A program made the translations under genes and the position numbers. Source: Verrucomicrobiia bacterium (lineage in GTDB: Bacteria > Verrucomicrobiota > Verrucomicrobiia > JABWAM01). Taken from it: a stretch of DNA of 64,000 nucleotides. Every line of letters begins with the position of its first letter. Positions within the stretch are counted from its first letter, which is position 1. The notes under the pieces were generated by a model. It worked only from the letters and a program-made list of their open reading frames with translations. It was not told the DNA's origin and made no database searches. The stretch covers positions 398 to 64,397 of the forward strand of contig JAQUAF010000022.1 in assembly GCA_028687435.1 (NCBI GenBank). The letters run 5' to 3'. Below are positions 1 through 64,000 of this stretch, one piece after another.

Positions 1-1
1 T

Positions 2-1480
2 CGTTCAACGTATGGTTTGAGAGATAACTCCTTGCCTCCAGATGAGAAAATTTCTCCGGATCGGGCAGCCAAAGAAACGCTCGAATCCCAACGGTTAAAT
101 CTGAAGAAGATTTTTGAAGTGTATGAGTTTGCGAGTTCTTTGGGTGAAGACACCATTCCAGCCGAAGTCCTGACCTTGTTTGACCAGGCACGGGAAGACA
201 TGGAAAAAGCGATTCCTCCATTGGAACATCAAGAGTGGGCTTCAGCCGTGCCGCCTGAAGAACGGGCGCTTGGTCATCTGGTCGAAATTCTCCGGAATCT
301 GCGGCGAATCATTGGCAAAGGGGAATGCGGCGAATACAAAAAATCGGAACCGCGGGTTCAAACGTTGCGGGATCGGCAAACTTATCGTTTATCCGAATTG
401 GAAAAATTGGCAAGCGAACAGGAGACGCTGAACAAGGATGCGGAAAAAACGGATTCAGATAAAAAGGAACTGGCAGACCGGCAGCGGGAAATCGTGGAAA
501 AAACAGGGGAATTGGCCAATCAGCAGGAACAATCGGAAGCGGTCCGGCGGCTTTTGGAAGACGCCCGTCACGCCATGCAACAGGCTGAGAAGGCGGTTTC
601 CAGGAATTTGTCCGCGGAAGCCGGACAGTGGAGGAAAAAAGCGGAAGAACTGCTTCGGCAGGCGATCGCCCATGAGGCGGCTGAAAAACAAACGCAGACA
701 GCCCGTTTTCTTCAGCAGATGTTGCGTCAGATGGGCGAAATGCAAAAGGATTTGGAAAAACCGGAAGGCAACCCCCACCGGCAGCAGGAAACCGCGGCCA
801 AGGCGCTTGGTGAAATGGACAATCGACTTCAGGAACTGGCTGGCAGTGCGGGTGAAAACATCAAGAAGTTGTTGAATGACGCGGCGGATCAAACCGCCGA
901 AGCGGAAAAAACCTTCGCGGAAGGGAAGGGCAGGCCCGAAACGCTCAATCCGTCGATGGACGCTTTGGCCAAGGCTTATGCAAAGGCCCTTGGACGATCC
1001 GCTCATCTGGCCAAATTGGAACAGGAATTAAGGGAGTTGAAACAACAACTGGAAGGCGCGCGCAAACAGATGGAAAACGGCAAGGCCGAAAAAAACGAGG
1101 CCCTGCGAGAGTGGTTCAAGGAACTGGAGGCGCGGCAGCAATCCCTGGAGGCCGAGTTGCGGATGGGGTTGAACTGGGATCCTGGGTTGAGCCGGCTTTG
1201 CGGTCGATTGCATGATCATTGGGCTTATGTGCCCGGCTATGCCGGAGAGTGGAAGCTGGTTCATCCCCAACTGGGTGAATTGGTTGGCGACCTCAGTAAA
1301 ATACATCGGGCGCTGGAATCCCGGTTGAAGGAGGTTTTCTTTAGCGATCTGCTCGGGGCGATGCAAAACGAGGATGTTCCCCCGGAGTATCGTGAACTGG
1401 TAAACGCCTATTTCGAGCGGTTATCCCGCGAAATTGAAAAGGAAACCGGCAAAAAATCCTCCATCCCTTCCACCCCATGA
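2..1480 (+). CDS. coiled-coil protein, 5' end outside window; C-terminal PPEYRELVNAYFERLS tail (DUF4175-like, Bat/aerotolerance-type neighbourhood)
   Basis: Reading frame stays open back to the window edge, so the listed TTG at 17 is probably internal. E/K/Q/A-rich heptad-like sequence. Stop overlaps the next start (ATGA at 1477-1480). Confidence 0.6.
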   Translation, partial: RSTYGLRDNSLPPDEKISPDRAAKETLESQRLNLKKIFEVYEFASSLGEDTIPAEVLTLFDQAREDMEKAIPPLEHQEWASAVPPEERALGHLVEILRNLRRIIGKGECGEYKKSEPRVQTLRDRQTYRLSELEKLASEQETLNKDAEKTDSDKKELADRQREIVEKTGELANQQEQSEAVRRLLEDARHAMQQAEKAVSRNLSAEAGQWRKKAEELLRQAIAHEAAEKQTQTARFLQQMLRQMGEMQKDLEKPEGNPHRQQETAAKALGEMDNRLQELAGSAGENIKKLLNDAADQTAEAEKTFAEGKGRPETLNPSMDALAKAYAKALGRSAHLAKLEQELRELKQQLEGARKQMENGKAEKNEALREWFKELEARQQSLEAELRMGLNWDPGLSRLCGRLHDHWAYVPGYAGEWKLVHPQLGELVGDLSKIHRALESRLKEVFFSDLLGAMQNEDVPPEYRELVNAYFERLSREIEKETGKKSSIPSTP

Positions 1481-3699
1481 CCACCGAACTGATTTCCGCC
1501 CATGGTTGGACATGGGGACATCTGGCTCTCGCCGCCATCGTCTTGGCTTTGTTTTTCTGGCAAGCGTATCGCTGGACGCTGGTTTCCATTCCCCCTTTTC
1601 AACGCCTGTTCCTCTTGATGCTGCGATTGGTTTGGTCCTTGGGTCTTCTCTGGTGTCTCTGGGAGCCGGTCGCACAGAGCACCGTCAGAAAACAGATTGA
1701 TCTGAAAAACCGCGCCGTGGTCATGTTGGATGCCTCGCTCAGCATGGGGATTTCAGATCAGGGCGACAATAAGCGTTGGCAACAGGTACGGAATTTGGCA
1801 GGGCGGCTGGAGAGACTCTTCGCCGAAATCCGGTTGGAGAGAACGGAGTGGTTGGCCTTCGGCAGCCATGTGCGTCCATGGAACGAGAAGATGGTTCCGG
1901 TTGATCGACAAAGTCTGTTGTTGCGCGAGATCCGTGAAGTCGCGGAACAGCAACCGGCTTCGGGTGTGGCCAATACGCTTTTCCTGGTGACGGATGGCGG
2001 GGACACGGCGGAGACTCCCGCGGCGGAAGCCATTCCCTCCTTGCGCGCCCGCAATATCCGGGTGTTTCCTTTGCTATTGTCCGGGGTGGCGCAGCCGCCG
2101 CCGCTCGCGCGCATTGTTCGTGTTGCCGCTCCCCAGCAGGTGGCGCTCAATCAGGCTTTTGATTTGCGGGTGGATGCGCGCTTGCGGGCCAATCGTCCGG
2201 TTTCATTCAAAATGGTGGTGGAACGCGATGGTCAGGTCGTCGGTCAAAAGATCCTGCAGCAATGCGGGGAGGGTGTGACTCGTGTGACCTTTCCTTTCCG
2301 TGCGGAAGCTGCGCAGTCGTCGCTTTATACAGTCAAGCTGATGGATGCGGAGGGCAAAAAGGAGTTTAGTCGGATGAGCGCGGTGGTTTTGGCTAAAACG
2401 CGGGATGTTCTGCGGGTGTTGTACGTGCAAGGCGCGGTGGATTGGGAATATCGTTTTGTGCGTCAGGCGATTCGTCCCAATGCCTCGATGGTGATGAAGG
2501 GGGTGACCCACATCAAGGGGGACAAATTCCTGTTGCAGGAGACGGCCCAGAGTTCCGCGGATTCCAAGGAACTCAGTGTGCTGGCCATGCTTCAAGCCGG
2601 AATGAATGATTGCGACGTTTTTGTTTTTTCCAATGTCGATCCCAAACTGCTGAACGAGGAGTCCCAGAAAGTTTTGCTTCAGTTCATTCAAAAACGAGGG
2701 GGCGGCATTTTGTTTTTTACGGGCAATGCCGGTTTGACTGCCGGTTTTCGGGGAACACTTCTTGAACAATTGATGCCGGTTATTTTCGACGAAAAACCTG
2801 TTTTGGCGGGAGATGATCCCAAAACAACGGGAAAAGCAAACCTTCCGCCGACACTTTGTGCGCTGCAACTGACTCCCGAGGGACTGGCAAGCGAGATTTG
2901 GGGGGCGGACGCCGCCACAAGCGCTTCGTTGGGGCAGCCTCCTCCGACGTTTGAAAAATACATCCGCATCCAGCAGGCTAAACCAGCGGCTCAAATCCTT
3001 GCGGTCCATCCCGCGGATCAAATGGAGGGCAAACCCCGTCCGCTGATGGTGTCCCAAAACATGGGAGCCGGGCGGGTGGTCTTTCTGGGCGTGGACGGTC
3101 TTTGGCGCTGGCGCATGAACACCCCCGCGATTCAACGGGACTACGACCGTTTTTGGCAACAGCTTCTTTTGTGGCTGGGCGGACGTGTTGAAAATGACAC
3201 GCTCGAAGCGGATCGTTCCCGGTGCCAGCCCCAGGAGGAAATTCATCTCGTTTTGCGGGTTCGCAAGGCGGATGCCGGGAATCGTCTATGGGTCAAAAGT
3301 CTGAATGAAAGTGAGAGAGAAATTTCACTGGTTTGGAATGCCTCCCGAACCGAAGGCAAGGGGATTTTCCTGCCCGTTTCCGAAGGCGAAGTGATTTTTA
3401 CCGCGCGGAACAAATCCACGACGCTTTGTCAGCAAGCGGTTGACGTCAGCGCCATCGATCTTGAACGGGAATATTGTTCTTTGAATGAAACGCTGCTTCA
3501 ACAACTTGCCCGCGAAACCAATGGCCAGTGTCTGACTGAAGATAATCTGGAAATCATCCCGAGTCTTTTCCACTCCAAAACAGAAACCGCCACTCATCGC
3601 GAACAAAAACCGCTCTGGCACGAACCTTGGATTTTTCTGCTCATTCTGGGGGCTTTTGTCGGAGAGATCACGCTCCGTCAGCGGTTTAAATTGACGTAG
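1477..3699 (+). CDS. VWA-domain membrane protein (BatA-like N-terminus, GATase1-like central region)
   Basis: N-terminal TM helices. MIDAS-like VVMLDASLSMG and LFLVTDGGDT. C-terminal TM helix (WIFLLILGAFVGEI). Translationally coupled to the upstream ORF. Confidence 0.65.
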   Translation: MTTELISAHGWTWGHLALAAIVLALFFWQAYRWTLVSIPPFQRLFLLMLRLVWSLGLLWCLWEPVAQSTVRKQIDLKNRAVVMLDASLSMGISDQGDNKRWQQVRNLAGRLERLFAEIRLERTEWLAFGSHVRPWNEKMVPVDRQSLLLREIREVAEQQPASGVANTLFLVTDGGDTAETPAAEAIPSLRARNIRVFPLLLSGVAQPPPLARIVRVAAPQQVALNQAFDLRVDARLRANRPVSFKMVVERDGQVVGQKILQQCGEGVTRVTFPFRAEAAQSSLYTVKLMDAEGKKEFSRMSAVVLAKTRDVLRVLYVQGAVDWEYRFVRQAIRPNASMVMKGVTHIKGDKFLLQETAQSSADSKELSVLAMLQAGMNDCDVFVFSNVDPKLLNEESQKVLLQFIQKRGGGILFFTGNAGLTAGFRGTLLEQLMPVIFDEKPVLAGDDPKTTGKANLPPTLCALQLTPEGLASEIWGADAATSASLGQPPPTFEKYIRIQQAKPAAQILAVHPADQMEGKPRPLMVSQNMGAGRVVFLGVDGLWRWRMNTPAIQRDYDRFWQQLLLWLGGRVENDTLEADRSRCQPQEEIHLVLRVRKADAGNRLWVKSLNESEREISLVWNASRTEGKGIFLPVSEGEVIFTARNKSTTLCQQAVDVSAIDLEREYCSLNETLLQQLARETNGQCLTEDNLEIIPSLFHSKTETATHREQKPLWHEPWIFLLILGAFVGEITLRQRFKLT

Positions 3700-3706
3700 A
3701 ACGGTG

Positions 3707-4516
3707 TTATTCTTTCTTGAGATCCAAGGGCGCGTCCGGGTCGTAAGGATCGCCGGCGATGCGGACTTGGATATTGTCGTAAAGGATGTCCAATTGGGTT
3801 TCGGTATCTCGCGCTTGAAGCTGCATGGATGCGGATGTAAGCCTCCCCAATTGTCCGCGAAATTTCACGATTCCCAACAAGATATCGTCCACATAATATG
3901 AAATTTCTGAACTTGTGCGGTCCAAAAGCATTCGCATTTTGTGGAAAACCTCCATTTCGTTGCCAAAAGAAAATCCATTTTTTTCGTTCAGCATTCGGTA
4001 TGGGATTTTTGCTCCTTCCAAAGGGCGGCGTTGAATTACATACCCGCGTTTATAGAATGGTCCAAAAGATCCTTTTCCATTTATTCCTTCAAAAAACATG
4101 CATAAGCCGTTGCCCGCCTTTTCCATGCTGCCGGAAAGCGCGATTAATTGATACCCGTTGCTTCCCGAAGTCCTGAAGTCGCCTGAAACTTCGATGAGCG
4201 TGAGAGTATCCCCTTCAATGGGGCGAGTCATGCGGCATCCCGCCCAACGCCCAACGGTCGTGGTCCCCGCAATTCGCCCCACGCCGTCAGCCACCGACCA
4301 TTTCAAGCCGGGATCGGCGCAAACGACGGCCAGTGTTTCGTTGTTGTCATCGTCGAAATTGACTTCCGCGATGGTGGTCCATTTCAAATCTGCAAAAGGG
4401 TCGGCGGCCATGGTGAGATACGGTCCGGCGAGAGCAAAAGCCAGCAAGATGGCAACATGGAAAGGTCCATGGGAAGATGACGGTGGAGAAGATGCGTTAA
4501 AAGTGGTTTTATTCAT
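3707..4516 (-). CDS. secreted hypothetical protein
   Basis: 269-aa ORF with a signal-peptide-like HVAILLAFALAGPYLTMAA. No catalytic motif recognised. Confidence 0.5.
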   Translation of the reverse strand: MNKTTFNASSPPSSSHGPFHVAILLAFALAGPYLTMAADPFADLKWTTIAEVNFDDDNNETLAVVCADPGLKWSVADGVGRIAGTTTVGRWAGCRMTRPIEGDTLTLIEVSGDFRTSGSNGYQLIALSGSMEKAGNGLCMFFEGINGKGSFGPFYKRGYVIQRRPLEGAKIPYRMLNEKNGFSFGNEMEVFHKMRMLLDRTSSEISYYVDDILLGIVKFRGQLGRLTSASMQLQARDTETQLDILYDNIQVRIAGDPYDPDAPLDLKKE

Positions 4517-4532
4517 GGCGAATGATAATTTC

Positions 4533-5318
4533 TCAATGTGTCATGGCATAGATCACGATATTGGCGCCCATTTTGTAAGCCTCTTCGACCCTATTCTTCA
4601 TTTCCTGGCCGTCTTTTCCTGGCAAGAGACCGGTGTGTTTGGCCCAAATCCAAACGCACCCTATATCGGCGTCGCTGAAAAAGACGATCATCCGGTTTTG
4701 ATGAAAAAACCCCTCGCCGCCTTGTCCTTTGCGTTTTTTGGCGGCGGTGTCGGGCGAACGGTCGTTTTCCGGTCCGAAAAAGTTGGGCAATCCTTTTGGA
4801 AAAGAGTAAGGGGCGCGATAAATGTCGTGGTCCGGCGGCAATACCCGCCACTCGCCTTCAGGAAAGAGATTGGTCAGCAGGTCGTGAAGCTGAACTGAAA
4901 ACCGGCCCCGCTTTTTGTGGAGGTTGCTTTGGCCGCCGCAGTCGTCGGCAAACAGAAAACCGCCTCGCTGGAGATGAGCCTTCAGATTCTCTTTTTCTTT
5001 TGCAGTCAGTTCAAAACCATAGCATCCATCCATGAACAACAGGGGGTAATTGAAGAGGCGGTCATTGGAAAGATCAATCAACCGGACTTCTTCCCGCGCC
5101 TTGATCACCTTGTTTTCGTTCAGCCATTTAAGAAAATTGGGAATGTAAAACCGTCCATGATGATTGATCAGTTCTTCGTTTTTCTCCCAGTTTTTTCCTC
5201 CATAACGAACCATTGCAAATTCGAATGCGCCCTCCTTTGGCGGTGCGCCTGCCGGAACGCGCAGGCCAAAGATTAGGAGCCAGATTCCAGTTGTGACGAT
5301 GAATGTTTTTAGGCGCAT
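4533..5318 (-). CDS. DUF4159-like secreted protein
   Basis: Signal peptide. The pattern FEFAMVRYGG..W, NYPLLFMDGCYGFELT, LQRGGFLFADDCGG matches my memory of DUF4159, which commonly sits next to Bat/VWA genes. Confidence 0.65.
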   Translation of the reverse strand: MRLKTFIVTTGIWLLIFGLRVPAGAPPKEGAFEFAMVRYGGKNWEKNEELINHHGRFYIPNFLKWLNENKVIKAREEVRLIDLSNDRLFNYPLLFMDGCYGFELTAKEKENLKAHLQRGGFLFADDCGGQSNLHKKRGRFSVQLHDLLTNLFPEGEWRVLPPDHDIYRAPYSFPKGLPNFFGPENDRSPDTAAKKRKGQGGEGFFHQNRMIVFFSDADIGCVWIWAKHTGLLPGKDGQEMKNRVEEAYKMGANIVIYAMTH

Positions 5319-5477
5319 GGCGAAAAGAGCGGTTTTTGTTGGAAAGCCTCGGCATTTTTCTACAGATGCCGCAAAACTTCAATCCGAATTGTGGATGAAA
5401 ACTGCCGTGCGCGCCCGGTTTCAGGCGATCCCAAAAAGGCTTGTTTTCTTTGCGATCCGTCGCGACGATGTTGGCGT

Positions 5478-8204
5478 ATGCTTCGTTGTCTCTTCTATAT
5501 TGTCTTGGCGGCCATGATGACCCGAAGCGCTTGGGCGGAATCCCACGCGTTGATTGTCGTTGGCTTGGCGGGGGAAGCCGCCCAGTGGAAAATTTACCAG
5601 CGGGAATTGGCGGGTTGGGAAAAACTGCTTGTTTCCAATGGGATCGAAAAAAGCCGGTTGACCATCATCCAAACGCCGGAAAACAAGGCCGAGGCACAAG
5701 GGGCATCCACTCGCGACAAGGTAAAATTGCATTTGGAAGGCTGGCGCAGGAATCTCAAGGAAGCCGATGATGTTTTCCTGATCCTGATTGGCTGCGGTGT
5801 TACTCGGAATGATCAGTACCAGTTTCAAGTCCGCGGACCGCGTTTGACCGGGAAGGATTTTTGCGAAGCGCTTCGTCCCTTGAAAACTCGATCGCTGACG
5901 GTTTTTGCCACCGGCCCCGGCGGCGCCGGATTGGCCGAGGCTCTTCAAGCCTCCCGGCGCGTGATTATTTCCGCCACGGCAGAAGGAACCGAGATCAATC
6001 AAACGCAATTCGGCCTTTTTTGGATCGAAGCGGCCGCCGAGAATCCTCACAGTCCCATATTGAATCTTCTTCGGGCAACGGAAAAGAAAGTGGCTGGTTT
6101 TTACGAAGGTCAGCGTTTGGTTCGAAGTGAACATGCCCAGCTTCGAATCGGGAGAAAAGAGCCGATCGAGGCGCCCTTCGATATTGCCCTCAAGCCGGAA
6201 ATCCTGCAGCAATGGACTCTGGCGGCGCCGTCTTTTCCCTCGGATGGCACGGTCTTGGCCAGGAAAGCTGATGGCCTCAAGAAGACGACGCCGTCTTCTT
6301 CAGGCCATCCGACGGCTGATTCGGCCAAAATATCGGCGCCTGACTTGATCAAGGAAGATTATCGTCAAAATCGAGTGCGTCCTTCCACGGTGGAGGAAAA
6401 GGAAATTCTTGCCCGGGCGCCCAAGCCATCCGACTATCCCCGTGAAGATGGGGTGATTCTCTGGAAATCGGTCCGGAGCGAGGTCGCGGAGGATTACAGT
6501 GTCCGTGAGACGCACGAATACCGCATTCTCGTTTTTAATATGCGCCTTCGGCATCTTTTGGATCGGTTGATTGTGCCGTCTTATGGGGGCGGGATGAGAC
6601 TTTTGAGGCTCAAGACCATTACCCCTGGCGGCAAAACCATTGAGGTTTTCACTGAAGACATGCGCACGCATCCTGCCGGGAAAGATGACCAGGGAACGCC
6701 GGAAACGATTCCTTTTTTTGCGCCAGGCGTCATTCTGGGATCGATCGTGGACTACGCTTATGAAGTCTCCGCGCCCCGCCCGTCTTTTTCCGCCTTCTAT
6801 GATGAAACCTATTTGCAGGAAAAGGTTTCCATCAAGGATCTGACTTATCAGCTTTCTTACAGCAAGAAATTTCCGCTCAAAACCAAACTGCATGGGCCGG
6901 TTCCTGCGGACAACAAAACCGAGGAAACGCCTTACGCTACAGTTCAGAGTTGGAAATGGCGTGATTTGCCTGCGAGAGTTGAAGAGCCCGATTCGGTCTA
7001 TCGGGACGTTCGATCCTTGTGTGTGATGGCAGGCAGTTACAAGGGTTGGAAGGAATTTGCCGAATGGGCTCGTCGAATCATGAGAGGCGCCGCGGCTTCG
7101 AGCGAAGCCATTCGGGAAACCGCCTGTTCTTTGACCCGGAATTTGAAAGATGACGACGCTAAAATTCGGGCTGTGTTCGATTATGTTTCCTCTCTTCGTT
7201 ATGTGGCCATTGAGATGGGCGCCAACGCGTTTCGACCGCATACCGCCAACTCGGTTTTAATGCGCCAGTATGGCGATTGCAAAGACAAGGCTAATCTGCT
7301 CATCGCCCTTTTGAATGAAGCGGGAATTTCCGCGCAATTTGCGCTCGTGGCCCGCGCCCGTCCTTTTGATGAGAGTTTTGTGGGATTCCAATTTAATCAT
7401 GCCATCGCCGTGACGCGGCGTCCGGAAGGCCTTCTTTGGTTGGATGCCACGGACGAAGCCTGTCCCTTTGGCATGATGCCCCCGGGAGATCCGGGGCAGC
7501 GAGCCCTGGTTTTTGAAAAGGATGACGAGCATTTTGAAACCATCACCCCCTTTGCGGACTGGTATGACCCGGCCACCCGGTGTGAGGTGGAGATGGAATG
7601 GCCATCTGGAAATGAAATCGCGCGCGGCAAGGCGGTTGTTCAACTGGGCGGATTTCCTGATTATTTTTGGCGCAGTCGATGGCGGCATTCCTCATCCATG
7701 GATGTGGAACGGGAGTTATTTCATTATTTTCGCAAAGTTTGGCATCCGGTGACTGTCAAAACAGTGAAAATTGCCGCTCCGGAATCATTGAGTCAGCATA
7801 TGATTTTGGAAGCTGAACTGGAATGGCCTGTTCAGTTTTCAGACAAGCCTGTCGTAACATGGCCGGGCCCGCTATTGCCTCTGAATCGTGAAGTGGATGG
7901 ATGGAAACGGCAGACCACTCAACAACTCAACGAAGGATACCCCCTGGCGTTTGAACAGAAGATGGTCATCAAGATGCCCGGGCAACGCTTTTCTTTCCCA
8001 ATGGATGGAGAAAAATCCGGGCAGGTTGGAAAATATTTGAGTTTCAAAGTGACTACCCGCCAAGAGAAGGGTGGTCTGATTCGCCGGAGCACTCTGAAAG
8101 TTTCCAATCCCGAGATCCCTGTTGTCATCATGGAGGAAGTGCGGAAGAATCTCGATGCTTGGGCTTTGGCCACCGAGGCGCCGGTGGATTTGCCGGGACA
8201 ATAA
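5478..8204 (+). CDS. transglutaminase-like protein (DUF3857/transglutaminase-core/DUF3858-type) with an extra N-terminal C13/caspase-like domain
   Basis: Cys-His-Asp triad context: YGDCKDKANLLIALL, FNHAIAV, WLDATD. Signal peptide MLRCLFYIVLAAMMTRSAWA starts at ATG 5478 (ORF opens at 5391). Confidence 0.75.
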   Translation: MLRCLFYIVLAAMMTRSAWAESHALIVVGLAGEAAQWKIYQRELAGWEKLLVSNGIEKSRLTIIQTPENKAEAQGASTRDKVKLHLEGWRRNLKEADDVFLILIGCGVTRNDQYQFQVRGPRLTGKDFCEALRPLKTRSLTVFATGPGGAGLAEALQASRRVIISATAEGTEINQTQFGLFWIEAAAENPHSPILNLLRATEKKVAGFYEGQRLVRSEHAQLRIGRKEPIEAPFDIALKPEILQQWTLAAPSFPSDGTVLARKADGLKKTTPSSSGHPTADSAKISAPDLIKEDYRQNRVRPSTVEEKEILARAPKPSDYPREDGVILWKSVRSEVAEDYSVRETHEYRILVFNMRLRHLLDRLIVPSYGGGMRLLRLKTITPGGKTIEVFTEDMRTHPAGKDDQGTPETIPFFAPGVILGSIVDYAYEVSAPRPSFSAFYDETYLQEKVSIKDLTYQLSYSKKFPLKTKLHGPVPADNKTEETPYATVQSWKWRDLPARVEEPDSVYRDVRSLCVMAGSYKGWKEFAEWARRIMRGAAASSEAIRETACSLTRNLKDDDAKIRAVFDYVSSLRYVAIEMGANAFRPHTANSVLMRQYGDCKDKANLLIALLNEAGISAQFALVARARPFDESFVGFQFNHAIAVTRRPEGLLWLDATDEACPFGMMPPGDPGQRALVFEKDDEHFETITPFADWYDPATRCEVEMEWPSGNEIARGKAVVQLGGFPDYFWRSRWRHSSSMDVERELFHYFRKVWHPVTVKTVKIAAPESLSQHMILEAELEWPVQFSDKPVVTWPGPLLPLNREVDGWKRQTTQQLNEGYPLAFEQKMVIKMPGQRFSFPMDGEKSGQVGKYLSFKVTTRQEKGGLIRRSTLKVSNPEIPVVIMEEVRKNLDAWALATEAPVDLPGQ

Positions 8205-8245
8205 GAGTATTTCGCGACAGGCGCAGACTTTTAAAATCACCCGTC

Positions 8246-9547
8246 ATGATCTTCGATGCAAAGGGTTTTTTTGGCAAATTCGATGTCTATCGGGTCTTTT
8301 TCGTTTCGGTTTGTCTTTCGATCCTGTTGTGTTTTGCCGGCGTCTGCCTGGGGGTGATGTTGCGCACTCAGACGATGATCAAGGAGGAGATCCTGGCGCA
8401 GGCGCGGTCGCATTTTGTCAGCATTGTGTTGACCCGGAAATGGAACGCCAGCTACGGGGGGGTGTTTGTGGAGAAAACGGAGGGGGTGAAGTCGAATCCG
8501 TATTTGATCAATCCGGATTTCACCGCGGCCGATGGGAAGGTTTACACCAAAAAAAATCCCGCCTTGATGACGCGGGAAATTTCGGAATACGCCGCGAAGG
8601 AGGGGCTGTTCAATTTTCATATCACCAGTCTCAAGCCGTTGAATCCCGGCAACAAGGCCGATGCGTTTGAGGAGGCAGCGCTCAGGGATTTTGAGACAAA
8701 GGGGATCAAGGAGGCGCATGTCAGTGAACGCAAGGGAGAGGATCATTTTTTTCGCTATATTGCGCCGCTTTATGTGGAGAAATCCTGCCTCAAGTGCCAT
8801 CAAATCCAGGGATACAAGCTGGGGGATGTGCGAGGAGGGATCAGTGTCAGTTTCAACATCAACTGCCTGGAGAGCCAAATCCGGCTGCAGACTGTTTTCA
8901 TTGTGGCGGCGACGATTCTCATTGTCGTCATGTTGCTGGCTTTCATTTATTACTGTTTCAACAATTTGCGGCGCCAGCTTTCCGAGGCGAACGAGCAGTT
9001 GCGGCTGGCGGCCATTACGGATGGTCTGACGGGGCTTTTCAACCGGCGTCATACTTTTGCGCTTGTTGAGGATGAGTTTGAGAAGGCGCGCTCAGGCGGG
9101 CTGATCCTGGGGTGCCTGATGATGGACGTTGACAGGTTCAAATTCATCAATGACACCTTTGGACATCTGTCGGGCGACGCGGTGTTGCGTCAGATTGCCG
9201 GTGTTCTGCGCGGGGCGGTTCCTGCCGGGGCGTTGGTCGGGAGGTATGGAGGCGAGGAATTTCTGATGATGCTGCCGGGGATGAATCTGGCGGAGTCGAA
9301 ACGGGTTGCGGAATGGATACGGGACGGGATTGAGCGGCAGGTGGCGCGGGGGGCGGCTGTTCCCGGGTTGGAGAGGGTCACCATCAGCATTGGGGTGGCG
9401 GTCTTTCGAGGGGAGGATGACGGCATGGAGGCGTTGCTCAAGCGCGCGGATGAGGCTCTTTATCGCGCCAAGAAGAGGGGGAGGAACAGGGTGGAGGAGG
9501 AGGTTGGAGCACGCGAATGCTTTTCCCTTGTTGACACGGGGCGCTAA
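8246..9547 (+). CDS. diguanylate cyclase (GGDEF) with TM anchor and DUF3365-like haem-c sensor domain
   Basis: RYGGEEFLMMLPG active-site motif. CLKCH haem-binding motif followed by GDVRGGISVSF. ATG 8246 chosen because the upstream gene ends at 8204. Confidence 0.85.
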   Translation: MIFDAKGFFGKFDVYRVFFVSVCLSILLCFAGVCLGVMLRTQTMIKEEILAQARSHFVSIVLTRKWNASYGGVFVEKTEGVKSNPYLINPDFTAADGKVYTKKNPALMTREISEYAAKEGLFNFHITSLKPLNPGNKADAFEEAALRDFETKGIKEAHVSERKGEDHFFRYIAPLYVEKSCLKCHQIQGYKLGDVRGGISVSFNINCLESQIRLQTVFIVAATILIVVMLLAFIYYCFNNLRRQLSEANEQLRLAAITDGLTGLFNRRHTFALVEDEFEKARSGGLILGCLMMDVDRFKFINDTFGHLSGDAVLRQIAGVLRGAVPAGALVGRYGGEEFLMMLPGMNLAESKRVAEWIRDGIERQVARGAAVPGLERVTISIGVAVFRGEDDGMEALLKRADEALYRAKKRGRNRVEEEVGARECFSLVDTGR

Positions 9548-9563
9548 TGGGTGACCCTTGCGC

Positions 9564-9768
9564 TGATTTTTGATTGGAGAGGCGGGTGATTGAGTTCTGA
9601 AACGGCGTTTTGGACATCGATGAACAGGATGGGTTGCTTTGTGGAATGGCCGCCAAAAGGCACAAAATCGAAATTGAACAGGGGGGTGGAGTTCAAGATT
9701 TGGAGTTTTGGAAGGCGGGTTGGGAGTGGAGTTCGTGGATGAAGGCGAGCATGTTTTCGAGGGGGACG
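9564..9768. repeat. copy A of a ~205-220 bp dispersed repeat (3' flank plus last ~25 codons of the URO-D-family gene)
   Basis: Near-identical to 11958-12176 when aligned by eye, apart from small indels (gggattgg, ggatgggatgggg). Confidence 0.85.
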
Positions 9769-10715
9769 TCGCCTTCGACTGAGTGGGCGGGGGAGAACAT
9801 GTAGCCGCCGAGGCTTCCGGCTTTCAGGAGGGCGCGGGTGGCTTGGCGGACATCCTCGGGGCTGCCATAGGGGAGGGTTTGCTGGGTGGAGAGGCCGCCG
9901 TGGAAGGCGAGGCGGCCGCGGTATTTTTCCATGAGGCCAAAGACGTCCATGACTTCGGGTTGAAAGGGGTTGAAGCAATTGAGTCCGATGTCCACAAGAT
10001 CGTCGAAGATCTCGTCCACGTCGCCGCAGGAATGGATGGTGACGTATTTGCCGGCGTCGCGCACGACGCCATACATGCGCTTGAGAACGGGGAGGATGAA
10101 TTCGCGCCAGCGTCTGGGACCCATGATCAGGCCGTGTTGCTGTCCCCAGTCGTCGCCGAAGTGAACGGCGTCGATGTCGTACTTGAGGGCTTCCTTGATT
10201 TTGGCGATGTTGTGGTCGCCGATGGTGTTGAGCAATTCGTGGACAAAGGCGGGGTTTTCGTGAAAGTCCATCATGAGGTTTTCCATGCCGCGCAGCGTCC
10301 ATGCGCGTTCGTAGAGGGAGAACCCGATATTGAAGACGCGGAACAAATCGCCGCGGCGGCGGATTTGATCGGGGATATCCTGGAAAAACTGTCGGTCCAC
10401 CGGATCGGGCCATTGATACCCCTTGAGGGTTGGTTCGGGCAGGACGCAGCCTTTTATGATTCCAATATCCCGATCCATGCTGCGGTCCCAGACCACTCCA
10501 AAGACATCCCTGACGCGGTGGTTGCCGATGTCGACGAAGAAATGGGGGGCGCCGCCCAGATTGAGCAGGTGATTTTGGAATGGTTGTTCCAAATCCCGTT
10601 TGCCGTAGTGTTGACGGAGTTTTTCGAGGGCTTCGTGGGTGAAGCCGAATGACCAGGGAACATAGGGCGGTTCCCTGCCTTCGAGCGCCAATCGAACAAC
10701 TTCGCGTTTTGTCAT
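9693..10715 (-). CDS. uroporphyrinogen decarboxylase (URO-D) family protein, MtaA/CmuA-like
   Basis: 340 aa. Overall URO-D-family pattern: PPYVPWSFGFT, HSCGDVDEIFDDLVDIGLNCFNPFQPEVMD, GGYMFSPAHSVEGDVPLENMLAF. Confidence 0.8.
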   Translation of the reverse strand: MTKREVVRLALEGREPPYVPWSFGFTHEALEKLRQHYGKRDLEQPFQNHLLNLGGAPHFFVDIGNHRVRDVFGVVWDRSMDRDIGIIKGCVLPEPTLKGYQWPDPVDRQFFQDIPDQIRRRGDLFRVFNIGFSLYERAWTLRGMENLMMDFHENPAFVHELLNTIGDHNIAKIKEALKYDIDAVHFGDDWGQQHGLIMGPRRWREFILPVLKRMYGVVRDAGKYVTIHSCGDVDEIFDDLVDIGLNCFNPFQPEVMDVFGLMEKYRGRLAFHGGLSTQQTLPYGSPEDVRQATRALLKAGSLGGYMFSPAHSVEGDVPLENMLAFIHELHSQPAFQNSKS

Positions 10716-11114
10716 ATTCCCATTGTATTTGGGAATGGGGGGATGGGAATGGATGAAACGGTCAAAGATATGGACTTTTCATCAATTTTCAGGATAAAAT
10801 ATCCATGTATCATCATCAATGATGATGAGCAATGGATGATGGAGGATTGATCATGGAGAATGAGGGGGGCGGCATGGTTAACCCGGATATTTCATCAAAT
10901 TTACAATTTGTGAAATATCCGTCAGCGTTTTTCCGCCTGACGGAACAACGCTGACTTCGACGAGGTGTCGAAGACACCTTGCTCACCCCTCGGCTCTGCT
11001 CGGAATGAGCCCTGAGCTTGCCGAAGGGGCTCAGGATTAACCCTGAGCGGAAGTCCCGCTTGTCGGGACTGGAGTCGAAGTCCGTAGGACGCATCGTTCA
11101 TCTTTTGATGAAAC

Positions 11115-11957
11115 ATGCGGGTTAAGACTATGAATGAAGACATGGAATTTGTTTTGAGGCCGGAGGCACAGGCGATTTTTGATCATTTCTGCGCGTTGCT
11201 GGGGATCCGGATCGCTTTTTACACGCCTGAGGGGAAGGAGTTGTGGGTGGGACAGAGGAAGCCCGGGTGCCGGTATTGCCGGTTGTTGCGCGGCAAACTG
11301 GGGTGGGGGAGGCGGTGTCTGGCGTTGGATGCGGCGCAACGGACCGAGGCGGTCAAGCGGCGGACTTTGGTGGAGTACGTTTGTCATGGGGGGCTTCATG
11401 AGGCGATTCTGCCGGTTTATTCGGTGGGGCGGCTGATCGGTTTCATCATGATCGGGCAGTTTCGTTCCGTGGGAAGCGCTCCCGGGGGGGTGATGAGAGA
11501 GTGGGCGGGACGATATCCCGGAGGGGAATTAAGAAAGGCGTTTCGTGAGGTGGCATGTGTGGCGCCGGGGAAGGTGAGGGATGTGATGGGATTGTTTGAG
11601 GTATTGGTTCAATTCATCAGTTCGCAGCGGTTGATTCATCTGAAGGACGCGGTGGGACCGGTTTTGGCGCGGATGCGGGAGAAGCCGGAGGAGCGGCTGA
11701 CGTTGGGACAGGCTGCGGCGATGGTGAAGCGCAGTCCGTCAGCGTTTTCGCATTTGTTTCGCAGGGCGACGGGCAGGAGTTTCAAACGGACCCAGGTCGA
11801 GGCGAGGCTGGAGAGGGCGGATGAGTATTTTCGCGCCAATCCGGGGATGACGGTGCGCGAGGTGGCGTTCAAGCTGGGTTTTGATGATCCGCTTTATTTT
11901 TCGAGATTATATCGGAAACATCGGGGGCGGCCGCCGAGCAGATTGATTTTGGATTGA
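11115..11957 (+). CDS. AraC-family transcriptional regulator with N-terminal PocR sensory domain
   Basis: PocR-like Cys pattern: GCRYCRLL...RRCLALD...YVCHGGLHEAILPV. C-terminal AraC HTH: VAFKLGFDDPLYFSRLYRKHRGRPPS. Confidence 0.8.
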   Translation: MRVKTMNEDMEFVLRPEAQAIFDHFCALLGIRIAFYTPEGKELWVGQRKPGCRYCRLLRGKLGWGRRCLALDAAQRTEAVKRRTLVEYVCHGGLHEAILPVYSVGRLIGFIMIGQFRSVGSAPGGVMREWAGRYPGGELRKAFREVACVAPGKVRDVMGLFEVLVQFISSQRLIHLKDAVGPVLARMREKPEERLTLGQAAAMVKRSPSAFSHLFRRATGRSFKRTQVEARLERADEYFRANPGMTVREVAFKLGFDDPLYFSRLYRKHRGRPPSRLILD

Positions 11958-12176
11958 TGATTTTTGATTGGGGATTGGAGGCGGGTGATCGAGTTCTGAA
12001 ACGGTGTTTTGGACATCGATGAACAGGATGGATGGGATGGGGTGTTTTGTGGAATGGCCGCCAAAAGGCGCAGAATCGAAATTGAACAGGGGGATGGAGT
12101 TCAAGATTTGGAGTTTTGGAAGGCGGGTTGGGAGTGGAGTTTGTGGATGAAGGCGAGCATATTTTCGAGGGGGACG
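11958..12176. repeat. copy B of the ~205-220 bp dispersed repeat
   Basis: Aligns by eye to 9564-9768. Starts right after the AraC stop and ends where similarity to the URO-D CDS breaks off. Confidence 0.85.
12101..12175 (-). pseudogene. 3' remnant (24 codons + stop) of a URO-D-family gene
   Basis: Minus-strand translation VPLENMLAFIHKLHSQPAFQNSKS*, versus the intact gene's C-terminus VPLENMLAFIHELHSQPAFQNSKS*. No upstream CDS remains. Confidence 0.7.
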
Positions 12177-12215
12177 CCGCGCAGGAGTGGATGGGGACAA
12201 ACAGCCGCCGGGCAG

Positions 12216-12889
12216 ACGGAAAAAACTTGACTGGTTTTCATCCAGCAGGCAGCCTGATTTGGATATTACGATAAAAAAAAGGAGTAATACCAATCATGCT
12301 TTTATTGTTTCAAAAAGGCGGTCCCATCATGTGGCCGTTGTTGCTGACCTCCCTGGTGGCGGTGACAGTGGTTTTGGAGCGTTGGATGTTCATCTGGCGC
12401 TTGAAAAGGGAACGGCAGCCGGAGGTGGTGGAGACCATTCTGGAACAGGTCGAGCGCGGGGCCATGGACGAGGCGGCGCGGGCGGGAAAGAATAGCCGCG
12501 ACTTTGTGGCGCGCACCCTGGTTTATGGGTTGTCCCACCGGCAGAAATCCCTTTCCCATGCCATTCTTCACGCGGCGGAGCAGGAATTGCGGCAATTCAG
12601 CCGGGGGCTGCCGGTGCTTGACACCATCATCACCCTGGCGCCCCTGCTGGGATTGCTGGGAACGGTGACCGGCATGATCCGTTCCTTTGGGCTGCTGGGG
12701 GCCGAACAATTGAGCGCGCCGGTGGCGATCACCGGAGGCATTGCCGAGGCGCTGATCGCCACGGCGTTTGGCCTGGGAATCGCGATCGTGGCGTTGATCC
12801 CCTTTAACCACTTGAACGCGCTTCTCGAACAGGCGCGGCACGAGATGCAGGACGCCGCCACGCATCTCGAGTTGCTTTGTGTCGAGCGT
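12216..12889 (+). repeat. copy 1 of a ~670 bp duplication (exbB promoter region + most of exbB)
   Basis: Aligns to 63189-63860. The 3' ~200 nt are almost identical. Confidence 0.85.
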
Positions 12890-12958
12890 GTCTCCATCGA
12901 GCCGTTGTCCCGCATGGAGCCTCAGCGTCAAACCAAGGTATCCGGCCAAACCCATTGA
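12296..12958 (+). CDS. exbB: MotA/TolQ/ExbB proton-channel protein
   Basis: GGPIMWPLLLTSLVAVTVVLER, LAPLLGLLGTVTGMIRSF, GGIAEALIATAFGLGIAIVALIPFN. AAGGAG RBS upstream. Followed by exbD and tonB. Confidence 0.85.
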   Translation: MLLLFQKGGPIMWPLLLTSLVAVTVVLERWMFIWRLKRERQPEVVETILEQVERGAMDEAARAGKNSRDFVARTLVYGLSHRQKSLSHAILHAAEQELRQFSRGLPVLDTIITLAPLLGLLGTVTGMIRSFGLLGAEQLSAPVAITGGIAEALIATAFGLGIAIVALIPFNHLNALLEQARHEMQDAATHLELLCVERVSIEPLSRMEPQRQTKVSGQTH

Positions 12959-12959
12959 A

Positions 12960-13039
12960 CATCGATGAACAGGATGAATGGGATGTTTTTAATTCTGAAG
13001 AGGCGGCTCCTTAATCCTGGCCATCCTGTCTATCGATGT
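12960..13039. repeat. long imperfect inverted repeat (18-nt arms) between exbB and exbD
   Basis: ACATCGATGAACAGGATG (12960-12977) pairs with CATCCTGTCTATCGATGT (13022-13039), 16 of 18 positions complementary. The left arm recurs at 9614 and 12013. Confidence 0.6.
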
Positions 13040-13125
13040 GAATTTCACTCATCACCCAATCCTTGCTTCATGCTTTTTTCAGTCAGGTTGCCGCGAATAT
13101 GCAATGGGGGGAATGCGATTTAGCC

Positions 13126-13539
13126 ATGCATATTCCATCTCCCATTGCCCGGCGCAAAGCCCGCATCGAGATCATTCCCTTGATCGACATCATGTTTTTT
13201 CTTCTGGCCACTTTTTTGATGGTTTCCCTTTCCATGGTACAGAATTCCGGCATTTCGGTCCGTCTGCCCGAGGCCAGGACCGGGCGCGCGCAGGAGCCGG
13301 ATGAGACGGCTTGTCTGAGCATTGCACGCGACGGGACGGTTTTTTTCAACCAGGAGCCGCTTGTCTTGGAAGCCGTTCCGGAGCGGTTGCGCGCATTCAA
13401 GGCTGCCCATGCCGGTGGACGGATTGTTTTGAACAATGACCGCGAAGCCTCGTGGGGCAGGGCGGTTGCCATTCTTGACCGCGCGCGCGAGTGCGGCATT
13501 ACGCGCATTGTCATTCAAACCTGCCCGGAAAAACCATGA
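13126..13539 (+). CDS. exbD: ExbD/TolR biopolymer transport protein
   Basis: RRKARIEIIPLIDIMFFLLATFLMV single TM followed by a periplasmic domain. ATG 13126 preferred over the ORF-opening codon at 13063. Confidence 0.8.
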   Translation: MHIPSPIARRKARIEIIPLIDIMFFLLATFLMVSLSMVQNSGISVRLPEARTGRAQEPDETACLSIARDGTVFFNQEPLVLEAVPERLRAFKAAHAGGRIVLNNDREASWGRAVAILDRARECGITRIVIQTCPEKP

Positions 13540-14306
13540 AGGCGGGTTGTGTGTCAGGCATAAAGGGCATGCGCGCGGCTGGAAGATTTTTTCAAAAACG
13601 ATCATGGGGGATCAGTTTCGGTTTCGCATGCGCGCTGCATGCGGTGTTGTTTTTTGGCATGAACCGCGCCTTGTCGCAGGCGGCCCAGTATGGCGTCCAA
13701 TCGGGCGGCAATAACCTGGAGGTTGAATTGGCCGCGGCGCCGGCTGCCGCCAATCAGCCGGAAGCCGGGGAATCGATTCCGGCAATGGACAAGAGATCCC
13801 CTCCCAAACCGATCGAAGCCGAAAAAGAGGCGGTCTTGTCAGCGGCGGATGATCATCCTGTCGAGGAGGCGGCTGGGGGTGAAGCCCGGAAGCGATCGGA
13901 TGTTTGTTCGAGACCAAACCCGCCTGCCGCCCGTCAGACGGCGATCTCATCGAAAACGGATGTCACGGGTGACGGCAGTTCGCCTGTTCCGGGGCGCGAC
14001 GCCACCACGTTGCGCTCATCCGGCGGCGCGCAGACCCTGGCCCGGCCCGATTATCTGCGAAATCCCGCTCCACGCTATCCGGAAGCCGCCCGTCAGAGAA
14101 GACAGGAGGGGGTGGTGCGGCTGCATGTGGATGTGGACGAAAGGGGACATGCGGCGGATGTCCGACTTTTTTCCAGCTCCGGTTTTCCCCTGCTGGACGA
14201 ATCGGCGTTGCGAACTGTCCGGGACTGGAAATTTCAACCCGCGCGAATCGGCGCCATGGCCATCGCCTCCCAAGTGGAAATTCCCATCCGCTTCCAACTC
14301 AGGTAG
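13536..14306 (+). CDS. tonB: energy transducer TonB
   Basis: ATGA overlap with the exbD stop. TM helix, Pro/Ala-rich spacer, and C-terminal domain YPEAARQRRQEGVVRLHVDVDERG...LDESALRTVRDWKFQPA. Confidence 0.8.
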   Translation: MKAGCVSGIKGMRAAGRFFQKRSWGISFGFACALHAVLFFGMNRALSQAAQYGVQSGGNNLEVELAAAPAAANQPEAGESIPAMDKRSPPKPIEAEKEAVLSAADDHPVEEAAGGEARKRSDVCSRPNPPAARQTAISSKTDVTGDGSSPVPGRDATTLRSSGGAQTLARPDYLRNPAPRYPEAARQRRQEGVVRLHVDVDERGHAADVRLFSSSGFPLLDESALRTVRDWKFQPARIGAMAIASQVEIPIRFQLR

Positions 14307-14424
14307 GGAAGGATCCGCGCAATAATGCAATTGAGTGTTGAACAAAAACTTTTTAGCCACGGACATCCCACAGACCCTGGCGCCTCTTGCCCTCATTCCC
14401 ACGGCGATCTTCCCCCCAATTCGG

Positions 14425-15312
14425 TCATGGAAAACGTGGAAGCCTTCTTTGCCGGGGTTGACAAGGGGCGGCCGGCAAATTCCATTCCCCGCCGGTGGTG
14501 AGAGAAACGATTTCGAACGGAAAATTTCGCCTGAAGAAATGAACCGCCGCCTCGCCGGAGCAGTGGCAGGGAACCAGGACTTGGATGCCGCGCCGAAGCA
14601 GGGCCCGTCCTGTTTTCCATAGACGCCCGGGCGAGGCATTTCCCCAATGAAAACCGCCGACCAAGGCGAACACCCGGGAAACGCGAAGCTGCCGGCACAC
14701 CTGCTCAACGGCATTGACCACTCCCGCGTGGGCGCAACCGAAGACCAACACCAATCCCCGCGGAGTGTCGATCCACAGGGCCTGATCATCCCATAGCGGA
14801 TCGGGATGGCGGCAGGCGGAATCAAGAAAAAAACGGCCTCCCGTATCCTCAAATGAAGTCCGGCGTTGAATCTTTCCTGTCAGACCCGCCCCTGGAAAAA
14901 GGGCGCGTGGGCCATCGACCCAACGGATCCATTTTTTGCGCCGGTCCAAGACAGCCCTTGACGGGAGGGGCATGCCGATTTCCCTGACCTCCCCCGAATG
15001 CCTGTGACTGTAGCGGGGAAGCAGGCAATCGGGATGGGCGAAAATGGGAACATCGGGCAGGCGGGATTCCAACGCGGCCAGTCCGCCCGTGTGATCGTAA
15101 TGGCCGTGACTCAGGATCAGCGCATGGGTTTTCTGAATCGGCGCTCCCAGTGTTTTGGAATTGCGGCGGACGGCAACGCCGCTTGCGCCCGTGTCGAACA
15201 GCAGGTGTTTGCGGCCGATTTGGATCCAGAGCGAAAGACCGTGTTCGGCGGCCAGATTCCGGCGCGCCGACCGGTTTTCAACCAATACGGTGATTTTGAT
15301 CCGGGTGTTCAT
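14425..15312 (-). CDS. MBL-fold metallo-hydrolase (COG1237-like)
   Basis: LILSHGHYDHTGGL (HxHxDH). VFGCAHAGVVN. Start taken at MNTRIKITVLVEN (ATG 15312). Confidence 0.75.
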   Translation of the reverse strand: MNTRIKITVLVENRSARRNLAAEHGLSLWIQIGRKHLLFDTGASGVAVRRNSKTLGAPIQKTHALILSHGHYDHTGGLAALESRLPDVPIFAHPDCLLPRYSHRHSGEVREIGMPLPSRAVLDRRKKWIRWVDGPRALFPGAGLTGKIQRRTSFEDTGGRFFLDSACRHPDPLWDDQALWIDTPRGLVLVFGCAHAGVVNAVEQVCRQLRVSRVFALVGGFHWGNASPGRLWKTGRALLRRGIQVLVPCHCSGEAAVHFFRRNFPFEIVSLTTGGEWNLPAAPCQPRQRRLPRFP

Positions 15313-15406
15313 GAGAATCGATTTTTTTAGCCGCAAAAGGCGCAAAACGACTCAGGATGAACTTGTTCCCAAGCCGCGGGTTGATTCTTTGGGCTTGCGC
15401 GGCCTC

Positions 15407-16996
15407 TTAATGGTCGCAGGCATTGTCGCCGGTTTCAAGCGTTCCCTTCAAATGGGCAAGAACCAGAGCCTCGGCGGATTCTGCCGGGGCGCCCACCTTG
15501 ACATCAATGCCTTTTTCGCGGAACAGCGCCTGCGCCCGCTGGCCCATGCCGCCGGCAATCACCAGTCGAACGCCTTTTTCCGCCAGCCACTTGGGCAACA
15601 GGCCCGGCTCGTGTTCCGGCGCGGGGATTTCCTTTTGGCGGACAATGGTTTTTGTTTTCGGGTCCGTTTCGATAATGGCAAAATGTTCGCAATGGCCGAA
15701 ATGAGGGCACAGCTTGCCGTTTTCCGTGGGAATGGCGATGCGCATGATGTTTTCCTTTTCTTTTGGGGTTGTTGTTTCAGGGGATGGCGCCGGTTTGGCG
15801 TTATCAAGATTGAGGATTGCCGCAGCGGCCTGCGTAAAGGCTTGGGCGGCCGGTGTTCCGGCCAGACGGCGGACAAAAGGCGTTCCTTCGTCGCCGGAAA
15901 TTCCCACCGAGGAGTCGAGCGGGATTCTTCCTAGGAAGGGCACTCCCATTTCCCGGGCCATGGCTTCGCCGCCGCCGGTGTTGAACACATTGGTCACTTC
16001 CCCGCATTTTGGGCAAACGAAGCCGCTCATATTTTCGATCACTCCAAGGACGGGCAAATGCAATTGGCGGCAAAAAACAATGGATTTGCGCACGGCCTCC
16101 ACGGCCACGCTTTGCGGGGTGGAAACAATGACCGCCCCGTCCGCGTCGCCGATAAACTGGCAGACCGAGAGCGGCTCATCGCCGGTGCCGGGGGGCGCGT
16201 CCACAATCAAAAAATCGAGGTCCCCCCATTCGACGTCCCCGAGAAACTGGCGGATGGCCGACGTTTTCATCGGCCCCCGCCAGATGACGGGATCGTCCCT
16301 TTCGCGAAGCAGAAAACCGATGGACATGATCCTGATGCCATCCACCTCGGCAGGCATCAAGTTTTCCCCCTTGGACACGATCTCCACATTGCGCGCGGTG
16401 ATCATGCGGGGAACGCTCGGGCCATGGATGTCGGTGTCCAGGAGTCCGGTTTGTTTTCCGGCCATGGCCAGTGACACGGCCAGATTGACCGCCGTGGTGC
16501 TTTTGCCCACACCGCCCTTGCCTGAAAGAACGATGATCTTGTGACGGATGCGTTTCATTCGTTCCCGGATGGTTTTGAGTCCCTCATCGATCCCGGGCTT
16601 TTGGATCGGAGCGTTTTTTTGGGGGGATGCGCAGCCGCCGTTCCTTCCGGCGGGCAGATGTTTTTGATGGTTGTCGATCGCGGCTTTGAGCGTATTGGCT
16701 GCCAGGAGGGCGCAATGACGCGATTCGTCGGGGATGCCTTTGAGGGTGTTCAGGACATCCAATTGCGAAATGGAGCAGGCGTCATCCAGCCTCTTTCCTT
16801 CGGCCAGCCGGGCTGCGGCGCTTCCGCACAAAATGGAATGGATGCAACCGTCGGTGGTGTAGGAACATTGCGTAATGATTTCATCATCGAGCCTGATCCA
16901 AAATTCCATGGTATCGCCGCATGGACCGGTGATCCGGGCATTTCCGCTCGGAGATCGCAAAGGGCCGAAATTTGAGGGCAGGGTTCGGGCTGTCAT
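15407..16996 (-). CDS. three-domain Fe-S biogenesis-type fusion: IscU/NifU-N-like + Mrp/NBP35 P-loop ATPase + NifX/NifB-like domain
   Basis: GPCGDTMEFWI...DGCIHSILCGSAA. VLSGKGGVGKSTTAVNLA with CPKCGE. C-terminal MRIAIPTENGKLCPHFGHCEHFAIIE...LVIAGGMGQRA. ATG 16996 gives an ATGA overlap with the upstream stop. Confidence 0.85.
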   Translation of the reverse strand: MTARTLPSNFGPLRSPSGNARITGPCGDTMEFWIRLDDEIITQCSYTTDGCIHSILCGSAAARLAEGKRLDDACSISQLDVLNTLKGIPDESRHCALLAANTLKAAIDNHQKHLPAGRNGGCASPQKNAPIQKPGIDEGLKTIRERMKRIRHKIIVLSGKGGVGKSTTAVNLAVSLAMAGKQTGLLDTDIHGPSVPRMITARNVEIVSKGENLMPAEVDGIRIMSIGFLLRERDDPVIWRGPMKTSAIRQFLGDVEWGDLDFLIVDAPPGTGDEPLSVCQFIGDADGAVIVSTPQSVAVEAVRKSIVFCRQLHLPVLGVIENMSGFVCPKCGEVTNVFNTGGGEAMAREMGVPFLGRIPLDSSVGISGDEGTPFVRRLAGTPAAQAFTQAAAAILNLDNAKPAPSPETTTPKEKENIMRIAIPTENGKLCPHFGHCEHFAIIETDPKTKTIVRQKEIPAPEHEPGLLPKWLAEKGVRLVIAGGMGQRAQALFREKGIDVKVGAPAESAEALVLAHLKGTLETGDNACDH

Positions 16997-17886
16997 GGTT
17001 TGATCGTTTGGCATAAGTTTTTCCAGATTTGTTCAATGCTTTCCGATGCGGGACCCGGACTGAATTCCATTGCGGTCTGCCCATTCACCTGGGCGCGGGT
17101 CACCATAGGATCGCAGGGTATCCGGGCGCTGAAACGGACGGACGAAGAGGCCTGGCGCTCTATTTTTTCCGTCATGGCGGGATTGATATCCCATTTGTTG
17201 ATGGCAACGGCCATGGGAATTTCAAAGCGCCGGACCAATTCCATGACGCGTTTCAAGTCGTGTTCGCCGGAAAGGGTGGGTTCCGTGACGATGAGAACCA
17301 TGTCGGAGCGGGCGATGGAGGCGATGACCGGGCAGCCAATGCCGGGAGGGCCGTCAATGATGATCAGGCGGCGGTTTTGGGCCAGCGCCACGTTTCGCGC
17401 CATCTCCCGAACCACGCTGACCAGTTTTCCGGAATTTTCAGCCGCCGCGCCGAGCCGGGCATGAACCATCGGGCCAAAACGCGTGTTGGACACAAACCAT
17501 TCTCCGCAAATCCGTTCGACAAGATCCATGGCGCGAACCGGGCAATGATCCACGCAAACTCCGCATCCCTCGCAGGCGGATGGATCGACTTGAAAAGACG
17601 CCTCACCCGCCGTCGCGCCATTCATTCGGATGGCCTCAAAGCGGCAATGGGCCAGGCATCCCCCGCATCGAACGCAATCCTTCTCCTGGATCACAGCCTG
17701 CCATCCGGACCGGAACTCGTGCCGTTCGAGAATCACCGGTTTCAGGAGCAGATGCAGATCGGATGCGTCCACATCGCCATCCACCATGACCGCGCCGCCG
17801 AGCATGCCGGACAACATGGCAAATGAGGCGGCCAGGCTGGTCTTGCCCGTGCCGCCTTTGCCACTGATGACGGTCAACTCTTTCAT
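16993..17886 (-). CDS. MinD/ParA-family P-loop ATPase with inserted 2x[4Fe-4S] ferredoxin domain
   Basis: VISGKGGTGKTSLAASF. CVRCGGCLAHC and CEGCGVCVDHCP. Confidence 0.8.
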   Translation of the reverse strand: MKELTVISGKGGTGKTSLAASFAMLSGMLGGAVMVDGDVDASDLHLLLKPVILERHEFRSGWQAVIQEKDCVRCGGCLAHCRFEAIRMNGATAGEASFQVDPSACEGCGVCVDHCPVRAMDLVERICGEWFVSNTRFGPMVHARLGAAAENSGKLVSVVREMARNVALAQNRRLIIIDGPPGIGCPVIASIARSDMVLIVTEPTLSGEHDLKRVMELVRRFEIPMAVAINKWDINPAMTEKIERQASSSVRFSARIPCDPMVTRAQVNGQTAMEFSPGPASESIEQIWKNLCQTIKP

Positions 17887-18740
17887 GCCGCGCCATCCTT
17901 TGAAAATGAGGAATCCTCAAGGATACGGCGTCCCAATTCTGAAAATTTTTCCCTTAATTCCGGGACAGCCTCGATGGCCGGTTGTCCGTTGGAATAAGCC
18001 TCCGCCACCCGGCGGTTGTCCGGGATTTCCATGAGAATCGGAATGTTTTCCTTTTGGCAATAATCGCAAACCCGGCTGTCTCCCGCATCCGCCCGGTTGA
18101 TGACCGCGCCAAAAGGGAGTTTCAGATGACGGACCGTTTCCACAGCCAGCTTGAAGTCGTGCAGCCCAAAAGGAGTGGGTTCCGTCACCAAAACCACCCG
18201 GTCCACTCCGCGAAGCGCCGCCACCACCGGGCAGGCTGTGCCAGGCGCGCAGTCAATGATGGTTGTTCCGTCAAAGGCAGTTCCTTGTTTGACGGCCCGG
18301 ACGAGAGGGGATGAAAAGGCCTGTCCAATCCTCAATCGGCCCTGCGTGAAAGTGAAATGTCCTTTTATTCCCGTTTCCACATCGCCGATGGAACGGGGAA
18401 CCTCCTCCATTGCGTTGTTGGGACATGATTTGACGCATCCGCCGCATCCATGGCAAAGCTCCTCATAGACGAGCACGCCGGTTGCCAGGCAGGCGATGGC
18501 GTGAAAACGGCAGGCCCGGCTGCATTGTCCGCAATTTACGCATTTTTCGCGATTCACAACTGGCACGGGCAAGGATGCGGTTTTCTTTTTTGGGGTCGGG
18601 ATTTTCAGGAAAAGGTGGCAATTGGGTTCCTCGACATCGCAGTCCAACAGTTGCACCGGCCCGTTGATTGAAAGCGCCAGGTTGACCGCCACCGTGGTTT
18701 TGCCGGTGCCTCCTTTGCCGGAGGCGATGGCGCAAATCAT
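17883..18740 (-). CDS. MinD/ParA-family P-loop ATPase with inserted 2x[4Fe-4S] ferredoxin domain (paralogue)
   Basis: IASGKGGTGKTTVAVNLA. CVNCGQCSRAC and CHGCGGCVKSCP. 4-nt overlaps on both sides. Confidence 0.8.
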   Translation of the reverse strand: MICAIASGKGGTGKTTVAVNLALSINGPVQLLDCDVEEPNCHLFLKIPTPKKKTASLPVPVVNREKCVNCGQCSRACRFHAIACLATGVLVYEELCHGCGGCVKSCPNNAMEEVPRSIGDVETGIKGHFTFTQGRLRIGQAFSSPLVRAVKQGTAFDGTTIIDCAPGTACPVVAALRGVDRVVLVTEPTPFGLHDFKLAVETVRHLKLPFGAVINRADAGDSRVCDYCQKENIPILMEIPDNRRVAEAYSNGQPAIEAVPELREKFSELGRRILEDSSFSKDGAA

Positions 18741-19300
18741 TTTGCCACCTTTGGCGGTTCCATTCGCATGAATTGGAAGGTCTGCCGGTTGCGGTTGATG
18801 AAACGGAAAAAGAAGTCGCGCTCGATTTTGGACAGAATGCTCGAAGCCTGCAAATGATGATCGCTGACCGAAAGTGTTGCCCGCGGTTTGAGGACGCGAT
18901 GAATGGCCGCCAGAATGTCCGACATGGAATGGGTGTCCGGATAAATATGAATCACATCGTAAAGAAGCGCCACGTCCACGCTGTGTTCAGGCACTTCGCC
19001 GATCCGGTTCCGGTGGAGGGGAAGCAGATGACCGGCCTTTTGGCGGACGGCGGCGCGACGGACAAAATCCAATGCCGCAGGCTGGATATCGACCGCGTAA
19101 ACGCGCCCCTTTGGCCCGACAATGCGCGCCGCGGCGAGGGCGAATCCTCCCGGACCGCATCCGAAGTCCAGGACGCTCATGCTTTCCTGAATACCGGCAT
19201 TCAGGAGCACCTTTGCCGGGGAACGAAACAGGTCGCGCAGGCGAATCGCCAGGAGTTCCAGACCATAGGTGAAACGGTTGTGTTGACGCCTTTCTCTCAT
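18737..19300 (-). CDS. class I SAM-dependent methyltransferase
   Basis: Motif I VLDFGCGPGGFA followed by VYAVDIQ. ATG 19300 forms an ATGA overlap with the upstream stop. Confidence 0.75.
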   Translation of the reverse strand: MRERRQHNRFTYGLELLAIRLRDLFRSPAKVLLNAGIQESMSVLDFGCGPGGFALAAARIVGPKGRVYAVDIQPAALDFVRRAAVRQKAGHLLPLHRNRIGEVPEHSVDVALLYDVIHIYPDTHSMSDILAAIHRVLKPRATLSVSDHHLQASSILSKIERDFFFRFINRNRQTFQFMRMEPPKVAK

Positions 19301-19659
19301 GACCAATGCCCTTCGACATCGGCGGATTCCGCTGTCTTCAATTTTCCCGAACGGAATTGTTCGATGGCATCGGATACGGCTCCGCTGGCGCCGACAACCA
19401 CTTGAACATTTGCCGCTTGCAAGGCCCGGAAAGCCTTTGGGCCGCAGTGTCCGGTAATGACAACCTTTGCTCCCGAGCGGGAAACGTTTTCGGCGGATTG
19501 GATGCCGGCGCCTTGGGCGGCATTCAGGTTTTTGGTGTTATCCACCACGCTGAAGGTTTGTTTCTCGGTATCAAAGAGGATGAACCGGGCGGCCCGTCCG
19601 AAACGGGGATCGACCTGTGAATTCAGATCCGCACCGCTTGCTGAAATGGCAATTTTCAT
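19297..19659 (-). CDS. NifB/NifX-family (dinitrogenase FeMo-cofactor-binding-like) small protein
   Basis: MKIAISASGADLNSQVDPRFGRAARFILFDT...VITGHCGPKAFRAL, typical of this family. The upstream 97 codons of the listed ORF are Arg/Gly-rich junk. Confidence 0.75.
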   Translation of the reverse strand: MKIAISASGADLNSQVDPRFGRAARFILFDTEKQTFSVVDNTKNLNAAQGAGIQSAENVSRSGAKVVITGHCGPKAFRALQAANVQVVVGASGAVSDAIEQFRSGKLKTAESADVEGHWS

Positions 19660-19691
19660 GAATCTTTCCGATTTTTGAAGTTTGTGGCCGA

Positions 19692-20129
19692 TTATTCCAT
19701 CCATCGGGAAAAGCATCGTCCCCGGCGGACGCCATGCCCCGGCATGGATCCGGTTTTTTGCGGGGCCTTCCACCAAGGACCCCGTCCAAATCCGCGGCCG
19801 CAGCATCCAGGCATGGCAAAATCCGCCGAAGTCAGACGATCCTCCAGAAAAGCCCGGATGACTTCTTCCGCCTCGCCCGCGACAAAGGGCGTCACCACGA
19901 TGCCTTGCATGGCCAGCATTTGAGCCAGCGGTTGGGAAACCGCCCCGCAAATGAGGGCTTCCACCTTCAATTTTGCCAGTTGCGCGGCCTTGTCCAAAGG
20001 GTCGGTTTTCAAAGCCGTTTCCTTCCGGCGGATGACCTTCCGGCCCTTGAGTTCCAAGAGCAGAAGCCGCCGGGCCGTGTCAAACACCGGCGAAATCCGT
20101 TGATTGTGAATGGCCATGGCGAGTTTCAT
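19692..20129 (-). CDS. NifB/NifX-family protein with Cys/Gly/Arg-rich C-terminal tail
   Basis: MKLAMAIHNQRISPVFDTA...ALICGAVSQPLAQML. Tail MPGCCGRGFGRGPWW resembles DUF5320-type G/R/C tracts. Confidence 0.7.
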   Translation of the reverse strand: MKLAMAIHNQRISPVFDTARRLLLLELKGRKVIRRKETALKTDPLDKAAQLAKLKVEALICGAVSQPLAQMLAMQGIVVTPFVAGEAEEVIRAFLEDRLTSADFAMPGCCGRGFGRGPWWKAPQKTGSMPGHGVRRGRCFSRWME

Positions 20130-20144
20130 GTCTCAGAGGAATAA

Positions 20145-20160
20145 AGCATGTTCCATGCCA
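20145..20160 (-). promoter_or_regulatory. sigma-54 (-24/-12) promoter candidate for the NifX-like operon
   Basis: Minus strand reads TGGCAT-GGAAC-ATGCT (GG-N10-GC). Lies 15 nt upstream of ATG 20129. Confidence 0.55.
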
Positions 20161-20479
20161 TTGCTGATTCGTGATTGTTGACCGGTTGTTTTATCCTTTG
20201 TGCCGGACAAACGGTCTGAATCTTCAAAAATTGAGTCGCGGGATTACGACCGGATGGAAGTGAGGAGTCGCAAATTTGAGGCGCTAAAACAAGGTGATGG
20301 GATTGATTTTTGCGATTTCAATCCTTTTTTGAATGCTGCGAGCGATGCCGCCACCGCAGGCGAATGTTCCATGGCAGTTTCATTATGGGGTTGGATTAGG
20401 ATTGGCCAGTGTTTGAGGTTTTTGGAGCCTTTGTCATGCTGGAAGAGAAAATGAGTGATACTGACAGGAATCCTGTCCC

Positions 20480-21862
20480 TTATTTGTTCTGAAGAGAGGC
20501 TTTGACGAGATTGGCCCCCATGTTCCACATTTCCCCCGGAAATTTATAACATTCCGACAGTGTGGCATCCATGGCCTTGACAATGCGATCAATCTCTTTT
20601 GATCCGATAATCAACGGCGGCGTGATTTTTATTACGTCCATTTGGTGGCCCGTTACCTGGGTCAGGATGCGATGATCGCGCAATAATGGAATCACCACCA
20701 TTTGGGCGAAAAGTCCTTTCTCGGCCGCCTGGAAAATTTTCCATGCCATTCGCAATTTTAGCGACTGTGGTTTGGCAAATTCAATCGCAACCATCAGGCC
20801 TTTGCCGCGGATCTCTTTGATGAATTCATGCCGGGGCATCAGCGCCTTGAGTCCGCTCATCAGGGAGGCGCCCATTTTTTCGGAGTTTTCAACCACCTTT
20901 TCCGCGTCCATGACATGAAGGGTGGCAAGGGCGGCCGCCATGGCCATGTTGTTGCGGCCAAACGTGGTGGAGTGCACGACGCAATGGTGCATGCTGTTGA
21001 AGGTCCGATCATGAATCTCCCGGCGCAGCAAAATTGCCCCACAGGGGACCAAGCCTCCGCTAAGGCTTTTAGCCAGAGTTACAATATCCGGTTCCAGATT
21101 CCAATGCTCGAACGAGTAAAAACGTCCGGTTCGTCCCAAGCCGGTTTGCACCTCGTCGCAAACCAGCAATGTGCCATGTTTCCGGCAAAGTTCCTGGGCT
21201 CGCGGCCAGAAATTTGCGTTCCGCGGGTGGTGGACTGTTTTGCCTTGGATCGGTTCAATGAAAAACGCGGCGTGCTTGCGGGTGGCCAATTCGCGTTCCA
21301 ATGCGGCAACGTCATCCAGATCAACGGCCTGTGAAGGCAAAAGCGAGCCAAAGCGGTTTTTGAAAACATGGCTGCCGTTCATTGATAGGGCGCCGGTTGA
21401 AAGACCGTGAAAAGCCTTGTGGCAATAAAGCAAGCTTTCGCGTCCCGTGAAACAACGCGCGAATTTGATGGCGCCTTCAACCGCCTCGGTGCCGGTATTG
21501 CAGAGGAATACGGCGTTGAGATGCGGAGGAGAACGCTTGACCAATGCCTCGGCCAGCGCTCCACTTAAGAGAGAACAATCCATCTGCACCATATTGGGCA
21601 TGTCGCGATCCAGCAAATTCCGCAGGGTTTGTTTGACGACCGGATGATTGCGCCCGATGTTGACCGCCCCGTATCCGCCAAGACAATCCAAAAAGTCCCT
21701 TCCTTCCCGGTCGTAAAGATAGGCGCCTTGGGCGCGTGAATAAACCTTGTCAAAACCAATGGTTTTAAGAACCTTGACCAACGAGCGATTTAAATATCGG
21801 TCGTGGAGATCGTAATTTTCACCAAGCCGGTTATTGATTATTTCCAAAATGTCAAAATTCAT
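20480..21862 (-). CDS. class-III (acetylornithine/GABA/putrescine-type) PLP aminotransferase
   Basis: 460 aa. GGYGAVNIGRNHP, LVCDEVQTGLGRTGRF, and PLP-lysine context DIVTLAKSLSGG. Confidence 0.85.
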   Translation of the reverse strand: MNFDILEIINNRLGENYDLHDRYLNRSLVKVLKTIGFDKVYSRAQGAYLYDREGRDFLDCLGGYGAVNIGRNHPVVKQTLRNLLDRDMPNMVQMDCSLLSGALAEALVKRSPPHLNAVFLCNTGTEAVEGAIKFARCFTGRESLLYCHKAFHGLSTGALSMNGSHVFKNRFGSLLPSQAVDLDDVAALERELATRKHAAFFIEPIQGKTVHHPRNANFWPRAQELCRKHGTLLVCDEVQTGLGRTGRFYSFEHWNLEPDIVTLAKSLSGGLVPCGAILLRREIHDRTFNSMHHCVVHSTTFGRNNMAMAAALATLHVMDAEKVVENSEKMGASLMSGLKALMPRHEFIKEIRGKGLMVAIEFAKPQSLKLRMAWKIFQAAEKGLFAQMVVIPLLRDHRILTQVTGHQMDVIKITPPLIIGSKEIDRIVKAMDATLSECYKFPGEMWNMGANLVKASLQNK

Positions 21863-21967
21863 GGTTTTTTCTGTAAAGGTTCGATTTCAGGGGGGCGCCG
21901 GGTTTCGTCAATGTCGTGTTTTTCCGGTTGTTGCATCTTATCGCTCTTTTCAGAAAAGAGGGAAGAA

Positions 21968-21983
21968 AGCAGGCGAAATGCCA
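21968..21983 (-). promoter_or_regulatory. sigma-54 promoter candidate for the aminotransferase gene
   Basis: Minus strand reads TGGCAT-TTCGC-CTGCT, ~105 nt upstream of ATG 21862. Confidence 0.55.
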
Positions 21984-22158
21984 AGCGCCAATCCGGGAAG
22001 GAAATGGTGGAAGAAGGAGCTCACCGGCGGCCAGATGAACGGGTGCAGAGTCGCAGTTTTGCGTCTTTTGAGATGAAAACGGTTGCGGAATTGCGATAAG
22101 AAATGATTCGAGTCCATAAATTTCGGGATTTTCATGCTTTAGGGGCGTTTTTGCGGAT

Positions 22159-22174
22159 TGGCACATGGTCTGCT
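22159..22174 (+). promoter_or_regulatory. sigma-54 promoter candidate for the hydrogenase-large-subunit-like gene
   Basis: TGGCAC-ATGGT-CTGCT, 15 nt before ATG 22190. Divergent from the 21968 site. Confidence 0.5.
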
Positions 22175-22189
22175 TGCTTTACTGAAGAT

Positions 22190-23425
22190 ATGAGCAAGGT
22201 CACCATTCCCATCGGGCCGCAGCATCCGGCGTTAAAGGAGCCGGAGAGTTTTATTCTGACGTTGAACGGAGAGAAGATTTATAAAATGGATATGCGCCTG
22301 GGTTACAACCACCGGGGCATTGAAAAAGCCTGCGAAGAACGGACCTATATTCAGAGCATGTACCTTCTCGAACGCGTTTGCGGCATCTGTTCTCATTCTC
22401 ATTCAACGGCGTTTGTTCAAGCGGTGGAGGAACTTGCCGGTTTGCAGGTTCCCAAGCGGGGGCTTTACATTCGCACGCTTATCGCCGAATTGGAGCGCAT
22501 CCACAGCCATCTTCTGTGGTTGGGGGTGGCGGCCCACGAGGTGGGGTTTGACACGCTCCTGATGTATGTGTGGCGCGACCGGGAAATTGTGATGGATCTT
22601 TTGTCGGAGATCTCGGGCAGCCGCGTCAATTATGCGATGAACACCATTGGAGGGGTCCGCCGGGACGTCACTCCCGAGCAAACGCGGCGGGTGTTGAAAG
22701 CCATGGACGCGCTTGAGGAGCGCACCAAGTATTACATTCAGGTGGCCGCCGAGGAAACCACGTTGATTTCGCGCCTTTCCAATGTCGGTTATCTTTCGCA
22801 TGAGGACGCCTTGCGTCTGGGCGCTGTGGGGCCGACCGCCCGAGCTTCGGGTGTTGACCAGGATACGCGGCGCGATGATCCCTATGCGGCTTACGGGGAT
22901 TTTTCGTTCAAGGTGATCACCGACCGCCACAATGATGTGTACGGAAGGGTGATTGTGCGCACGCTGGAATTGATGGAGACGTATGGCATTTGCCGCCAGG
23001 TTTGCAAAAATCTGCCGGATGGGCCCATTGCCGTGAAGGCGCCGCGAAAGATTCCATCGGGCGAGGCATTGAGCCGCTACGAGGCGCCGAGGGGAGAGGA
23101 TGTGCACTATGTGAAGTCCAATGGAACGGACAAGCCCGAACGGGTGAAGGTCCGCGCGCCGACCCTGGCCAATCTGCAGGCGGTCAGCAAGATGATGGAA
23201 AAAAACCGTCTGGCCGACGCGCCCATCATCATTGCGGCGATTGATCCTTGTTTCTCCTGCACTGATCGCGCCATTGAGATAAGAAATCCACAAGATGGCG
23301 TCCGGGACGTCATGACATGGGAGCGCATGCAAAAGCGCGGCGTCGAGTGGTACCGCCGCCAGGGCATTGACTTTGCCGGGGCGAACAAGCGGCTTGAAAA
23401 AAGAATGGAAAAGCTAACGCGGTAA
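22190..23425 (+). CDS. group-4-type [NiFe]-hydrogenase large subunit / NuoD-family homologue
   Basis: IPIGPQHPALKEPESF N-terminus. N-terminal Ni-Fe ligand motif RVCGICSHSH. C-terminal DPCFSCTDR followed by a ~50-aa extension. Start taken at MSKVTIPIG. Confidence 0.75.
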   Translation: MSKVTIPIGPQHPALKEPESFILTLNGEKIYKMDMRLGYNHRGIEKACEERTYIQSMYLLERVCGICSHSHSTAFVQAVEELAGLQVPKRGLYIRTLIAELERIHSHLLWLGVAAHEVGFDTLLMYVWRDREIVMDLLSEISGSRVNYAMNTIGGVRRDVTPEQTRRVLKAMDALEERTKYYIQVAAEETTLISRLSNVGYLSHEDALRLGAVGPTARASGVDQDTRRDDPYAAYGDFSFKVITDRHNDVYGRVIVRTLELMETYGICRQVCKNLPDGPIAVKAPRKIPSGEALSRYEAPRGEDVHYVKSNGTDKPERVKVRAPTLANLQAVSKMMEKNRLADAPIIIAAIDPCFSCTDRAIEIRNPQDGVRDVMTWERMQKRGVEWYRRQGIDFAGANKRLEKRMEKLTR

Positions 23426-23451
23426 AATGAAAGGCCGGGGAGTTCCGAATC

Positions 23452-25284
23452 GTGAATGAATTCGATCTTTTGAGACATTCCTGCGCCCATGTCATGGCCG
23501 CGGCCATCGCCAGGCTCTGGCCGGATGCCCAATTCGCCGCCGGACCGGCCGTGGAAAACGGTTTTTATTACGATGTTGAACTTGAACATCGGATCAGTCC
23601 CGCGGATTTCGACAAGATCGAGGCGGAAATGCGCCGGCTGGTTGAGAATGATCTTCCGTTTCAAAAAATCGAGGTCACCCGCGCCAATGCGACGGATTGC
23701 GCAAAACGGGGGAGGCTGGCGGCGCTGGGAGATCGTCCGGTTCCAAGCAAATACAAGCTGGATATTCTGGATGGCATTTCCGGCGGCGTGGCGGTCAGCC
23801 TGTATCAGTGCGGCGATTTCATTGATTTGTGTTCGGGGCCGCATGTCGAACGGACCGGCGTCATTGAAGCATTCAAGCTGACCGGAGTGGCCAGCGCTTT
23901 CTACAAAGGGGATGAAAGCAGCCCCCAGTTGCAGCGGATTTACGGGACGGCTTTTCCGCGCAAAGCGGATCTCGACGCTTATTTTGCGATGTTGGAAGAA
24001 TCCAAAAAACGCGACCATCGCAAATTGGGCCGCGATTTGGAGTTGTTTCTTTTGGATGATTTGACGGGTCCGGGGCTGGTGCTCTGGCAACCCAAAGGCG
24101 CCATTATCCGGCAGGAACTTCAAAATTTCATCAGCGAGGAGTTGCGCCTTCAGGGGTATGATCAGGTTTTTACGCCTCACATTGGCAATCTGCAACTCTT
24201 CCGGACTTCGGGGCATTTTCCCTATTATCAGGAGTCGCAATATCCTCCGCTGGTCGAACGTGAAGTTTTGAGCCGGTTGGCCCGGGAGGGATGTTCGTGC
24301 GCCGATCTGAGCAACCGTCTTAAAGAGGGAACCGTTGAGGGGTTCCTTCTCAAGCCAATGAATTGTCCGATGCATATTCGCATCTTTGCCAGCCGTCCGC
24401 GTTCCTACCGCGAGTTGCCCGTCCGCCTTGCGGAGTTTGGCACGGTCTACCGGTGGGAGCAATCCGGTGAACTTAATGGAATGACTCGTGTTCGCGGCTT
24501 TACCCAGGATGACGCGCATATTTTCGCCGCGGAGGATCAACTTGCGGGCGAATTGCTCGCCTGTCTGAAATTGGTTCAGAAGGTTTTTACAACACTTGGA
24601 ATGAAGGATTACCGCATCCGGATTGGTCTTCGCGATCCGCACAGCGACAAATATGCCGGATCGCCGGAAAATTGGTCGCGCGCCGAGAACGCCTTGCGCG
24701 AAGCGGCGGCAACGCTCGCGTTTTCCCATGCCGAGGAGATTGGGGAAGCGGCGTTCTACGGTCCCAAAATAGATTTTGTGATCAGGGATGTCATCGGCCG
24801 TTCGTGGCAACTTGGAACGGTCCAGGTGGATTACAATCTGCCCGAGCGCTTTGATTTGCTGTATGCCGGCGCTGATGGCGCAAAACATCGTCCGGTGATG
24901 ATCCATCGCGCGCCTTTCGGAAGCATGGAACGGTTTTGCGGGATGTTGATCGAGCATTACGGCGGGGCCTTTCCAGTATGGCTGGCGCCGGAACAGGCGC
25001 GGATTTTGCCGATTACGGATGCGCAGACATCCTGGGCGCGCGAGGTTTGCCGGCGTTTGTTTGATCAGGGAATCCGGGTGACTGTGGATGAAAAAAATGA
25101 CAAAATTGGCGGCAAGATCAGGAATGCCCAACTCGAAAAAATTCCATACATGCTGATTGTCGGCGCGCGTGAAATGTCTGGACGGCAGGTGGCGTTGCGC
25201 ACCCGGGCGGGGGGGGATGAGGGAGCCGTGGGTGTGGACGCATTGGTGAGCCGGATTCTTGCCGAAATCCGCTCGCGCCAGTGA
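23452..25284 (+). CDS. thrS: threonine--tRNA ligase (lacks the N-terminal TGS domain)
   Basis: LLRHSCAHVMAAAI editing-domain motif at the very N-terminus. Class II core FRTSGHFPYY, RVRGFTQDDAHIF. Anticodon-binding C-terminus. GTG start. Confidence 0.9.
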   Translation: MNEFDLLRHSCAHVMAAAIARLWPDAQFAAGPAVENGFYYDVELEHRISPADFDKIEAEMRRLVENDLPFQKIEVTRANATDCAKRGRLAALGDRPVPSKYKLDILDGISGGVAVSLYQCGDFIDLCSGPHVERTGVIEAFKLTGVASAFYKGDESSPQLQRIYGTAFPRKADLDAYFAMLEESKKRDHRKLGRDLELFLLDDLTGPGLVLWQPKGAIIRQELQNFISEELRLQGYDQVFTPHIGNLQLFRTSGHFPYYQESQYPPLVEREVLSRLAREGCSCADLSNRLKEGTVEGFLLKPMNCPMHIRIFASRPRSYRELPVRLAEFGTVYRWEQSGELNGMTRVRGFTQDDAHIFAAEDQLAGELLACLKLVQKVFTTLGMKDYRIRIGLRDPHSDKYAGSPENWSRAENALREAAATLAFSHAEEIGEAAFYGPKIDFVIRDVIGRSWQLGTVQVDYNLPERFDLLYAGADGAKHRPVMIHRAPFGSMERFCGMLIEHYGGAFPVWLAPEQARILPITDAQTSWAREVCRRLFDQGIRVTVDEKNDKIGGKIRNAQLEKIPYMLIVGAREMSGRQVALRTRAGGDEGAVGVDALVSRILAEIRSRQ

Positions 25285-25319
25285 TGTGAACCATGGATTA
25301 TTCAACAAAGGAGATGATT

Positions 25320-25598
25320 ATGCCAGGAGGAGATGGAACAGGACCGATGGGTATGGGACCTTTGACAGGCCGCGGAAGGGGGAGGGGATGCGGAATGGGG
25401 ATGGGACAGGAAATGGGACGCCGCCGTCAAAGACAAAACGTGGTTTTGCCCGGGCCCGCGCCCGAGCCGCCGGATGTTGAGGATGCCGATGAAGATTCCA
25501 TTGAAGTCCTGCAGGAACAAATGGCGGTTTTGGCCGGCCAAATGCAAGCCATTCAACAACGGTTGCATGCCTTGAAGGGCAAGGCAAAGAAACCCTAA
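25320..25598 (+). CDS. DUF5320-family protein
   Basis: MPGGDGTGPMGMGPLTGRGRGRG N-terminus plus a C-terminal coiled coil. AAAGGAG RBS 6 nt before ATG 25320 (in-frame ATGs also at 25293 and 25314). Confidence 0.7.
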   Translation: MPGGDGTGPMGMGPLTGRGRGRGCGMGMGQEMGRRRQRQNVVLPGPAPEPPDVEDADEDSIEVLQEQMAVLAGQMQAIQQRLHALKGKAKKP

Positions 25599-25603
25599 GG
25601 CTT

Positions 25604-26236
25604 ATGCAAGAGTTTCTTGGTCCGACTCTTGCCGGCATTTGTTGCAGCCCCCGAAAGGGACGCGCCACATTTGAAGCCATGACCGTTTGTTTGGAATCCG
25701 CCCGTCAAGCAGAGCCTTCCATCAACACCGTATTGATTGAGCTTGCCGGGCGGCAGATAGGCCATTGCATTGCCTGCGACACCTGCCGGAAAGGGTTGAA
25801 CTGCGGTTTGACTGACGATTTCAGTGATCTGATTTCCATGCTGTCCGCGCCATCCATGATCGGAATCATTATCGGCACACCGGTTTATGTGGGAAACATG
25901 ACTGCCCAATGCAAGGCGTTTTTGGATCGTTCTGTGGTTTTCCGCCGCAACGGATGGCTTTGGCGCGACAAGATTGGAGGCGTTTTGGCGGTTGGCGCTG
26001 TCCGCAATGGAGGGCAGGAACTTGCGATTCAGTCGGTGCGGGCTGCCATGCTCTGTCACGACATGATTTGCATCAGCGAAGGCGGAGGCACTTCGCATTT
26101 CGGCGCCGCATTGGTGAGCGACCAGGCTGGCAGCGTCAGGAATGACGATCAAGGATTGGCCTTGGCGCGAAATCTTGGATCCCGGGCGGCGCGACTGGCT
26201 GTTCAATTGAAACGCGGTTTTGCAACAGCAGGCTGA
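25604..26236 (+). CDS. iron-sulfur flavoprotein / NADPH-dependent FMN reductase-like flavodoxin-fold protein
   Basis: Compact Cys cluster HCIACDTCRKGLNC. GTPVYVGNMTAQCKAFLDR. GGVLAVGAVRNGGQE. Confidence 0.7.
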   Translation: MQEFLGPTLAGICCSPRKGRATFEAMTVCLESARQAEPSINTVLIELAGRQIGHCIACDTCRKGLNCGLTDDFSDLISMLSAPSMIGIIIGTPVYVGNMTAQCKAFLDRSVVFRRNGWLWRDKIGGVLAVGAVRNGGQELAIQSVRAAMLCHDMICISEGGGTSHFGAALVSDQAGSVRNDDQGLALARNLGSRAARLAVQLKRGFATAG

Positions 26237-26382
26237 CGCATGGTTGCAAAAATGCGACCTTGTGCCAGCCATCCTTGATGTTAAGGAAATTCAATGTTTT
26301 CGGATGAAAATGAAATTGAGTCGAGCACTTGTCCCGCCATAGCTCGCAGAGCGAAGGAGGATCGTGCATCGAGCGTCAAACT

Positions 26383-26399
26383 GCCGCGCCCGGCGCGGC
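26383..26399 (+). terminator. GC-rich palindrome followed by a T-rich tract (possible intrinsic terminator after the flavoprotein gene)
   Basis: GCCGCGCC-C-GGCGCGGC followed by TTAATTTAT. No folding energy was computed. Confidence 0.35.
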
Positions 26400-26444
26400 T
26401 TAATTTATCCGATGCAAACCCTGCGCATTTTTCCATCCGGGGTT

Positions 26445-26460
26445 TGGCATCGCGCCTGCT
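26445..26460 (+). promoter_or_regulatory. sigma-54 promoter candidate for the DUF5320 / radical SAM / thioesterase unit
   Basis: TGGCAT-CGCGC-CTGCT, ~50 nt upstream of the GAAAGGAG RBS and ATG 26510/26516. Confidence 0.55.
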
Positions 26461-26515
26461 CTTGGTTGCGATGGATACGCAGTATGAAAACAAAAAAACA
26501 GAAAGGAGCATGATT

Positions 26516-26878
26516 ATGCCACGAGGAGATGGAACAGGTCCGATGGGAATGGGTCCCAGGAGCGGCCGCGCAATGGGATTTTGCGCGGGTTATCAAATGC
26601 CAGGATGCATGAACGGGGGGGGAGGATGGCGTGGGTTTGGCGGAGGACGCGGATGGAGGAACAGGTTTTTGGCCACCGGCATGCCGGGATGGCAGCGCGC
26701 GGCAATGGGGATGCAGGCTTTTGACGGCGGAAATTATCCGCCCCAGGCCATTCCCCAAGTGATGAGCCGGGAACAGGAAATCGAAATGCTCAAGGCCCAG
26801 GCGGAATTCCTGCAAAAACAGGTTGAGGCCGTCCATGAACGCCTGAGGGAAACGCAAAAAGAGTCCAAAAACAAGTGA
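26516..26878 (+). CDS. DUF5320-family protein (paralogue)
   Basis: MPRGDGTGPMGMGPRSGRAMGFCAGY, a G/R/W-rich middle region, and a C-terminal coiled coil EIEMLKAQAEFLQKQVEAVHERL. Same RBS/ATGATTATG arrangement as 25320. Confidence 0.7.
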   Translation: MPRGDGTGPMGMGPRSGRAMGFCAGYQMPGCMNGGGGWRGFGGGRGWRNRFLATGMPGWQRAAMGMQAFDGGNYPPQAIPQVMSREQEIEMLKAQAEFLQKQVEAVHERLRETQKESKNK

Positions 26879-26942
26879 TGCCATCGGGGAGTTCGCACAG
26901 GGCGGACTCCCCGGCGGAATTTATTCTCCCATCCCGCGGCAC

Positions 26943-27896
26943 ATGAGCTGTCCATGCAAATATGTTTTTGGTCCCGTACCCTCGCGCCGGCTGGGACGAT
27001 CACTGGGGCTGGATTTGGTTCCTTTCAAAACCTGCACCTTCGATTGTCTTTATTGCCAGTTGGGGCGGACCACAGACTTGACGGTCAAGCGCAAGCCTTA
27101 TGTGCCGTCCCAAGCTGTTTTGGAGGAATTGGACCGGTATCTGAAGACGGGCATTCGTCCCGATTACATCACTTTCTCGGGATCCGGCGAGCCGACTTTG
27201 AATTCCGATCTGGGATGCCTGATTGCCGCCGTCAAGCGGCGGACACGCATCCCGGTGGCTGTCCTGACCAACGCATCTCTTCTATGGAAGCCCGCGGTGA
27301 GGGACGCCCTTGCCGCCGCGGATGTGGTTTTACCCTCGTTGTCGGCGGGGAACAGCAGGATTTTTCATTTGGTGAACCGTCCGCATTCTGATTTGAAGTA
27401 CGGCCTGATGCTGGAGGGATTGTTGAAATTCGCCCATCAATTCAAGGGGAAAATATGGTTTGAGGTGTTCCTGTTGAAAGGCATTACCAGCATGGAAAAA
27501 GAGGTTGAAAGACTGGCGAAGGTGGCCCGAAAAATCAATCCGTCGCGGATCCAGCTCAATACGGTGATTCGCCCGCCCAGCGATCCCCTGGCGAAGCCCG
27601 TTTCCACCGAAAAGATGAGGCATCTGGCGTTTCAATTCGGACGCAATGCGGAAATTCTTCCGGATTTTCATGCCTCCCGCGGATCAAAAAGCCGGACGGG
27701 AGAAGCAACCGGGATAAAAGCCTTGCTTGGACGCCGGCCCTGCACCCTTTCCGACATCGCCCAAGGTCTTCATATCAGCCATTCCGAAGCGCTTAAAATC
27801 CTGGGAAAATTGATTGAACAAAAATCCGTTGTTTCGAAAAGACAGAATGGACAGGCGTTTTTTACAACCATCGGCGCACAGGGGGAAAACCGTTGA
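26943..27896 (+). CDS. radical SAM protein
   Basis: GPVPSRRLGRSLGLDLVPFKTCTFDCLYCQLG (CxxxCxxC). GSGEPTL. Probable C-terminal winged-helix region. Confidence 0.8.
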   Translation: MSCPCKYVFGPVPSRRLGRSLGLDLVPFKTCTFDCLYCQLGRTTDLTVKRKPYVPSQAVLEELDRYLKTGIRPDYITFSGSGEPTLNSDLGCLIAAVKRRTRIPVAVLTNASLLWKPAVRDALAAADVVLPSLSAGNSRIFHLVNRPHSDLKYGLMLEGLLKFAHQFKGKIWFEVFLLKGITSMEKEVERLAKVARKINPSRIQLNTVIRPPSDPLAKPVSTEKMRHLAFQFGRNAEILPDFHASRGSKSRTGEATGIKALLGRRPCTLSDIAQGLHISHSEALKILGKLIEQKSVVSKRQNGQAFFTTIGAQGENR

Positions 27897-28339
27897 ATTT
27901 GAAACCCTCCGCCAGACGTCTGACGGCTTTGAGACACAAACATCACAAGGATTGTGTGATATGCGGTTCCGCAAACACAGGCGGATTGGGGCTTCGATGC
28001 CGGGTTCAACGGGATGGCGGCGTCGCCGCTTTTTTCACCGGGAGCCGTTTGTTGCAGGGATATGATGGATGGCTGCATGGCGGAGTCATTGCCGCCCTTT
28101 TGGACAGCGCCATGACCCACTGCCTTTTTGCCCATGGCTGCCCTGCGCCCACGGCCGAACTTCAAGTGCGTTACAGCCATCCGGTGAGGGCCGGCCGGCG
28201 GATGCGCGTGTCCGCCCGCATCGTCCAGTCAAAACATCCGCTTCATGTCCTTGCGGCCGAGCTTTGCCAGGACGGACAAGTCAAGGCCCGGGCTTCCGGG
28301 AAATTTGTGGCGAAGAGTCTTTCCGGATTGAAGACGTGA
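27893..28339 (+). CDS. PaaI-family hotdog-fold thioesterase
   Basis: CVICG zinc-ribbon-like N-terminus and GWLHGGVIAALLDSAMTH. TTG start overlapping the upstream stop (TTGA). Confidence 0.7.
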   Translation: MNLKPSARRLTALRHKHHKDCVICGSANTGGLGLRCRVQRDGGVAAFFTGSRLLQGYDGWLHGGVIAALLDSAMTHCLFAHGCPAPTAELQVRYSHPVRAGRRMRVSARIVQSKHPLHVLAAELCQDGQVKARASGKFVAKSLSGLKT

Positions 28340-28562
28340 TTTTTGACCCGGTTTTGAGGGCAGGGAGAAGGATGGGGAATAGGAAATTTGTCTCCGAAAA
28401 CATCCGTTTTGTCATGAAAAACGCGGCATGTTTTTGATCGTGCCAAAAATCCAAAGCGGAAAATCCTGTTAAAGTCCGCCGGTTTCGTCTAGAAACTCCG
28501 AACGCCCGATTCTTTGAGCCGCCGATCGGCGGCCGGGAGAAACGCGACTGTTTATTTTTGCC

Positions 28563-29975
28563 ATGGAGCCATTTTCAAATTCATCGTCGAATGTTTCCGT
28601 TCGAAAAACGGGGCATCCCGAAACCGGCCTGACCCAGATTATTCTGGAAAGCGTTTCCGACGGAGTTTTTACCATTGATCATGACTGGCGGATCACCTCG
28701 TTCAACCGCGCCGCAGAGGAAATCACCGGCATTCCCCGCCGGGAGGCGGTGGGCAGGCGTTGTTCGGAGGTTTTCCGATCAAGCATGTGCGAGGCTGATT
28801 GCGCCCTTCGTCACACGATGAAATGCCGGCGTCCGGTGGTTCATCGCGCGGCTTACATCATCGACGCGTGCGGACGGCGCGTTCCCATCAGCCTTTCCAC
28901 GGCGGTGCTGCGGGATGGGCGCGGAAAAATCATCGGCGGCGTGGAAACTTTCCGGGATTTGAGCGCGCTGGAGGAATTGCGCAAGGAATTGGAGGGGCGG
29001 TTTGAAATCGGCGACCTGGCCAGCCGGAGCGTCAAGCTTCGGAAAATTCTGGAGATCCTGCCCCAGATCGCGGCCGCCGACAGCGCCGTTCTGATCGAGG
29101 GCGAAACCGGCGTCGGCAAGGAAATTGTGGCCCGGGCCATCCATGCCGCCAGCCCGCGGCGGGACAAGCCGTTTGTGGCGGTCAATGCCGGCGCGTTGCC
29201 CGACGCCCTTGTCGAATCGGAACTTTTCGGTTACAAGGCCGGCGCGTTCACCGGCGCCACAAAGGACAAGCCCGGACGCTTTGCCGCCGCGGAAGGCGGC
29301 ACCCTGTTTCTGGATGAAATCGGCGAAATCAGCCCGGCCATGCAGGTGCGCCTGCTGCGTGTCCTGCAAAACAAAATTTACGAACCGCTGGGCGCCAACC
29401 AAAGCGTCAAGGCCAATGTTCGCATCATCGCTGCGACCAATCGAAACCTGCCCGCGATGGTCAAAAGCGGCGCGTTCCGCCAGGATCTGTATTACCGCCT
29501 CAATGTCGTGCATCTGCGCCTGCCTCCGTTGCGGGAGCGCAAGGAGGACATCCCCTTGCTGGTCGAACGGTTTATCGCCCATTTCAACCGCCTGCGAAAC
29601 AAAAACGTCAGGGAAACCAGCCCTGAAACCATGGCGGTGTTGATGGCCCACGATTATCCAGGCAATGTCCGGGAACTGGAAAACATCATCGAACATGCCT
29701 TTATCCTGTGCGACAAGGAAACCATCGAACTTCGCCATCTGCCCGAACATTTTTATTCCCGGGGCGGGGAAGGTTTGGACCGCCAGGGAATAGCCGGTTT
29801 TGTCCGGGTTGTGGAAGCCCAGGCCATTCGCGAAGCCATCCAGCGTCATCACGGCAGCCGGCTGGAGGCGGCTCGGGCCTTGGGCATGCACAAAAGCACG
29901 CTCTTTCGCAAACTCAAGGCGCTGGGAATTGTTCCTCCGTCCAAGAGCGCGGAGTCGCGCAAAAGCGACCATTGA
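28563..29975 (+). CDS. sigma-54-dependent transcriptional activator (PAS - AAA+ - Fis HTH)
   Basis: PAS ([22 protein letters not shown]). Walker [22 protein letters not shown] sigma-54 contact motif. C-terminal [13 protein letters not shown]. Confidence 0.9.
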
Positions 29976-30044
29976 GAATCCGGATGGCGCGTTTTTGAGA
30001 CTGCGCCGCACGGGCAAACGCTCCAAGGGGGGGGGTTGTCCTTC

Positions 30045-30060
30045 TGGCATCCCGATTGCT
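30045..30060 (+). promoter_or_regulatory. sigma-54 promoter candidate for the aldolase gene
   Basis: TGGCAT-CCCGA-TTGCT, the closest match to TGGCAC-N5-TTGCW. Lies 70 nt after the activator stop and 44 nt before ATG 30104. Confidence 0.65.
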
Positions 30061-30103
30061 TGTGATCTGGAAGCACAAGGGCTTTTGCGCCCTGCCATGA
30101 AAT

Positions 30104-31099
30104 ATGACCATTGAAAACCAGCAATTGCGCGGCAGCAAGGGATGGGTGACCTACCGTCCCGAACTGAAGGTGTTGGACTGCACCATTCGAGACGGTGGAT
30201 TGATGAACAATCACCATTTTGACGAAAAATTGATCCATGCGGTTTATGAGGCGTGCGACGAGGCCGGGGTTGATTACATGGAGGCCGGATACAAGGCGTC
30301 CAAAAAAATCTTTTCCCCGGAAAAATTTGGCGCATGGAAATTTTGCGAGGAGGACGACCTCCGGCGGATGGCCGGCGACAAACAACGGGCGGTCAGGATT
30401 TCCGTGATGGCCGACGCCGGCCGCACCAATTATCACACGGACATTCTGCCCAGGGAAAAAAGCGCGATCAGTCTGATTCGCGTGGCCGCTTATGCGAACC
30501 AGATTCCGGCGGCAATCGACCTGATCAAGGACGCGCATGACAAAGGATATGAAACCACGGTCAATCTCATGGCCATTTCCGCAATCAAGGATTGGGAATT
30601 GGATGAGGCGCTGGAAAGCCTGGCAAGCTCCCCGGTTGGGGCGCTTTATCTGGTGGACAGCTTTGGTTCGCTTTACAGCGAACAAATAGCTTTTCTGACC
30701 CAGAAATATCTTAAAGTTGCCAGGGCGGCCGGAAAGGAGGTGGGGATCCATACGCATGACAATCTCCAACTGGCGTATGCCAACACCATTGAAGCGATCA
30801 TTCAGGGCGCCAACTGGGCGGATGCCAGCATGGCGGGCCTTGGCCGGGGTTCGGGCAATTGCCGGATGGAACTGCTTCTGAGTTTCCTGCACAATCCCAA
30901 ATTCCGCCTGCGGCCCGTGTTGAGCTGCGTTCAGGAGCATGTGGAGCCCATGCGCGAAAAATTGCGCTGGGGATTCGGCATTCCCTATCTTGTCACCGGC
31001 CACCTGAACCTTCATCCGCGCGCCGCCATGGAATTCATGGAAGGCGCAAACAACAGGGATATCGTGAAATTCTACGATGCCACAATGGAAGAGGAATAG
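30104..31099 (+). CDS. HMGL-like / pyruvate carboxyltransferase (DRE-TIM) family aldolase
   Basis: VLDCTIRDGG, LVDSFGSLY, GIHTHDNLQLAYANT. Family-level call only. Confidence 0.75.
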   Translation: MTIENQQLRGSKGWVTYRPELKVLDCTIRDGGLMNNHHFDEKLIHAVYEACDEAGVDYMEAGYKASKKIFSPEKFGAWKFCEEDDLRRMAGDKQRAVRISVMADAGRTNYHTDILPREKSAISLIRVAAYANQIPAAIDLIKDAHDKGYETTVNLMAISAIKDWELDEALESLASSPVGALYLVDSFGSLYSEQIAFLTQKYLKVARAAGKEVGIHTHDNLQLAYANTIEAIIQGANWADASMAGLGRGSGNCRMELLLSFLHNPKFRLRPVLSCVQEHVEPMREKLRWGFGIPYLVTGHLNLHPRAAMEFMEGANNRDIVKFYDATMEEE

Positions 31100-31176
31100 A
31101 TCTGAATTCCCGCCCAATCCAATCCCCAAACCGTTTTCTCATTGTTTTTTCGGCTGAACCCAACCATGAATAAAAC

Positions 31177-31509
31177 ATGAATCGGAAAGATTTTCGCAAT
31201 GAAAATCAGGACGCAAAGGGACGCCTTTTCACGGGCATCTTCCTTTTGGCGATTTTTCTGTCCCTTCTCCTGGCGTCGATTTCCCCGCAGATTCACAAGT
31301 TTCTTCACAAGGAAGCCGGGCTGCCCGGCCATCATTGCGGTGTCACGCTGGTTCTGTCGGGCGCCGCCGAGGCGTCCTCATCGATTGTTCATGTCGCGGG
31401 CGCGGCTTTTGCCGGCTTGATTTCCGCCGGCTGGATGGACGCCCCGGTCTGCCTGTCCGTTTTTCTATCAACTGGAATTGTCGAGCACGCCCCTCCCTTC
31501 CCGGTCTGA
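31177..31509 (+). CDS. small membrane protein with HxxxH...HxC(G/A)VTLxLSGxAEA...EHAPP motifs (paralogue of 47866-48219)
   Basis: One N-terminal TM helix. IHKFLHKEAGLPGHHCGVTLVLSGAAEA and IVEHAPPFP are shared with the second copy. Confidence 0.5.
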   Translation: MNRKDFRNENQDAKGRLFTGIFLLAIFLSLLLASISPQIHKFLHKEAGLPGHHCGVTLVLSGAAEASSSIVHVAGAAFAGLISAGWMDAPVCLSVFLSTGIVEHAPPFPV

Positions 31510-31606
31510 GTCCCTAAAGTCCGTTGTCGTTGATCGTTTTTGCCGGAATCGCCTTTATCCGGATTGGGTATCCCGGCATGATGAGTTTCAATCCCAAACA
31601 GAAATC

Positions 31607-32497
31607 ATGCGTAAAAATCATCCATCCTTTTTTCTTTTCATGACGGGCGCCCTGACGCGATCCGTCTTCTGCGGTCTCTGCCTGCTTGCCGCCGGTTGCG
31701 CCAACACCATGAACAGCGGAACAAACATTTCAGCGCCGCAAATGGCTGGAGTGCTGCTTGATCCGGGACATGGGGGAACGCCCGAGGAGACCGCCGGGCA
31801 ACGTGGCCTAAGATACGCTTCACTGGGCAAAAGGGACAAACGCGGCTTGTCAGAGGAATGTTATGGGGCAATCGCCGAAAACGGGTACATGGAAAAAACC
31901 GCCGCCCTGGCGGTTGCGCGCAAAGTCGGCGCCCTCCTGGAACAACAGGGAGTCCCCTCCTCCCTCACCCGCATGGGGGATTCTTATCTGACGCTCGATG
32001 AACGTTCGGCCATGGCGCAGGATCCCCGGCATCGGGACTGGATTTTTGTCAGCATTCATTTCAACCGGAGTTCACGACGACAGCGGGCGGTCAATCTCAA
32101 GGCCAGCCAGCGCGCTCCGGAAGGATTCGAAATCTATATTTTGCCGCGGGAAGGCGGACGCTCTTCTCAAGGCCGCCGCGCCTCCGCCCGATGTCAGACG
32201 GTCAATCGAACCCGGGACGCAAACCGGATGCTGGCGGAAAGCATTGCGTCGGAAATGGCGAAGATCCCCGGCGTGACAAACCGGGGGATCAAAACAGCCT
32301 GGTTTGTCGTATTGCGCGGCAGCCCGCTCCCTTCGATTCTGGTCGAGGGGGGATTCATGTCCAATCCGGAAGAGGCGCGCCTGATAGCCTCCGACGACCA
32401 TCAATGGAAACTGGCCCGGGCGATTGCGCGGGGCATTCTCAATTACCGGTTGAAAACCAATGAAATGACCTGCGCCCTGGCGACGCTTCCACACTGA
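31607..32497 (+). CDS. N-acetylmuramoyl-L-alanine amidase (Amidase_3), lipoprotein
   Basis: Lipobox LLAAGC. LLDPGHGG. FVSIHFNRS. ILVEGGFMSNPEEARLI. ATG 31607 within the longer listed ORF. Confidence 0.8.
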   Translation: MRKNHPSFFLFMTGALTRSVFCGLCLLAAGCANTMNSGTNISAPQMAGVLLDPGHGGTPEETAGQRGLRYASLGKRDKRGLSEECYGAIAENGYMEKTAALAVARKVGALLEQQGVPSSLTRMGDSYLTLDERSAMAQDPRHRDWIFVSIHFNRSSRRQRAVNLKASQRAPEGFEIYILPREGGRSSQGRRASARCQTVNRTRDANRMLAESIASEMAKIPGVTNRGIKTAWFVVLRGSPLPSILVEGGFMSNPEEARLIASDDHQWKLARAIARGILNYRLKTNEMTCALATLPH

Positions 32498-32533
32498 CAC
32501 GATCCGCGATCAACCCTGAAATATTTTTAATTT

Positions 32534-33913
32534 ATGAAAAAAACCATCCACCCAAAAATCACCCCGGTTGTTTTAATGTTTCTCATCCTTGCCGCGCTTT
32601 CGTTTGTTTGCGCGGAACAGGCTTTTGCCCAGGAGATCAATCCCAAATACATCTTCCTGTTCATCGGAGACGGCATGGGGGAACTCCAGGCCGAGGCGGC
32701 CGAAAAAGCCCTGTGCAAGAACGGAGAAAAACTGGCCTTCAGGGCCTTTCCCGTCCAAGGCTGGCAGCAAACGGCGTCCGCCAACAGCAAGGTCACCGAT
32801 TCCTCCGCGGCGGCAACCGCGCTGGCCTGCGGCGTGCGCACCAACAACGGCATGCTGGGAATCGCGCCGGACGGCAAACCCGTCGAATCCATCGCGTCCC
32901 AACTCCATGCCGAAGGCTGGAAGATCGGCATTCTCACCAGTGTCAGCATCGACCACGCCACGCCCGCTGGATTTTACGCCCACGAGGGAAGCCGGGGAAG
33001 CTACCCCTTGATCGCCAAAACCATGGCCGAATCGCCCTTTGAATTCTTCGGCGGCGGCGGAATGCTGGGACAAAAAAGCGCCGACAAAAATGCCGCGGAA
33101 GACAACCTGCAACTGGCGCAAAGCAAGGGCTTCATCCTGGCCAGAACCCGCGATGCGCTGGCAGCCCTCGCGCCGGGACAGCGCGTTTTCGCGTTCAACC
33201 ATCGTCTGGCCGGCGCCGCCTCCCTGCCATGGGTCAGCGAATCGCAACCCGATGACGTGCGGCTCGCCGAATTCACGGCCGCCGGCATCCGTCAGCTCAA
33301 GGACAAATCCTTTTTCATGATGGTCGAAGGCGGAAAAATCGACTGGGCCTGCCACGCCAACGATCTCGGCACGGTCGTGCGCGAAGTGGAGGGATTCAAC
33401 GATGCAATCAAGGAGGCCGCGGCTTTTGCCAGGGAACATCCCCGGGAAACCCTGATTCTGGCGACCGCCGACCATGAAACCGGAGGGCTCCAACGGCTTG
33501 AGGCTCCGGGAACCGCCCCCGCCTGTCTCCTTCGGCAAACCATGAGCGGCGAAAAATTCACCGCCAACATGAAAAAGCTGATCAAGGAAAAAGCCGGCCT
33601 GGACATGGTTTTGCGGGAAGTCGGCGTTTCCTACGGATTGGACAACTTGAGCGCCAGGGAGAAATCCGCCATTGAACAAGCGTTGAACGACGCCCTGTCG
33701 GGCGTGGAAAAAACCAGCCTCTACGGCAAAGCCAATCCCATCGCCGTGGTCGCATCCCAACTGATTGCCGCCCGCGCCGGTTATAAATTCACCTCCGGCG
33801 GACATAGCGGCGCCAATGTCCCGGTTTATGCCACGGGCGCAGGCGCGGAAAAGTTCGCCGGAACCTATGACAACACCGAAATTTACGCCCGCATTCGCGC
33901 CCTCACGCGCTGA
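32534..33913 (+). CDS. phoA: alkaline phosphatase (PhoA family)
   Basis: Signal peptide. FIGDGMG. TDSSAAATALACGVRTNNG (active-site Ser). SIDHATPAGFYAH. TADHETGG. Confidence 0.85.
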   Translation: MKKTIHPKITPVVLMFLILAALSFVCAEQAFAQEINPKYIFLFIGDGMGELQAEAAEKALCKNGEKLAFRAFPVQGWQQTASANSKVTDSSAAATALACGVRTNNGMLGIAPDGKPVESIASQLHAEGWKIGILTSVSIDHATPAGFYAHEGSRGSYPLIAKTMAESPFEFFGGGGMLGQKSADKNAAEDNLQLAQSKGFILARTRDALAALAPGQRVFAFNHRLAGAASLPWVSESQPDDVRLAEFTAAGIRQLKDKSFFMMVEGGKIDWACHANDLGTVVREVEGFNDAIKEAAAFAREHPRETLILATADHETGGLQRLEAPGTAPACLLRQTMSGEKFTANMKKLIKEKAGLDMVLREVGVSYGLDNLSAREKSAIEQALNDALSGVEKTSLYGKANPIAVVASQLIAARAGYKFTSGGHSGANVPVYATGAGAEKFAGTYDNTEIYARIRALTR

Positions 33914-33981
33914 AACCCCTTTTTGCGCTTCGGGAGCGGTCTTGCAAAACTACGATTCATGAAAATCTCCAAAGGACCGCG

Positions 33982-35019
33982 ATGATTGAATCATCACGCA
34001 TGGCCGGCTTTGCCCTGTTGGTTGCCGGGGGAACCCTGGGCGGCTGCTGGGCTGTTCCCAGCAAATGGATGCGCCATTACAAGCTGGAACAATGGCTCTT
34101 CATCATGGCCTTGTGCGGCCAGCTCGCGTTGCCGTGGGCGGCGACGTTTCTCCTTTGCCCAAACGCGACGGAAGCGCTGCGCTCCGTGTCCCCGGCCGTT
34201 CTGGCAAAGGCCAATGGTTTTTCCGCCGTCTGGGGGGCGGCAAACGCGATGTTTGGAATGTGTCTTGCGCGCATAGGATTCAGCCTCACGGCGGGAATCA
34301 TGGCGGGCATCGGGTTGCCGTTGGGGGTTCTTGTGCCAATGGTTTTGAAAGGCAGCGGCAAGTTTGCCGACGCCCCTTCGCCGGCATCCTCCGCGGGCAT
34401 GATCGTTCTGCTGGCCATGGCGGTGATGCTGGCGGGCTTTTTTCTGGCGGCGCTCGCGGGACATGAAAGGGAAAAAGCCAGCATCAAGCCGTCCGCCGGA
34501 AATTTTGCGACAGGATTGATTCTGGCGGTGGGAGTGGGCGTTTTTCAGATCGGCTTGTCCTTTGCCTTTGTTTACTCGCAGGGCCCCATCATGGCGGCGC
34601 TTGCCGGGCACGGCGCCGGGCAGGCAGGCGCCACCATCGGGGTTTGGGCTTTGACCATGCCTGGAGGCGCCATCGTCAACATCATTTTTGCGGCCTGTCT
34701 TCTGTCGCGGAAAAACGGCTGGCGGATCATGATTGAGTCGCCGCGGGATCTTGGATTGGGTTTTCTGATCGGTTTGATCTTTTTCGTCATCATCATCTGC
34801 ATGGGAATGGGAATGTGTTTGATCGGTCCGCTGGGCGCGTCGGTGGGATTTGGCGTTCTGCAGGCATTCCAACTCATTTCCTCGCAGGCGGCGGGCGTCC
34901 TGCTGGGCGAATGGAAAGGGGCTGGCGCCCGTCCCCAATTGCGCATGAAATGGGCGGTGGCCCTGATGCTTGCCGCCGTGCTGATCCTGTCGCTGGCCAG
35001 GGCGGATTCATCCCCTTGA
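33982..35019 (+). CDS. 10-TM transporter, RhaT (L-rhamnose-proton symporter)-like
   Basis: 345-aa polytopic membrane protein. N-terminus (VPSKWMRHYKLEQW...LPWAATFLLCPN) resembles RhaT as I remember it. Substrate unknown. Confidence 0.5.
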   Translation: MIESSRMAGFALLVAGGTLGGCWAVPSKWMRHYKLEQWLFIMALCGQLALPWAATFLLCPNATEALRSVSPAVLAKANGFSAVWGAANAMFGMCLARIGFSLTAGIMAGIGLPLGVLVPMVLKGSGKFADAPSPASSAGMIVLLAMAVMLAGFFLAALAGHEREKASIKPSAGNFATGLILAVGVGVFQIGLSFAFVYSQGPIMAALAGHGAGQAGATIGVWALTMPGGAIVNIIFAACLLSRKNGWRIMIESPRDLGLGFLIGLIFFVIIICMGMGMCLIGPLGASVGFGVLQAFQLISSQAAGVLLGEWKGAGARPQLRMKWAVALMLAAVLILSLARADSSP

Positions 35020-35123
35020 TCGAAACAACAGTCGCGCAAAAGCGACTCCCCTCCCGGTCTGTATCGCAACCATGCAACCCCAAAAGACATTCATGCGTCC
35101 ATTCCCTCTTTCCGCCACGCGAC

Positions 35124-35720
35124 ATGCCGGAAAAACGGCGTTTTGGCATTCCGGCTGCTTGGGATTCCATCGTGAAAATTGACACGCCTGCCCATATCAA
35201 ACGCCGGTTTGCGGATTCCCTGTTTGCGTGGGGCCGCAGGCTGTCGGAAAACAATCTGATGGGGCCGCATTCCGATGGGCTTTGCGGCAGTCTCAGTTAT
35301 CGGCATGCCTTGGGCATGGTCATCACTTCCCCCCCGGCCCGGATGGATCGGCTGAGCGATCACGATCTGCGTTTCATCGAGGTGCTGAAACTCCAGCAGG
35401 ATGGCGGAGGCGTTTTGACCTCGAAACCGCCGGACGCCATCCAGTCATGCCACGCCCTTGCGTATCAATCCCAGGGCGGGGTTATTTTTGTCTTCCATGT
35501 CATTGACCCGCGTCTTGAGAAAGCCGCAACCAAGGTTGGTTTGATTGCCATTGATTCCGATCCAGCCGCCAACCCATCCTGTTTTCAGGCCGAATTTGAA
35601 ACCCAACTGGCCAGATGCAATGTGATCGCGGTCCGCAATCGGGGCGTTTTTTCGCTTGGTTGCACCGCTGAGGATGCGGGAGAACAAATCATGAGGCTTT
35701 GCTTGAAACTGAAAACTTGA
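35124..35720 (+). CDS. class II aldolase/adducin-fold protein with degenerate metal site
   Basis: GSLSYRHALGMVITSPPARMDRL aligns by eye to FucA GNVSVRYQDGMLITPTG, and AYQSQGGVIFVFHV to AYQSRPDANAVVHNH. ATG 35124 chosen because the ORF overlaps the previous gene upstream of it. Confidence 0.5.
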   Translation: MPEKRRFGIPAAWDSIVKIDTPAHIKRRFADSLFAWGRRLSENNLMGPHSDGLCGSLSYRHALGMVITSPPARMDRLSDHDLRFIEVLKLQQDGGGVLTSKPPDAIQSCHALAYQSQGGVIFVFHVIDPRLEKAATKVGLIAIDSDPAANPSCFQAEFETQLARCNVIAVRNRGVFSLGCTAEDAGEQIMRLCLKLKT

Positions 35721-35787
35721 TTCCCTTGCATTTTCACTCAACCGCCCATTCAAAAACAATGGGATGAAAATCCGGCTGCAATAAACC

Positions 35788-36666
35788 ATGAACACCGCCC
35801 AAGCCTGCATTCCCTGCATCATCCGCCAAACCGCCGAGGTTCTGGCCGCAACCGCGCCCGATCCCGCTCAAAAGGAAATCCTGATGCGCCGGATTCTGCG
35901 AGAAATCGCCAAAGCGGACTGGGACACCACGCCTCCCGCCCTGGTGCAGCGAATCCATCGGATCATCAAAAAAATGACAGGCGATTCCGATCCCTATCGA
36001 AAGGTCAAAAGGGAGATGAATCGCATGGCCGCCAGTCTGTTGCCGGAATTGCGCAAACAAATTCGCTCATCCGCCAATCCCCGCGAAACAGCGGCCCGCC
36101 TGGCCATTGCCGGCAACCTGCTGGATTCCGGCGCCAAGACACAAATTTCCGCAAGGGATTTGCCGGAACATGTGACCAGGGTATTGAAACAGTCTTTGGT
36201 TGGCGATGTTACGAAACTCTTTCGCGCGGCGGAAAGCGCCCGGGATATTCTGTACCTGACGGACAATGCGGGGGAGATTTTCTTTGACCGGCTGCTGATC
36301 GAAGAACTGCCGCTTAAAAAAATCACCGTGGCCGTGCGAGGAGCGCCTGTCATCAACGATGCCACCCTCAAGGACGCGAAGGACGCCGGCCTTCCCGGCC
36401 TCGTGCCCGTCATCAACAACGGCAGCGACGCGCCGGGAACCATCCTGGCGGACTGTTCGCCGGAATTTCGCAAACGCTTCAAACGCGCGGAACTCATCAT
36501 TGCCAAAGGACAGGGAAATTACGAGTCGCTGGCCCATGCCGGGCGGCCAAATCTTTGGTTTCTGTTGACGGTGAAATGCCCCTTGGTGGCATCCCAGTTG
36601 AAAACGCCGGTGGGGAGCTTGGCGGTGAGGGAACACCGGCCGGCACCCCACAGATCCGATGGATGA
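35788..36666 (+). CDS. DUF89 / ARMT1-like damage-control phosphatase family protein
   Basis: CIPCIIRQ N-terminus, DSDPYRKVK, YLTDNAGEIFFDRLL, AKGQGNYESL. Confidence 0.8.
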   Translation: MNTAQACIPCIIRQTAEVLAATAPDPAQKEILMRRILREIAKADWDTTPPALVQRIHRIIKKMTGDSDPYRKVKREMNRMAASLLPELRKQIRSSANPRETAARLAIAGNLLDSGAKTQISARDLPEHVTRVLKQSLVGDVTKLFRAAESARDILYLTDNAGEIFFDRLLIEELPLKKITVAVRGAPVINDATLKDAKDAGLPGLVPVINNGSDAPGTILADCSPEFRKRFKRAELIIAKGQGNYESLAHAGRPNLWFLLTVKCPLVASQLKTPVGSLAVREHRPAPHRSDG

Positions 36667-36729
36667 TCCAAGATGGCATGATGGTTGGACTTTGGAAGCA
36701 TGAATCAAAATCAGAGAAAGGAATCTGCC

Positions 36730-37080
36730 ATGTCAGAAACAGTTAACATGAGAAAAGTTGGAATTATTCGTTGCCAACAGACGGAAGATATCTGTCCTGG
36801 GACAACGGATTTCAAGGCGGCATCGCAAGGAAAGTTCGCGTTTGAGGAAACCGGCCCTGTTGAGATCGTCGGCTTTGTCAGTTGCGGAGGTTGCCCGGGC
36901 AAACGAGCCGTCGCACGAGCCAAAGTCATGGCCGAGCGGGGGGCACAAGCCATTGCCTTCACCTCGTGCATTTCCAAGGGCAATCCAATCGGTTATCCTT
37001 GTCCCCATTATGCCAACATACGAAACGCGGTGACAAAGGCGGCCGGTCCCGGCATCCAGATTATTGAATACACACACTAA
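36730..37080 (+). CDS. CGGC-domain protein
   Basis: VGIIRCQQTEDICPG...VSCGGCPGKRA...FTSCI. GAAAGGA RBS before ATG 36730. Confidence 0.65.
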   Translation: MSETVNMRKVGIIRCQQTEDICPGTTDFKAASQGKFAFEETGPVEIVGFVSCGGCPGKRAVARAKVMAERGAQAIAFTSCISKGNPIGYPCPHYANIRNAVTKAAGPGIQIIEYTH

Positions 37081-37195
37081 TCAACATCGGCAACGCTGGA
37101 TCGGCGATTTTTCCGGTTTGGGGACAGCCGCGGCATGGGTTTGCGATGAGAGGGGGTTGATCTCCGGCAAGGCAGGGATTGATTGCGATTGGTTT

Positions 37196-38152
37196 TCAGA
37201 TCAGGGCCAGTTTTTCAAGCAACCGGCGGTCGTCATCCGGAGCGGGATTTGCGGCGGTCAGAAGGCGGCGTCCAATGAAAATTCCGTTCGCGCCGGCGTA
37301 AAAACAGAGGGCTTGCGCTTCCCGGGAGAGGCCGAGGCGTCCGGCGCCAAGGCGCACGATGGAATGGGGGAAAACGATCCGGACGGTGGCGATGAAACGG
37401 ATCAGATCCAGCGGGTCCATGGGCGGCGTTTTTTCCAGGGGGGTTCCGGAAATGGGCATCAAACAATTGATGGGAATGCCTTCGGGCGCGGGGTTCAATT
37501 TTGCCAGCTCCTCAATCAGGCGCAAACGATCCCTTGTTTTTTCCCCCATTCCGATGATGCCTCCGCAGCACAAGGCCATGCCCGCCTTTCGGATATGACG
37601 GATGGTTGACAGGCGGTCCTCGAAGGTGTGGGTGGTGATGATTTTTTTGAAAAATTCCGGGCTGGTTTCCAGGTTGTGGTTGTAACAGTCCACGCCCGCC
37701 TGTTTCAGAGCCATGGCGGTTTCAAGGTTGATGTTGCCCAAGGTGGCGCATGGACGCAATTTTTCCCGCCGGATGGCGGCAATCAGGTCCATGAGCCGCT
37801 GAAAATCCGGATGGTTCAGGCGCGTTCCCCGCCATGCGGCGCTGATTCCCATGCAAACAGCGCCCTGCCGCCGGCCTTCCCGGGCCAGCGCGGCCGTTTC
37901 CCGAACCGTCATCCACCGGGTGGTCCGGATGCCCGCCGAATGACGCCGGCTTTGGGCGCAATAGGCGCAGTCTTCCCCGCATCCGCCCATTTTGACATTG
38001 GCCAGGGCGCATAACCGCATGGGTTTTGACCGGTTGTTTTCGAGGTGGACCCGGCGCGCTTGTCCGAGCAGGGCAAACAGGGGCTGGCGGTGGATGTTTT
38101 GGATCCGTTCAAGCATTGAGTTTGTCGTCGAATCGGAGAAGCCGGGCGCCAT
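37196..38152 (-). CDS. bioB: biotin synthase
   Basis: GGCGEDCAYCAQS radical SAM motif. YNHNLETSPEFFKKIITTHTFEDRL. CCGGIIGMGE. VRLGAGR. Collinear with E. coli BioB by eye. Start uncertain (38152 or 38116). Confidence 0.9.
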   Translation of the reverse strand: MAPGFSDSTTNSMLERIQNIHRQPLFALLGQARRVHLENNRSKPMRLCALANVKMGGCGEDCAYCAQSRRHSAGIRTTRWMTVRETAALAREGRRQGAVCMGISAAWRGTRLNHPDFQRLMDLIAAIRREKLRPCATLGNINLETAMALKQAGVDCYNHNLETSPEFFKKIITTHTFEDRLSTIRHIRKAGMALCCGGIIGMGEKTRDRLRLIEELAKLNPAPEGIPINCLMPISGTPLEKTPPMDPLDLIRFIATVRIVFPHSIVRLGAGRLGLSREAQALCFYAGANGIFIGRRLLTAANPAPDDDRRLLEKLALI

Positions 38153-40007
38153 TGAGAATGACGAAGAACGCGCTGGCTTCGTGAATCAATGCGGCGGCCA
38201 GGGGGCCGATCCAGCCGATGGCGGAAAAAAACACCGCAATGACGATGAAGACCACGCCGCAAAGAATGTTCTGGTTGATGATGCGCATGGCTTCCCGGGA
38301 CAAGGCCATGAGCGCGGGCAGGCGCCGCAGGTCGTTGTTCATCAGGGCAATGTCGGCCTGCTTGATGGCCACTTCGCTGCCAAAAGCGCCCATGGCAACC
38401 CCCAGGTTTCCGGCGGCCAGGGCGGGGGCGTCGTTGACTCCGTCGCCCACCACCATGACCTGGCGGCCTTGTTTCTTAAGTTCCTCCACCGCGTGAAATT
38501 TGTCTTCCGGCAGGCATTCGGCCCGGTTGCCGCTCAAGGTCAGTTCCCGGGCGATGGCGTCGGCTGCGGCCTGCCGGTCGCCGGTCACCATGATGATTTG
38601 ATCCACTCCCAATTCACGCAAGGTGGCAATGGTCAGGGGGGCCTCCGGGCGCAAGGTGTCGCCCAGGCAAAGATATCCAGCCGGACGTCCGTCGAGAATC
38701 ACCTGCACCACGCTGAAGCCGGCGGCATCCGCGGGTTCCGGCAGACTCAGGCCGGTTTGGGCTTCCACCCAGGATTGGCGCCCCGCCAGCGCCTGGCGCC
38801 GGTCGATCCGCGCCCGGATGCCCCGGCCATGCTCTTCATGGACATCGTTTGAATCCGGAATATTCACCCCCCTGTTTTTGGCCTCCTCGATGATGGCGCG
38901 CGCGACGGGATGGGTGGAGTGAAATTCCACCCCTGCCGCCAGCCGCAGGAGCCCGGCTTCGTCGAAACCCGGGGAGGGGACCACGCGCACCACCTTGAGT
39001 TTGCCCGAGGTGAGAGTGCCGGTTTTGTCGAAAACCACGGTGTCCACGTGCGCCGCCTCCTCAAAAAAACGGACGCTTTTGACCAGCAATCCCAGCCGCG
39101 AGGCGCAGGCGAGGGCTGCAATCATGGCGGCAGGGCCGGCCAGCACAAAGGCGCAGGGCATGCTGACAATGACCACGGCGATGGCCCGGTTGATGTCGCG
39201 GGTGAAAAAAAGCACAAAACCGCTGAGGATCAACACCAGCGGCGCGTAATACCGCGCGTATTCATCCAGCAGACGCATCACCGGCGCCCGGCTGGCCTGG
39301 GCTTCCCCGATGATCCGGCGCACCCTGCCCAGAATGGTTTCCCCGCCCACCCAGGTGACCTCCATCTCGATCATGCCGGTCAGATTGACGGCCCCGGCGT
39401 AAATCGTGGCGCCCGGCTCGACTTCCACCGGCAGAAATTCGCCCGTGATGGGCGCCTGGTTCAAGGTCGAAACTCCCGCAATCACGCGTCCGTCGGCGGG
39501 AATTCCGTCGCCGGGACGCAAACGGACGCGATCTCCCACCCGCAGGGATTCCGCGTCCACCAGTTCCTCCCCATTCGGAGTGATCCGGCGGACGCCGGCC
39601 TTGGACAAACGCAGCAGGCTGTCCAAAGCCTCCTTGACTCCCAACATGCCGCGATCCTCAAGCAGGTGTCCGCAGATGAGCACCAAACCGGTGAGGGCGC
39701 CGGCCACATATTGGCCGGAGGCAAAGCATGCCGTCACCGCAAGAGCGATGAGCTGGTTCATGAAAATGCGGGTGGAAATCATTTCTTCGTTTCGGAAACC
39801 GCGGAATGCCTCGTAGAGCAGGGGCGCGCCCACCACCGCGGCGCTGGCCATGGCAAAGAAAGCCGACACCTCGGCCTGGCTTGGCCGGAAAAGGCGGCTT
39901 CCTCCCGACAGCAGGAGCAGGCCGGCGCCGGTCAGCAGAATCATCAGCTTCCAGCGCGGGTGATCGTGGTGTTCGTCGTGTCCGGCGGCAATCGGGGCTG
40001 TTTTCAT
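38109..40007 (-). CDS. P1B-type heavy-metal-translocating ATPase, short form without N-terminal CxxC domain (P1B-4-like)
   Basis: DKTGTLT, MVTGD, GDGVNDAPAL. His-rich N-terminus GHDEHHDHP. TM motif SMPCAF and C-terminal HEAS. Confidence 0.9.
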   Translation of the reverse strand: MKTAPIAAGHDEHHDHPRWKLMILLTGAGLLLLSGGSRLFRPSQAEVSAFFAMASAAVVGAPLLYEAFRGFRNEEMISTRIFMNQLIALAVTACFASGQYVAGALTGLVLICGHLLEDRGMLGVKEALDSLLRLSKAGVRRITPNGEELVDAESLRVGDRVRLRPGDGIPADGRVIAGVSTLNQAPITGEFLPVEVEPGATIYAGAVNLTGMIEMEVTWVGGETILGRVRRIIGEAQASRAPVMRLLDEYARYYAPLVLILSGFVLFFTRDINRAIAVVIVSMPCAFVLAGPAAMIAALACASRLGLLVKSVRFFEEAAHVDTVVFDKTGTLTSGKLKVVRVVPSPGFDEAGLLRLAAGVEFHSTHPVARAIIEEAKNRGVNIPDSNDVHEEHGRGIRARIDRRQALAGRQSWVEAQTGLSLPEPADAAGFSVVQVILDGRPAGYLCLGDTLRPEAPLTIATLRELGVDQIIMVTGDRQAAADAIARELTLSGNRAECLPEDKFHAVEELKKQGRQVMVVGDGVNDAPALAAGNLGVAMGAFGSEVAIKQADIALMNNDLRRLPALMALSREAMRIINQNILCGVVFIVIAVFFSAIGWIGPLAAALIHEASAFFVILNGARLLRFDDKLNA

Positions 40008-41026
40008 GGGGTGGAAGAGGTTTTTTGTCCGGGCTGGACCAGCACGCGGAGTTCATCCTGGTTCCCGGCGGTTACGATGCCGGTTTTGAGCGCCGGCATA
40101 AGAGCCTCCACGGTTTCGTAATAAAGCCGGGTTCGGGTTACTTCCGGTTGCTGGGCTGCCTGTTTTGACAGGGAAAGAAAAGCGGCGGCTTCTCCCTTTG
40201 CCTTGGCCCGCAGATCCTGGGCTCGCGAATCGGTTTCCGCACGAATCCGATAGGCCATGGCTTCCGCCGGCGGCAACTCCGAATTGCGATAGGATTGCGC
40301 TTCGTCCAGCAGGGTGCGAATTTCGATCTGGGCGCTGATGACACTTTGAAAGGCGTTCAACACCTGGCGCGGGGGGATCATCTCCTGAACGTCGAAAGAC
40401 AGGATTTCGATTCCCAGCCCGAGCGCGTCAACCCGGGCCTGGGCCAGGCGTCGCGCATTTTGCCGGTATTGGTCAATGCCCTTGGACAACACGGTGTCCA
40501 CATCCGTTTGAGCGGCCGCCAGCAGGGCGGCTTGATAAAGAGACGCCCCGAGGAGGGAATCCCGGTCGCGGACCGACAGTGCGTAAGCCACCGGATCGGA
40601 TGCCTTGAAACGGGCCGAAAACCGGCTTTGAATGATATTGACGTCGCCGGTCAACATGTAGCCATCGCGAGCGGGGTGCAGTCCCGCGGCCATTGACATC
40701 GGATCCGCGGCCAGGGGCATGCCGGGCGGCGCCGCGCATCCCAGGAGGGACATTTCCTGGATTTGGTTGATGGGGATCTTGATGATTTCATCCACAGGCA
40801 CGGGGAAACCCGGCAACAGGCCTGAAGCATGGATTCCCGGAAGGAGCCGTCCAAAACGCAAGATCACAGCGCATTCGTTGGGTCCCACGATGGTGAAACC
40901 CGAGAGGAAATAGACCAGGGAAAGCGCCAGGATGCCCCACCGCAAGATCCGGATGGTGGCCTGCATTCCCTCCAGAATCGCCCGGACACCCGCGCCGGTT
41001 GTCTTTTTGAATGATGAGGTTTTCAT
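40004..41026 (-). CDS. SPFH/band-7 (HflK/HflC-like) membrane protein
   Basis: N-terminal TM followed by FTIVGPNECAVILRFGRLL and a coiled-coil C-terminal half. 4-nt overlaps on both sides. Confidence 0.75.
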   Translation of the reverse strand: MKTSSFKKTTGAGVRAILEGMQATIRILRWGILALSLVYFLSGFTIVGPNECAVILRFGRLLPGIHASGLLPGFPVPVDEIIKIPINQIQEMSLLGCAAPPGMPLAADPMSMAAGLHPARDGYMLTGDVNIIQSRFSARFKASDPVAYALSVRDRDSLLGASLYQAALLAAAQTDVDTVLSKGIDQYRQNARRLAQARVDALGLGIEILSFDVQEMIPPRQVLNAFQSVISAQIEIRTLLDEAQSYRNSELPPAEAMAYRIRAETDSRAQDLRAKAKGEAAAFLSLSKQAAQQPEVTRTRLYYETVEALMPALKTGIVTAGNQDELRVLVQPGQKTSSTP

Positions 41027-41925
41027 TTGGCGGAATTTTGCAGGGGATCACGCTTGAGCGCGCGGAAGGGGGGGCTGTCGGCGTCCAGGATCAGGGTGGT
41101 GTTGGTGTTCGCCGCCACGCGCAAAGCCTCCAGCTCCCGCAGGAACCGGTAAAGTCCGGGATCCTGCCGGTGGGCGGCGGCATAGATCCGCGCCGCCTCG
41201 CCTTCGGCCTTGCCCCGGGTTTCCTCCGCGTAACGTTTGGCCTCCGCCAGCAGCACGATTTTTTCCGCGTCGGTTTTGGCCCGGATTTCATCCGCCTGCT
41301 GCCGTCCCTCGGCCCGGTATTTTGCGGCCAGTTGCGCCCGTTCCGCCCTCATGCGGTCAAAAACGAACCGGGTGTTGGATTCCGGCAGGGCCAGCCGGGT
41401 GATGCCCGTTTGCACAACCTGGACGCCAAAGGATTTTGCGGCCTCGGCGCGGACCATTTCGGTGATTTGCCGTTCGATTTCGGGGATTTTCACCTCGTCC
41501 GGTTTTTCGGAAACCAATTGGCGGAACTCGTGGACACCCAGCACGGCGTTTTTGGCGCTGGAGACCAGCCCTTCCAGTTTGTTTTTGGCATTTTCAAGAT
41601 TGCCCATGGATTGCAGGAACAACAACGGGTCGCCGACTTTCCATGCGACGAAAACCAACGCGATCACGTTGCGTTTGTCCCGGGTCAGCGATTCGGACAT
41701 CCGGCATTCGTAGAATTGAAGGCGGGCGTCAAAACGATGGGTTGCCTCCACCGGCCAGGGCCAGCGCCAGTAAAGTCCCGGTTCGGTGATCACCCTCACC
41801 GGGCGGCCAAAACGGGTTTTGACGGCTTTTTCGTTTTGCCGCACTTGAAAAGTGAACATGTAAAAAAACAGGATGACGCCGACGGCGGCCGCCATTGCCA
41901 AACGGAGGGGGATGTTGGTTTTCAT
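41023..41925 (-). CDS. SPFH/band-7 (HflC-like) membrane protein
   Basis: MKTNIPLRLAMAAAVGVILFF TM helix, VRQNEKAVKTRFGRPV, and a coiled-coil tail. ATG 41925 forms an ATGA overlap with the upstream stop; the longer listed ORF is Arg/Gly junk. Confidence 0.75.
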   Translation of the reverse strand: MKTNIPLRLAMAAAVGVILFFYMFTFQVRQNEKAVKTRFGRPVRVITEPGLYWRWPWPVEATHRFDARLQFYECRMSESLTRDKRNVIALVFVAWKVGDPLLFLQSMGNLENAKNKLEGLVSSAKNAVLGVHEFRQLVSEKPDEVKIPEIERQITEMVRAEAAKSFGVQVVQTGITRLALPESNTRFVFDRMRAERAQLAAKYRAEGRQQADEIRAKTDAEKIVLLAEAKRYAEETRGKAEGEAARIYAAAHRQDPGLYRFLRELEALRVAANTNTTLILDADSPPFRALKRDPLQNSAK

Positions 41926-43751
41926 GGTTCGATGGGAGTCAGGGATAAGGTGGAGAATTGTCTTAGATCCAGATAAAGCTTTCCGGGAACAGGCCGGTTG
42001 CGGTCCATCACCAGCTTGGAGGGGGAGGAAAGGGATTGTTCCAAGGCTTCCATTTGCCAGCGGAAACGGACCAGATCCTTGTCCTCCCGCTGGGCCAGTT
42101 CCAATTCGGCGAAGCGGCGGGATTCGCCTTGGGCCGCCGACACCCGGCGGGTTTGCTCCGCGCCGGCGGCGGTTTTCAACCGCGACGCCTGTTGATGGGC
42201 TTCCGGAATGGTCCGGGCGCGGTATTCGCGCCCCCGGTCCACCATGGCCTCTTTTTCCTCCTCGGCGCTGACCACGTCCTGGTAGGCCGGCGCCACCTCG
42301 ACAGGGGGATGGGCGTCTTTCAATCCAATCACGGTCACCTCGCAACCGAGATTCATCCGGTCCATTTCCTGCTGCAGACGGCGGTGGAAGGTTTCCCGGA
42401 TGTCGGAACGTTCGACGCTCATGATGCGGAAAGTGTCGCGCGCGCTGAACACCTCGATCAGCAGCCGCTGGGCAAGGAGGCGCAAGGCTTGGGGCGCGTC
42501 AAGGGTGGTTTGCCAATAGGCCGCCGCATCCTTGATCCGGTAATAAACCGAAAGGCTGATGGTCAGCAATTCCTCCCCATTGCCAGCCAGCATGTTTTGT
42601 TCGCCTTCGTAGTGTTTGACATCCCACAAGATCGGCCCGCCGAGATCCTTTTCAAAGCCCAGATGGATTTCCCGGGTTTTTTCAGTGGAAATCACTTCCA
42701 CGGTTTCAATGGGCCAGGGCCATGTCCAATGGAGCCCCGGCTCCAAAGTGGGCGCTTGATATTCGCCAAGGAAAATCCGGATGCCCTTTGAGTCAAAGGG
42801 CACCACGTTCAGAGCCGAGGAAAGCCATGTCAACGCCAGCAGGGTTAAAATCAAAGGCGGAGCGGTTTTGCGCAAAAATTGGACCGCCCACAGGCCGGAA
42901 ATTTTTATGCCGATGGCTTTTTCCAAACGGGAAAAAATATTTTGCAGGGCCTGATTCTCTGTTGCCAGCAGGCCTGAAACCATGCCGCCGCCAAAAGGGG
43001 GCGAATTTTCGCGCTCGGCGCGGGGACGGTAATGATGCGCGATCGCATGGACCGCGGCATCGGCCGCCAGCAGGATCGTCATGCCTCCGAACAACCACGC
43101 GCCCGGCTCATCGATTCGCGCGCCAAGGTACGGACGCGCAAAAAGCCATGCCGCGCCAAGCAAACCGCCGTAAAACAGCAGCCGTCCGTAACCGCAGGCG
43201 GCGTCGAGCCATTCGCCGCAGTCCTGTTCCTTTTTCAATCCGGAGGCCAGTCGTCCGCCAAAATGAAAACCAACGGCCGCCGCCGCCAGGAAAAGGCCGC
43301 TGATCCGCCAGAGATTCGCGTCGGCCGCCAGGCTTCCCACTCTGGCGCCCCAAGCCGAATACAGCCATGCGGCCAAAATCAGCAGGGCCAGACCGAAAAG
43401 GGCCAGTTGCCCCCTTTGCCGGTAAACGGGAAACCATGAATACCATGCTTCGTCCGCCTGGTCCGTGGAAAAAAGAGGACGTTCCCCGTGCGCAATCAAT
43501 TCCTTGGCGCGCTGTTCTGCGGTGGCAAGCCGTTCCTTTTCCAATTGTTCCGCGGCCCAAAGCCGGAAATAGAGATATTGATTGAGAAAAATCCAGGCAT
43601 GCCAGAGAACGAAGGCGCTTATCGCCAGCAACAGGGCGGAACCGGCGCGGAAGCCTTGAACCGACAATAGTCCGCCAAAGCCCGCCGCCAGCCACAGAAA
43701 AACCAAGGCTGTTCTTTGGGTTTTTGAAAGGGTTTCGGAGCAAATGTTCAT
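41922..43751 (-). CDS. polytopic membrane protein with C-terminal SPFH (HflK-like) domain
   Basis: ~300 aa of multiple TM helices, then GIRIFLGEYQAPTLEPGLHWTWPWPIE and a coiled coil. Confidence 0.7.
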   Translation of the reverse strand: MNICSETLSKTQRTALVFLWLAAGFGGLLSVQGFRAGSALLLAISAFVLWHAWIFLNQYLYFRLWAAEQLEKERLATAEQRAKELIAHGERPLFSTDQADEAWYSWFPVYRQRGQLALFGLALLILAAWLYSAWGARVGSLAADANLWRISGLFLAAAAVGFHFGGRLASGLKKEQDCGEWLDAACGYGRLLFYGGLLGAAWLFARPYLGARIDEPGAWLFGGMTILLAADAAVHAIAHHYRPRAERENSPPFGGGMVSGLLATENQALQNIFSRLEKAIGIKISGLWAVQFLRKTAPPLILTLLALTWLSSALNVVPFDSKGIRIFLGEYQAPTLEPGLHWTWPWPIETVEVISTEKTREIHLGFEKDLGGPILWDVKHYEGEQNMLAGNGEELLTISLSVYYRIKDAAAYWQTTLDAPQALRLLAQRLLIEVFSARDTFRIMSVERSDIRETFHRRLQQEMDRMNLGCEVTVIGLKDAHPPVEVAPAYQDVVSAEEEKEAMVDRGREYRARTIPEAHQQASRLKTAAGAEQTRRVSAAQGESRRFAELELAQREDKDLVRFRWQMEALEQSLSSPSKLVMDRNRPVPGKLYLDLRQFSTLSLTPIEP

Positions 43752-44644
43752 AATTTTATGGACAGGCTGTTTTTAATGGATGGCTGGAGAAAACCGAGGC
43801 CATACCGGACAGTCTGGATGATTCCCACGCCGGCGCATCCCGCGGCGACCACGGCGGCGCCCAAGGGAAGATCCCAATGGTATGAGGCAAGAAAACCGGC
43901 GAGGCCCATCAGGACGCCGAACCCGGAGGACCAAACGGCATGTGTGCGCACGCTGGTTGCCAGGCGGGCGGCGCCCACCACGGGCAACACCAGATAGCCG
44001 AATGTCACCAGCGGCCCGACAATGGCCACGCATAGTCCAATGACCAGCCCGTTGAGTAAAGCCAGTGCCAGATGCCATGCTGGCAGATGAATTCCGCAAA
44101 CGGCGGCGAAATCGCGTCCGGTCAGGACCAGCAGGAAGCGTTTGCGGAAAGCCAGCGCCGCCAATGCGGCGGACGGCAGGATCGCGGCAAAAACGCGGAA
44201 GGCGGCGTCATCGATCAACAGCAGGCGTCCGTGAAAAAGATCCTCGATATAGGTTTCGCCCACGCCATTGTGGGAAAGCAGGAGTTGGGTGAACGACATG
44301 GCGGCAAGAAAAGCCATGGCAAGCCAGCTTTCCGTGAGTTCGCCGCGTTGCAGGATGGTCAGCGCCAGGGCGGCGAGGGTGGGCAGGGCAAAGAGGAGCG
44401 ATCCGGCCAGCGCCCTGGAAAATTCCGTTTGCAAGCCATGGCACCAGCCCCATCCCATGGCCGCGCCCCAAAACACAAAGGCCACGCCGGCCAGGGAGAT
44501 TTGCGGCAGCGCCAAGCCCAGCAGAATGGAGCGTCCGAAGACCAGATGCCGGCCGATCAGGGGAACGCACAGGCCCATCAACAGGGAGGCGCAAAGCGCG
44601 TTGGCGAACAGAAAGTTTGGCGAGAAAATTTCCAGGATTTTCAT
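43748..44644 (-). CDS. metal (Zn/Mn-type) ABC transporter permease, ABC-3 family
   Basis: 8-9 TM protein, FLFANALCASLLMGLCVPLIGRHLVFGR. ATGA overlap with the ATPase-component stop. Confidence 0.8.
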   Translation of the reverse strand: MKILEIFSPNFLFANALCASLLMGLCVPLIGRHLVFGRSILLGLALPQISLAGVAFVFWGAAMGWGWCHGLQTEFSRALAGSLLFALPTLAALALTILQRGELTESWLAMAFLAAMSFTQLLLSHNGVGETYIEDLFHGRLLLIDDAAFRVFAAILPSAALAALAFRKRFLLVLTGRDFAAVCGIHLPAWHLALALLNGLVIGLCVAIVGPLVTFGYLVLPVVGAARLATSVRTHAVWSSGFGVLMGLAGFLASYHWDLPLGAAVVAAGCAGVGIIQTVRYGLGFLQPSIKNSLSIKL

Positions 44645-45327
44645 GATGCCCTCCCGTTTTGCCAGGGTTCCATGCAAACGGCGCCATCCGCAACCCGCGC
44701 ATGGTGGGTGGCGATCCCCTCAAAAATTTCCGGGTGATGGACGATGGCGATGACCGTCATTCCGCTGTCGCGCCGCAAATGTCCCAGCAGGCGGATCAGG
44801 ATTTTCTGGGTTTCCAGATCGACGCCGGCGGTGGGTTCGTCCAGCAACAGGAAATCGGGTTGCGCCGCCAGAGCCCGGGCGAGCAACACGCGCTGGCGTT
44901 GCCCGCCCGAGAGTTGGGAGAACATCTGTCCGGCAAAACGATCAGCCTGGCATTGACGCAGGTATTCCCGGCAGGTTTGCCGCCGCCCCCCGAAAATCGT
45001 CCGCCACCAAGGGAAAGCCGCCGCCGCTCCCATTCCGACCATTTCCATGGCGGTGACGGGAAAAGATGCGTCCATGTTGTCGAACTGCGGCACGTATCCC
45101 CGGCGGGTGGATTTGGAGGCCATGGTTCCCGCCAGCAAGGGCAGCAGGCCGCCGATGGTCTTCAGCAGCGTGGTTTTGCCGGAGCCGTTTTCTCCGGATA
45201 AAACCGTGAAGCTGCTCCGGGGGATGGAGAAATCCACCCGCTCGAGGATCGCGCGTTGCGGGTACCCCAGCCTGGCTTGTTGGAATTCCAGGATGTTGTC
45301 CGCGGACAAGGTGGAGGGGGCATTCAT
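44641..45327 (-). CDS. metal ABC transporter ATP-binding protein
   Basis: GENGSGKTTLLK, LSGGQRQRVLLARAL, LLLDEPTAGVD. ATG 45327 preferred over the TTG at 45348. Confidence 0.85.
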   Translation of the reverse strand: MNAPSTLSADNILEFQQARLGYPQRAILERVDFSIPRSSFTVLSGENGSGKTTLLKTIGGLLPLLAGTMASKSTRRGYVPQFDNMDASFPVTAMEMVGMGAAAAFPWWRTIFGGRRQTCREYLRQCQADRFAGQMFSQLSGGQRQRVLLARALAAQPDFLLLDEPTAGVDLETQKILIRLLGHLRRDSGMTVIAIVHHPEIFEGIATHHARVADGAVCMEPWQNGRAS

Positions 45328-45331
45328 GGGA

Positions 45332-46228
45332 TCATGGGGTTTTGGCAAACGAATCCACGATGCAGTCCATCATCCGGACATAATTTTCCGCTTGAGGGAG
45401 GCCGCCGACCATGTAAGGGATGTTGATGACCCGGGCCCCGGTTTTGGCTGCGATCTGGTTTGGGATGCGGTCGCTGTAGAAGCTTTCCTTCACGATCAGC
45501 GGGACTTTTTCCTTTTTCATGAGGGCGATGAGTTCCTCGATCTGCCGGGGACCGGGTTCCACGCCGGGTTTGGGTTCGATCGTGCCGATGATTTGCAAGC
45601 CGAACCTTTCGGCGAAATAAACCCACGCGGGGTGATAGGAGACGAACTTGATGTTCTTTCCGCAGAGTCTGGTTTTCCATTCCCGGATTTTGGAGTCCAG
45701 TTGGGCCAGGTATTTTTGAGTGTTTTCCTGGAAGGCGGCCTGATGTTCCGGGTAAAGTTCGGACAGGCTGCCGGCGATGGTTCGCACCATGAGTTTCGCG
45801 TATTCAGGGTCCAGGTTGTAATGCGGGTTGCCGCAGGGATGGACTTCACCCTCTGTTCGGTCAATGTTGCGGGGGACTTCCCTCGCCGCCACCCCCTTGG
45901 AGGTGTCGATGAAGCCCCGTTGTCCCAGTTGGATTTTTGGGTTGCGGGATTCCTCCAGCACGGCGGGCGCGTAGGCGTGTTCGAGATCCATCCCCATTTG
46001 GATGAACACATCGGCTTTGGCCAGCCGCGTGACCATGCTGGGTTTTAGCTGGACATTGTGAACGTCCTCCACACCGTTGGCGAGGGAATCGACTTGCGCG
46101 AGCGGGCCGGCCACCTGGCGGGCGAAGTCGGCAAGGTCTGGAACACTGGTGACGATCCGGATGGGAGCGGCGGAAATGGAAACCGCCAGCCCCAGCAGGC
46201 CGGTGAGAAACAGGATTTGTTTTTCCAT
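45332..46228 (-). CDS. metal ABC transporter substrate-binding protein (ZnuA/TroA cluster A-I type)
   Basis: Signal peptide. DVHNVQLKPS. VHPCGNPHYNLDP. Confidence 0.8.
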   Translation of the reverse strand: MEKQILFLTGLLGLAVSISAAPIRIVTSVPDLADFARQVAGPLAQVDSLANGVEDVHNVQLKPSMVTRLAKADVFIQMGMDLEHAYAPAVLEESRNPKIQLGQRGFIDTSKGVAAREVPRNIDRTEGEVHPCGNPHYNLDPEYAKLMVRTIAGSLSELYPEHQAAFQENTQKYLAQLDSKIREWKTRLCGKNIKFVSYHPAWVYFAERFGLQIIGTIEPKPGVEPGPRQIEELIALMKKEKVPLIVKESFYSDRIPNQIAAKTGARVINIPYMVGGLPQAENYVRMMDCIVDSFAKTP

Positions 46229-46252
46229 GTGTTTTTGATTGTTGATTCAGGA

Positions 46253-47701
46253 TCAGGGCATGAAGGAATGGCGGTGGTCGCCCAGCAGGATGGTCCATTG
46301 CAGGAAGACCTGCCAGTCGCAACTGTTGCCGTTGGTGTTGCCGCCGCCGAGCGAGACGTCGTTTTGCACGTCCACATAGCTGGCCTGCAGCCGCAGGAAG
46401 TGGAATTCGCTCGGATGAAATCCCACATAAGCCGAGTAGGTGTAATAACGATCCTGCACCTTTGACAGTTCATAGGCATTGCCGTCGCCGTTGTTGTCGC
46501 GCAGTTCGAAGCTTTGCGGACAGGTCAGGTCAAAGCGGAGGCCGGGTTCCCAATATTTGCCAAACCGGTACTGAACGTAGGTGTAGCCGCCCACCGAGTT
46601 GGCGTGAGCCACGCTGGAATAGGGCGCGCCGGACCAGTTGAACGAATCCACGGGCAGGTTTCCCTCGGTCCGGGACCAAAGCGCCTCCGATCCCCAGGTG
46701 AAGAGATCGTGTTTGGCGGCGTCGGGTTTCCATTCGATTTTCATGTCCGCGCTGGCCAACTGGCGGCGTTCGCTTTGCCAGTTGCGGGCATAATCCACGC
46801 CCGCATGCAGATTGGCGGTGGGACTCAGTTCGAAAATCGACGCGCCGCGGAGGTAATACATCAGGTCGCTGAAACTCCGGTAATCGGTTGAGTTCCATGC
46901 CAGTTTGCTGGTCCCGTCCGGCATGGTGATCTGGTTCGAGCTGGCCGGTTCGGCGCCGATGCCGTCCACCACGCCGCCGGTCAGGCGGAAATAGGTGTCG
47001 AGGGGCGTCACCCAGCTCAACTCCAGCCCCCGCGCCTGGGTTTCGCCGCCGATGATGGTGTCCACGCTGCGCGGACCGTCCACGAATGGGCGGTCGTGGG
47101 GATGGACTTTGCCCATGCGGGTGAAGTCCGCGAAGAACTGGCCTCCCTTGACCTTGAGTCCATAAGGAAGGCTGAGGGTTTCGATGGCGGCTTCCTCAAG
47201 CCCCAGATGCATGTGGTGCGATTGACGGCGAAAGGGGGCGGTTCGTTCCTCCAAATCAAACTCCGTGTGGGCGGATGCGATGGCATAGGCGTGGGCGTAT
47301 TGGTCCACGTTTGCCTGAAGCATCAGTTCCATTCCCCGGGGAATGAAGTCCACCCCGGTGTTGCGTGAATAAGCGCTTACCGTGTCGATGCAGGCTGAGA
47401 TGGAGGGGTTGAAGGTGTTGGGCCGTTTTTGTTTTGCGGCATCAAGGGCGGTGTTGACGTCCTGCCGCATGTTTTTCCAATCCCCGGACTGGGTGAAGTC
47501 GTTTTTGCCGGCGGGTTCGGTTTTGACGCCGTTGTCCTTGAGGATTTCCTGTTGCCGTTCCACCTGTTTTTGCAGGGTTTTGACGGTTTGGTTGAGTTCT
47601 TCGATTTGTTTACGAAGCGCTTCCATTTCGGATGAATGGTCGGCGCTCCAGAGGTGCCCGGCTGAGAGGGCAAGGGCTAAAATGAAAGTTTGTGCCTTCA
47701 T
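46253..47701 (-). CDS. putative outer-membrane beta-barrel porin with N-terminal coiled coil
   Basis: Signal peptide, a 40-aa coiled coil (EMEALRKQIEELNQTVKTLQKQVERQQ), then alternating aromatic/Gly-rich beta-strand-like sequence. Context only; no family recognised. Confidence 0.55.
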   Translation of the reverse strand: MKAQTFILALALSAGHLWSADHSSEMEALRKQIEELNQTVKTLQKQVERQQEILKDNGVKTEPAGKNDFTQSGDWKNMRQDVNTALDAAKQKRPNTFNPSISACIDTVSAYSRNTGVDFIPRGMELMLQANVDQYAHAYAIASAHTEFDLEERTAPFRRQSHHMHLGLEEAAIETLSLPYGLKVKGGQFFADFTRMGKVHPHDRPFVDGPRSVDTIIGGETQARGLELSWVTPLDTYFRLTGGVVDGIGAEPASSNQITMPDGTSKLAWNSTDYRSFSDLMYYLRGASIFELSPTANLHAGVDYARNWQSERRQLASADMKIEWKPDAAKHDLFTWGSEALWSRTEGNLPVDSFNWSGAPYSSVAHANSVGGYTYVQYRFGKYWEPGLRFDLTCPQSFELRDNNGDGNAYELSKVQDRYYTYSAYVGFHPSEFHFLRLQASYVDVQNDVSLGGGNTNGNSCDWQVFLQWTILLGDHRHSFMP

Positions 47702-47865
47702 GGCATGATGCTCCTGACTGAATGGTAGATGGTAAAGGCGCGCCTCTTTCCGGATGGAAAGAAGGACGGCATGAGAGATCCCGAAGATGGTGCCTTTGCG
47801 CCATGGCCGGGATGCGGTTGAATCGATCGGCTTCCTTGACTGCGGCGCAAGAAATGCGCCTTGCC

Positions 47866-48219
47866 TCAGAGACAGGAAAACCGGGGGGGAGCGTGTTCGG
47901 GGATGTAACCTGAGAGGAAGGCGGAGGATGCGCCGGTTTCCTCCGCTTTTTCGACAATCAGAAGCGGGGCCGGCAGGAAAAGAGCCGTTCCGTCGGACAG
48001 GGATGGCGCTTCGGCGCCGCCGGAAAGAATCAGGGTGACGGCGCAGGAATGTTCCTCGTGATCCGCGTCGTCATGGACCGCCTTGTGCAGGCTTGGGGCG
48101 AACGCCGCCAGCAACACCAGCAGAAACAGGCCAAGCAGACTGGCGCCCATCAAACGATGGATGAATGCCATCCGGGATTTTTTGGAATCCGCCAAGAACA
48201 TGTCATGCTTAAAAGACAA
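47866..48219 (-). CDS. small membrane protein with HxxxH...HxCAVTLxLSGxAEA...EHAPP motifs (paralogue of 31177-31509)
   Basis: TM helix followed by LHKAVHDDADHEEHSCAVTLILSGGAEA and IPEHAPPRF. First gene of the minus-strand metal operon. Confidence 0.5.
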   Translation of the reverse strand: MSFKHDMFLADSKKSRMAFIHRLMGASLLGLFLLVLLAAFAPSLHKAVHDDADHEEHSCAVTLILSGGAEAPSLSDGTALFLPAPLLIVEKAEETGASSAFLSGYIPEHAPPRFSCL

Positions 48220-48287
48220 ACAGGCCCCATATGCAATAAAAAATTGGCGGCATTTTTTTTCTTGCGTTGTTCGATCAAATCAACCAT

Positions 48288-48303
48288 GTTAGATGTATCT
48301 AAC
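48288..48303. promoter_or_regulatory. perfect 16-bp palindrome, candidate DtxR/IdeR-type operator in the divergent promoter region
   Basis: GTTAGAT-GT-ATCTAAC. Half-site resembles the TTAGGT/ACCTAA of the DtxR/IdeR box. Sits 14 nt before ATG 48317 and ~70 nt from ATG 48219. Confidence 0.45.
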
Positions 48304-48316
48304 AAAAGGAGTTCGC

Positions 48317-49063
48317 ATGACCGCCAAGCTTTTTCATGAACTGAGCGTTTCGCAGGAAGATTACCTGGAGACGATTCTCGATCTGATCGCGGAGGCCGGG
48401 GCTGCCCGCGTGAGGGATATTGCCAGGCGGATGAATGTGGCCAAGTCGTCGGTGACCGTTGCCCTGCGCTCCCTGGCGTCCAACCGGCTGGTGAACTATG
48501 CTCCCTATGAGTTGGTCACGTTGAGCCATGACGGAAAAGTCATGGCCGAGAAGATCCGCCGGCGGCACGATTCCCTGGCGAATTTTTTGGTCAGGGTGCT
48601 TGGCGTGGATGAAAAAACGGCCGGCGCCAACGCCTGCCGGATCGAGCATGCCGTGGGCGAGGATGTTGTGAACCGGTTGAATTGTTTCGCCGAATTTCTG
48701 CCGAACAGCGATATCCCGGCCAGGGAATTGGCGGGGGCCTTTGCAAAGTTTTATGCGGAGCGGGAAAAGAGGGGTGGCTTCCGGGAGAGTGGGGGCGGCG
48801 GTTCCCCTCCGAAAGACACGGACGGGACGCCGTCAACGGCGGCGGATTTGAAGCCGGGCGAGACGGCAAGGATTGTCCGCGTTTGCGGGGAGGGAAAGAG
48901 CCGCCGGCGTCTTCAGGAAATGGGGGTGACGCGGAACGCCCCGCTGGCGGTTATCCGTCGGTCTCCCTTGGGCGATCCGATTGAGGTGAAGGTGCGCGGC
49001 GGCAGCCTGTCGCTCCGCAAGGAGGAAGCCCGGGAAATCGAAGTGGAAAGAGTAAAACAATGA
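48317..49063 (+). CDS. DtxR/MntR-family metal-dependent repressor with C-terminal FeoA/SH3-like domain
   Basis: SQEDYLETILDLI...VRDIARRMNVAKSSVTVALRSL HTH. C-terminal LKPGETARIVRV...PIEVKVRGGSLSLRKEEA. AAAGGAG RBS before 48317. Confidence 0.85.
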   Translation: MTAKLFHELSVSQEDYLETILDLIAEAGAARVRDIARRMNVAKSSVTVALRSLASNRLVNYAPYELVTLSHDGKVMAEKIRRRHDSLANFLVRVLGVDEKTAGANACRIEHAVGEDVVNRLNCFAEFLPNSDIPARELAGAFAKFYAEREKRGGFRESGGGGSPPKDTDGTPSTAADLKPGETARIVRVCGEGKSRRRLQEMGVTRNAPLAVIRRSPLGDPIEVKVRGGSLSLRKEEAREIEVERVKQ

Positions 49064-49410
49064 ATTTTCAGGACAAAGCCAAAACAAAGGAGCTTTCGGC
49101 GGCCTGCGTGCGATCCGCGCCGCCTCCAGGCGTCGTGCCGCTGGCGATGGCGGCGGTTGGGGAGACTTGCGAACTGGCCATGGTGCGGGGCGCCAATCTG
49201 CGGCAGCGGCTGGCTGACATGGGATTGGGATTGGGATCGCGTTTCCGGGTGGAGGCGGGGGAGGGAAAAGGGCCCATGGTGATTTCCGTCAGGGGAAGCC
49301 GGTTGATTTTGGGATGCGGCATGATTCACAAAATTTTTATCCGGTTAACGAGCCGTGATTCGAAGTCCGGCCGGCCCGCCGCCTCTCAACAGAAAGGATC
49401 CGCCTCGTGA
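49060..49410 (+). CDS. feoA: FeoA-family protein
   Basis: VPLAMAAVGETCELAMV...LADMGLGLGSRFRV...VISVRGSRLILG. Overlaps neighbours by 4 nt on both sides. Confidence 0.7.
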   Translation: MNFQDKAKTKELSAACVRSAPPPGVVPLAMAAVGETCELAMVRGANLRQRLADMGLGLGSRFRVEAGEGKGPMVISVRGSRLILGCGMIHKIFIRLTSRDSKSGRPAASQQKGSAS

Positions 49411-51596
49411 GCGCCGTTGCCACCCCGCCATCCAAGAGGGCCGCCCGCGTTGTTGCGCTGGCGGGAAATCCAAATTCCGGCAAGACCACCATCTTCAACG
49501 CCCTGACCGGCGCCCGGCAGCATGTGGGCAACTACCCGGGCGTGACGGTTGAGAAGAAGGAGGGAACCGTAAAATTCGGGGATGATGTTTTTACGGTGGT
49601 CGATCTGCCCGGGACCTACAGTTTGACGGCTTTCAGCCTCGAGGAAATCGTGGCGGGGAACTTTTTGATCGACGGGAAGCCGGATGCGGTTGTGGACATT
49701 GTTGACGCGTCCAATCCGGAGAGGAACCTGTATCTGGCGGTTCAACTCATGGAATTGGGGGCGCCGGTGGTTCTGGCGTTGAACATGTCGGACATGGCCC
49801 GCGAAAAGGGGCTGAGCATTGACACGAAAAAACTGTCAGCCTTGCTGGGAATGCCCGTGGTTGCCACTGTTGGACATAAGGGAAGGGGGTTGGAGGAGCT
49901 TTTGAAGGCTGTCCGGACGATTTGCCGGGATGATCCTTTGCCGCCGAAACCGGCCCGGCGGGTGGATTATGGACGCGAGATCGAACCGCATCTCGATCAA
50001 TTGGCCGCCCGGCTGGCCGTCCGTCCGGCCTGCGCCGGACATGCGCGGTGGCTCGCCTTGAAATTGTTGGAAGGAGACGGGGACACGGCCAACCGCATCA
50101 GGTCGCTTTGCCCGGAGGATTGCGGGGATATTTTCCGCGAGACGGACAAGTTGCGCAAGCATTTGGAGGGTGTTTTTGGCGAGGAAATCGGCGCTGTTCT
50201 GACGGACCGGCGTTATGGATTCATCGCCGGTGCGTGCGCCGAGGTTGTTTCGCAAACAGCCGAGGCCCGCATTTCACAAAGCGAACGGGTGGACCGGATT
50301 GTCCTGAACCGATGGCTGGGATTGCCGATTTTCGCCCTGCTGATGTTCGCCACATTTTTTCTGACTTTCACGCTTGGCCAGCCCTTGATGGATGGCATTG
50401 AGGCGGGTTTTGGAAAGCTTGGCGAAGCGGTGGCGGCGCTGTGGCCGGCGGGCGGCGAAAGCCGGTTGAAATCGCTGTTGGTGGATGGAATCATCGGCGG
50501 GGTCGGCGGGGTGTTGGTTTTTCTGCCCAACATCATGCTGCTGTTTCTTGCCATCGCGTTTCTGGAGGACAGCGGCTATATGGCCCGGGCGGCGTTTGTC
50601 ATGGATCGTTTGATGCACAGGATTGGCTTGCATGGGAAAAGTTTCATTCCCCTGTTGATTGGTTTTGGCTGCACGGTTCCGGCCATCATGGCCACAAGGA
50701 CGCTGGAAACCCGCCGGGACCGCCTGGCGACTCTCCTGGTGCTGCCATTGATGAGTTGCAGCGCCCGGCTTCCCATTTATGCCCTGCTGATCCCGGCCTT
50801 TTTTCCTCCGGAGTGGCAGGGGCCCATGTTGTGGATCGTTTATGCGATTGGAATTGCGCTGGCCGTTGCGGGTGTGAAGTTGCTGCGCATCACTCTTTTC
50901 AAGGGGGAATCGGCGCCGTTTGTCATGGAACTCCCCCCTTATCACCTGCCCACTTTGCGGGGGTTGCTTGTTCACATGTGGGAGCGCAGTTGGATGTTTC
51001 TCAGGAAAGCCGGAACCGTCATTTTGGGAATTTCCATTCTGTTATGGGCCATGTCCGTCTGGCCCAAGCCGGGCCCGGAAACCATGGCGAAATTCGAAAG
51101 GGATCGCTCCGCCATTGAAGCCCGCAAGGATTTGTCCGGCGAGGACAGACGGGCGGCGCTTGAGAAATTGGAGCATGAGCAGGGAGAGGCGGAATTGGAG
51201 CAATCCCTGATTGGACGGATTGGCCGCGGCGTCGCGCCGGCGCTGGCGCCGCTCGGATTCGACTGGAAAATTTCCACATCCCTGCTTGGCGCCCTGGCGG
51301 CCAAGGAAATTTTTGTCGCCCAGATGGGGATTGTTTATTCCGTGGGACAGGCGGATGAGGAATCGCAATCGCTTCGCGAAAAACTCAGGGAAAATTACAG
51401 CCCCTTGCAGGGGTTTTGCGTCATGCTGTTTTGCCTGATCAGCATGCCCTGCATGGCCACGCTGACGGTTGTCTGGCGGGAAAGCGGATCGTGGAAATGG
51501 GCGCTTTTCCAGGCCGGCGCCCTGACGGCGCTGGCCTACACGCTGACGCTGGCGGTGTTTCAAGCGGGGAGCTTTTTGGGATGGGGAACCCGGTAA
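49407..51596 (+). CDS. feoB: ferrous iron transporter FeoB
   Basis: G-domain VALAGNPNSGKTTIFNALTG and DLPGTYSL, followed by a polytopic membrane domain. GTG start in a GTGA overlap. Confidence 0.9.
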   Translation: MSAVATPPSKRAARVVALAGNPNSGKTTIFNALTGARQHVGNYPGVTVEKKEGTVKFGDDVFTVVDLPGTYSLTAFSLEEIVAGNFLIDGKPDAVVDIVDASNPERNLYLAVQLMELGAPVVLALNMSDMAREKGLSIDTKKLSALLGMPVVATVGHKGRGLEELLKAVRTICRDDPLPPKPARRVDYGREIEPHLDQLAARLAVRPACAGHARWLALKLLEGDGDTANRIRSLCPEDCGDIFRETDKLRKHLEGVFGEEIGAVLTDRRYGFIAGACAEVVSQTAEARISQSERVDRIVLNRWLGLPIFALLMFATFFLTFTLGQPLMDGIEAGFGKLGEAVAALWPAGGESRLKSLLVDGIIGGVGGVLVFLPNIMLLFLAIAFLEDSGYMARAAFVMDRLMHRIGLHGKSFIPLLIGFGCTVPAIMATRTLETRRDRLATLLVLPLMSCSARLPIYALLIPAFFPPEWQGPMLWIVYAIGIALAVAGVKLLRITLFKGESAPFVMELPPYHLPTLRGLLVHMWERSWMFLRKAGTVILGISILLWAMSVWPKPGPETMAKFERDRSAIEARKDLSGEDRRAALEKLEHEQGEAELEQSLIGRIGRGVAPALAPLGFDWKISTSLLGALAAKEIFVAQMGIVYSVGQADEESQSLREKLRENYSPLQGFCVMLFCLISMPCMATLTVVWRESGSWKWALFQAGALTALAYTLTLAVFQAGSFLGWGTR

Positions 51597-51767
51597 ATGG
51601 AGATGCCAATGGAAAACATCATGGTCATGGCGATTGTGGCTGGCGCCCTGGTTTTTGCCGGCAGATTGTTTTATCGGACCTTGACCGGAAAGAACAACGG
51701 TTGCGGATGCAAAATGAAATCGTGTTTTGTTCCGGGCGCCTGCCGGGGGGCGAATGGAAGGAAATGA
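51597..51767 (+). CDS. FeoB-associated Cys-rich membrane peptide (56 aa, below the ORF-track cutoff)
   Basis: Hand translation MEMPMENIMVMAIVAGALVFAGRLFYRTLTGKNNGCGCKMKSCFVPGACRGANGRK*. One TM helix plus a CGC...C...C tail, immediately after the feoB stop. Confidence 0.6.
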   Translation: MEMPMENIMVMAIVAGALVFAGRLFYRTLTGKNNGCGCKMKSCFVPGACRGANGRK

Positions 51768-51774
51768 GGAGGCA

Positions 51775-52014
51775 ATGAGAGGAATGGGAATTTCCATCAA
51801 CACCGGGTCTCTTGAATCCTCCAATGACGCGAAAATCGCGGCTGCGGAAGATGAGGGGCGAACGGATTTCGTGGAGGCGTCCGCCGGACTCGCTCCCGTT
51901 GTTCTTGATTCGGAAAGGCTTTTTGAGAAACAAAATGAAATTCAGATTCGCCATCGGGGGCAGTTCTACCGGTTGCGGATGACCAAAAATGGCAAATTGA
52001 TTTTAAATAAGTAA
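51775..52014 (+). CDS. hemP: HemP/HmuP-family small protein
   Basis: C-terminus EIQIRHRGQFYRLRMTKNGKLILNK matches the HemP signature. AGGAGG RBS before ATG 51775. Confidence 0.7.
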   Translation: MRGMGISINTGSLESSNDAKIAAAEDEGRTDFVEASAGLAPVVLDSERLFEKQNEIQIRHRGQFYRLRMTKNGKLILNK

Positions 52015-52131
52015 CCAACTCCATCAGGCCTCATTTGCCCCAGCCAGCGCGCAGCCAGCCAGGGAACCGGTGAATCGCGACTCGCGTGATTCCCGTTCCC
52101 CGGCTTTTGCGGCTAGGAAAGGAATCCACCC

Positions 52132-53487
52132 ATGCCGCGCGCGCTGTTGTCAGCATTCATGTTGTTCGTTTACAATGTCATTGCCCAGACGCAAAACGTT
52201 TCCCCGGAACATCCCAAGCCGCCGCCAAAGGCTGAAATCCCCTCTCTCATGGAGAGGGAAACCTTGACCGATCATTGGTTTGGAGCGGGGAGCTTGTTGG
52301 AGGAAAGAGGAGTGTCATTTTCCTGCGAACTGACCCATGAAGCTCTGGCGAATGTCTCCGGCGGCATTCGCAGGGGAACAGCCAGCGAGGGACTGCTGGA
52401 TTTCGGAATGACCTTGGATCTGGAAAAAATGTCCGGATGGAAAGACGGAACGTTCCATGCCAATGGCTTGTGGATTTATGGCGTCAGCCCCACGGCCAAG
52501 TATGTCGGCGATTTGCAGGGGGTCAGCAATATCGACGCATGGGACACGGTTCGTTTGGATGAAATCTGGTATCAACATGAATTTTGGGGAAAACGGATAT
52601 CGCTCAGGCTTGGGCAGCTTGCGGCGGACAAGGAGTTTGCCGTCAGCGAATACTCCGGGCTTTTCTTGAACGGCGCCTTTGGCTGGCCGGCCTTCATTGC
52701 GGCAAACGCCGCGACTCCGGCCTATCCGCTTTCCACCTTTGGCGCCCGCCTCCGGACCGATCTTCCGAACTCATTTTATGCGCAGGCGGCGGTTTTCGAC
52801 GGCGACCCGGGGGATCAGCAAATCAACAATCATGGAACTCACTGGAATCTCAACAGCCGGGATGGCCTTTTCAGCATTTTTGAGGTTGGGTGGGCTGGCG
52901 CGCCCAAGATTGCCGGCATGGAATTGCCGGGCGCCTATAAGCTGGGTGTTTGGAACCATACCGATTCTTTTGCGGATCAATTGCACGATCAGGAGGGGGG
53001 ATCGCTGGCGGATCCCTCAACGACCGGCAATGAACGGCTGCACGAGGGAAATTATGGCGTGTACGGCCTGTTGGATCAGATGGTTTTTCGGGAAAAAGCA
53101 ACGGATTCCGATGATGTCCAAGGTTTGGGGGTCTTTTTCAAGGCCGGTTCGGCGTCCGAAGACCGCAACCTGGTGTCCCTGCAGCTTTCAGGAGGGATTC
53201 ATTACGAGGGGCTCTTCCCCGGAAGGAATCAAGACTGCTGCGGATTGGCGGTGACACGGGTTGAAGTCGGCGACCATGTCCGTCTTTTTGATTGCGACGC
53301 CAATTTTTACAATGAAACCGGCGCGCCTTTGCGCGGGAATGAAACGACGGTCGAGATGACTTATCAACTTGTCATTAGCCCCTGGTGGACTGTGCAGCCG
53401 GATTTGCAATGGGTGTTTCATCCCGGCGCGTCATCCGCCACGGGCGATGCCCTTGTGATTGGAGTCCGGTCGAAAATTGTTTTCTGA
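52132..53487 (+). CDS. oprB: carbohydrate-selective porin, OprB family
   Basis: RETLTDHWFGAGSLLEERGVSFSCELTHEALANVSGG. Beta-barrel ending ...VIGVRSKIVF. Confidence 0.8.
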   Translation: MPRALLSAFMLFVYNVIAQTQNVSPEHPKPPPKAEIPSLMERETLTDHWFGAGSLLEERGVSFSCELTHEALANVSGGIRRGTASEGLLDFGMTLDLEKMSGWKDGTFHANGLWIYGVSPTAKYVGDLQGVSNIDAWDTVRLDEIWYQHEFWGKRISLRLGQLAADKEFAVSEYSGLFLNGAFGWPAFIAANAATPAYPLSTFGARLRTDLPNSFYAQAAVFDGDPGDQQINNHGTHWNLNSRDGLFSIFEVGWAGAPKIAGMELPGAYKLGVWNHTDSFADQLHDQEGGSLADPSTTGNERLHEGNYGVYGLLDQMVFREKATDSDDVQGLGVFFKAGSASEDRNLVSLQLSGGIHYEGLFPGRNQDCCGLAVTRVEVGDHVRLFDCDANFYNETGAPLRGNETTVEMTYQLVISPWWTVQPDLQWVFHPGASSATGDALVIGVRSKIVF

Positions 53488-53630
53488 TTTTGGCTGGCGA
53501 TCTCGCCAGAGGGTGTAACCGAACGGACTCTTTCAACAACGGGAGGTGAAAACGGGGTTGCTCATTTCAATGCGCATGCCAGGCGGTTTTGCTCGACAAG
53601 ACGATTCCAATTTTGAAAATTGACTGTGAC

Positions 53631-54119
53631 ATGGCTGCAAATCACAACCGGAAAGGATCCTTTCTTTATCTTGTCATGACGGCCATGGCCGCGCTGATCC
53701 TGCTGGCCTCCTGCGGAAACGATCCGGTTGCCGCCAATCGCCGGAATTGCCAGAGACAACTGAAACAGGTCTGGCAGGCGATCGAATGCCATCGGGAAAA
53801 ACACGGCGGCCAATATCCGGCGTCTCTCGACGCCATCAGGCAGGAGATGCCTGGCTGGACGGCGGCTTGCCCGGGACGGGATGGAAAATCGGATTCCGGG
53901 GGGGATTATTTTTATCTCAATTGGTCCGAATTGGCCGGGAAAGACGGCAAAGTGAGGGATCATGATCCATTGCTTTACGACCGCCGTCTTGCGCATCATG
54001 GCGGGAAGGGAATTTGTGTTTTACGAGTGGATGGCTCCGTCCGCTGGGACAAGGACGCCCGATGGTTAAAGAGATTTGCCAGGGAGCGCCCTTCGCTGAA
54101 AATTCCCCTGCCTGAATAA
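53631..54119 (+). CDS. lipoprotein with DUF1559-like (H-X9-DG-type) features
   Basis: Lipobox LLASCG. NCQRQLKQVWQAIECHREKHGGQYP and HHGGKGICVLRVDGSVRW resemble planctomycete/verrucomicrobial DUF1559 proteins. Weak call. Confidence 0.45.
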   Translation: MAANHNRKGSFLYLVMTAMAALILLASCGNDPVAANRRNCQRQLKQVWQAIECHREKHGGQYPASLDAIRQEMPGWTAACPGRDGKSDSGGDYFYLNWSELAGKDGKVRDHDPLLYDRRLAHHGGKGICVLRVDGSVRWDKDARWLKRFARERPSLKIPLPE

Positions 54120-54199
54120 AAATTTGCGGGTTAATTGTAATTTTGTTGACAGGCATGGCTGAAAAAGAGTAGGTGGGTGGCATTGTTAGTTTTGTTCTT

Positions 54200-54360
54200 T
54201 GTTCGCGTGTTGCGGCGCAGGGAATCCCGTGCGAATCGGGAACGGTAGCGCCACTGTAACAGGTTACGAATTTCCGATAAGCCAGTTCCGGCAAGGCCGG
54301 GATGAAGGCGGAAATGAGGTTTGAAACCTGAAGTCAGGATAACGGCCGCAATGCTCTCAA
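54200..54360 (+). promoter_or_regulatory. cobalamin (B12) riboswitch
   Basis: AGGGAATCCCGTGCGAATCGGGAACGGTAGCGCCACTGTAAC core containing the GCCACTG motif. B12-box-like AAGTCAGGATAACGGCC. Closing helix TGCGGC (54211) / GCCGCA (54345). Boundaries approximate. Confidence 0.75.
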
Positions 54361-54484
54361 TGCGGTCCGCCTTGGGGCGGATCGAAAAACCTTGTTCGCA
54401 TAAACAAGATTGGGGGATTGGTTCGTTGTCCAGGTCGCTCCTGTCCACCGGCTGGTCTCTCAGCTTTCAGAGGAGATTTCAGCC

Positions 54485-55954
54485 ATGAGTTGCAACCATT
54501 CCGTTGATCCATCCCGTTGTCCCATTTGCGGCCAACCCAATCATTGTCGTTTGGCCAAGGAAGAACCCGGCAGCGCGCCTTGTTGGTGCGCCAGCCAAAA
54601 AATTGGCGATGCGGTTTTGCGTCATATCCCTTCCTTTGCTCTGCGGCGCGTCTGTGTTTGCCGGTCATGCGTCGAAAAATTCAGTGAAACCGAACGTCCA
54701 GCCGCCATCGACGGCTTTTGCTTCCATTCGGCTGAAAAGCCGCAATGGTTGCCGGGACTTTCCTCCATGGTTGGCGCCATTCTTTTGGCCATTGGGATGG
54801 CCGGCCAGCCGGTTTTAGCCCAGTCGGTGGCGACCAATTTGGTTGAAAAGGCGGAAATGGCCAAAAAGGAGGAATCAACCAGGCAGAAGCATATCATGGA
54901 CGAGGTGGTGGTCACCGCCACCCGAACATCGAAGAATACGGATGAGACGCCGTCCAGAACCACAGTGGTGGATCGCGAGAAGATGGAGACCATGCCCATG
55001 ACGACTCTCGACGATGCTCTCAAAAATGAATCCGGCCTTTTTGTGGAACGCCACAAGGGCTTGGCGGATTCCGCCGCCCGGGTGCAGGCCCGCGGCATGG
55101 TGGGGCAAAATCGCACCTTGATTCTGTTGGACGGCATGCCGCTTAACAACGGTTATAGCGGAGGAGTCCAGTGGAACGTCTTGGGCATGGAAAATGTCGG
55201 ACAGGTGGAGGTTGCGCGGGGCGCCGGGTCGTCGCTCTACGGCGGATCCGCCATGGGGGGCGTGGTGAACATCATCCCCCAAATGCCTGAAAAGTTGGAG
55301 TTTGGCGCCAAGACAGGCTTTGGCAGCGACAACACGCTTCGTTACAGCGGCTATGTCGGCGATGTCATCAAGGAGAAGTTTCGTTTCCGGCTCGGTTATG
55401 AGGCGGAAAGCACCGATGGTTATCCTTCCATGCCGGCGTCCCTCAGCACCGCCAGGCCCACGGCGGGGGCGGGTGTTTTGTCGGGAGGTTATCCTTCTCA
55501 ATCTTCGTCCGGCGCTTCCAACTGGATCGTGGGCGACAAAGGCGACAATTACGCCTCCCGTTGGAATGGCAATTTATTGGCTGATTACAAAGTGTCGGAA
55601 ACCGGCCGCCTGTCGCTTCAATATCAAATGGGACATTATGAGTATGGCTATGGCGATCCTCATGCGTATTTGACGGATAGAAGCGGCAACTCGGCTGAAG
55701 CCGGGCGCGTGACGGTTGACCGGAACCGGTATGTGACGGCCTCGATCAGCACGTTCAATAGCTCCGCAACCGATTATTTCTGGAACCAATACAATTCGGG
55801 GCTGAAGTACGAGGATCAATTTGGCGACCTTCAATTTACAGGCAAGGCGGGTTTTCAGCTTTTTGAACAGGTTTACGCGACAAGCAGCGCGACCGGCGCC
55901 CAAGGGTGGGGCGATGCGCCCGGTTCGCAGACCGATTCCACCGGACGTTCCTAG
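54485..55954 (+). CDS. TonB-dependent receptor, N-terminal part (Cys_rich_CWC-like domain + signal peptide + plug + first barrel strands), ends at an in-frame TAG
   Basis: CPICGQPNHC...APCWCAS...VCVCRSC; MVGAILLAIGMAGQPVLAQS; DEVVVTATRTSKNTDETP plug. GAGGAG RBS before ATG 54485. Confidence 0.8.
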   Translation: MSCNHSVDPSRCPICGQPNHCRLAKEEPGSAPCWCASQKIGDAVLRHIPSFALRRVCVCRSCVEKFSETERPAAIDGFCFHSAEKPQWLPGLSSMVGAILLAIGMAGQPVLAQSVATNLVEKAEMAKKEESTRQKHIMDEVVVTATRTSKNTDETPSRTTVVDREKMETMPMTTLDDALKNESGLFVERHKGLADSAARVQARGMVGQNRTLILLDGMPLNNGYSGGVQWNVLGMENVGQVEVARGAGSSLYGGSAMGGVVNIIPQMPEKLEFGAKTGFGSDNTLRYSGYVGDVIKEKFRFRLGYEAESTDGYPSMPASLSTARPTAGAGVLSGGYPSQSSSGASNWIVGDKGDNYASRWNGNLLADYKVSETGRLSLQYQMGHYEYGYGDPHAYLTDRSGNSAEAGRVTVDRNRYVTASISTFNSSATDYFWNQYNSGLKYEDQFGDLQFTGKAGFQLFEQVYATSSATGAQGWGDAPGSQTDSTGRS

Positions 55955-55969
55955 TATGGTGAATATCAG

Positions 55970-57040
55970 GTGAGCTATCCCATTTTTACCGATCATCTTC
56001 TGACAGGGGGGATGTCTTTCCGATATGACGATTACGATCAGGATTCCTATGATTTGCGTTATTACCGGGAATTCAACACCCGGATCGGACGGACTGGACT
56101 GACCCAGGGGGCGAGCGCCACCCAGGCGGTGTTTCTCCAGGATGAGTGGAAGGCGCTCCGGGATTTGGTTCTCTACGGTTCCGTCCGTTTCGACCATTGG
56201 TATTCCTTTGATGGCGTGTCAGCGGGAGGGCCGGCCGCATCCGCCACGGGGGGAACGGTCGGATCCCCGACCCACTATGCCGCGCCGAGCGATTGGGGGG
56301 TGAGTCCGAGGATCGCGCCCGTCTGGCATGCGCTGGAGGACACCTATTTGCGGGCATCCATCAGCGAGGCTTTTCGTCCCCCGAACCTCTATGAGATGTA
56401 CCGCGGTTACGCCTATGGCGCCACCACTTATCTTGGCAATCCCGATCTCAAGCCGGAAACCGTGTGGAACTATGAATGCGGAGTGGACCAATATGCGTGG
56501 GAACGGCGGATCAAGGCTTCGGCCACCTATTTTCATTGGGATGCCTCGGACATGATTGACAACATGGATGTCGGCAACAATCTGAAGCAGCAGCAGAATT
56601 TTGGCGAGGTCCAGGCGGACGGGGCGGAATTGGAGTTGTCCGTCAAACCCTGGGATTGCCTGCGTGTCTGGAGCAATTACACTTATACGGAAACCGAGAT
56701 CACCAAGCACGATTATCAACCCGCTTTGGTGGGAAAGAGGCTGGCTTATGTTCCGCAACGCGTCATCAACGTGGGAACCGATGTTCTCTCCAAATGGGTG
56801 GATTGGGGAATCCATGGACAGTACCAGGGGAAAACCTATGCGCTCGATCTCAACAACGATGTGGAGAATGTGTATGGCACTTTCACCCGCTGCTGGCTTT
56901 GGGACACCAAGTTGACCGTCAAGCCCATCGAACATTTGAGCATATCGGCTTCCATTCAAAACCTTTTCGACAAGGATTATTACTCTTACAACATCGGACG
57001 GGGCCGCACCTTCGTGTTGGAAGCCGCATGCCGGTGGTGA
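55970..57040 (+). CDS. TonB-dependent receptor, C-terminal barrel part (same frame as 54485-55954)
   Basis: LTGGMSFRYDDYD, NPDLKPETVWNYECG, C-terminal GRGRTFVLEAACRW. Separated from the N-terminal part only by TAG 55952-55954. Confidence 0.75.
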   Translation: MSYPIFTDHLLTGGMSFRYDDYDQDSYDLRYYREFNTRIGRTGLTQGASATQAVFLQDEWKALRDLVLYGSVRFDHWYSFDGVSAGGPAASATGGTVGSPTHYAAPSDWGVSPRIAPVWHALEDTYLRASISEAFRPPNLYEMYRGYAYGATTYLGNPDLKPETVWNYECGVDQYAWERRIKASATYFHWDASDMIDNMDVGNNLKQQQNFGEVQADGAELELSVKPWDCLRVWSNYTYTETEITKHDYQPALVGKRLAYVPQRVINVGTDVLSKWVDWGIHGQYQGKTYALDLNNDVENVYGTFTRCWLWDTKLTVKPIEHLSISASIQNLFDKDYYSYNIGRGRTFVLEAACRW

Positions 57041-57065
57041 GAGGCGTTGGAAAAAGGAGATCATT

Positions 57066-57803
57066 ATGGAATTGGATGTTTTGTTTTGGATTGGAGGCAT
57101 GATATTCAGCCTGGGCATCTTCGCGGTCAAAACGGGTTTGGGATTTGGCTTTGGCGGAGTGACATGGAGGAGCATGGCCATGATCCTGCCTCTTTATTTG
57201 ATTTTGTTTGTGCTGCTTGCCCTGGCGTCGCAAACCGTGCTGTCAAGGTTGACGCCGGTTTTGCAAAAGGGCCCCTGGCTGCATTTGTCGATGGCGGCGG
57301 GATTGATTGGCTGGGGCGTTTACCTGATTTGGAGGGATGGGGGATGCCGCCATTGCGGCAAACGGAAAGAGACGTCATCAAAATCCTTCCTGTTACTGGC
57401 CATTCCCTGTCCGGTTTGTCTTGCCGCCATGGCTTTTTCAACCGCCATGGCGTTGAATGCGATTCCCTGGCATCCCGCCTGGGTTGGGGTGGTTGTGGGG
57501 GGCGTTTTTGCGCTTCTTGTCCTTCCGACTTATTTTTCCGTCAAATTTTTTGCCCGTGAGTTGCCGCCTGCCGAGCGCGAACTCAGGCTGGGATTGGCCA
57601 TGATTTTTGTCGGGTTGTATTTCATCGCCTCCCTCTTCCTGCCGGGATACATCGAACAGGCCAAACTGGCTTATGGTTCATTCGCGGGCGAAGTCTCCCA
57701 TGCTCCCCGCCAGGACATGTGGGGCGTTTTGGGTTTGCTGGCGGCGTGTCTGTTTGCGGGCTTTTTTATTCCACAATTTGATCAAAAAGGAGCATTCAAA
57801 TGA
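57066..57803 (+). CDS. polytopic membrane protein with CRHCG and CPVC motifs (DUF2162-like by context)
   Basis: 245 aa, ~7 TM helices. AAGGAG RBS. Family assignment from memory of CobN/MotA/DUF2149/DUF2162 neighbourhoods; low certainty. Confidence 0.6.
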   Translation: MELDVLFWIGGMIFSLGIFAVKTGLGFGFGGVTWRSMAMILPLYLILFVLLALASQTVLSRLTPVLQKGPWLHLSMAAGLIGWGVYLIWRDGGCRHCGKRKETSSKSFLLLAIPCPVCLAAMAFSTAMALNAIPWHPAWVGVVVGGVFALLVLPTYFSVKFFARELPPAERELRLGLAMIFVGLYFIASLFLPGYIEQAKLAYGSFAGEVSHAPRQDMWGVLGLLAACLFAGFFIPQFDQKGAFK

Positions 57804-58465
57804 ACCTGTTGGCCGGTCTGGAAACTTTTCTCTATGTTGTCTCGTCCGCCCTTTTTCTGCCGGTGGTGGCGGCATTGGTGTTGTTGACGTTCTGGATGTT
57901 CATCTGCCTGGGAAGTTTTCTCCGGGAATGGCTGGATCGGAGGAAGGGGATTTCACCGGCGGTGAATCGCTACGAAACCAGCCTTGCCGGAGCGTTGTTG
58001 ATCGCTCCCGCCGGGGAAATCGACCTCTATCTGGAGCGGCTGCTCCAGAGCGCTGAATTGGATTTGGTCCGCTCGCTGGACCGTGTGCGGTTTGCCATTC
58101 GCGTGGGGCCGGCCCTGGGGCTGATGGGCACCCTGATTCCCATGGGCATTTCGCTGGCCGCCCTGGCGCAGGGGGATATGCCCAAAATGGCTGGAAGCAT
58201 GGTGACCGCGTTCACGGCCACGGTGGTGGGGCTTGCCTGCAGCGTGGCGGCCTATCTCATGTCGCTTGCCAGGGAAAAATGGGTGCGGGCGGACATGCGC
58301 GAAATGGAATACTATACGGAGGTGGCTCTGCGGCAGGCAATGCCCCAAAACATCGAAGAGCGGCGATCCTCGGCTGCCGCCCGCGATGCCGGCCGTCCGG
58401 AACCTGACGCCAGGGAGAAAATGGAGGAAGACGATGAAGTATCTGAAACGTCGCCGTCGGTTTGA
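57800..58465 (+). CDS. MotA/TolQ/ExbB-family proton channel protein
   Basis: VGPALGLMGTLIPMGISLAAL...MVTAFTATVVGLACSVAAYLM. ATGA overlap with the upstream stop. Confidence 0.75.
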   Translation: MNLLAGLETFLYVVSSALFLPVVAALVLLTFWMFICLGSFLREWLDRRKGISPAVNRYETSLAGALLIAPAGEIDLYLERLLQSAELDLVRSLDRVRFAIRVGPALGLMGTLIPMGISLAALAQGDMPKMAGSMVTAFTATVVGLACSVAAYLMSLAREKWVRADMREMEYYTEVALRQAMPQNIEERRSSAAARDAGRPEPDAREKMEEDDEVSETSPSV

Positions 58466-58784
58466 AAAATACGACCAACCGCTGGAGGATCCCATCGCAG
58501 GGGTGGCCAACCTTTTCGATGCCAGCGTGGTTTTTATCGTCAGCATGATGATTGCCCTGTTCATGGCCTACAACATGCTTGATTTGGTCAATCCCAATTC
58601 GGAGGTGACCATGACCAAGAAAACATCCGATGGAGGAGTGGAAATCATCACAAAGAAAGGGAGGGAAATCAAAGTGCGGAAAGTGACCGATAAAAAACTC
58701 GGCGGAGAGGGAACGCGTCTGGGAACCGCTTATCAATTGACCGATGGGAGAGTTGTCTATGTTCCGGATGAAGATAAAAAATAA
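58434..58784 (+). CDS. DUF2149-like single-TM protein (ExbD-position partner)
   Basis: MKYLKRRRRFEKYDQPLEDPIAGVANLFDASVVFIVSMMIALF. GGAGGA RBS. Overlaps the end of the ExbB-like gene. Confidence 0.6.
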   Translation: MKYLKRRRRFEKYDQPLEDPIAGVANLFDASVVFIVSMMIALFMAYNMLDLVNPNSEVTMTKKTSDGGVEIITKKGREIKVRKVTDKKLGGEGTRLGTAYQLTDGRVVYVPDEDKK

Positions 58785-61700
58785 ACAGGTTTTTGCCGGA
58801 TTCTTTCGAATCAACCTCATGGTTTTCTGGCTTGTCGCATGCAAAGTGCCGGCTGTCGCGAATGGCGCCGGGACGACGGTCGGATTGCTGTGGGGAGATG
58901 GACATTCCAAGTCTGCCGTTGAGGTTGTCCGGACATTGGCCGGCGCGGAGGAACAATCGGGAAATCCCGGACTCCAACAGGTGAAATTCATTTCGTTTTC
59001 AACGCAGGACATCCGGCGGGGTTCGTTGGAGGGATTGGACCAATGCCGTCTGGCGCTCATCCGCACCATGAGCCGCGAGGATATCGCGAAACTTAAACCG
59101 ATTTTTAACCGGATCACCGCAAGGGGAGGCAAAGTGTTTTCAGTGGATGCGGCGTATGTTGAGGAATGCCGGGCCACCGGAATTCTCAAGGATGAAAAAC
59201 TTCAGGCTTATTTTCACAATGGAGGCATGGATAATCTGAAAAACATGGTTTGTTATGCCATGGCCAAGGGGCTTGGCATTTCATGCCGATATGACGCTCC
59301 GGCGGGCGTTCCCATGGCGGGAATTTTCGACTGCCGGACCGGACGCGTGTTGCAACGGTTCGAGGAGTACCGGCAACTGTTGGAGTCTGATCCGGCGAGG
59401 AAAGGATTGACGAAAAAACCCTGGATCGGAATCGTTTGCCAACGCAATACCGTGCTGGCCGGACAGGATAAACCGCTCAAGGCGGTGGCGGCGGCCTTGG
59501 AACGCGGGGGATTCAACCCTTTGCCCGTGTTTCATTATCCGTCGGAAAAGGCGATTGAGGCGTTTTTTTTCGGGCCGGCCGGCCGGTCCCGGGTGAAATG
59601 CGTCATTGCCCTGGCGGTAAAGATGCCTGCCAAACCCGCGGAGGTGGCTGCGGTCTTGAAAAGGTTGGATGTGCCCGTCATAGATGCCATCACGCTGGTC
59701 AGCCAGTCGCCGGATGAATGGAAACAGTCGACGGTGGGGCTGGATGTCAGTGAGCGGACCTGGCAGATAGCCCTGCCGGAAATGAGCGGCATTGGGCAAC
59801 CCACGGTTGTGGCCGCCAAAGAGCGGCAACGGGATCCGGCGACTGGAAAGTTTTATGTCGAGGAAGTTCCGATTGAGGAGCGGATTCAAATGCTGGTCCG
59901 GCGCGCGGGCGCCTGGATCCGTCTCCGGGAAAAACCCGATTGTGAAAAGCGGGTGGCCGTCATTTATTACAATTATCCGCCGGGGAAAAACAATGTGGGA
60001 GCTTCCTATTTGAATGTGCTGCCCGACAGCCTGTGCCAGTTGGGGCTGGGGCTCAAAAGCGGCGGATATGATTTGGGGGAATGGAATGGAGGCAAGGAGA
60101 GATTGTTCAATGACATTCATCAATACGCCCGCAATATTGGCAAGTGGGCGCCGGCGGAGATCGACCGGTTGGTCAAAGAGGGGAAACCAGCCCTTTTGCC
60201 CATGGAGAAATACCGCCGATGGTATGCGGAATTGCCGGAAAAATTAAGGCGGTCCATTGAAGCCGATTGGGGGCCGCCCGAGAAATGCGACATCATGACC
60301 TGGCGCGATGCCGGCGGGAAAATGTTCATGGTCCTGCCATCGGTTCAATACGGCAAAATCCTTTTCACTCCGCAACCCACCCGGGGCTGGGATCAGGATT
60401 CGCAAAAGATTTATCATAACGTGACCTTGGCGCCGCATCATCAGTACGTGGCGTTTTACCTTTGGTTGAAAAAGGAATTCCAGGCCGATGCCGTGGTCCA
60501 TGTCGGCACGCACGGCACCCATGAATGGCTGCCGGGCAAGGAAGCCGGATTGTCGGCGGCCTGCCCGCCGGAGGCGCTGCTCCAGGAACTGCCAAACATT
60601 TATCCGTATATTGTGGATAATGTCGGCGAGGGACTTCAGGCCAAGCGGCGGGGCATGGCCACGATCATTGATCACATGACTCCGCCTTTCGACAAGGCTG
60701 GCGCAAACCGGGAGTTAAAGGGGTTGAGCGCGTTGATCACGGATTACGACGCGTCATTGGAAAAAAGTCCCCCCCTGGCCGCCCTGAAGTTGAGGGAGAT
60801 TCAGGCTGGCGCCCAAAAAATGGGCCTGTTGACAGATTTGGGACTGAAAAAAGAATCCTTGGACCGATCGGATGTGCAAAAGCTGGAGCATCACCTTAAA
60901 AATATTGCGGAAAGACAGACCCCATTTGGTCTCCACACTTTCGGCAAGGCGCCGGAGGAAAAAAGGGTTCGTTCCACTGCCGAAGCCATCCTGGCGCTCG
61001 AAAAAGGGCTGTCGGAAAAGGAGCGCCAAAAGAAAATGGATGAAATGATGGAGCGTATCCGGTCTTCCGGAAAAGAGGAGATGGCATCCTTCCTTGCCGC
61101 GCTTTCCGGGCGGTTTGTCATGCCGGCCCAAGGCAATGATCCGGTGCGCAATCCCGATTCCCTTCCGACCGGAAAGAATTTTTATTCGTTCGATCCCGTG
61201 CGCATTCCTCCCAAAGTCGTTTATGAAATGGGCGCGAAACTGGCCCGTGAACTGATCGAGGAATACCGGGGTAGGCATGGCCAATATCCGGACAAGTTGA
61301 CGTTCAATCTTTGGAGCACCGAAACCATTCGCAACGAAGGAGTGATGGAATCCCAGATATTGCATCTCATGGGCATCCGTCCAAAATGGGATGCCACTGG
61401 CAAGGTTTTTGGCCTTGAGGCCATTGCCCGGCGGGAATTGGGGCGCCCCCGGATCGATGTCACCATCATTCCATCGGGTCTGTACCGGGATTTGTTTTCC
61501 AATCTCATGGAATTGCTTGATAAAGGGGTGAGTTTGGCGAAGGCGCAAAACGAGAAGGATAACATTCTTCGGTCCAACATGGAAAAAACCCGGAAGATGC
61601 TGCGCGAGAGGGGCGTTGCCGCTGAAACAGCCGAAAGGCTTGCTGCGGTGCGTTTGTTCACCGTTCCCTCCGGCGCTTACGGTCCCAATGTCGCGAGCGT

Positions 61701-62769
61701 CACTTCCGTTTCCGACACTTGGGAGAAAGAGGAACAGGTGGCCGGTGTGTTCATGATGCGGATGAGTCATCTGTACGGACAGGGATTTTGGGGCGACAAG
61801 GGAACGGACGGGAGCGGGGACATCCGGCAGGTGGTTTTCACCAATGCCCTGGCTGGAACCAAGATTGCCGTTCATGGGAGGTCGAGCAACCTTTATGGAA
61901 CCCTCGATAACGACGATGTGTTTCAATATCTGGGTGGAACGGCCATGGCTGTCCGGGCGGTGGATGGAAAAACGCCGGAAGTCTATGTGACGGAAATGTC
62001 CAATCCCGCCGCGCCCCGGCAGGAAACCGTGGAGCAATACATGGGGAGGGAAATGCGTTCGCGTTACCTGAACCCGGCATGGATCAAAACCATGATGCGC
62101 GAGGGATACGCCGGCGCGCGTTTTGTGAACAAAGTGGTGGAGAATCTCTGGGGCTGGCAGGTGACGGTTCCCGAGGCTGTGGATGGCGCCAAGTGGAACG
62201 AAATGTACGAAACCTATGTGCTGGATCGCAACGGGTTGGATATCAAGCAGATGTTCCGGGACGCCAAAAACATGGCTGCATACCAGGCTTTGGTTTCCCG
62301 TATGTTGGAGACCGTGCGCAAAGGGTACTGGAAACCGGATCAGGCGGTGGTTGAAAATCTTGCCAGGGAATTCGCCGACAGCGTGAAGGAGGCGGGTCTG
62401 GCTTGTTGCGACCATACTTGCAACAATCCGGCCCTGGCAAAGTTCACCGTGGATACGCTGGCGCCTGTTCCTGGCATGAGAAATCTGGCCCAGGATTTCA
62501 CCCGGGCGTTGGAAGACATCCGGCGAATGCCTCCTCCTTCGCCGGCTGTTTCGTCCCAGACAACTGGCATGAAAAAACAAAATGGAACCCCCTCCGCGAC
62601 GGCATCGGGCGGCGTTCAGAAAGCATCCGGCAAAAAGGTGGAAGGATATGAAATGAAGGATGTCACGCCAGCCAGCGGCGGCGCTTCCGCTCCCATTCCT
62701 TATCTATTCATTGCCGGTTTTTTGATTTTGACCGGACTGTTGATGGTTGGATTCCGACGCCGATTTTGA
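58768..62769 (+). CDS. CobN/Mg-chelatase-H-family giant protein with signal-like N-terminus and C-terminal TM anchor (HmuS-like)
   Basis: VAVIYYNYPPGKNNVGASYLNV, VHVGTHGTHEWLPGKE, IIDHMTPPF. N-terminus FFRINLMVFWLVACKVPAVANG. C-terminus PIPYLFIAGFLILTGLLMVGFRRRF. In-frame ATGs also at 58744 and 58759. Confidence 0.85.
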   Translation: MKIKNKQVFAGFFRINLMVFWLVACKVPAVANGAGTTVGLLWGDGHSKSAVEVVRTLAGAEEQSGNPGLQQVKFISFSTQDIRRGSLEGLDQCRLALIRTMSREDIAKLKPIFNRITARGGKVFSVDAAYVEECRATGILKDEKLQAYFHNGGMDNLKNMVCYAMAKGLGISCRYDAPAGVPMAGIFDCRTGRVLQRFEEYRQLLESDPARKGLTKKPWIGIVCQRNTVLAGQDKPLKAVAAALERGGFNPLPVFHYPSEKAIEAFFFGPAGRSRVKCVIALAVKMPAKPAEVAAVLKRLDVPVIDAITLVSQSPDEWKQSTVGLDVSERTWQIALPEMSGIGQPTVVAAKERQRDPATGKFYVEEVPIEERIQMLVRRAGAWIRLREKPDCEKRVAVIYYNYPPGKNNVGASYLNVLPDSLCQLGLGLKSGGYDLGEWNGGKERLFNDIHQYARNIGKWAPAEIDRLVKEGKPALLPMEKYRRWYAELPEKLRRSIEADWGPPEKCDIMTWRDAGGKMFMVLPSVQYGKILFTPQPTRGWDQDSQKIYHNVTLAPHHQYVAFYLWLKKEFQADAVVHVGTHGTHEWLPGKEAGLSAACPPEALLQELPNIYPYIVDNVGEGLQAKRRGMATIIDHMTPPFDKAGANRELKGLSALITDYDASLEKSPPLAALKLREIQAGAQKMGLLTDLGLKKESLDRSDVQKLEHHLKNIAERQTPFGLHTFGKAPEEKRVRSTAEAILALEKGLSEKERQKKMDEMMERIRSSGKEEMASFLAALSGRFVMPAQGNDPVRNPDSLPTGKNFYSFDPVRIPPKVVYEMGAKLARELIEEYRGRHGQYPDKLTFNLWSTETIRNEGVMESQILHLMGIRPKWDATGKVFGLEAIARRELGRPRIDVTIIPSGLYRDLFSNLMELLDKGVSLAKAQNEKDNILRSNMEKTRKMLRERGVAAETAERLAAVRLFTVPSGAYGPNVASVTSVSDTWEKEEQVAGVFMMRMSHLYGQGFWGDKGTDGSGDIRQVVFTNALAGTKIAVHGRSSNLYGTLDNDDVFQYLGGTAMAVRAVDGKTPEVYVTEMSNPAAPRQETVEQYMGREMRSRYLNPAWIKTMMREGYAGARFVNKVVENLWGWQVTVPEAVDGAKWNEMYETYVLDRNGLDIKQMFRDAKNMAAYQALVSRMLETVRKGYWKPDQAVVENLAREFADSVKEAGLACCDHTCNNPALAKFTVDTLAPVPGMRNLAQDFTRALEDIRRMPPPSPAVSSQTTGMKKQNGTPSATASGGVQKASGKKVEGYEMKDVTPASGGASAPIPYLFIAGFLILTGLLMVGFRRRF

Positions 62770-62896
62770 AAGCGCGGATGATCGGATCAGTAAAAACACC
62801 TTCAATGCAGACAAACCCTTCAGCAATTTAAAGGAGATTCCATCCATGAAATGGTGCTTTTCATCCGGTTTATGTCGTGGACGGCGGTCCGGGCGA

Positions 62897-63116
62897 GTTG
62901 TTATCACCATGGCCAAGGAGGGCAGCACCGTGGGAGGACTGACCGACACCATGGGCACGCTGGTTTCATTGTCCCTTCAATACGGCTTCCCCCTTGAGGC
63001 GCTTGTGAAAAAGTTTGTTCATTCCCGTTTTGAGCCAAGCGGAATGACCAAAAATCCGGACATCCCCCTGGCCAAGTCCGTTCCGGATTACATCTTTCGC
63101 TGGCTGGCCGGACAAT
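62897..63116 (+). pseudogene. nrdJ: 3' remnant of class II (adenosylcobalamin-dependent) ribonucleotide reductase
   Basis: VVITMAKEGSTVGGLTDTMGTLVSLSLQYGFPLEALVKKFVHSRFEPSGMTKNPDIPLAKSVPDYIFRWL matches the conserved NrdJ C-terminal region. No upstream catalytic part is present. Confidence 0.7.
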
Positions 63117-63188
63117 TCCCGCCCGGACGCGAACCGGGTCCCCCCCGCCTGAAGCCGCGCCGTCCAAACCTCCATCCGCGGTTGGGCA

Positions 63189-63860
63189 ACGGAAAAATCT
63201 TGACTGATTTTTGTCTGATAGGCAGCCTGCTTGAATATTACGATAAAAAAAACAGGTAATACCAATTATGCTTTTGCTGTTTCAAAAAGGCGGTCCCATC
63301 ATGTGGCCGTTGTTGCTGACGTCGCTGGTGGCGGTGACGGTGGTGTTGGAGCGCTGGCTGTTTGTCTGGCGGTTGAAGAGGGATCGGCAACCGGAGGTGG
63401 TGGAGGCCATTTTGGAGAGGGTTGAGCGCGGGGAGATGGAGGAGGCGGCGCGGGCGGGGGAGGGCAGCCCCGATTTTGTGGCGCGCACGCTGGCTTATGG
63501 GTTGTCCCACCGGGGCAAATCGCTTTCCCATGCGATTCTTCACGCGGCGGGGCAGGAGTTGAGGCAATTCAGCCGGGGATTGCCGGTGCTCGACACCATC
63601 ATCACCCTGGCGCCCCTGCTGGGATTGCTGGGAACGGTGACCGGCATGATTCGCTCCTTTGGGTTGCTGGGGGCCGAACAATTGAGCGCGCCGGTGGCGA
63701 TCACCGGAGGCATTGCCGAGGCGCTGATCGCCACGGCGTTTGGCCTGGGAATCGCGATCGTGGCGTTGATCCCTTTTAACCACTTGAACGCGCTTCTCGA
63801 ACAGGCGCGGCACGAGATGCAGGACGCCGCCACGCATCTCGAGTTGCTTTGCGTCAAGCG
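63189..63860 (+). repeat. copy 2 of the ~670 bp exbB duplication
   Basis: Aligns to 12216-12889 from ACGGAAAAA(A/T)CTTGACTG through GAGTTGCTTTG. Confidence 0.85.
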
Positions 63861-63891
63861 GGATGCTTCACCCCAGGATTCCAAATCTTGA
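63268..63891 (+). CDS. exbB: MotA/TolQ/ExbB proton-channel protein (second copy)
   Basis: Protein identical to exbB-1 from SRGLPVLDTII to THLELLCV. The N-terminal half has scattered substitutions and the C-terminal tail differs. Confidence 0.85.
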   Translation: MLLLFQKGGPIMWPLLLTSLVAVTVVLERWLFVWRLKRDRQPEVVEAILERVERGEMEEAARAGEGSPDFVARTLAYGLSHRGKSLSHAILHAAGQELRQFSRGLPVLDTIITLAPLLGLLGTVTGMIRSFGLLGAEQLSAPVAITGGIAEALIATAFGLGIAIVALIPFNHLNALLEQARHEMQDAATHLELLCVKRDASPQDSKS

Positions 63892-64000
63892 TGTTAAGGA
63901 ATTTCAATGTTTGGCGAAAAAATGAATTGGAGATGGATTTTTTGACAGGATTTTTATACAAGAGGCGGACCTCCCCAACCCCTCCTTGTCAAGGAGGGGC

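Follow-up and report, generated by a model that had tools for sequence, protein, structure and literature searches.

A probable OrpR/orp-type sigma-54 regulon with six candidate promoters in an uncultured Verrucomicrobiia bacterium

A stretch of 64,000 nucleotides (the window) encodes one sigma-54 activator with promoter-like sites on both sides of it, and the question arises whether these sites form a single regulon under that activator. The initial annotation had listed five sites and proposed that they form a regulon, responsive to redox state or a metabolite, which links Fe-S cofactor-type genes, an orphan hydrogenase subunit and amino-acid/keto-acid enzymes. All five 16-mers were reproduced in letters, coordinates and strand: P1 (TGGCATGGAACATGCT, 20145-20160, minus strand), P2 (TGGCATTTCGCCTGCT, 21968-21983, minus), P3 (TGGCACATGGTCTGCT, 22159-22174, plus), P4 (TGGCATCGCGCCTGCT, 26445-26460, plus) and P5 (TGGCATCCCGATTGCT, 30045-30060, plus). 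The five promoter-like sites are real, and the total had to be raised by a sixth, P6 (TGGCATTCCGGCTGCT, 35144-35159, plus). P1-P6 are regarded as probable sigma-54-dependent promoters; no match to rpoN was obtained with tblastn within the 64-kb window, and no RNA run containing the sequence was found.

The pattern TGGCAYNNNNNNTGCT (TGGCAY-N6-TGCT) matched six times in the window, compared to a mean of 0.30 and a maximum of 3 in 100 dinucleotide-preserving shuffles, none of which gave six matches. Searching for TGGCAYN5TTGCW with at most one mismatch and with GG and GC fixed returned P1-P6 as the only sites. Five other one-mismatch matches to a looser pattern carried GG, GA or AC where GC is expected, in agreement with the earlier remark that look-alikes lack the -12 GC. 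P5 was the only perfect match to the promoter consensus, the other five sites having C or A in place of the first T of TTGC. All six sites were intergenic and correctly oriented, with a start codon 12-105 nt away, so that the placement directly upstream of gene starts was borne out. Because just 2.5% of position/strand combinations qualify (intergenic, correctly oriented, start within 150 nt), the probability of six qualifying placements out of six is approximately 3e-10; among the 20 two-mismatch sites of the window, none was in a qualifying placement. Since the sites come from pattern matching alone and the motifs are short, chance matches or remnants of repeated elements without promoter function were considered, but this explanation has next to no probability and is effectively refuted already by these statistics. 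No repeat structure was found around the six sites, and no extended similarity was found among the promoter regions, which are thus not recent duplicates. The palindromes co-occurring with the sites and the conservation of the arrangement across phyla, both described below, also argue against chance.

The genes behind the sites were classified with Pfam, which upheld the initial labels (NifX-like, class-III aminotransferase, NiFe-hydrogenase/NuoD-like, DUF5320/radical SAM/4HBT thioesterase, HMGL-like aldolase) and allowed some of them to be sharpened. More exactly, the NifX-like operon is of the orp (orange-protein complex) type and includes a genuine MrpORP gene. Its first gene, with the ATG 15 nt downstream of P1, encodes a Nitro_FeMo-Co (NifX-like, Orp7-like) protein (19692-20129). 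It is accompanied on the same minus strand by a second Nitro_FeMo-Co protein of 119 aa (orange-protein/Orp8-like, 19297-19656), a SAM-dependent methyltransferase (18737-19306), two Orp3/Orp4-like ATPases of the MinD/CbiA type that carry a 2x[4Fe-4S] ferredoxin insert (17883-18740 and 16993-17886), and an ortholog of MrpORP (Orp9) that bears an additional NifU/IscU domain at its N-terminus (15407-17014) and passed the NCBIfam equivalog NF041136 with 510 bits at a cut-off of 450. P2 precedes the class-III aminotransferase (20480-21862, minus), which remained under every NCBIfam equivalog cut-off. The "hydrogenase-like gene", whose ATG lies 15 nt downstream of P3, encodes an orphan [NiFe]-hydrogenase large subunit of group 4 (Mbh type; 22190-23425, plus), which is complete and has both pairs of cysteines (RVCGIC and DPCFSC). 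It is followed in a putative P3 operon by thrS (23452-25284), a DUF5320 gene (25293-25598) and an FMN_red flavoprotein gene (25604-26236), all on the plus strand. A G+C-rich hairpin with a T-rich tail (26383-26399, plus) is the likely terminator of this operon. P4 is followed on the plus strand by genes for a DUF5320 protein (26516-26878), a radical SAM protein (26943-27896) and a 4HBT thioesterase (27893-28339), and P5 by the HMGL-like aldolase (30104-31099, plus). The closest models of the latter, the 4-hydroxy-2-oxovalerate aldolase subfamily NF006049 (top score) and the equivalog TIGR03217, were both below cut-off. After P6, also on the plus strand, come a class-II-aldolase-like ORF (35172-35720; weak Pfam match, GTG start uncertain), an ARMT1 damage-control phosphatase (35788-36666) and a CGGC-domain protein (36685-37080).

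A search for a shared upstream activating sequence (UAS), suggested together with the initial proposal, revealed that each of P1-P6 is preceded, at a distance of approximately 100-220 nt, by a pair of GTCGC-N6-GCGAC palindromes spaced by exactly 32 bp. With at most one mismatch, the palindrome occurred six times in the window, and five of these matches were located 67-187 bp upstream of P1-P6, one of them serving the divergent pair P2/P3 from between both promoters. Each of these five primary palindromes had a weaker partner exactly 32 bp off, with at most two mismatches in four of the five cases, the chance expectation for such a partner being about 0.007 per site. The pairs consist of GTCGCGGGATTACGAC (20235-20250) and GTCGCAAATTTGAGGC (20267-20282; 32 bp start to start) for P1, GTCGCAGTTTTGCGTC (22050-22065) and GTTGCGGAATTGCGAT (22082-22097) for P2/P3, and AACGCGGTTTTGCAAC (26211-26226) and GTTGCAAAAATGCGAC (26243-26258) for P4. 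Those of P5 and P6 contain an identical perfect copy, GTCGCGCAAAAGCGAC, at 29954-29969 (within the orpR 3' end) and 35031-35046, combined with GGCGCGTTTTTGAGAC (29986-30001) and ATCGCAACCATGCAAC (35063-35078), respectively. UAS centres were at -100 to -131 relative to the predicted start sites, except for the remote P4 UAS (-220), whose second palindrome is weak (3 mismatches) and which is separated from P4 by the terminator hairpin. Between UAS and promoter, no IHF consensus was found beyond the background match rate. Judged by position and sequence, the paired palindromes are a shared candidate UAS of the six promoters.

The activator gene (28563-29975, plus) codes for the sole Sigma54_activat protein detected in the window by Pfam and tblastn, as the initial annotation had stated. 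The Pfam domain order of this enhancer-binding protein (EBP) is PAS, Sigma54_activat (AAA+ with GAFTGA) and HTH_8. Scores against the NCBIfam models for NifA (335 bits, cut-off 529) and NorR (303 bits, cut-off 476) were below cut-off, and both assignments were rejected. EBPs of the NifA/NorR type are single-component sigma-54 activators sensing redox/O2 or NO, in which an N-terminal sensor domain gates the AAA+ activator and tandem UAS lie upstream of -24/-12 promoters; their sensors are GAF domains, with a non-haem iron centre in NorR. The window EBP resembles them in being one-component with tandem UAS sites, but its sensor is a PAS domain with a cysteine motif, not GAF, and it has an orp neighbourhood. 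By these two features it was grouped with OrpR, not with NifA/NorR, and it belongs to the same family as Desulfovibrio vulgaris DVU2106 (OrpR). OrpR and the orp1/orp2 operons of D. vulgaris Hildenborough were reportedly treated by Fievet et al. (2011, J Bacteriol). The PAS motif, C67-x-E69-x6-C76-x3-C80 (C-x-[DE]-x6-C-x3-C), has the spacing of C52/E54/C61/C65 in OrpR, which are needed for redox sensing (PMC8359166). Among the first 80 loci, the motif was present in 33 of 33 PAS-including matches with at least 46% identity and in 0 of the remaining 47 EBPs (7 PAS-spanning at 36-44% identity, 40 AAA+-only). These conserved residues suggest that the activator binds an Fe-S cluster and responds to redox conditions.

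The orp-type gene families of the window also adjoin 73 other motif-bearing EBPs of many phyla. The neighbours among 74 motif-bearing loci (Lentisphaerota, Verrucomicrobiota, Planctomycetota, Desulfobacterota, Spirochaetota and others) were NifX1 (45), NifX2 (29), DUF5320 (21), MinD-Fer4 (18), ARMT1 (9) and radical SAM (6). Upstream sequence sufficed at 51 loci with an orp7-like gene; in 33 of these, a sigma-54 site (at most 2 mismatches) was located directly upstream of that gene. Within 290 nt upstream of the orp7-like genes of these 51 loci, TYGC-N5-6-GCRA palindromes were 15-fold enriched (3.04 vs 0.20 per kb), mostly 115-190 nt before the start, with at least one in 33 loci and often two, 30-33 bp apart.

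It is unlikely that P1-P6, as genuine sigma-54 promoters, depend on another EBP, or several, from elsewhere in the genome while the palindromes bind a different protein, e.g. a repressor or nucleoid protein. The window palindrome is unlike the published OrpR box, only 64 kb of the genome are visible, and anaerobes often carry dozens of EBPs (PMC4641369). Nevertheless, the palindromes occur at the classical UAS distance, paired three helical turns apart, at all six promoters and hardly anywhere else in the window; palindromes related to them occur with OrpR orthologs and adjacent orp7 promoters in 33 of 51 loci of many phyla; and EBP genes are usually co-localized with their targets (PMC8359166). 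Taken together, the observed motifs with their placement and statistics, the protein features and the cross-phylum conservation make it very probable that the window holds an OrpR/orp system, i.e. a sigma-54 regulon under one redox-sensing EBP. The initial proposal was thus supported by the shared paired UAS, the OrpR-type cysteine motif and the orp operon with MrpORP, its redox part being deduced.

An OrpR-family EBP, orp-type neighbours and recurrence across phyla indicate a known kind of system, already described in D. vulgaris (PMC8359166, PMC3897727). There, OrpR senses redox via a PAS [4Fe-4S] cluster, and its binding site is a 17-bp palindrome, GGGCGYRTTTTGCGCCC, in front of two sigma-54 orp operons, which were the only OrpR targets in ChIP-seq (PMC8359166); the sites are at -131 and -88 (PMC3897727). 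Shared features are a PAS/AAA+/HTH EBP with three PAS cysteines and an acidic residue at identical spacing, an EBP gene embedded among its own targets, -24/-12 promoters including a divergent pair, a UAS some 90-130 nt upstream in the form of an A/T-centred palindrome with GC arms, and NifX/orange-protein-like proteins, two MinD-ferredoxin ATPases and MrpORP as targets. The MrpORP ortholog of the window matches the MrpORP profile over its full length, P-loop NTPase as well as di-nitrogenase Fe-Mo cofactor domain, and is encoded with Orp3/4/8-like partners as in the MrpORP/ORP complex Fe-S carrier system (PMC6345978), from which, as from D. vulgaris, it differs by the added scaffold domain; the window operon also has an inserted methyltransferase. 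Instead of a Desulfovibrio, the host here is an uncultured bacterium from a landfill, whose proteins mostly find their best matches in PVC-group MAGs. Further differences are two palindromes per promoter instead of the one reported, arms of GTCGC with a 6-nt spacer (5-6-5) instead of GGGCGC with a 5-nt spacer, GAFTGA instead of GAFTDA, and the lack of recognisable IHF sites, whereas D. vulgaris requires IHF. As palindrome arms and spacing differ from the D. vulgaris site, we infer binding of the window EBP from co-occurrence.

By analogy with D. vulgaris OrpR, EBP dimers would bind both palindromes, about three helical turns apart, upstream of each promoter. At low redox potential, C67, C76 and C80 of the PAS domain, together with E69, would hold a [4Fe-4S] cluster; the AAA+ domain would then assemble and contact the sigma-54 holoenzyme via GAFTGA, and the promoters would open. 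Oxidation of the cluster would stop activation while the DNA stays bound. Predicted targets would comprise orp proper (two NifX-like proteins, two MinD-ferredoxin ATPases, MrpORP, DUF5320), accessory genes linked to OrpR in other phyla as well (radical SAM, 4HBT, ARMT1 phosphatase, FMN reductase) and possible lineage-specific recruits (the [NiFe]-hydrogenase large subunit followed by thrS, the aminotransferase and the HMGL-like aldolase). The [NiFe] subunit/thrS, aminotransferase, HMGL-like aldolase, radical SAM/4HBT and ARMT1/CGGC genes are extra candidate targets compared to D. vulgaris. With two orp operons as the only ChIP-seq targets there, the proposed six-promoter regulon departs from the one studied case: it has six promoters versus two, its palindromes have other arms, and some of its predicted targets are lineage-specific and lie beyond the customary orp genes.

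At three promoters the distance to the start codon is so short that near-leaderless mRNAs are predicted from the sequence, with leaders of only about 2-5 nt (approximately 5 nt for P3) and no Shine-Dalgarno sequence; for the orp promoters of D. vulgaris, Shine-Dalgarno sequences are annotated (PMC3897727). Such leaders are unusual among sigma-54 promoters and raise the question how these genes are translated. The P3 leader without ribosome-binding site would fit a reading in which OrpR acts on the orp-type promoters alone (P1, P4, perhaps P6) and the aminotransferase, hydrogenase and aldolase sites are non-functional or cryptic look-alikes. These three families were not found beside OrpR in 74 other loci, save two weak aminotransferase matches, and D. 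vulgaris OrpR targets orp only. Such a restriction is nonetheless very unlikely: P2, P3 and P5 fit the promoter consensus no less well than P1, P4 and P6, their palindrome pairs are equal or better, with the perfect P5 copy shared by P6, and the 15-nt promoter-to-ATG spacing of P3 also occurs at the core orp promoter P1 and at orp7 orthologs of other phyla.

Every GG-N10-GC element in the window was scored against the consensus TGGCAYN5TTGCW, with GG and GC held fixed. Six candidate sigma-54 promoters, P1 to P6, were the only elements window-wide with at most one mismatch. The five 16-mers of the initial annotation were all recovered letter by letter; its count was too low by one, as a sixth site was found at 35144-35159 (+). 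The pattern TGGCAY-N6-TGCT occurred six times in the window, compared to a mean of 0.30 and a maximum of 3 in 100 dinucleotide-preserving shuffles. All six sites are intergenic and are located on the strand of the gene that starts 12-105 nt downstream; because only 2.5% of all position/strand combinations qualify, the probability of this placement is about 3e-10. None of the 20 GG-N10-GC sites with two mismatches qualified by placement. A GG/GC spacing of 10 nt in a TGGCAC-N5-TTGCW-like context was present at the six sites, and matches to looser patterns proved to be look-alikes lacking the -12 GC, as hand scanning had suggested. Neither rpoN nor an RpoN box was detected within the 64-kb window.

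Putative transcription units were assigned using Pfam and NCBIfam scans. P1 (20145-20160, -) would drive two Nitro_FeMo-Co (NifX-like) proteins, followed by a methyltransferase and two MinD/CbiA ATPases that carry ferredoxin inserts; the last gene encodes a NifU_N-Mrp-Nitro_FeMo-Co fusion. P2 (21968-21983, -) precedes a class-III aminotransferase, and the divergent P3 (22159-22174, +) precedes genes for a NiFe-hydrogenase/NuoD-type protein, thrS, a DUF5320 protein and an FMN reductase, with a strong hairpin at the end of the unit (26383-26399). P4 (26445-26460, +) is followed by genes for a DUF5320 protein, a radical SAM protein and a 4HBT thioesterase, and the gene of an enhancer-binding protein (EBP) lies 223 nt beyond. 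An HMGL-like aldolase was assigned to P5 (30045-30060, +). The unit of P6 (35144-35159, +) comprises an ORF with weak class-II aldolase similarity and the genes for an ARMT1 damage-control phosphatase and a CGGC protein. A 25-codon ORF, MQQPEKHDIDETRRPPEIEPLQKKP, occupies 21862-21936 (-) in the 105-nt leader of the mRNA for the aminotransferase, and its TGA overlaps the ATG of the enzyme gene (ATGA). The predicted P2 start site is spanned by a perfect hairpin, CTCTTTTC-T-GAAAAGAG, at 21944-21960.

The check for a shared upstream activating sequence (UAS) proposed in the initial annotation was positive: a palindrome common to the promoters was recognized by reading the 200-nt stretches that precede them. 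With at most one mismatch, GTCGC-N6-GCGAC has six copies in the window, five of them located 67-187 bp upstream of promoters, including one between the divergent P2 and P3. The 18-mer AGTCGCGCAAAAGCGAC(T/C) is nearly the same at P5 and P6. Each primary palindrome is accompanied by a weaker partner at exactly 32 bp (primary/partner: 20235/20267, 22050/22082, 26243/26211, 29954/29986 and 35031/35063), and four of the five partners have at most two mismatches (expected, approximately 0.007 per site). Counted from the predicted start sites, the primary palindromes are centred at -100 to -131 and, in one case, at -220. A pair of dimer sites separated by three helical turns and placed at the distance of an enhancer is the classical layout for sigma-54 activators. 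Duplicated cassettes were considered as an origin of the promoter regions and ruled out, as no extended repeats were present; no extended similarity was found between these regions, and they are thus not recent duplicates. The weaker sigma-54-like site TGGCCTACAACATGCT (two mismatches) is located at 58564-58579 (+), 165 nt 5' of the gene for a 1341-aa CobN/Mg-chelatase protein with ExbB/DUF2162 genes as neighbours. It probably lies outside the regulon because no GTCGC palindrome is close by.

The EBP encoded at 28563-29975 (+) contains PAS_9/PAS_4 (residues 27-136), Sigma54_activat (154-318), AAA_lid_14 and HTH_8 (414-453) domains in Pfam. It has a GAFTGA loop (GAFT(G/D)A in the OrpR family) and the domain order of this family (PAS, AAA+, Fis-type HTH), and its gene adjoins orp (orange-protein complex) genes with sigma-54 promoter candidates, namely those for NifX/orange-protein-like proteins, MinD-ferredoxin ATPases and MrpORP, as is typical of the family. 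OrpR (DVU2106) of Desulfovibrio vulgaris Hildenborough is a sigma-54 EBP needed for both divergent orp operons, which were its only targets in ChIP-seq; its binding site is an imperfect palindrome of 17 bp, GGGCGYRTTTTGCGCCC, and it senses the redox potential via a [4Fe-4S] cluster in the PAS domain, for which C52, C61 and C65 are required and an acidic residue at position 54 is conserved (PMC8359166). The PAS domain of the window EBP carries C67-S-E69-x6-C76-x3-C80, the spacing of the proposed [4Fe-4S] ligands of the C52/E54/C61/C65 type in D. vulgaris. Among the first 80 loci with EBP relatives, this motif was carried by 33 of 33 PAS-including matches with an identity of 46% or higher, and by none of the remaining 47 EBPs (7 PAS-spanning with 36-44% identity, 40 AAA+-only). 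The gene set of the D. vulgaris orp cluster is matched by the genes around the window EBP and its relatives. No record of the exact EBP sequence was found in public assemblies.

An OrpR-like mechanism appears most likely. The EBP would be bound constitutively to the paired palindromes and would activate the sigma-54 holoenzyme only at low redox potential, with the [4Fe-4S] cluster of its PAS domain intact; this would turn on expression of the ORP metallocluster-carrier proteins and, in this organism, of a larger gene set. Motif presence, placement statistics, protein motifs, the assignment to the MrpORP family and co-occurrence across phyla were observed, and dependence on sigma-54, binding of the EBP to the palindromes, Fe-S binding and redox control are inferred. 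P1 to P6 are very probably sigma-54 promoters co-regulated by this EBP. The GTCGC-N6-GCGAC sequence is related to the OrpR box of D. vulgaris but not the same, and is a candidate binding site. As initially annotated, the protein at 28563-29975 is the sole EBP in the window. Use of the palindromes by another EBP, or by another protein, is considered improbable. The earlier interpretation as a sigma-54 regulon is supported, but this regulon corresponds to the already described OrpR/orp circuit.

Six promoter/UAS modules are present in the window, compared to two in D. vulgaris. In D. vulgaris, the OrpR sites occupy positions -131 and -88, and activation requires IHF (PMC3897727), whereas the UAS-promoter intervals of the window lack an IHF-like site: the IHF consensus WATCARNNNNTTR with at most one mismatch was absent from every UAS-promoter interval, and matches with two mismatches occurred at background rate. 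The IHF requirement is a property of the D. vulgaris promoters, not of the OrpR protein family. OrpR of D. vulgaris also represses its own sigma-70 promoter. Directly 5' of the window EBP start, at 28520-28553, a perfect palindrome, GCCGCCGATCGGCGGC, precedes a GCGACT half-site and a run rich in T; it may serve as a terminator or attenuator, or in autoregulation.

In a scan with one genome per species, full-length EBP relatives with 44-66% identity were found in Victivallales, Lentisphaerales, Verrucomicrobiota, Planctomycetota, Gemmatimonadota, SAR324, Desulfobacterota, Geobacter, Spirochaetota and others. These adjoin homologs of the window NifX-like, DUF5320, MinD-ferredoxin and Mrp genes, and also of the ARMT1, 4HBT, radical-SAM and FMN-reductase genes. 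The top identity in the genome and metagenome scans was 66-69%, and nothing closer was found for footprinting. After addition of the metagenome scan, 74 loci with a motif-bearing EBP were available, and neighbours within 10 kb were counted: NifX1 (45 loci), NifX2 (29), DUF5320 (21), the MinD-ferredoxin pair (18), ARMT1 (9), radical SAM (6), Mrp (6), 4HBT (3) and FMN reductase (2).

An orp7-like gene with enough upstream sequence was present at 51 loci, 33 of which have a sigma-54 site (at most two mismatches) directly 5' of this gene. The exact GTCGC-N6-GCGAC sequence is absent 5' of most canonical promoters in other phyla, and the palindrome is conserved across phyla only in the relaxed form TYGC-N5-6-GCRA. 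The latter was enriched 15-fold in the 290-nt stretch 5' of the orp7-like gene (3.04 versus 0.20 per kb), with at least one match in 33 of the 51 loci, mostly 115-190 nt before the start and often in two copies 30-33 bp apart. The palindrome arms vary by lineage: they read GGGCGC in D. vulgaris, ATTGC or TTGCA in Planctomycetota and others, and GTCGC in the window and among its closest relatives. Together with the Fe-S PAS motif and the palindromic UAS, the OrpR/orp module extends well past the Deltaproteobacteria and reaches Lentisphaerota, Verrucomicrobiota, Planctomycetota, Spirochaetota and others. The architecture of two palindromes, three helical turns apart, is usable for predicting OrpR regulons in metagenomes.

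Among the closest relatives, five MAGs of the PVC group and a metagenome contig have the orp7 promoter TGGCAYNNNTCRTGWT (L001:12843-12858, L002:11482-11497, L004:15174-15189, L005:13208-13223, L010:11501-11516 and L099:1705-1720), in which the -24 element is canonical and the -12 GC is replaced (GTGA/GTGT). A GTCGC- or TCGC-type palindrome is located approximately 105-140 nt upstream in five of the six loci; none was found at L099 under the pattern used. This form may be a lineage-specific -12 variant.

The ORP complex in D. vulgaris is loosely tied to cell division and Fe-S delivery. The last gene of the P1 operon, 15407-17014 (-), encodes MrpORP according to NCBIfam NF041136 (510 bits, equivalog cut-off 450), residues 153-526 spanning profile positions 1-365 of 365. 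An additional N-terminal NifU_N/IscU scaffold domain (residues 6-118) lies outside this 365-position profile. MrpORP is an Fe-S carrier that loads the Orp3-Orp4-Orp8 complex (PMC6345978). Hints at the ORP pathway may come from the putatively co-regulated radical SAM protein, thioesterase, ARMT1 phosphatase and FMN reductase, and likewise from the orphan hydrogenase subunit, aminotransferase and aldolase.

The protein encoded at 22190-23425 (+) contains both nickel-iron ligand motifs, RVCGIC (N-terminal RxCGxC type) and DPCFSC (C-terminal DPCxxC type), and is a complete group-4 [NiFe]-hydrogenase large subunit. Its relatives, 70-82% identical, are encoded within complete Mbh/Mrp-type group-4 operons with HycI. 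No genes for a small subunit (NuoB-like), NuoC-like or NuoH-like proteins, ferredoxin or an Mrp antiporter were found beside 22190-23425; the gene stands alone between the aminotransferase gene and thrS, with its own sigma-54 promoter candidate and UAS. The product is thus a hydrogenase-type large subunit, and the locus is not a hydrogenase operon, because the large-subunit gene is alone in the window and its relatives occur with the full operon. Misassembly was considered and is unlikely, since independent Logan contigs of the landfill metagenome source run span both flanks of the gene at even depth. The contigs of this run break inside the conserved hydrogenase gene, at 23155-23180. The adjacent thrS (23452-25284, +) starts 26 nt after the hydrogenase gene and passes TIGR00418 with 651 bits; no promoter of its own was detected, and no TGS domain was reported by Pfam. 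This essential-type gene may be transcribed from a sigma-54/OrpR promoter; alternatively, it may be a second copy.

Three of the six modules would drive genes that, two weak aminotransferase matches aside, did not occur beside OrpR in the other 73 loci: the aminotransferase gene (P2), the hydrogenase subunit gene with thrS (P3) and the HMGL-like aldolase gene (P5). Each of the six promoters in the window is preceded by a palindrome pair, and that the orp-type promoters alone are functional is considered very improbable. Growth of the OrpR redox switch in this lineage, from a two-operon circuit to a six-promoter regulon that captured a stand-alone [NiFe]-hydrogenase catalytic subunit, the threonyl-tRNA synthetase gene thrS and amino/keto-acid enzymes, is a tentative and rather doubtful reading. 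Added to the known circuit are a sixth promoter candidate, a UAS of paired palindromes, the broad phyletic range of the module and the predicted near-leaderless sigma-54 transcripts, as well as the lineage-specific regulon expansion with an orphan [NiFe] large subunit. Should this subunit be a client of the ORP metallocluster-carrier complex, or a partner of it, the locus would provide the first functional handle on the role of the complex.

The 16-mer is followed by ATG after 15 nt at P1 and P3 and by GTG after 12 nt at P6 (20129-20145, 22175-22190 and 35160-35172), without a Shine-Dalgarno sequence. The starts of the orp7-like and hydrogenase genes were set by conserved N-termini and homolog lengths. 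A similar gap of 11-15 nt without Shine-Dalgarno was found at seven loci of EBP relatives (L015, L021, L022, L024, L027, L117 and L118). Across loci, the distance from core to orp7 ATG is bimodal: eight loci, distributed over several phyla, have 11-18 nt and no Shine-Dalgarno, and the remaining loci have a GGAG-type sequence and 23-42 nt. With initiation taken at approximately 11 nt after the core, the short gaps predict leaderless mRNAs or leaders of approximately 1-5 nt, and near-leaderless mRNAs with leaders of 2-5 nt are predicted at P1, P3 and P6. The window sequence was present in essentially one run, the landfill metagenome, and in no RNA run among the sequencing runs searched. 'RNA-Seq' sludge runs covered the Geobacter-like locus L022 at a depth of 3-6, with the library source given as metagenomic; some contigs pass through the promoter and others end nearby. 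Nothing directly relevant was found in the literature on leaderless sigma-54 transcripts. Such transcripts, if real, would combine promoter type and translation mode in an unusual way.

Elsewhere in the window, three large ORFs (487, 740 and 269 aa) at 17-4516 and ORFs of 321-482 aa at 41011-47701, at the contig end, had no Pfam match. A TonB-dependent receptor at 54410-57040 (+) is apparently encoded in two adjoining ORFs, with Cys_rich_CWC and Plug domains at 54410-55954 and the beta-barrel at 55970-57040, which may reflect a frameshift, a pseudogene or a genuinely split receptor.

Follow-up and report, generated by a model that had tools for sequence, protein, structure and literature searches.

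A cobalamin riboswitch-led, Hmu-like gene cluster with a BtuS-type CobN-superfamily protein in a verrucomicrobial genome, possibly serving cobalt acquisition

Introduction

Why would a CobN-like protein that is predicted to face the periplasm be encoded behind a cobalamin riboswitch, together with an outer-membrane receptor and a proton-channel subunit? The preliminary description of this locus had proposed that five tightly packed genes, similar in content to hmuYRSTUV, carry out proton motive force (pmf)-coupled metal removal or insertion on imported corrinoids or metalloporphyrins. We analyzed the cluster within its window (the whole 64,000-nucleotide stretch) and among related loci. The observation itself was confirmed, and its interpretation was partly supported.

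Results

Layout of the cluster

The window belongs to a Verrucomicrobiae MAG; the source genome is verrucomicrobial and, as had been suspected, not Bacteroidetes-like. The sole Rfam match within the window was the cobalamin riboswitch RF00174, which matched the full-length model with 58.8 bits (E 5e-12; gathering score, 31.5), thereby establishing the aptamer of the predicted leader. It sits in the 365-nt gap between an ORF at 53589-54119 and the first cluster gene. A canonical intrinsic terminator was looked for 3′ of the riboswitch, and none was found. Co-directional genes for a TonB-dependent receptor, a DUF2162 protein, an ExbB-like protein, a DUF2149 protein and a 1,333-aa CobN-like protein follow. 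All Pfam assignments, including those of DUF2162 and DUF2149, were significant, which established the gene content. The features, all on the forward strand, are as follows.

54196-54364, +, cobalamin (AdoCbl) riboswitch aptamer (RF00174)
54485-54766, +, Cys_rich_CWC domain, 94 aa (PF14375, 1.6e-10)
54767-57040, +, TonB-dependent outer-membrane receptor (Pfam Plug 2e-24, TonB_dep_Rec barrel 2e-47)
55952-55954, +, in-frame TAG splitting the receptor (..TGRS*YGEY..)
57066-57803, +, DUF2162 (HmuT-type) polytopic inner-membrane protein (PF09930, 1e-54)
57800-58465, +, MotA/TolQ/ExbB-family proton-channel subunit, HmuU-type (PF01618, 6e-11)
58434-58784, +, DUF2149 (HmuV-type) protein, 116 aa (PF09919, 2e-30)
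58768-62769, +, BtuS-type CobN/ChlH-superfamily protein, 1,333 aa (PF02514 CobN-Mg_chel, 1039 bits)
62747-63259, +, small TSCPD-domain ORF (PF12637, 3e-9; NF005122, 5e-29)
63268-63891, +, canonical ExbB (PF01618, 9e-27)

The translated proteins contain all of the motifs noted before: VHVGTHGTHEWLPGKE, CRHCG, CPVC and, at the C-terminus, RRRF. The five genes had been taken as the whole cluster; however, the same-strand TSCPD ORF and, next to it, the canonical ExbB gene follow position 62769, and the operon probably continues beyond that point. The TSCPD ORF, possibly co-transcribed with the cluster, resembles the C-terminal part of B12-dependent ribonucleotide reductase (positions 770-855 of 960 in NF005122 were matched). 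The canonical ExbB gene starts 9 nt after it and clusters with the canonical ExbB genes that adjoin the cluster in 7 related loci. Its product is likely part of the TonB system energising the receptor, the ExbD and TonB genes of which would lie outside the window. Genes for feoA-dtxR and feoB were also observed 3-6 kb upstream of the cluster.

Receptor

The receptor carries a signal peptide (MVGAILLAIGMAGQPVLAQS), a TonB box (DEVVVTA, about 54899-54919), a Plug domain and a beta-barrel. Its NCBIfam scores were under the cut-offs of both haem and B12 receptors, and the closest receptor-locus relative (L009) showed ~50% identity. The earlier reading as one gene held for the Plug and barrel domains, but not for the reading frame, which is split by the TAG and extended upstream by the CWC domain. 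This domain starts at ATG 54485 behind a GAGGAG ribosome-binding site and is fused in frame, with no stop between, N-terminal to the receptor signal peptide. Such a fusion is unusual: it was present neither in 406 other receptor homologues nor in any of 80 related loci. A 99%-identical sister contig encodes the same fusion uninterrupted as an intact 851-aa receptor (P0241), with TGG (Trp) at the TAG position (..TGRCWYGEY..). The TAG reflects a nonsense mutation specific to this strain or else an error in the assembly. Because it cuts the receptor, the system may be impaired in this copy.

DUF2162, ExbB-like and DUF2149 proteins

In DUF2162, P114, C115, P116 and C118 were invariant in all 39 aligned homologues. 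Of the two Cys motifs noted before, only PCPVC, at a mid-membrane position, is invariant; CRHCG is present but not conserved, being part of a loop that varies between homologues. The AF2 model (pLDDT 80.6) matched no PDB fold, hence no structural relative confirms a transporter fold, and we regard DUF2162 as a candidate soft-metal permease.

The ExbB-like gene overlaps the DUF2162 gene by 4 nt, consistent with the reported ATGA overlap. Its product has three TM helices by hydropathy and aligned with canonical ExbB in hhalign with 86% probability (E 5e-6). The DUF2149 protein has an RRRR cytoplasmic tail, one TM helix whose first residues are the invariant GVANLFD (Asp29), and, on the periplasmic side, a small beta domain; identity reached up to 81% across phyla, with D29 invariant. 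Homology between DUF2149 and ExbD was not significant by profile or fold comparison, so that the protein is ExbD/TolR-like by layout only.

CobN-like protein

The CobN-like protein starts at Met9 of the ORF beginning at 58744. Hydropathy placed an N-terminal hydrophobic segment, preceded by KIKNK, at residues 7-25 and a C-terminal TM helix at 1310-1328, followed by RRRF, in agreement with the signal-like N-terminus and terminal helix described before. Among 73 homologues, such segments were found N-terminally in 62 and C-terminally in 67. The analysis established a predicted topology in which the bulk of the protein lies outside the cytoplasm, in the periplasm, with N- and C-terminal membrane anchors. 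In line with the earlier statement on ChlI/ChlD partners, a profile scan of the 30 larger window ORFs gave no PF01078 (ChlI/ChlD) match, and no CobS or CobT gene was found in the window.

The PDB matches by phmmer were HmuS (480 bits), CobN (464 bits) and ChlH (418 bits). The protein scored under all NCBIfam CobN/BchH cut-offs (892 versus 1248 for the CobN equivalog), and its nearest relatives are from Nitrospirota and Thermodesulfobacteriota (51-59% identity). It is 99% identical to P0001, named "cobaltochelatase subunit CobN" by NCBI. The class-I chelatase cleft is kept: the His of GTHG and the Glu of NVGEG were invariant in a 14-sequence alignment, and equivalents of the catalytic His-538 and Glu-577 of HmuS are retained. 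The Asp-1208/His-1209 dyad of HmuS is Asp-Asp in the window protein (LDNDD). Since this dyad is shared with the insertion enzyme CobN (LDSDD), the reaction direction could be either.

Assignment as HmuS proper was rejected. The protein is about 190 aa shorter than HmuS, lacks its Met-rich insertion and has Asp in place of His-1209, and the head/neck haem site (Met-79/His-254) is not detectable. The N-terminal 340 aa showed no detectable similarity to HmuS; His-254 aligns to Val, where the alignment is poorly supported.

Related loci

Relatives occurred at at least 567 places in the species-genome collection, and the gene-order counts are taken from the best 80 loci. Among these, conservation of the module was established: in 70 of 76, the CobN-like gene has the ExbB-like/DUF2149 pair directly beside it. 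In 11 of the paired loci no window-like receptor was detected, and another 11 also hold canonical TonB/ExbB/ExbD genes, which argues against a role of the pair solely in energising the receptor.

RF00174 heads 24 of 46 scanned related loci in many phyla and, in the neighbourhood survey that had been suggested for CobN, DUF2149 and DUF2162 genes behind B12 riboswitches, 20 of 25 scanned loci of the window's DUF2162 clade. The B12-sensor wiring, previously thought uncharacterised, is therefore common, and riboswitch-led hmu-like operons had been noted (PMC10100974). Genes for CbiM, CbiQ, a CbiO-type ABC ATPase, CbiK and CbiZ adjoin the cluster in related loci, some of which contain BtuF-CbiZ fusions. 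Seven of eight CbiZ homologues begin with a basic and then a hydrophobic stretch, read as a signal peptide without a predictor. CbiMNQO ion transporters are co-operonic in L001, L068 and L040. The last of these loci comes from a Trichlorobacter MAG; it has tandem riboswitches and CbiZ, and its gene order is exactly that of the window. These conserved neighbours strongly back a cobalt/corrinoid rather than a haem link.

The analysis also showed a regulatory split across genomes, with a B12 riboswitch in some and NikR in others. NikR genes or NikR boxes were found in 7 loci, none of which had a riboswitch; the promoter region of L044 contains two perfect GTATGA-N16-TCATAC sites. Two Methylomonas loci have the order NikR-HupE-receptor-HupE-ExbB-like-DUF2149-CobN-like, and a third is identical from HupE on, with no NikR in the stretch examined. 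In these DUF2162-less loci, the receptor gene lies between HupE/UreJ permease genes, one of which occupies the place of DUF2162.

Discussion

We tentatively propose, at somewhat less than an even chance, that this is a BtuS/Hmu-like operon repressed through the B12 riboswitch, which acquires cobalt from imported cobalt chelates (corrinoids or other cobalt tetrapyrroles). At low AdoCbl, the operon would be expressed, and the TonB-box receptor would import the cobalt complex with energy from the canonical TonB-ExbB-ExbD system of the neighbouring genes. The anchored, periplasm-facing CobN-like protein would hold the macrocycle in its class-I chelatase cleft and free the metal. The dedicated ExbB-like/DUF2149 pair may harness proton flow to drive the chelatase or the permease; because AAA+ partners cannot act in the periplasm, it would stand in for ChlI/ChlD or CobS/CobT. 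DUF2162, with its intramembrane CPxC, would then let the released ion cross the inner membrane, a role that CbiMNQO or HupE may take in other genomes. The corrinoid side of the earlier proposal gains from the cobalt/corrinoid neighbours, whereas pmf-driven (de)chelation by the pair remains inferential; neither profile nor fold comparison could link DUF2149 to ExbD. To our knowledge, enzymatic cobalt removal from a corrin has never been shown, which counts against the cobalt proposal, as does the search downstream of the aptamer, where no expression platform was identified. Protoporphyrin was still made in B. fragilis btuS1 btuS2 mutants (PMC6460266), which also counts against it. The Asp-Asp dyad, the lack of a structural relative for DUF2162 and the stop codon in the receptor weigh on the same side. 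HmuS, an experimentally shown NADH-dependent haem dechelatase of this superfamily (PDB 9d26; Nath et al. 2025, PMC12583661), offers a precedent for the proposed reaction, but the purified enzyme is active in vitro with NADH and without HmuTUV, suggesting that the motor may be dispensable.

The window shares five families with hmuYRSTUV of Bacteroides/Porphyromonas, namely the receptor, the CobN-like protein, DUF2162 (= HmuT), ExbB-like (= HmuU) and DUF2149 (= HmuV), so the likeness described before stands for hmuR-S-T-U-V, but not for gene order or HmuY, which is missing. The two-anchor periplasmic layout is also shared with HmuS (PMC12583661, PMC13227078), whose periplasm-facing topology was proposed from cell fractionation and proteinase K assays (PMC13227078). 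Haem-iron acquisition equivalent to hmuRSTUV, with the CobN-like protein as haem dechelatase, would fit this identical partner set, HmuS as the top PDB match and the upstream feo genes; nevertheless, we consider it very improbable, given a B12 riboswitch in place of iron or haem control, the absence of HmuY and the Met-rich insertion, the dissimilar N-terminal region, the Asp at His-1209 and the cobalt/corrinoid rather than haem neighbours. The enzymes CobNST and ChlHID (PDB 9uk9, 7c6o, 4zhj) belong to the same superfamily with one domain plan, but are soluble, cytoplasmic and AAA+-driven. The database name of P0001 and the LDxDD motif would suggest an ordinary CobN, working in the cytoplasm as part of the aerobic cobalamin pathway. 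This reading is already contradicted by the two membrane anchors, the sub-threshold equivalog score, the scan of the window, in which no AAA+ partner genes were found, and the pairing with ExbB-like/DUF2149 instead of cob genes, and can hardly be correct.

Uptake of intact corrinoids without metal removal seems unlikely, though it deserves serious weight. Here the receptor would be a BtuB analogue, the CobN-like protein a periplasmic corrinoid binder for hand-off, and DUF2162 with ExbB-like/DUF2149 a pmf-driven importer in the inner membrane, replacing BtuFCD. The btuB-type uptake genes are classic B12 riboswitch targets, BtuF-like and exported CbiZ proteins occur in related operons, the core module of related loci contained no recognisable btuCD-type permease genes, and P. 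gingivalis HmuS has been proposed to hand haem from HmuR to HmuTUV (PMC13227078). However, the riboswitch-less NikR/HupE variants make little sense for a corrinoid importer, and the co-operonic CbiMNQO transporters and the invariant catalytic His and Glu also speak against it. So does the small size of DUF2162 (about 245 aa), whose sole conserved polar feature, the intramembrane CPxC, is of a kind typically seen at sites for ions and not for macrocycles. In a further alternative, the imported substrate would be Co2+ (or, in the NikR-type relatives, Ni2+), free or in a loose complex and taken up TonB-dependently, with the CobN-like protein as a periplasmic metal chaperone feeding the permease. 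This would suit the regulatory split, the HupE/UreJ and CbiMNQO neighbours, the TonB-dependent nickel uptake known from Helicobacter and the predicted cobalt specificity of riboswitch-led receptors (PMC7689651). We judge it improbable, because the CobN-like protein is built on a tetrapyrrole-chelatase scaffold of 1,300 aa, which indicates a macrocyclic ligand, as do exported CbiZ and the BtuF-CbiZ fusions, and the nearest characterised relatives all act on tetrapyrroles.

The family itself has been noticed before. A third CobN type, apart from CobN and ChlH, was named BtuS, with a predicted role in metalloporphyrin salvage (Rodionov 2003, as cited in Rocha 2019, PMC6460266) or cobalamin-related metabolism, and riboswitch-led hmu-like operons of B. 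fragilis have been remarked on (Meslé 2023, PMC10100974). Like the window protein, BtuS proteins are predicted to be exported and membrane-anchored, cluster with a TonB-dependent receptor and in some cases follow a cobalamin riboswitch, although the CobN-like gene comes last in the window; the likeness to B. fragilis BtuS1 is by description. In Geobacter (Trichlorobacter) lovleyi, pSZ77 carries a cobN-exbB-exbD-tonB cluster with TonB-dependent receptors on either side (Wagner et al. 2012, PMC3403914) and with a CobN-like gene that similarly lacks CobST and adjoins ExbB/ExbD-like genes. It lies among cobalamin genes; Wagner et al. gave its role as unknown and interpreted the small genes as a standard TonB system, without recognising DUF2162/DUF2149 or the hmu link. 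Cobalt and nickel uptake systems are likewise paired by regulator, CbiMNQO versus NikMNQO, NiCoT and HupE/UreJ (Osman et al. 2021, PMC7689651). These systems transport ions across the inner membrane, whereas the window-type module is envelope-spanning and built around a chelatase homologue. Its versions behind a B12 riboswitch (cobalt) or by NikR or NikR boxes (nickel) mirror the regulation of CbiMNQO versus NikMNQO, suggesting a metal ion as the end product. The window cluster is therefore an ordinary member of a widespread, previously noticed family, whose neighbours point to the harvest of cobalt or nickel from imported chelates.

A cobalamin riboswitch leads the CobN-like gene cluster

An Rfam search identified a full-length cobalamin riboswitch aptamer on the plus strand ahead of the cluster, scoring 58.8 bits against a gathering score of 31.5 (RF00174, E 5e-12, model positions 1-189), and this was the sole match at or above the gathering score within the 64-kb window. 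The aptamer was placed in a 365-nt gap behind an ORF at 53589-54119. The preliminary description had proposed this riboswitch lead and named five gene families behind it; the former was confirmed by the Rfam score and every one of the latter by Pfam, as listed below.

Features of the cluster and its downstream flank
54196-54364, + strand: cobalamin riboswitch aptamer (RF00174)
54485-54766, + strand: Cys_rich_CWC domain (PF14375, 1.6e-10), 94 aa, with a GAGGAG site in front
after the riboswitch, + strand: TonB-dependent receptor (Plug 2e-24, barrel 2e-47)
57066-57803, + strand: DUF2162 protein (1e-54)
57800-58465, + strand: ExbB-like protein (MotA_ExbB PF01618, 6e-11), ATGA overlap with the preceding stop
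58434-58784, + strand: DUF2149 protein (2e-30), 116 aa
58768-62769, + strand: CobN-like protein (CobN-Mg_chel PF02514, 1039 bits), 1,333 aa from the Met used for P0001, its 99%-identical database protein
62747-63259, + strand: TSCPD ORF, 170 aa, like residues 770-855 of B12-dependent ribonucleotide reductase
63268-63891, + strand: canonical ExbB gene, starting 9 nt past the TSCPD ORF

Intergenic gaps within the cluster were 25 nt or negative, and matches to internal promoters or terminators were no more frequent than expected by chance. The TSCPD ORF overlaps the stop of the CobN-like gene; the operon probably extends past 62769, and ExbD and TonB genes may lie beyond the end of the window. 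A search of the riboswitch leader for an intrinsic terminator found none, and the fold at the GAGGAG site was about as stable as that of shuffled sequence (z = -1.5). The composition of the cluster (55% GC, compared with 52-60% elsewhere in the window) gave no sign of recent transfer. In line with the earlier description, which saw no ChlI/ChlD-type partners nearby, PF01078 was absent among the 30 larger window ORFs scanned.

Further genes were noted elsewhere in the window. A run of metal-related genes upstream of the cluster (38109-53487) comprises a P-type ATPase (38109-40007, minus strand), an ABC-3 permease (43748-44677, minus strand), a DtxR-FeoA fusion (48293-49063), FeoB (49407-51596), and an OprB-family porin (52132-53487). 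Moreover, a 535-aa protein at 15407-17014 (minus strand) joins NifU_N, a ParA/NUBPL-type P-loop ATPase, and Nitro_FeMo-Co in an unusual three-part Fe-S assembly fusion. A URO-D-family protein at 9693-10715 (minus strand) aligns solely to the C-terminal half of the URO-D model and may represent a corrinoid-dependent methyltransferase (MtaA/CmuA-like) instead of a uroporphyrinogen decarboxylase.

The receptor carries an N-terminal CWC domain

All domains of the proposed TonB-dependent receptor are present, including the plug, the barrel, and a TonB box (DEVVVTA), but the window ORF is not intact, being interrupted by one in-frame TAG at 55952-55954 (..TGRS*YGEY..). We reached an intact receptor of 851 aa (P0241) via protein cluster membership; on its 99%-identical sister contig, annotated as a Verrucomicrobiae MAG, the same position reads TGG/Trp (..TGRCWYGEY..). 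The TAG therefore reflects either a nonsense allele specific to this strain or a fault in the assembly. Two contigs (71,214 and 56,824 bp) contain 99%-identical copies of the region, and their proteins are numbered closely together (MDD2708417, MDD27091xx), suggesting that both contigs belong to the same MAG. If so, either two strains would have been co-assembled or a large stretch would be duplicated.

The first coding sequence past the riboswitch was the Cys_rich_CWC domain and not the receptor signal peptide. This domain and the receptor signal peptide MVGAILLAIGMAGQPVLAQS behind it share one uninterrupted reading frame, and the same fusion is found in the sister copy. None of the 406 other receptor homologues scored and none of the 80 related loci showed it, and a survey of Cys_rich_CWC loci returned a single match, spurious, inside a methyltransferase gene. 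The sole literature mention that we found concerns Sulfurospirillum, whose co-induced norcobamide cluster contains a CWC protein gene flanked by cbiA and sirC (PMC7755780); this hints that CWC proteins and corrinoids are repeatedly linked.

The CobN-like protein is neither HmuS proper nor CobN

Hydropathy analysis of the CobN-like protein revealed an N-terminal hydrophobic segment after KIKNK and a C-terminal hydrophobic helix with RRRF behind it. Under the positive-inside rule, these two segments would place the bulk of the protein outside the cytoplasm; thus, it is predicted to be exported and membrane-anchored with a periplasmic bulk, in agreement with the earlier proposal. Each anchor is kept in most homologues (N-terminal 62/73, C-terminal 67/73). 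The C-terminal anchor was also considered as a conserved docking helix, and this was rejected because its conservation (0.38) is lower than the protein average (0.55); the sole standout of that region is a VEGYEM motif directly ahead of the anchor.

Sequence scores of the protein against the PDB were comparable for HmuS (9d26, 480 bits), CobN (9uk9, 464 bits), and ChlH (4zhj, 418 bits), and no CobN or BchH model of NCBIfam was matched at its curated cut-off. The His of GTHG and the Glu of NVGEG align to His-538 and Glu-577 of HmuS, which is a superfamily-wide feature, and H590 and E629 were invariant in a 14-sequence alignment. His-538 of HmuS is needed for haem turnover (PMC12583661). No counterpart was found in the window protein for the Met-rich insertion of HmuS (~190 residues, ~700-890, domain IV), the respective lengths being 1,333 aa and 1,463 aa for the HmuS chain. 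Regarding the site-1 haem ligands of HmuS, His-254 aligns to Val within a stretch of low posterior support, and Met-79 is without an aligned counterpart, an absence not demonstrable from the alignment. The first 341 residues matched ChlH and CobN, and none matched HmuS even at E <= 1. Furthermore, the Asp-1208/His-1209 dyad of HmuS corresponds to Asp1057-Asp1058 (LDNDD) in the window protein, where CobN reads LDSDD.

Equivalents of HmuR, S, T, U, and V were all found by Pfam, bearing out the Hmu-like gene content noted from the sequence. Nevertheless, no HmuY was found, as the only ORF between the riboswitch and the receptor is the fused CWC domain. The window protein thus shares the His/Glu dyad with HmuS, whereas the insertion, the Asp-His dyad, and HmuY are missing; a haem-Hmu reading was rejected on these grounds, together with the control by a B12 riboswitch and the cobalt or corrinoid genes beside related loci. 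Ordinary CobN is soluble and cytoplasmic with CobS/CobT (or ChlI/ChlD) AAA+ partners; in contrast, the window protein carries two hydrophobic anchors, has no such partner (PF01078) among the 30 ORFs, and scores below the NCBIfam cut-offs, so that this reading was also rejected. Since HmuS-specific features are missing or undetectable and the scores lie below the CobN/BchH cut-offs, the protein is, judged by its sequence, neither HmuS proper nor CobN and fits the 'BtuS' type, which it resembles in belonging to the CobN/ChlH superfamily as neither equivalog, in its predicted anchors, in clustering with a TonB receptor, and in the partial B12 regulation of the family.

The small partners and the possible role of the ExbB-like/DUF2149 pair

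The ExbB-like protein is by its sequence a true member of the MotA/TolQ/ExbB family (PF01618, 42.6 bits, cut-off 22.9; hhalign probability of 86% to canonical ExbB). It has three hydrophobic segments and the DUF2149 protein has one. In the closest loci, DUF2149 showed the highest tblastn identities of all partners, reaching 73-83% across phyla compared with 59-71% for the ExbB-like protein. Its layout is ExbD/TolR-like, with a basic cytoplasmic tail, one helix opening with an invariant GVANLFD (Asp29), and a small periplasmic domain rich in beta structure. An hhalign comparison with ExbD aligned the Asp residues but was not significant (E 0.075); a profile search of the PDB gave no match, and a single-sequence model was poor (pLDDT 65.6) and without a fold match.

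For the DUF2162 protein, two cysteine motifs had been pointed out. The CPVC motif was upheld as PCPVC, invariant in 39/39 sequences and placed midway along the third hydrophobic segment, while CRHCG lies in a variable loop and is not conserved. The AF2 model was confident (pLDDT 80.6), and a Foldseek search of the PDB found no relative (best E 0.37, TM <= 0.37); a DsbD/VKOR-like or known-transporter fold was thus without support.

In current hmu models, the ExbB-like/DUF2149 pair is drawn as the energiser of the receptor (PMC12583661). We observed that the pair remains beside the CobN-like gene in 11 loci lacking a detectable window-like receptor, and that it co-exists with canonical TonB, ExbB, or ExbD in another 11, in some within the same apparent operon (L006, L012), as well as in the window. 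Because the pair persists without the receptor and beside a canonical TonB system, and because the receptor TonB box is normal, the dedicated pair is unlikely to be just the energiser of the receptor.

The riboswitch-led arrangement recurs in related loci

Full-length relatives of the CobN-like protein number in the hundreds, with 46-59% identity, and are spread over Nitrospirota, Thermodesulfobacteriota, Syntrophia, Planctomycetota, Betaproteobacteria, methanotrophs, Bacteroidota, and Verrucomicrobiota; where a source name is given, it reads 'cobaltochelatase subunit CobN' or similar. When one genome per species was scanned, relatives were encoded at 567 or more places, and the best 80 of these (L001-L080) were compared by tblastn and ORF clustering. 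The ExbB-like and DUF2149 genes directly adjoin the CobN-like gene in 70 of the 76 loci with enough flank. The receptor lies upstream in most loci, and DUF2162 occurs in the clade of the window, mostly in anaerobes. In five marine Bacteroidota loci (L059-L062, L065), a 201-aa polytopic protein with no Pfam match and no cysteine takes the place of DUF2162 ahead of the ExbB-like, DUF2149, and CobN-like genes, with no receptor nearby; in L061, a riboswitch lies directly upstream.

RF00174 was run on the window and 46 of the related loci. The riboswitch was found upstream of the cluster in 24/46 loci and in 20/25 of the DUF2162-type. Tandem cobalamin riboswitches precede the module in L040 (4791-5348), L079 (4835-5406), and L015 (6705-7173). 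L040 also has a third riboswitch ahead of cbiMNQO. In a neighbour-joining tree of 73 CobN-like proteins, the window falls inside the DUF2162-positive, riboswitch-positive clade. These frequencies and the tree placement indicate that the wiring is the rule for this clade. Therefore, the preliminary view of an unusual wiring did not hold, and the combination of CobN-like, DUF2149, and DUF2162 genes behind B12 riboswitches is instead recurrent.

Cobalt/corrinoid and nickel contexts of the module

Neighbour families were counted beside the module across the related loci and confirmed by Pfam.

Neighbour families beside the module
ABC ATPase: 12 loci; some adjoin CbiM/CbiQ and are hence CbiO-type
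CbiM: 6 loci; at times in an apparent single operon with the module (L068, L001, L040)
CbiQ: 4 loci
CbiK: 6 loci; immediately past the CobN-like gene in 4
CbiZ: 8 loci; 7 have a signal-peptide-like start, basic and then hydrophobic
BtuF-like + CbiZ fusion: 3 loci
TonB: 8 loci
canonical ExbB: 8 loci, window included
canonical ExbD: 6 loci

Canonical ExbB/ExbD/TonB genes flank the module in 11 related loci. As shown by the Cbi and CbiZ neighbours and the five Pfam families, the homology and the cobalt/corrinoid link drawn earlier hold. As far as is known, characterised CbiZ enzymes are cytoplasmic. The signal-like starts of the CbiZ neighbours (L005, L008, L022, L040, L068, L070, and L072) and the BtuF-CbiZ fusions (L038, L049, and L074), in which the BtuF-like part is a periplasmic binding domain, suggest that corrinoids may be processed in the periplasm.

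A nickel-related flavour was also observed. NikR genes lie beside the module in four loci (L006, L033, L035, and L036). The order in the Methylomonas loci L033 and L035 is NikR, HupE/UreJ, receptor, HupE/UreJ, ExbB-like, DUF2149, and CobN-like, and Methylomonas L075 matches this order starting at HupE, its available stretch containing no NikR; in all three, the receptor lies between two genes for HupE/UreJ nickel/cobalt permeases, one being in the DUF2162 slot. L044 contains two perfect GTATGA-N16-TCATAC sites (7871-7898 and 7967-7994) between the divergent receptor and ExbB-like genes, where ~0.4 perfect NikR-type sites would be expected in all 1.33 Mb searched. Near-perfect sites were found at equivalent places in L047 (1005 and 5911) and L033 (2555). 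A riboswitch was found in none of the seven loci of this NikR/HupE flavour. It has been established that a cobalt versus nickel regulator split distinguishes versions of CbiMNQO/NikMNQO, NiCoT, and HupE (PMC7689651), and the two flavours of the module mirror this split between B12 riboswitch and NikR.

Discussion

The B12-riboswitch and NikR versions, the putatively exported CbiZ and BtuF-CbiZ proteins, the HupE or CbiMNQO genes beside or replacing DUF2162, and the persistent ExbB-like pair together lead us to a hypothesis of periplasmic cobalt or nickel harvest from macrocycles that have been imported. For the window, we tentatively lean towards a B12-repressed operon in which the chelatase homologue, the pair, and DUF2162 harvest cobalt from imported macrocycles, a reading that we place a little short of an even chance. 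Under low AdoCbl, the operon would be expressed and the receptor would import a cobalt macrocycle, aided by the canonical TonB system. The CobN-like protein would take the macrocycle and free the metal, with the ExbB-like/DUF2149 pair feeding in proton-gradient energy, a role that falls in the cytoplasm to the AAA+ partners of class-I chelatases. DUF2162 would then move the ion inward via its intramembrane CPxC, and CbiMNQO or HupE would do so in other genomes. The more specific proposal, in which the pair is a dedicated proton-driven motor in place of AAA+ ChlI/ChlD or CobS/CobT, powering a periplasmic chelatase homologue that strips cobalt from corrinoids (or nickel from nickel chelates in the NikR relatives) while DUF2162 takes the ion, is doubtful. 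Several points weigh against the harvest reading in general. Purified HmuS works without HmuTUV (PMC12583661), and B. fragilis btuS1 btuS2 mutants still make protoporphyrin (PMC6460266). The CobN-type Asp-Asp motif is also compatible with a reaction in either direction. We know of no enzyme that demetallates a corrin.

Of the other readings, an importer of intact corrinoids without metal removal is unlikely, though it deserves the most weight among them; the riboswitch versus NikR split argues that a metal ion is the end product of the module. A free-ion cobalt/nickel relay, in which the CobN-like protein would serve as periplasmic chaperone, appears less probable still; the putatively exported CbiZ and BtuF-CbiZ speak for import of a corrinoid, at least by the cobalt version. 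A haem system of the Hmu type would account for the shared gene content, but it is improbable to a high degree as the HmuS-specific insertion and Asp-His dyad were not found and HmuY is absent. An ordinary cytoplasmic CobN, for which the database name and the CobN-type LDxDD motif speak, is hardly credible given the two hydrophobic anchors and the lack of PF01078 in the ORFs scanned. Periplasmic cobalt harvest is the reading tentatively retained here.

Several reports bear on the novelty of the cluster. 'BtuS' was proposed as a third CobN-related type with a predicted role in metalloporphyrin salvage (Rodionov 2003, as cited in PMC6460266). HmuY-less hmu-like operons behind a cobalamin riboswitch have been described, with a suggested role in cobalamin-related metabolism (Meslé 2023, PMC10100974), as has, for G. 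lovleyi pSZ77, a CobST-less cobN-exbB-exbD-tonB cluster (Wagner 2012, PMC3403914), and many islands of the superfamily are unassigned (Nath 2025, PMC12583661). The window cluster is thus of an already known, uncharacterised kind and not a new one. Five features are apparently not spelled out in the literature consulted, namely the putative NikR-versus-riboswitch duality of the whole module, the predicted exported CbiZ and BtuF-CbiZ partners, the HupE genes flanking the receptor in DUF2162-less loci, the invariant PCPVC motif, and a dedicated ExbB-like pair that would be distinct from the TonB energiser. To our knowledge, only the haem-specific HmuS branch of the family has been assayed, and family members are nearly always mis-named 'cobaltochelatase CobN'.

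The existence of the cluster will not surprise specialists, and the window instance itself adds nothing fundamentally new except the odd CWC-receptor fusion. Cultivable species carry the module, namely Azospira oryzae DSM 21223 (L023), Propionivibrio dicarboxylicus DSM 5885 (L025), Desulfobacter curvatus DSM 3379 (L080), and Trichlorobacter lovleyi for the riboswitch type and Methylomonas spp. (L033, L035) for the NikR type. If confirmed, periplasmic harvest would be an additional route in the trace-metal and corrinoid cycling of anoxic communities and would explain the roles of HmuT, HmuU, and HmuV (the DUF2162, ExbB-like, and DUF2149 proteins, respectively). If the motor proposal is true, it would represent the first enzymatic corrin demetallation and a new output of the ExbB/MotA motor family.
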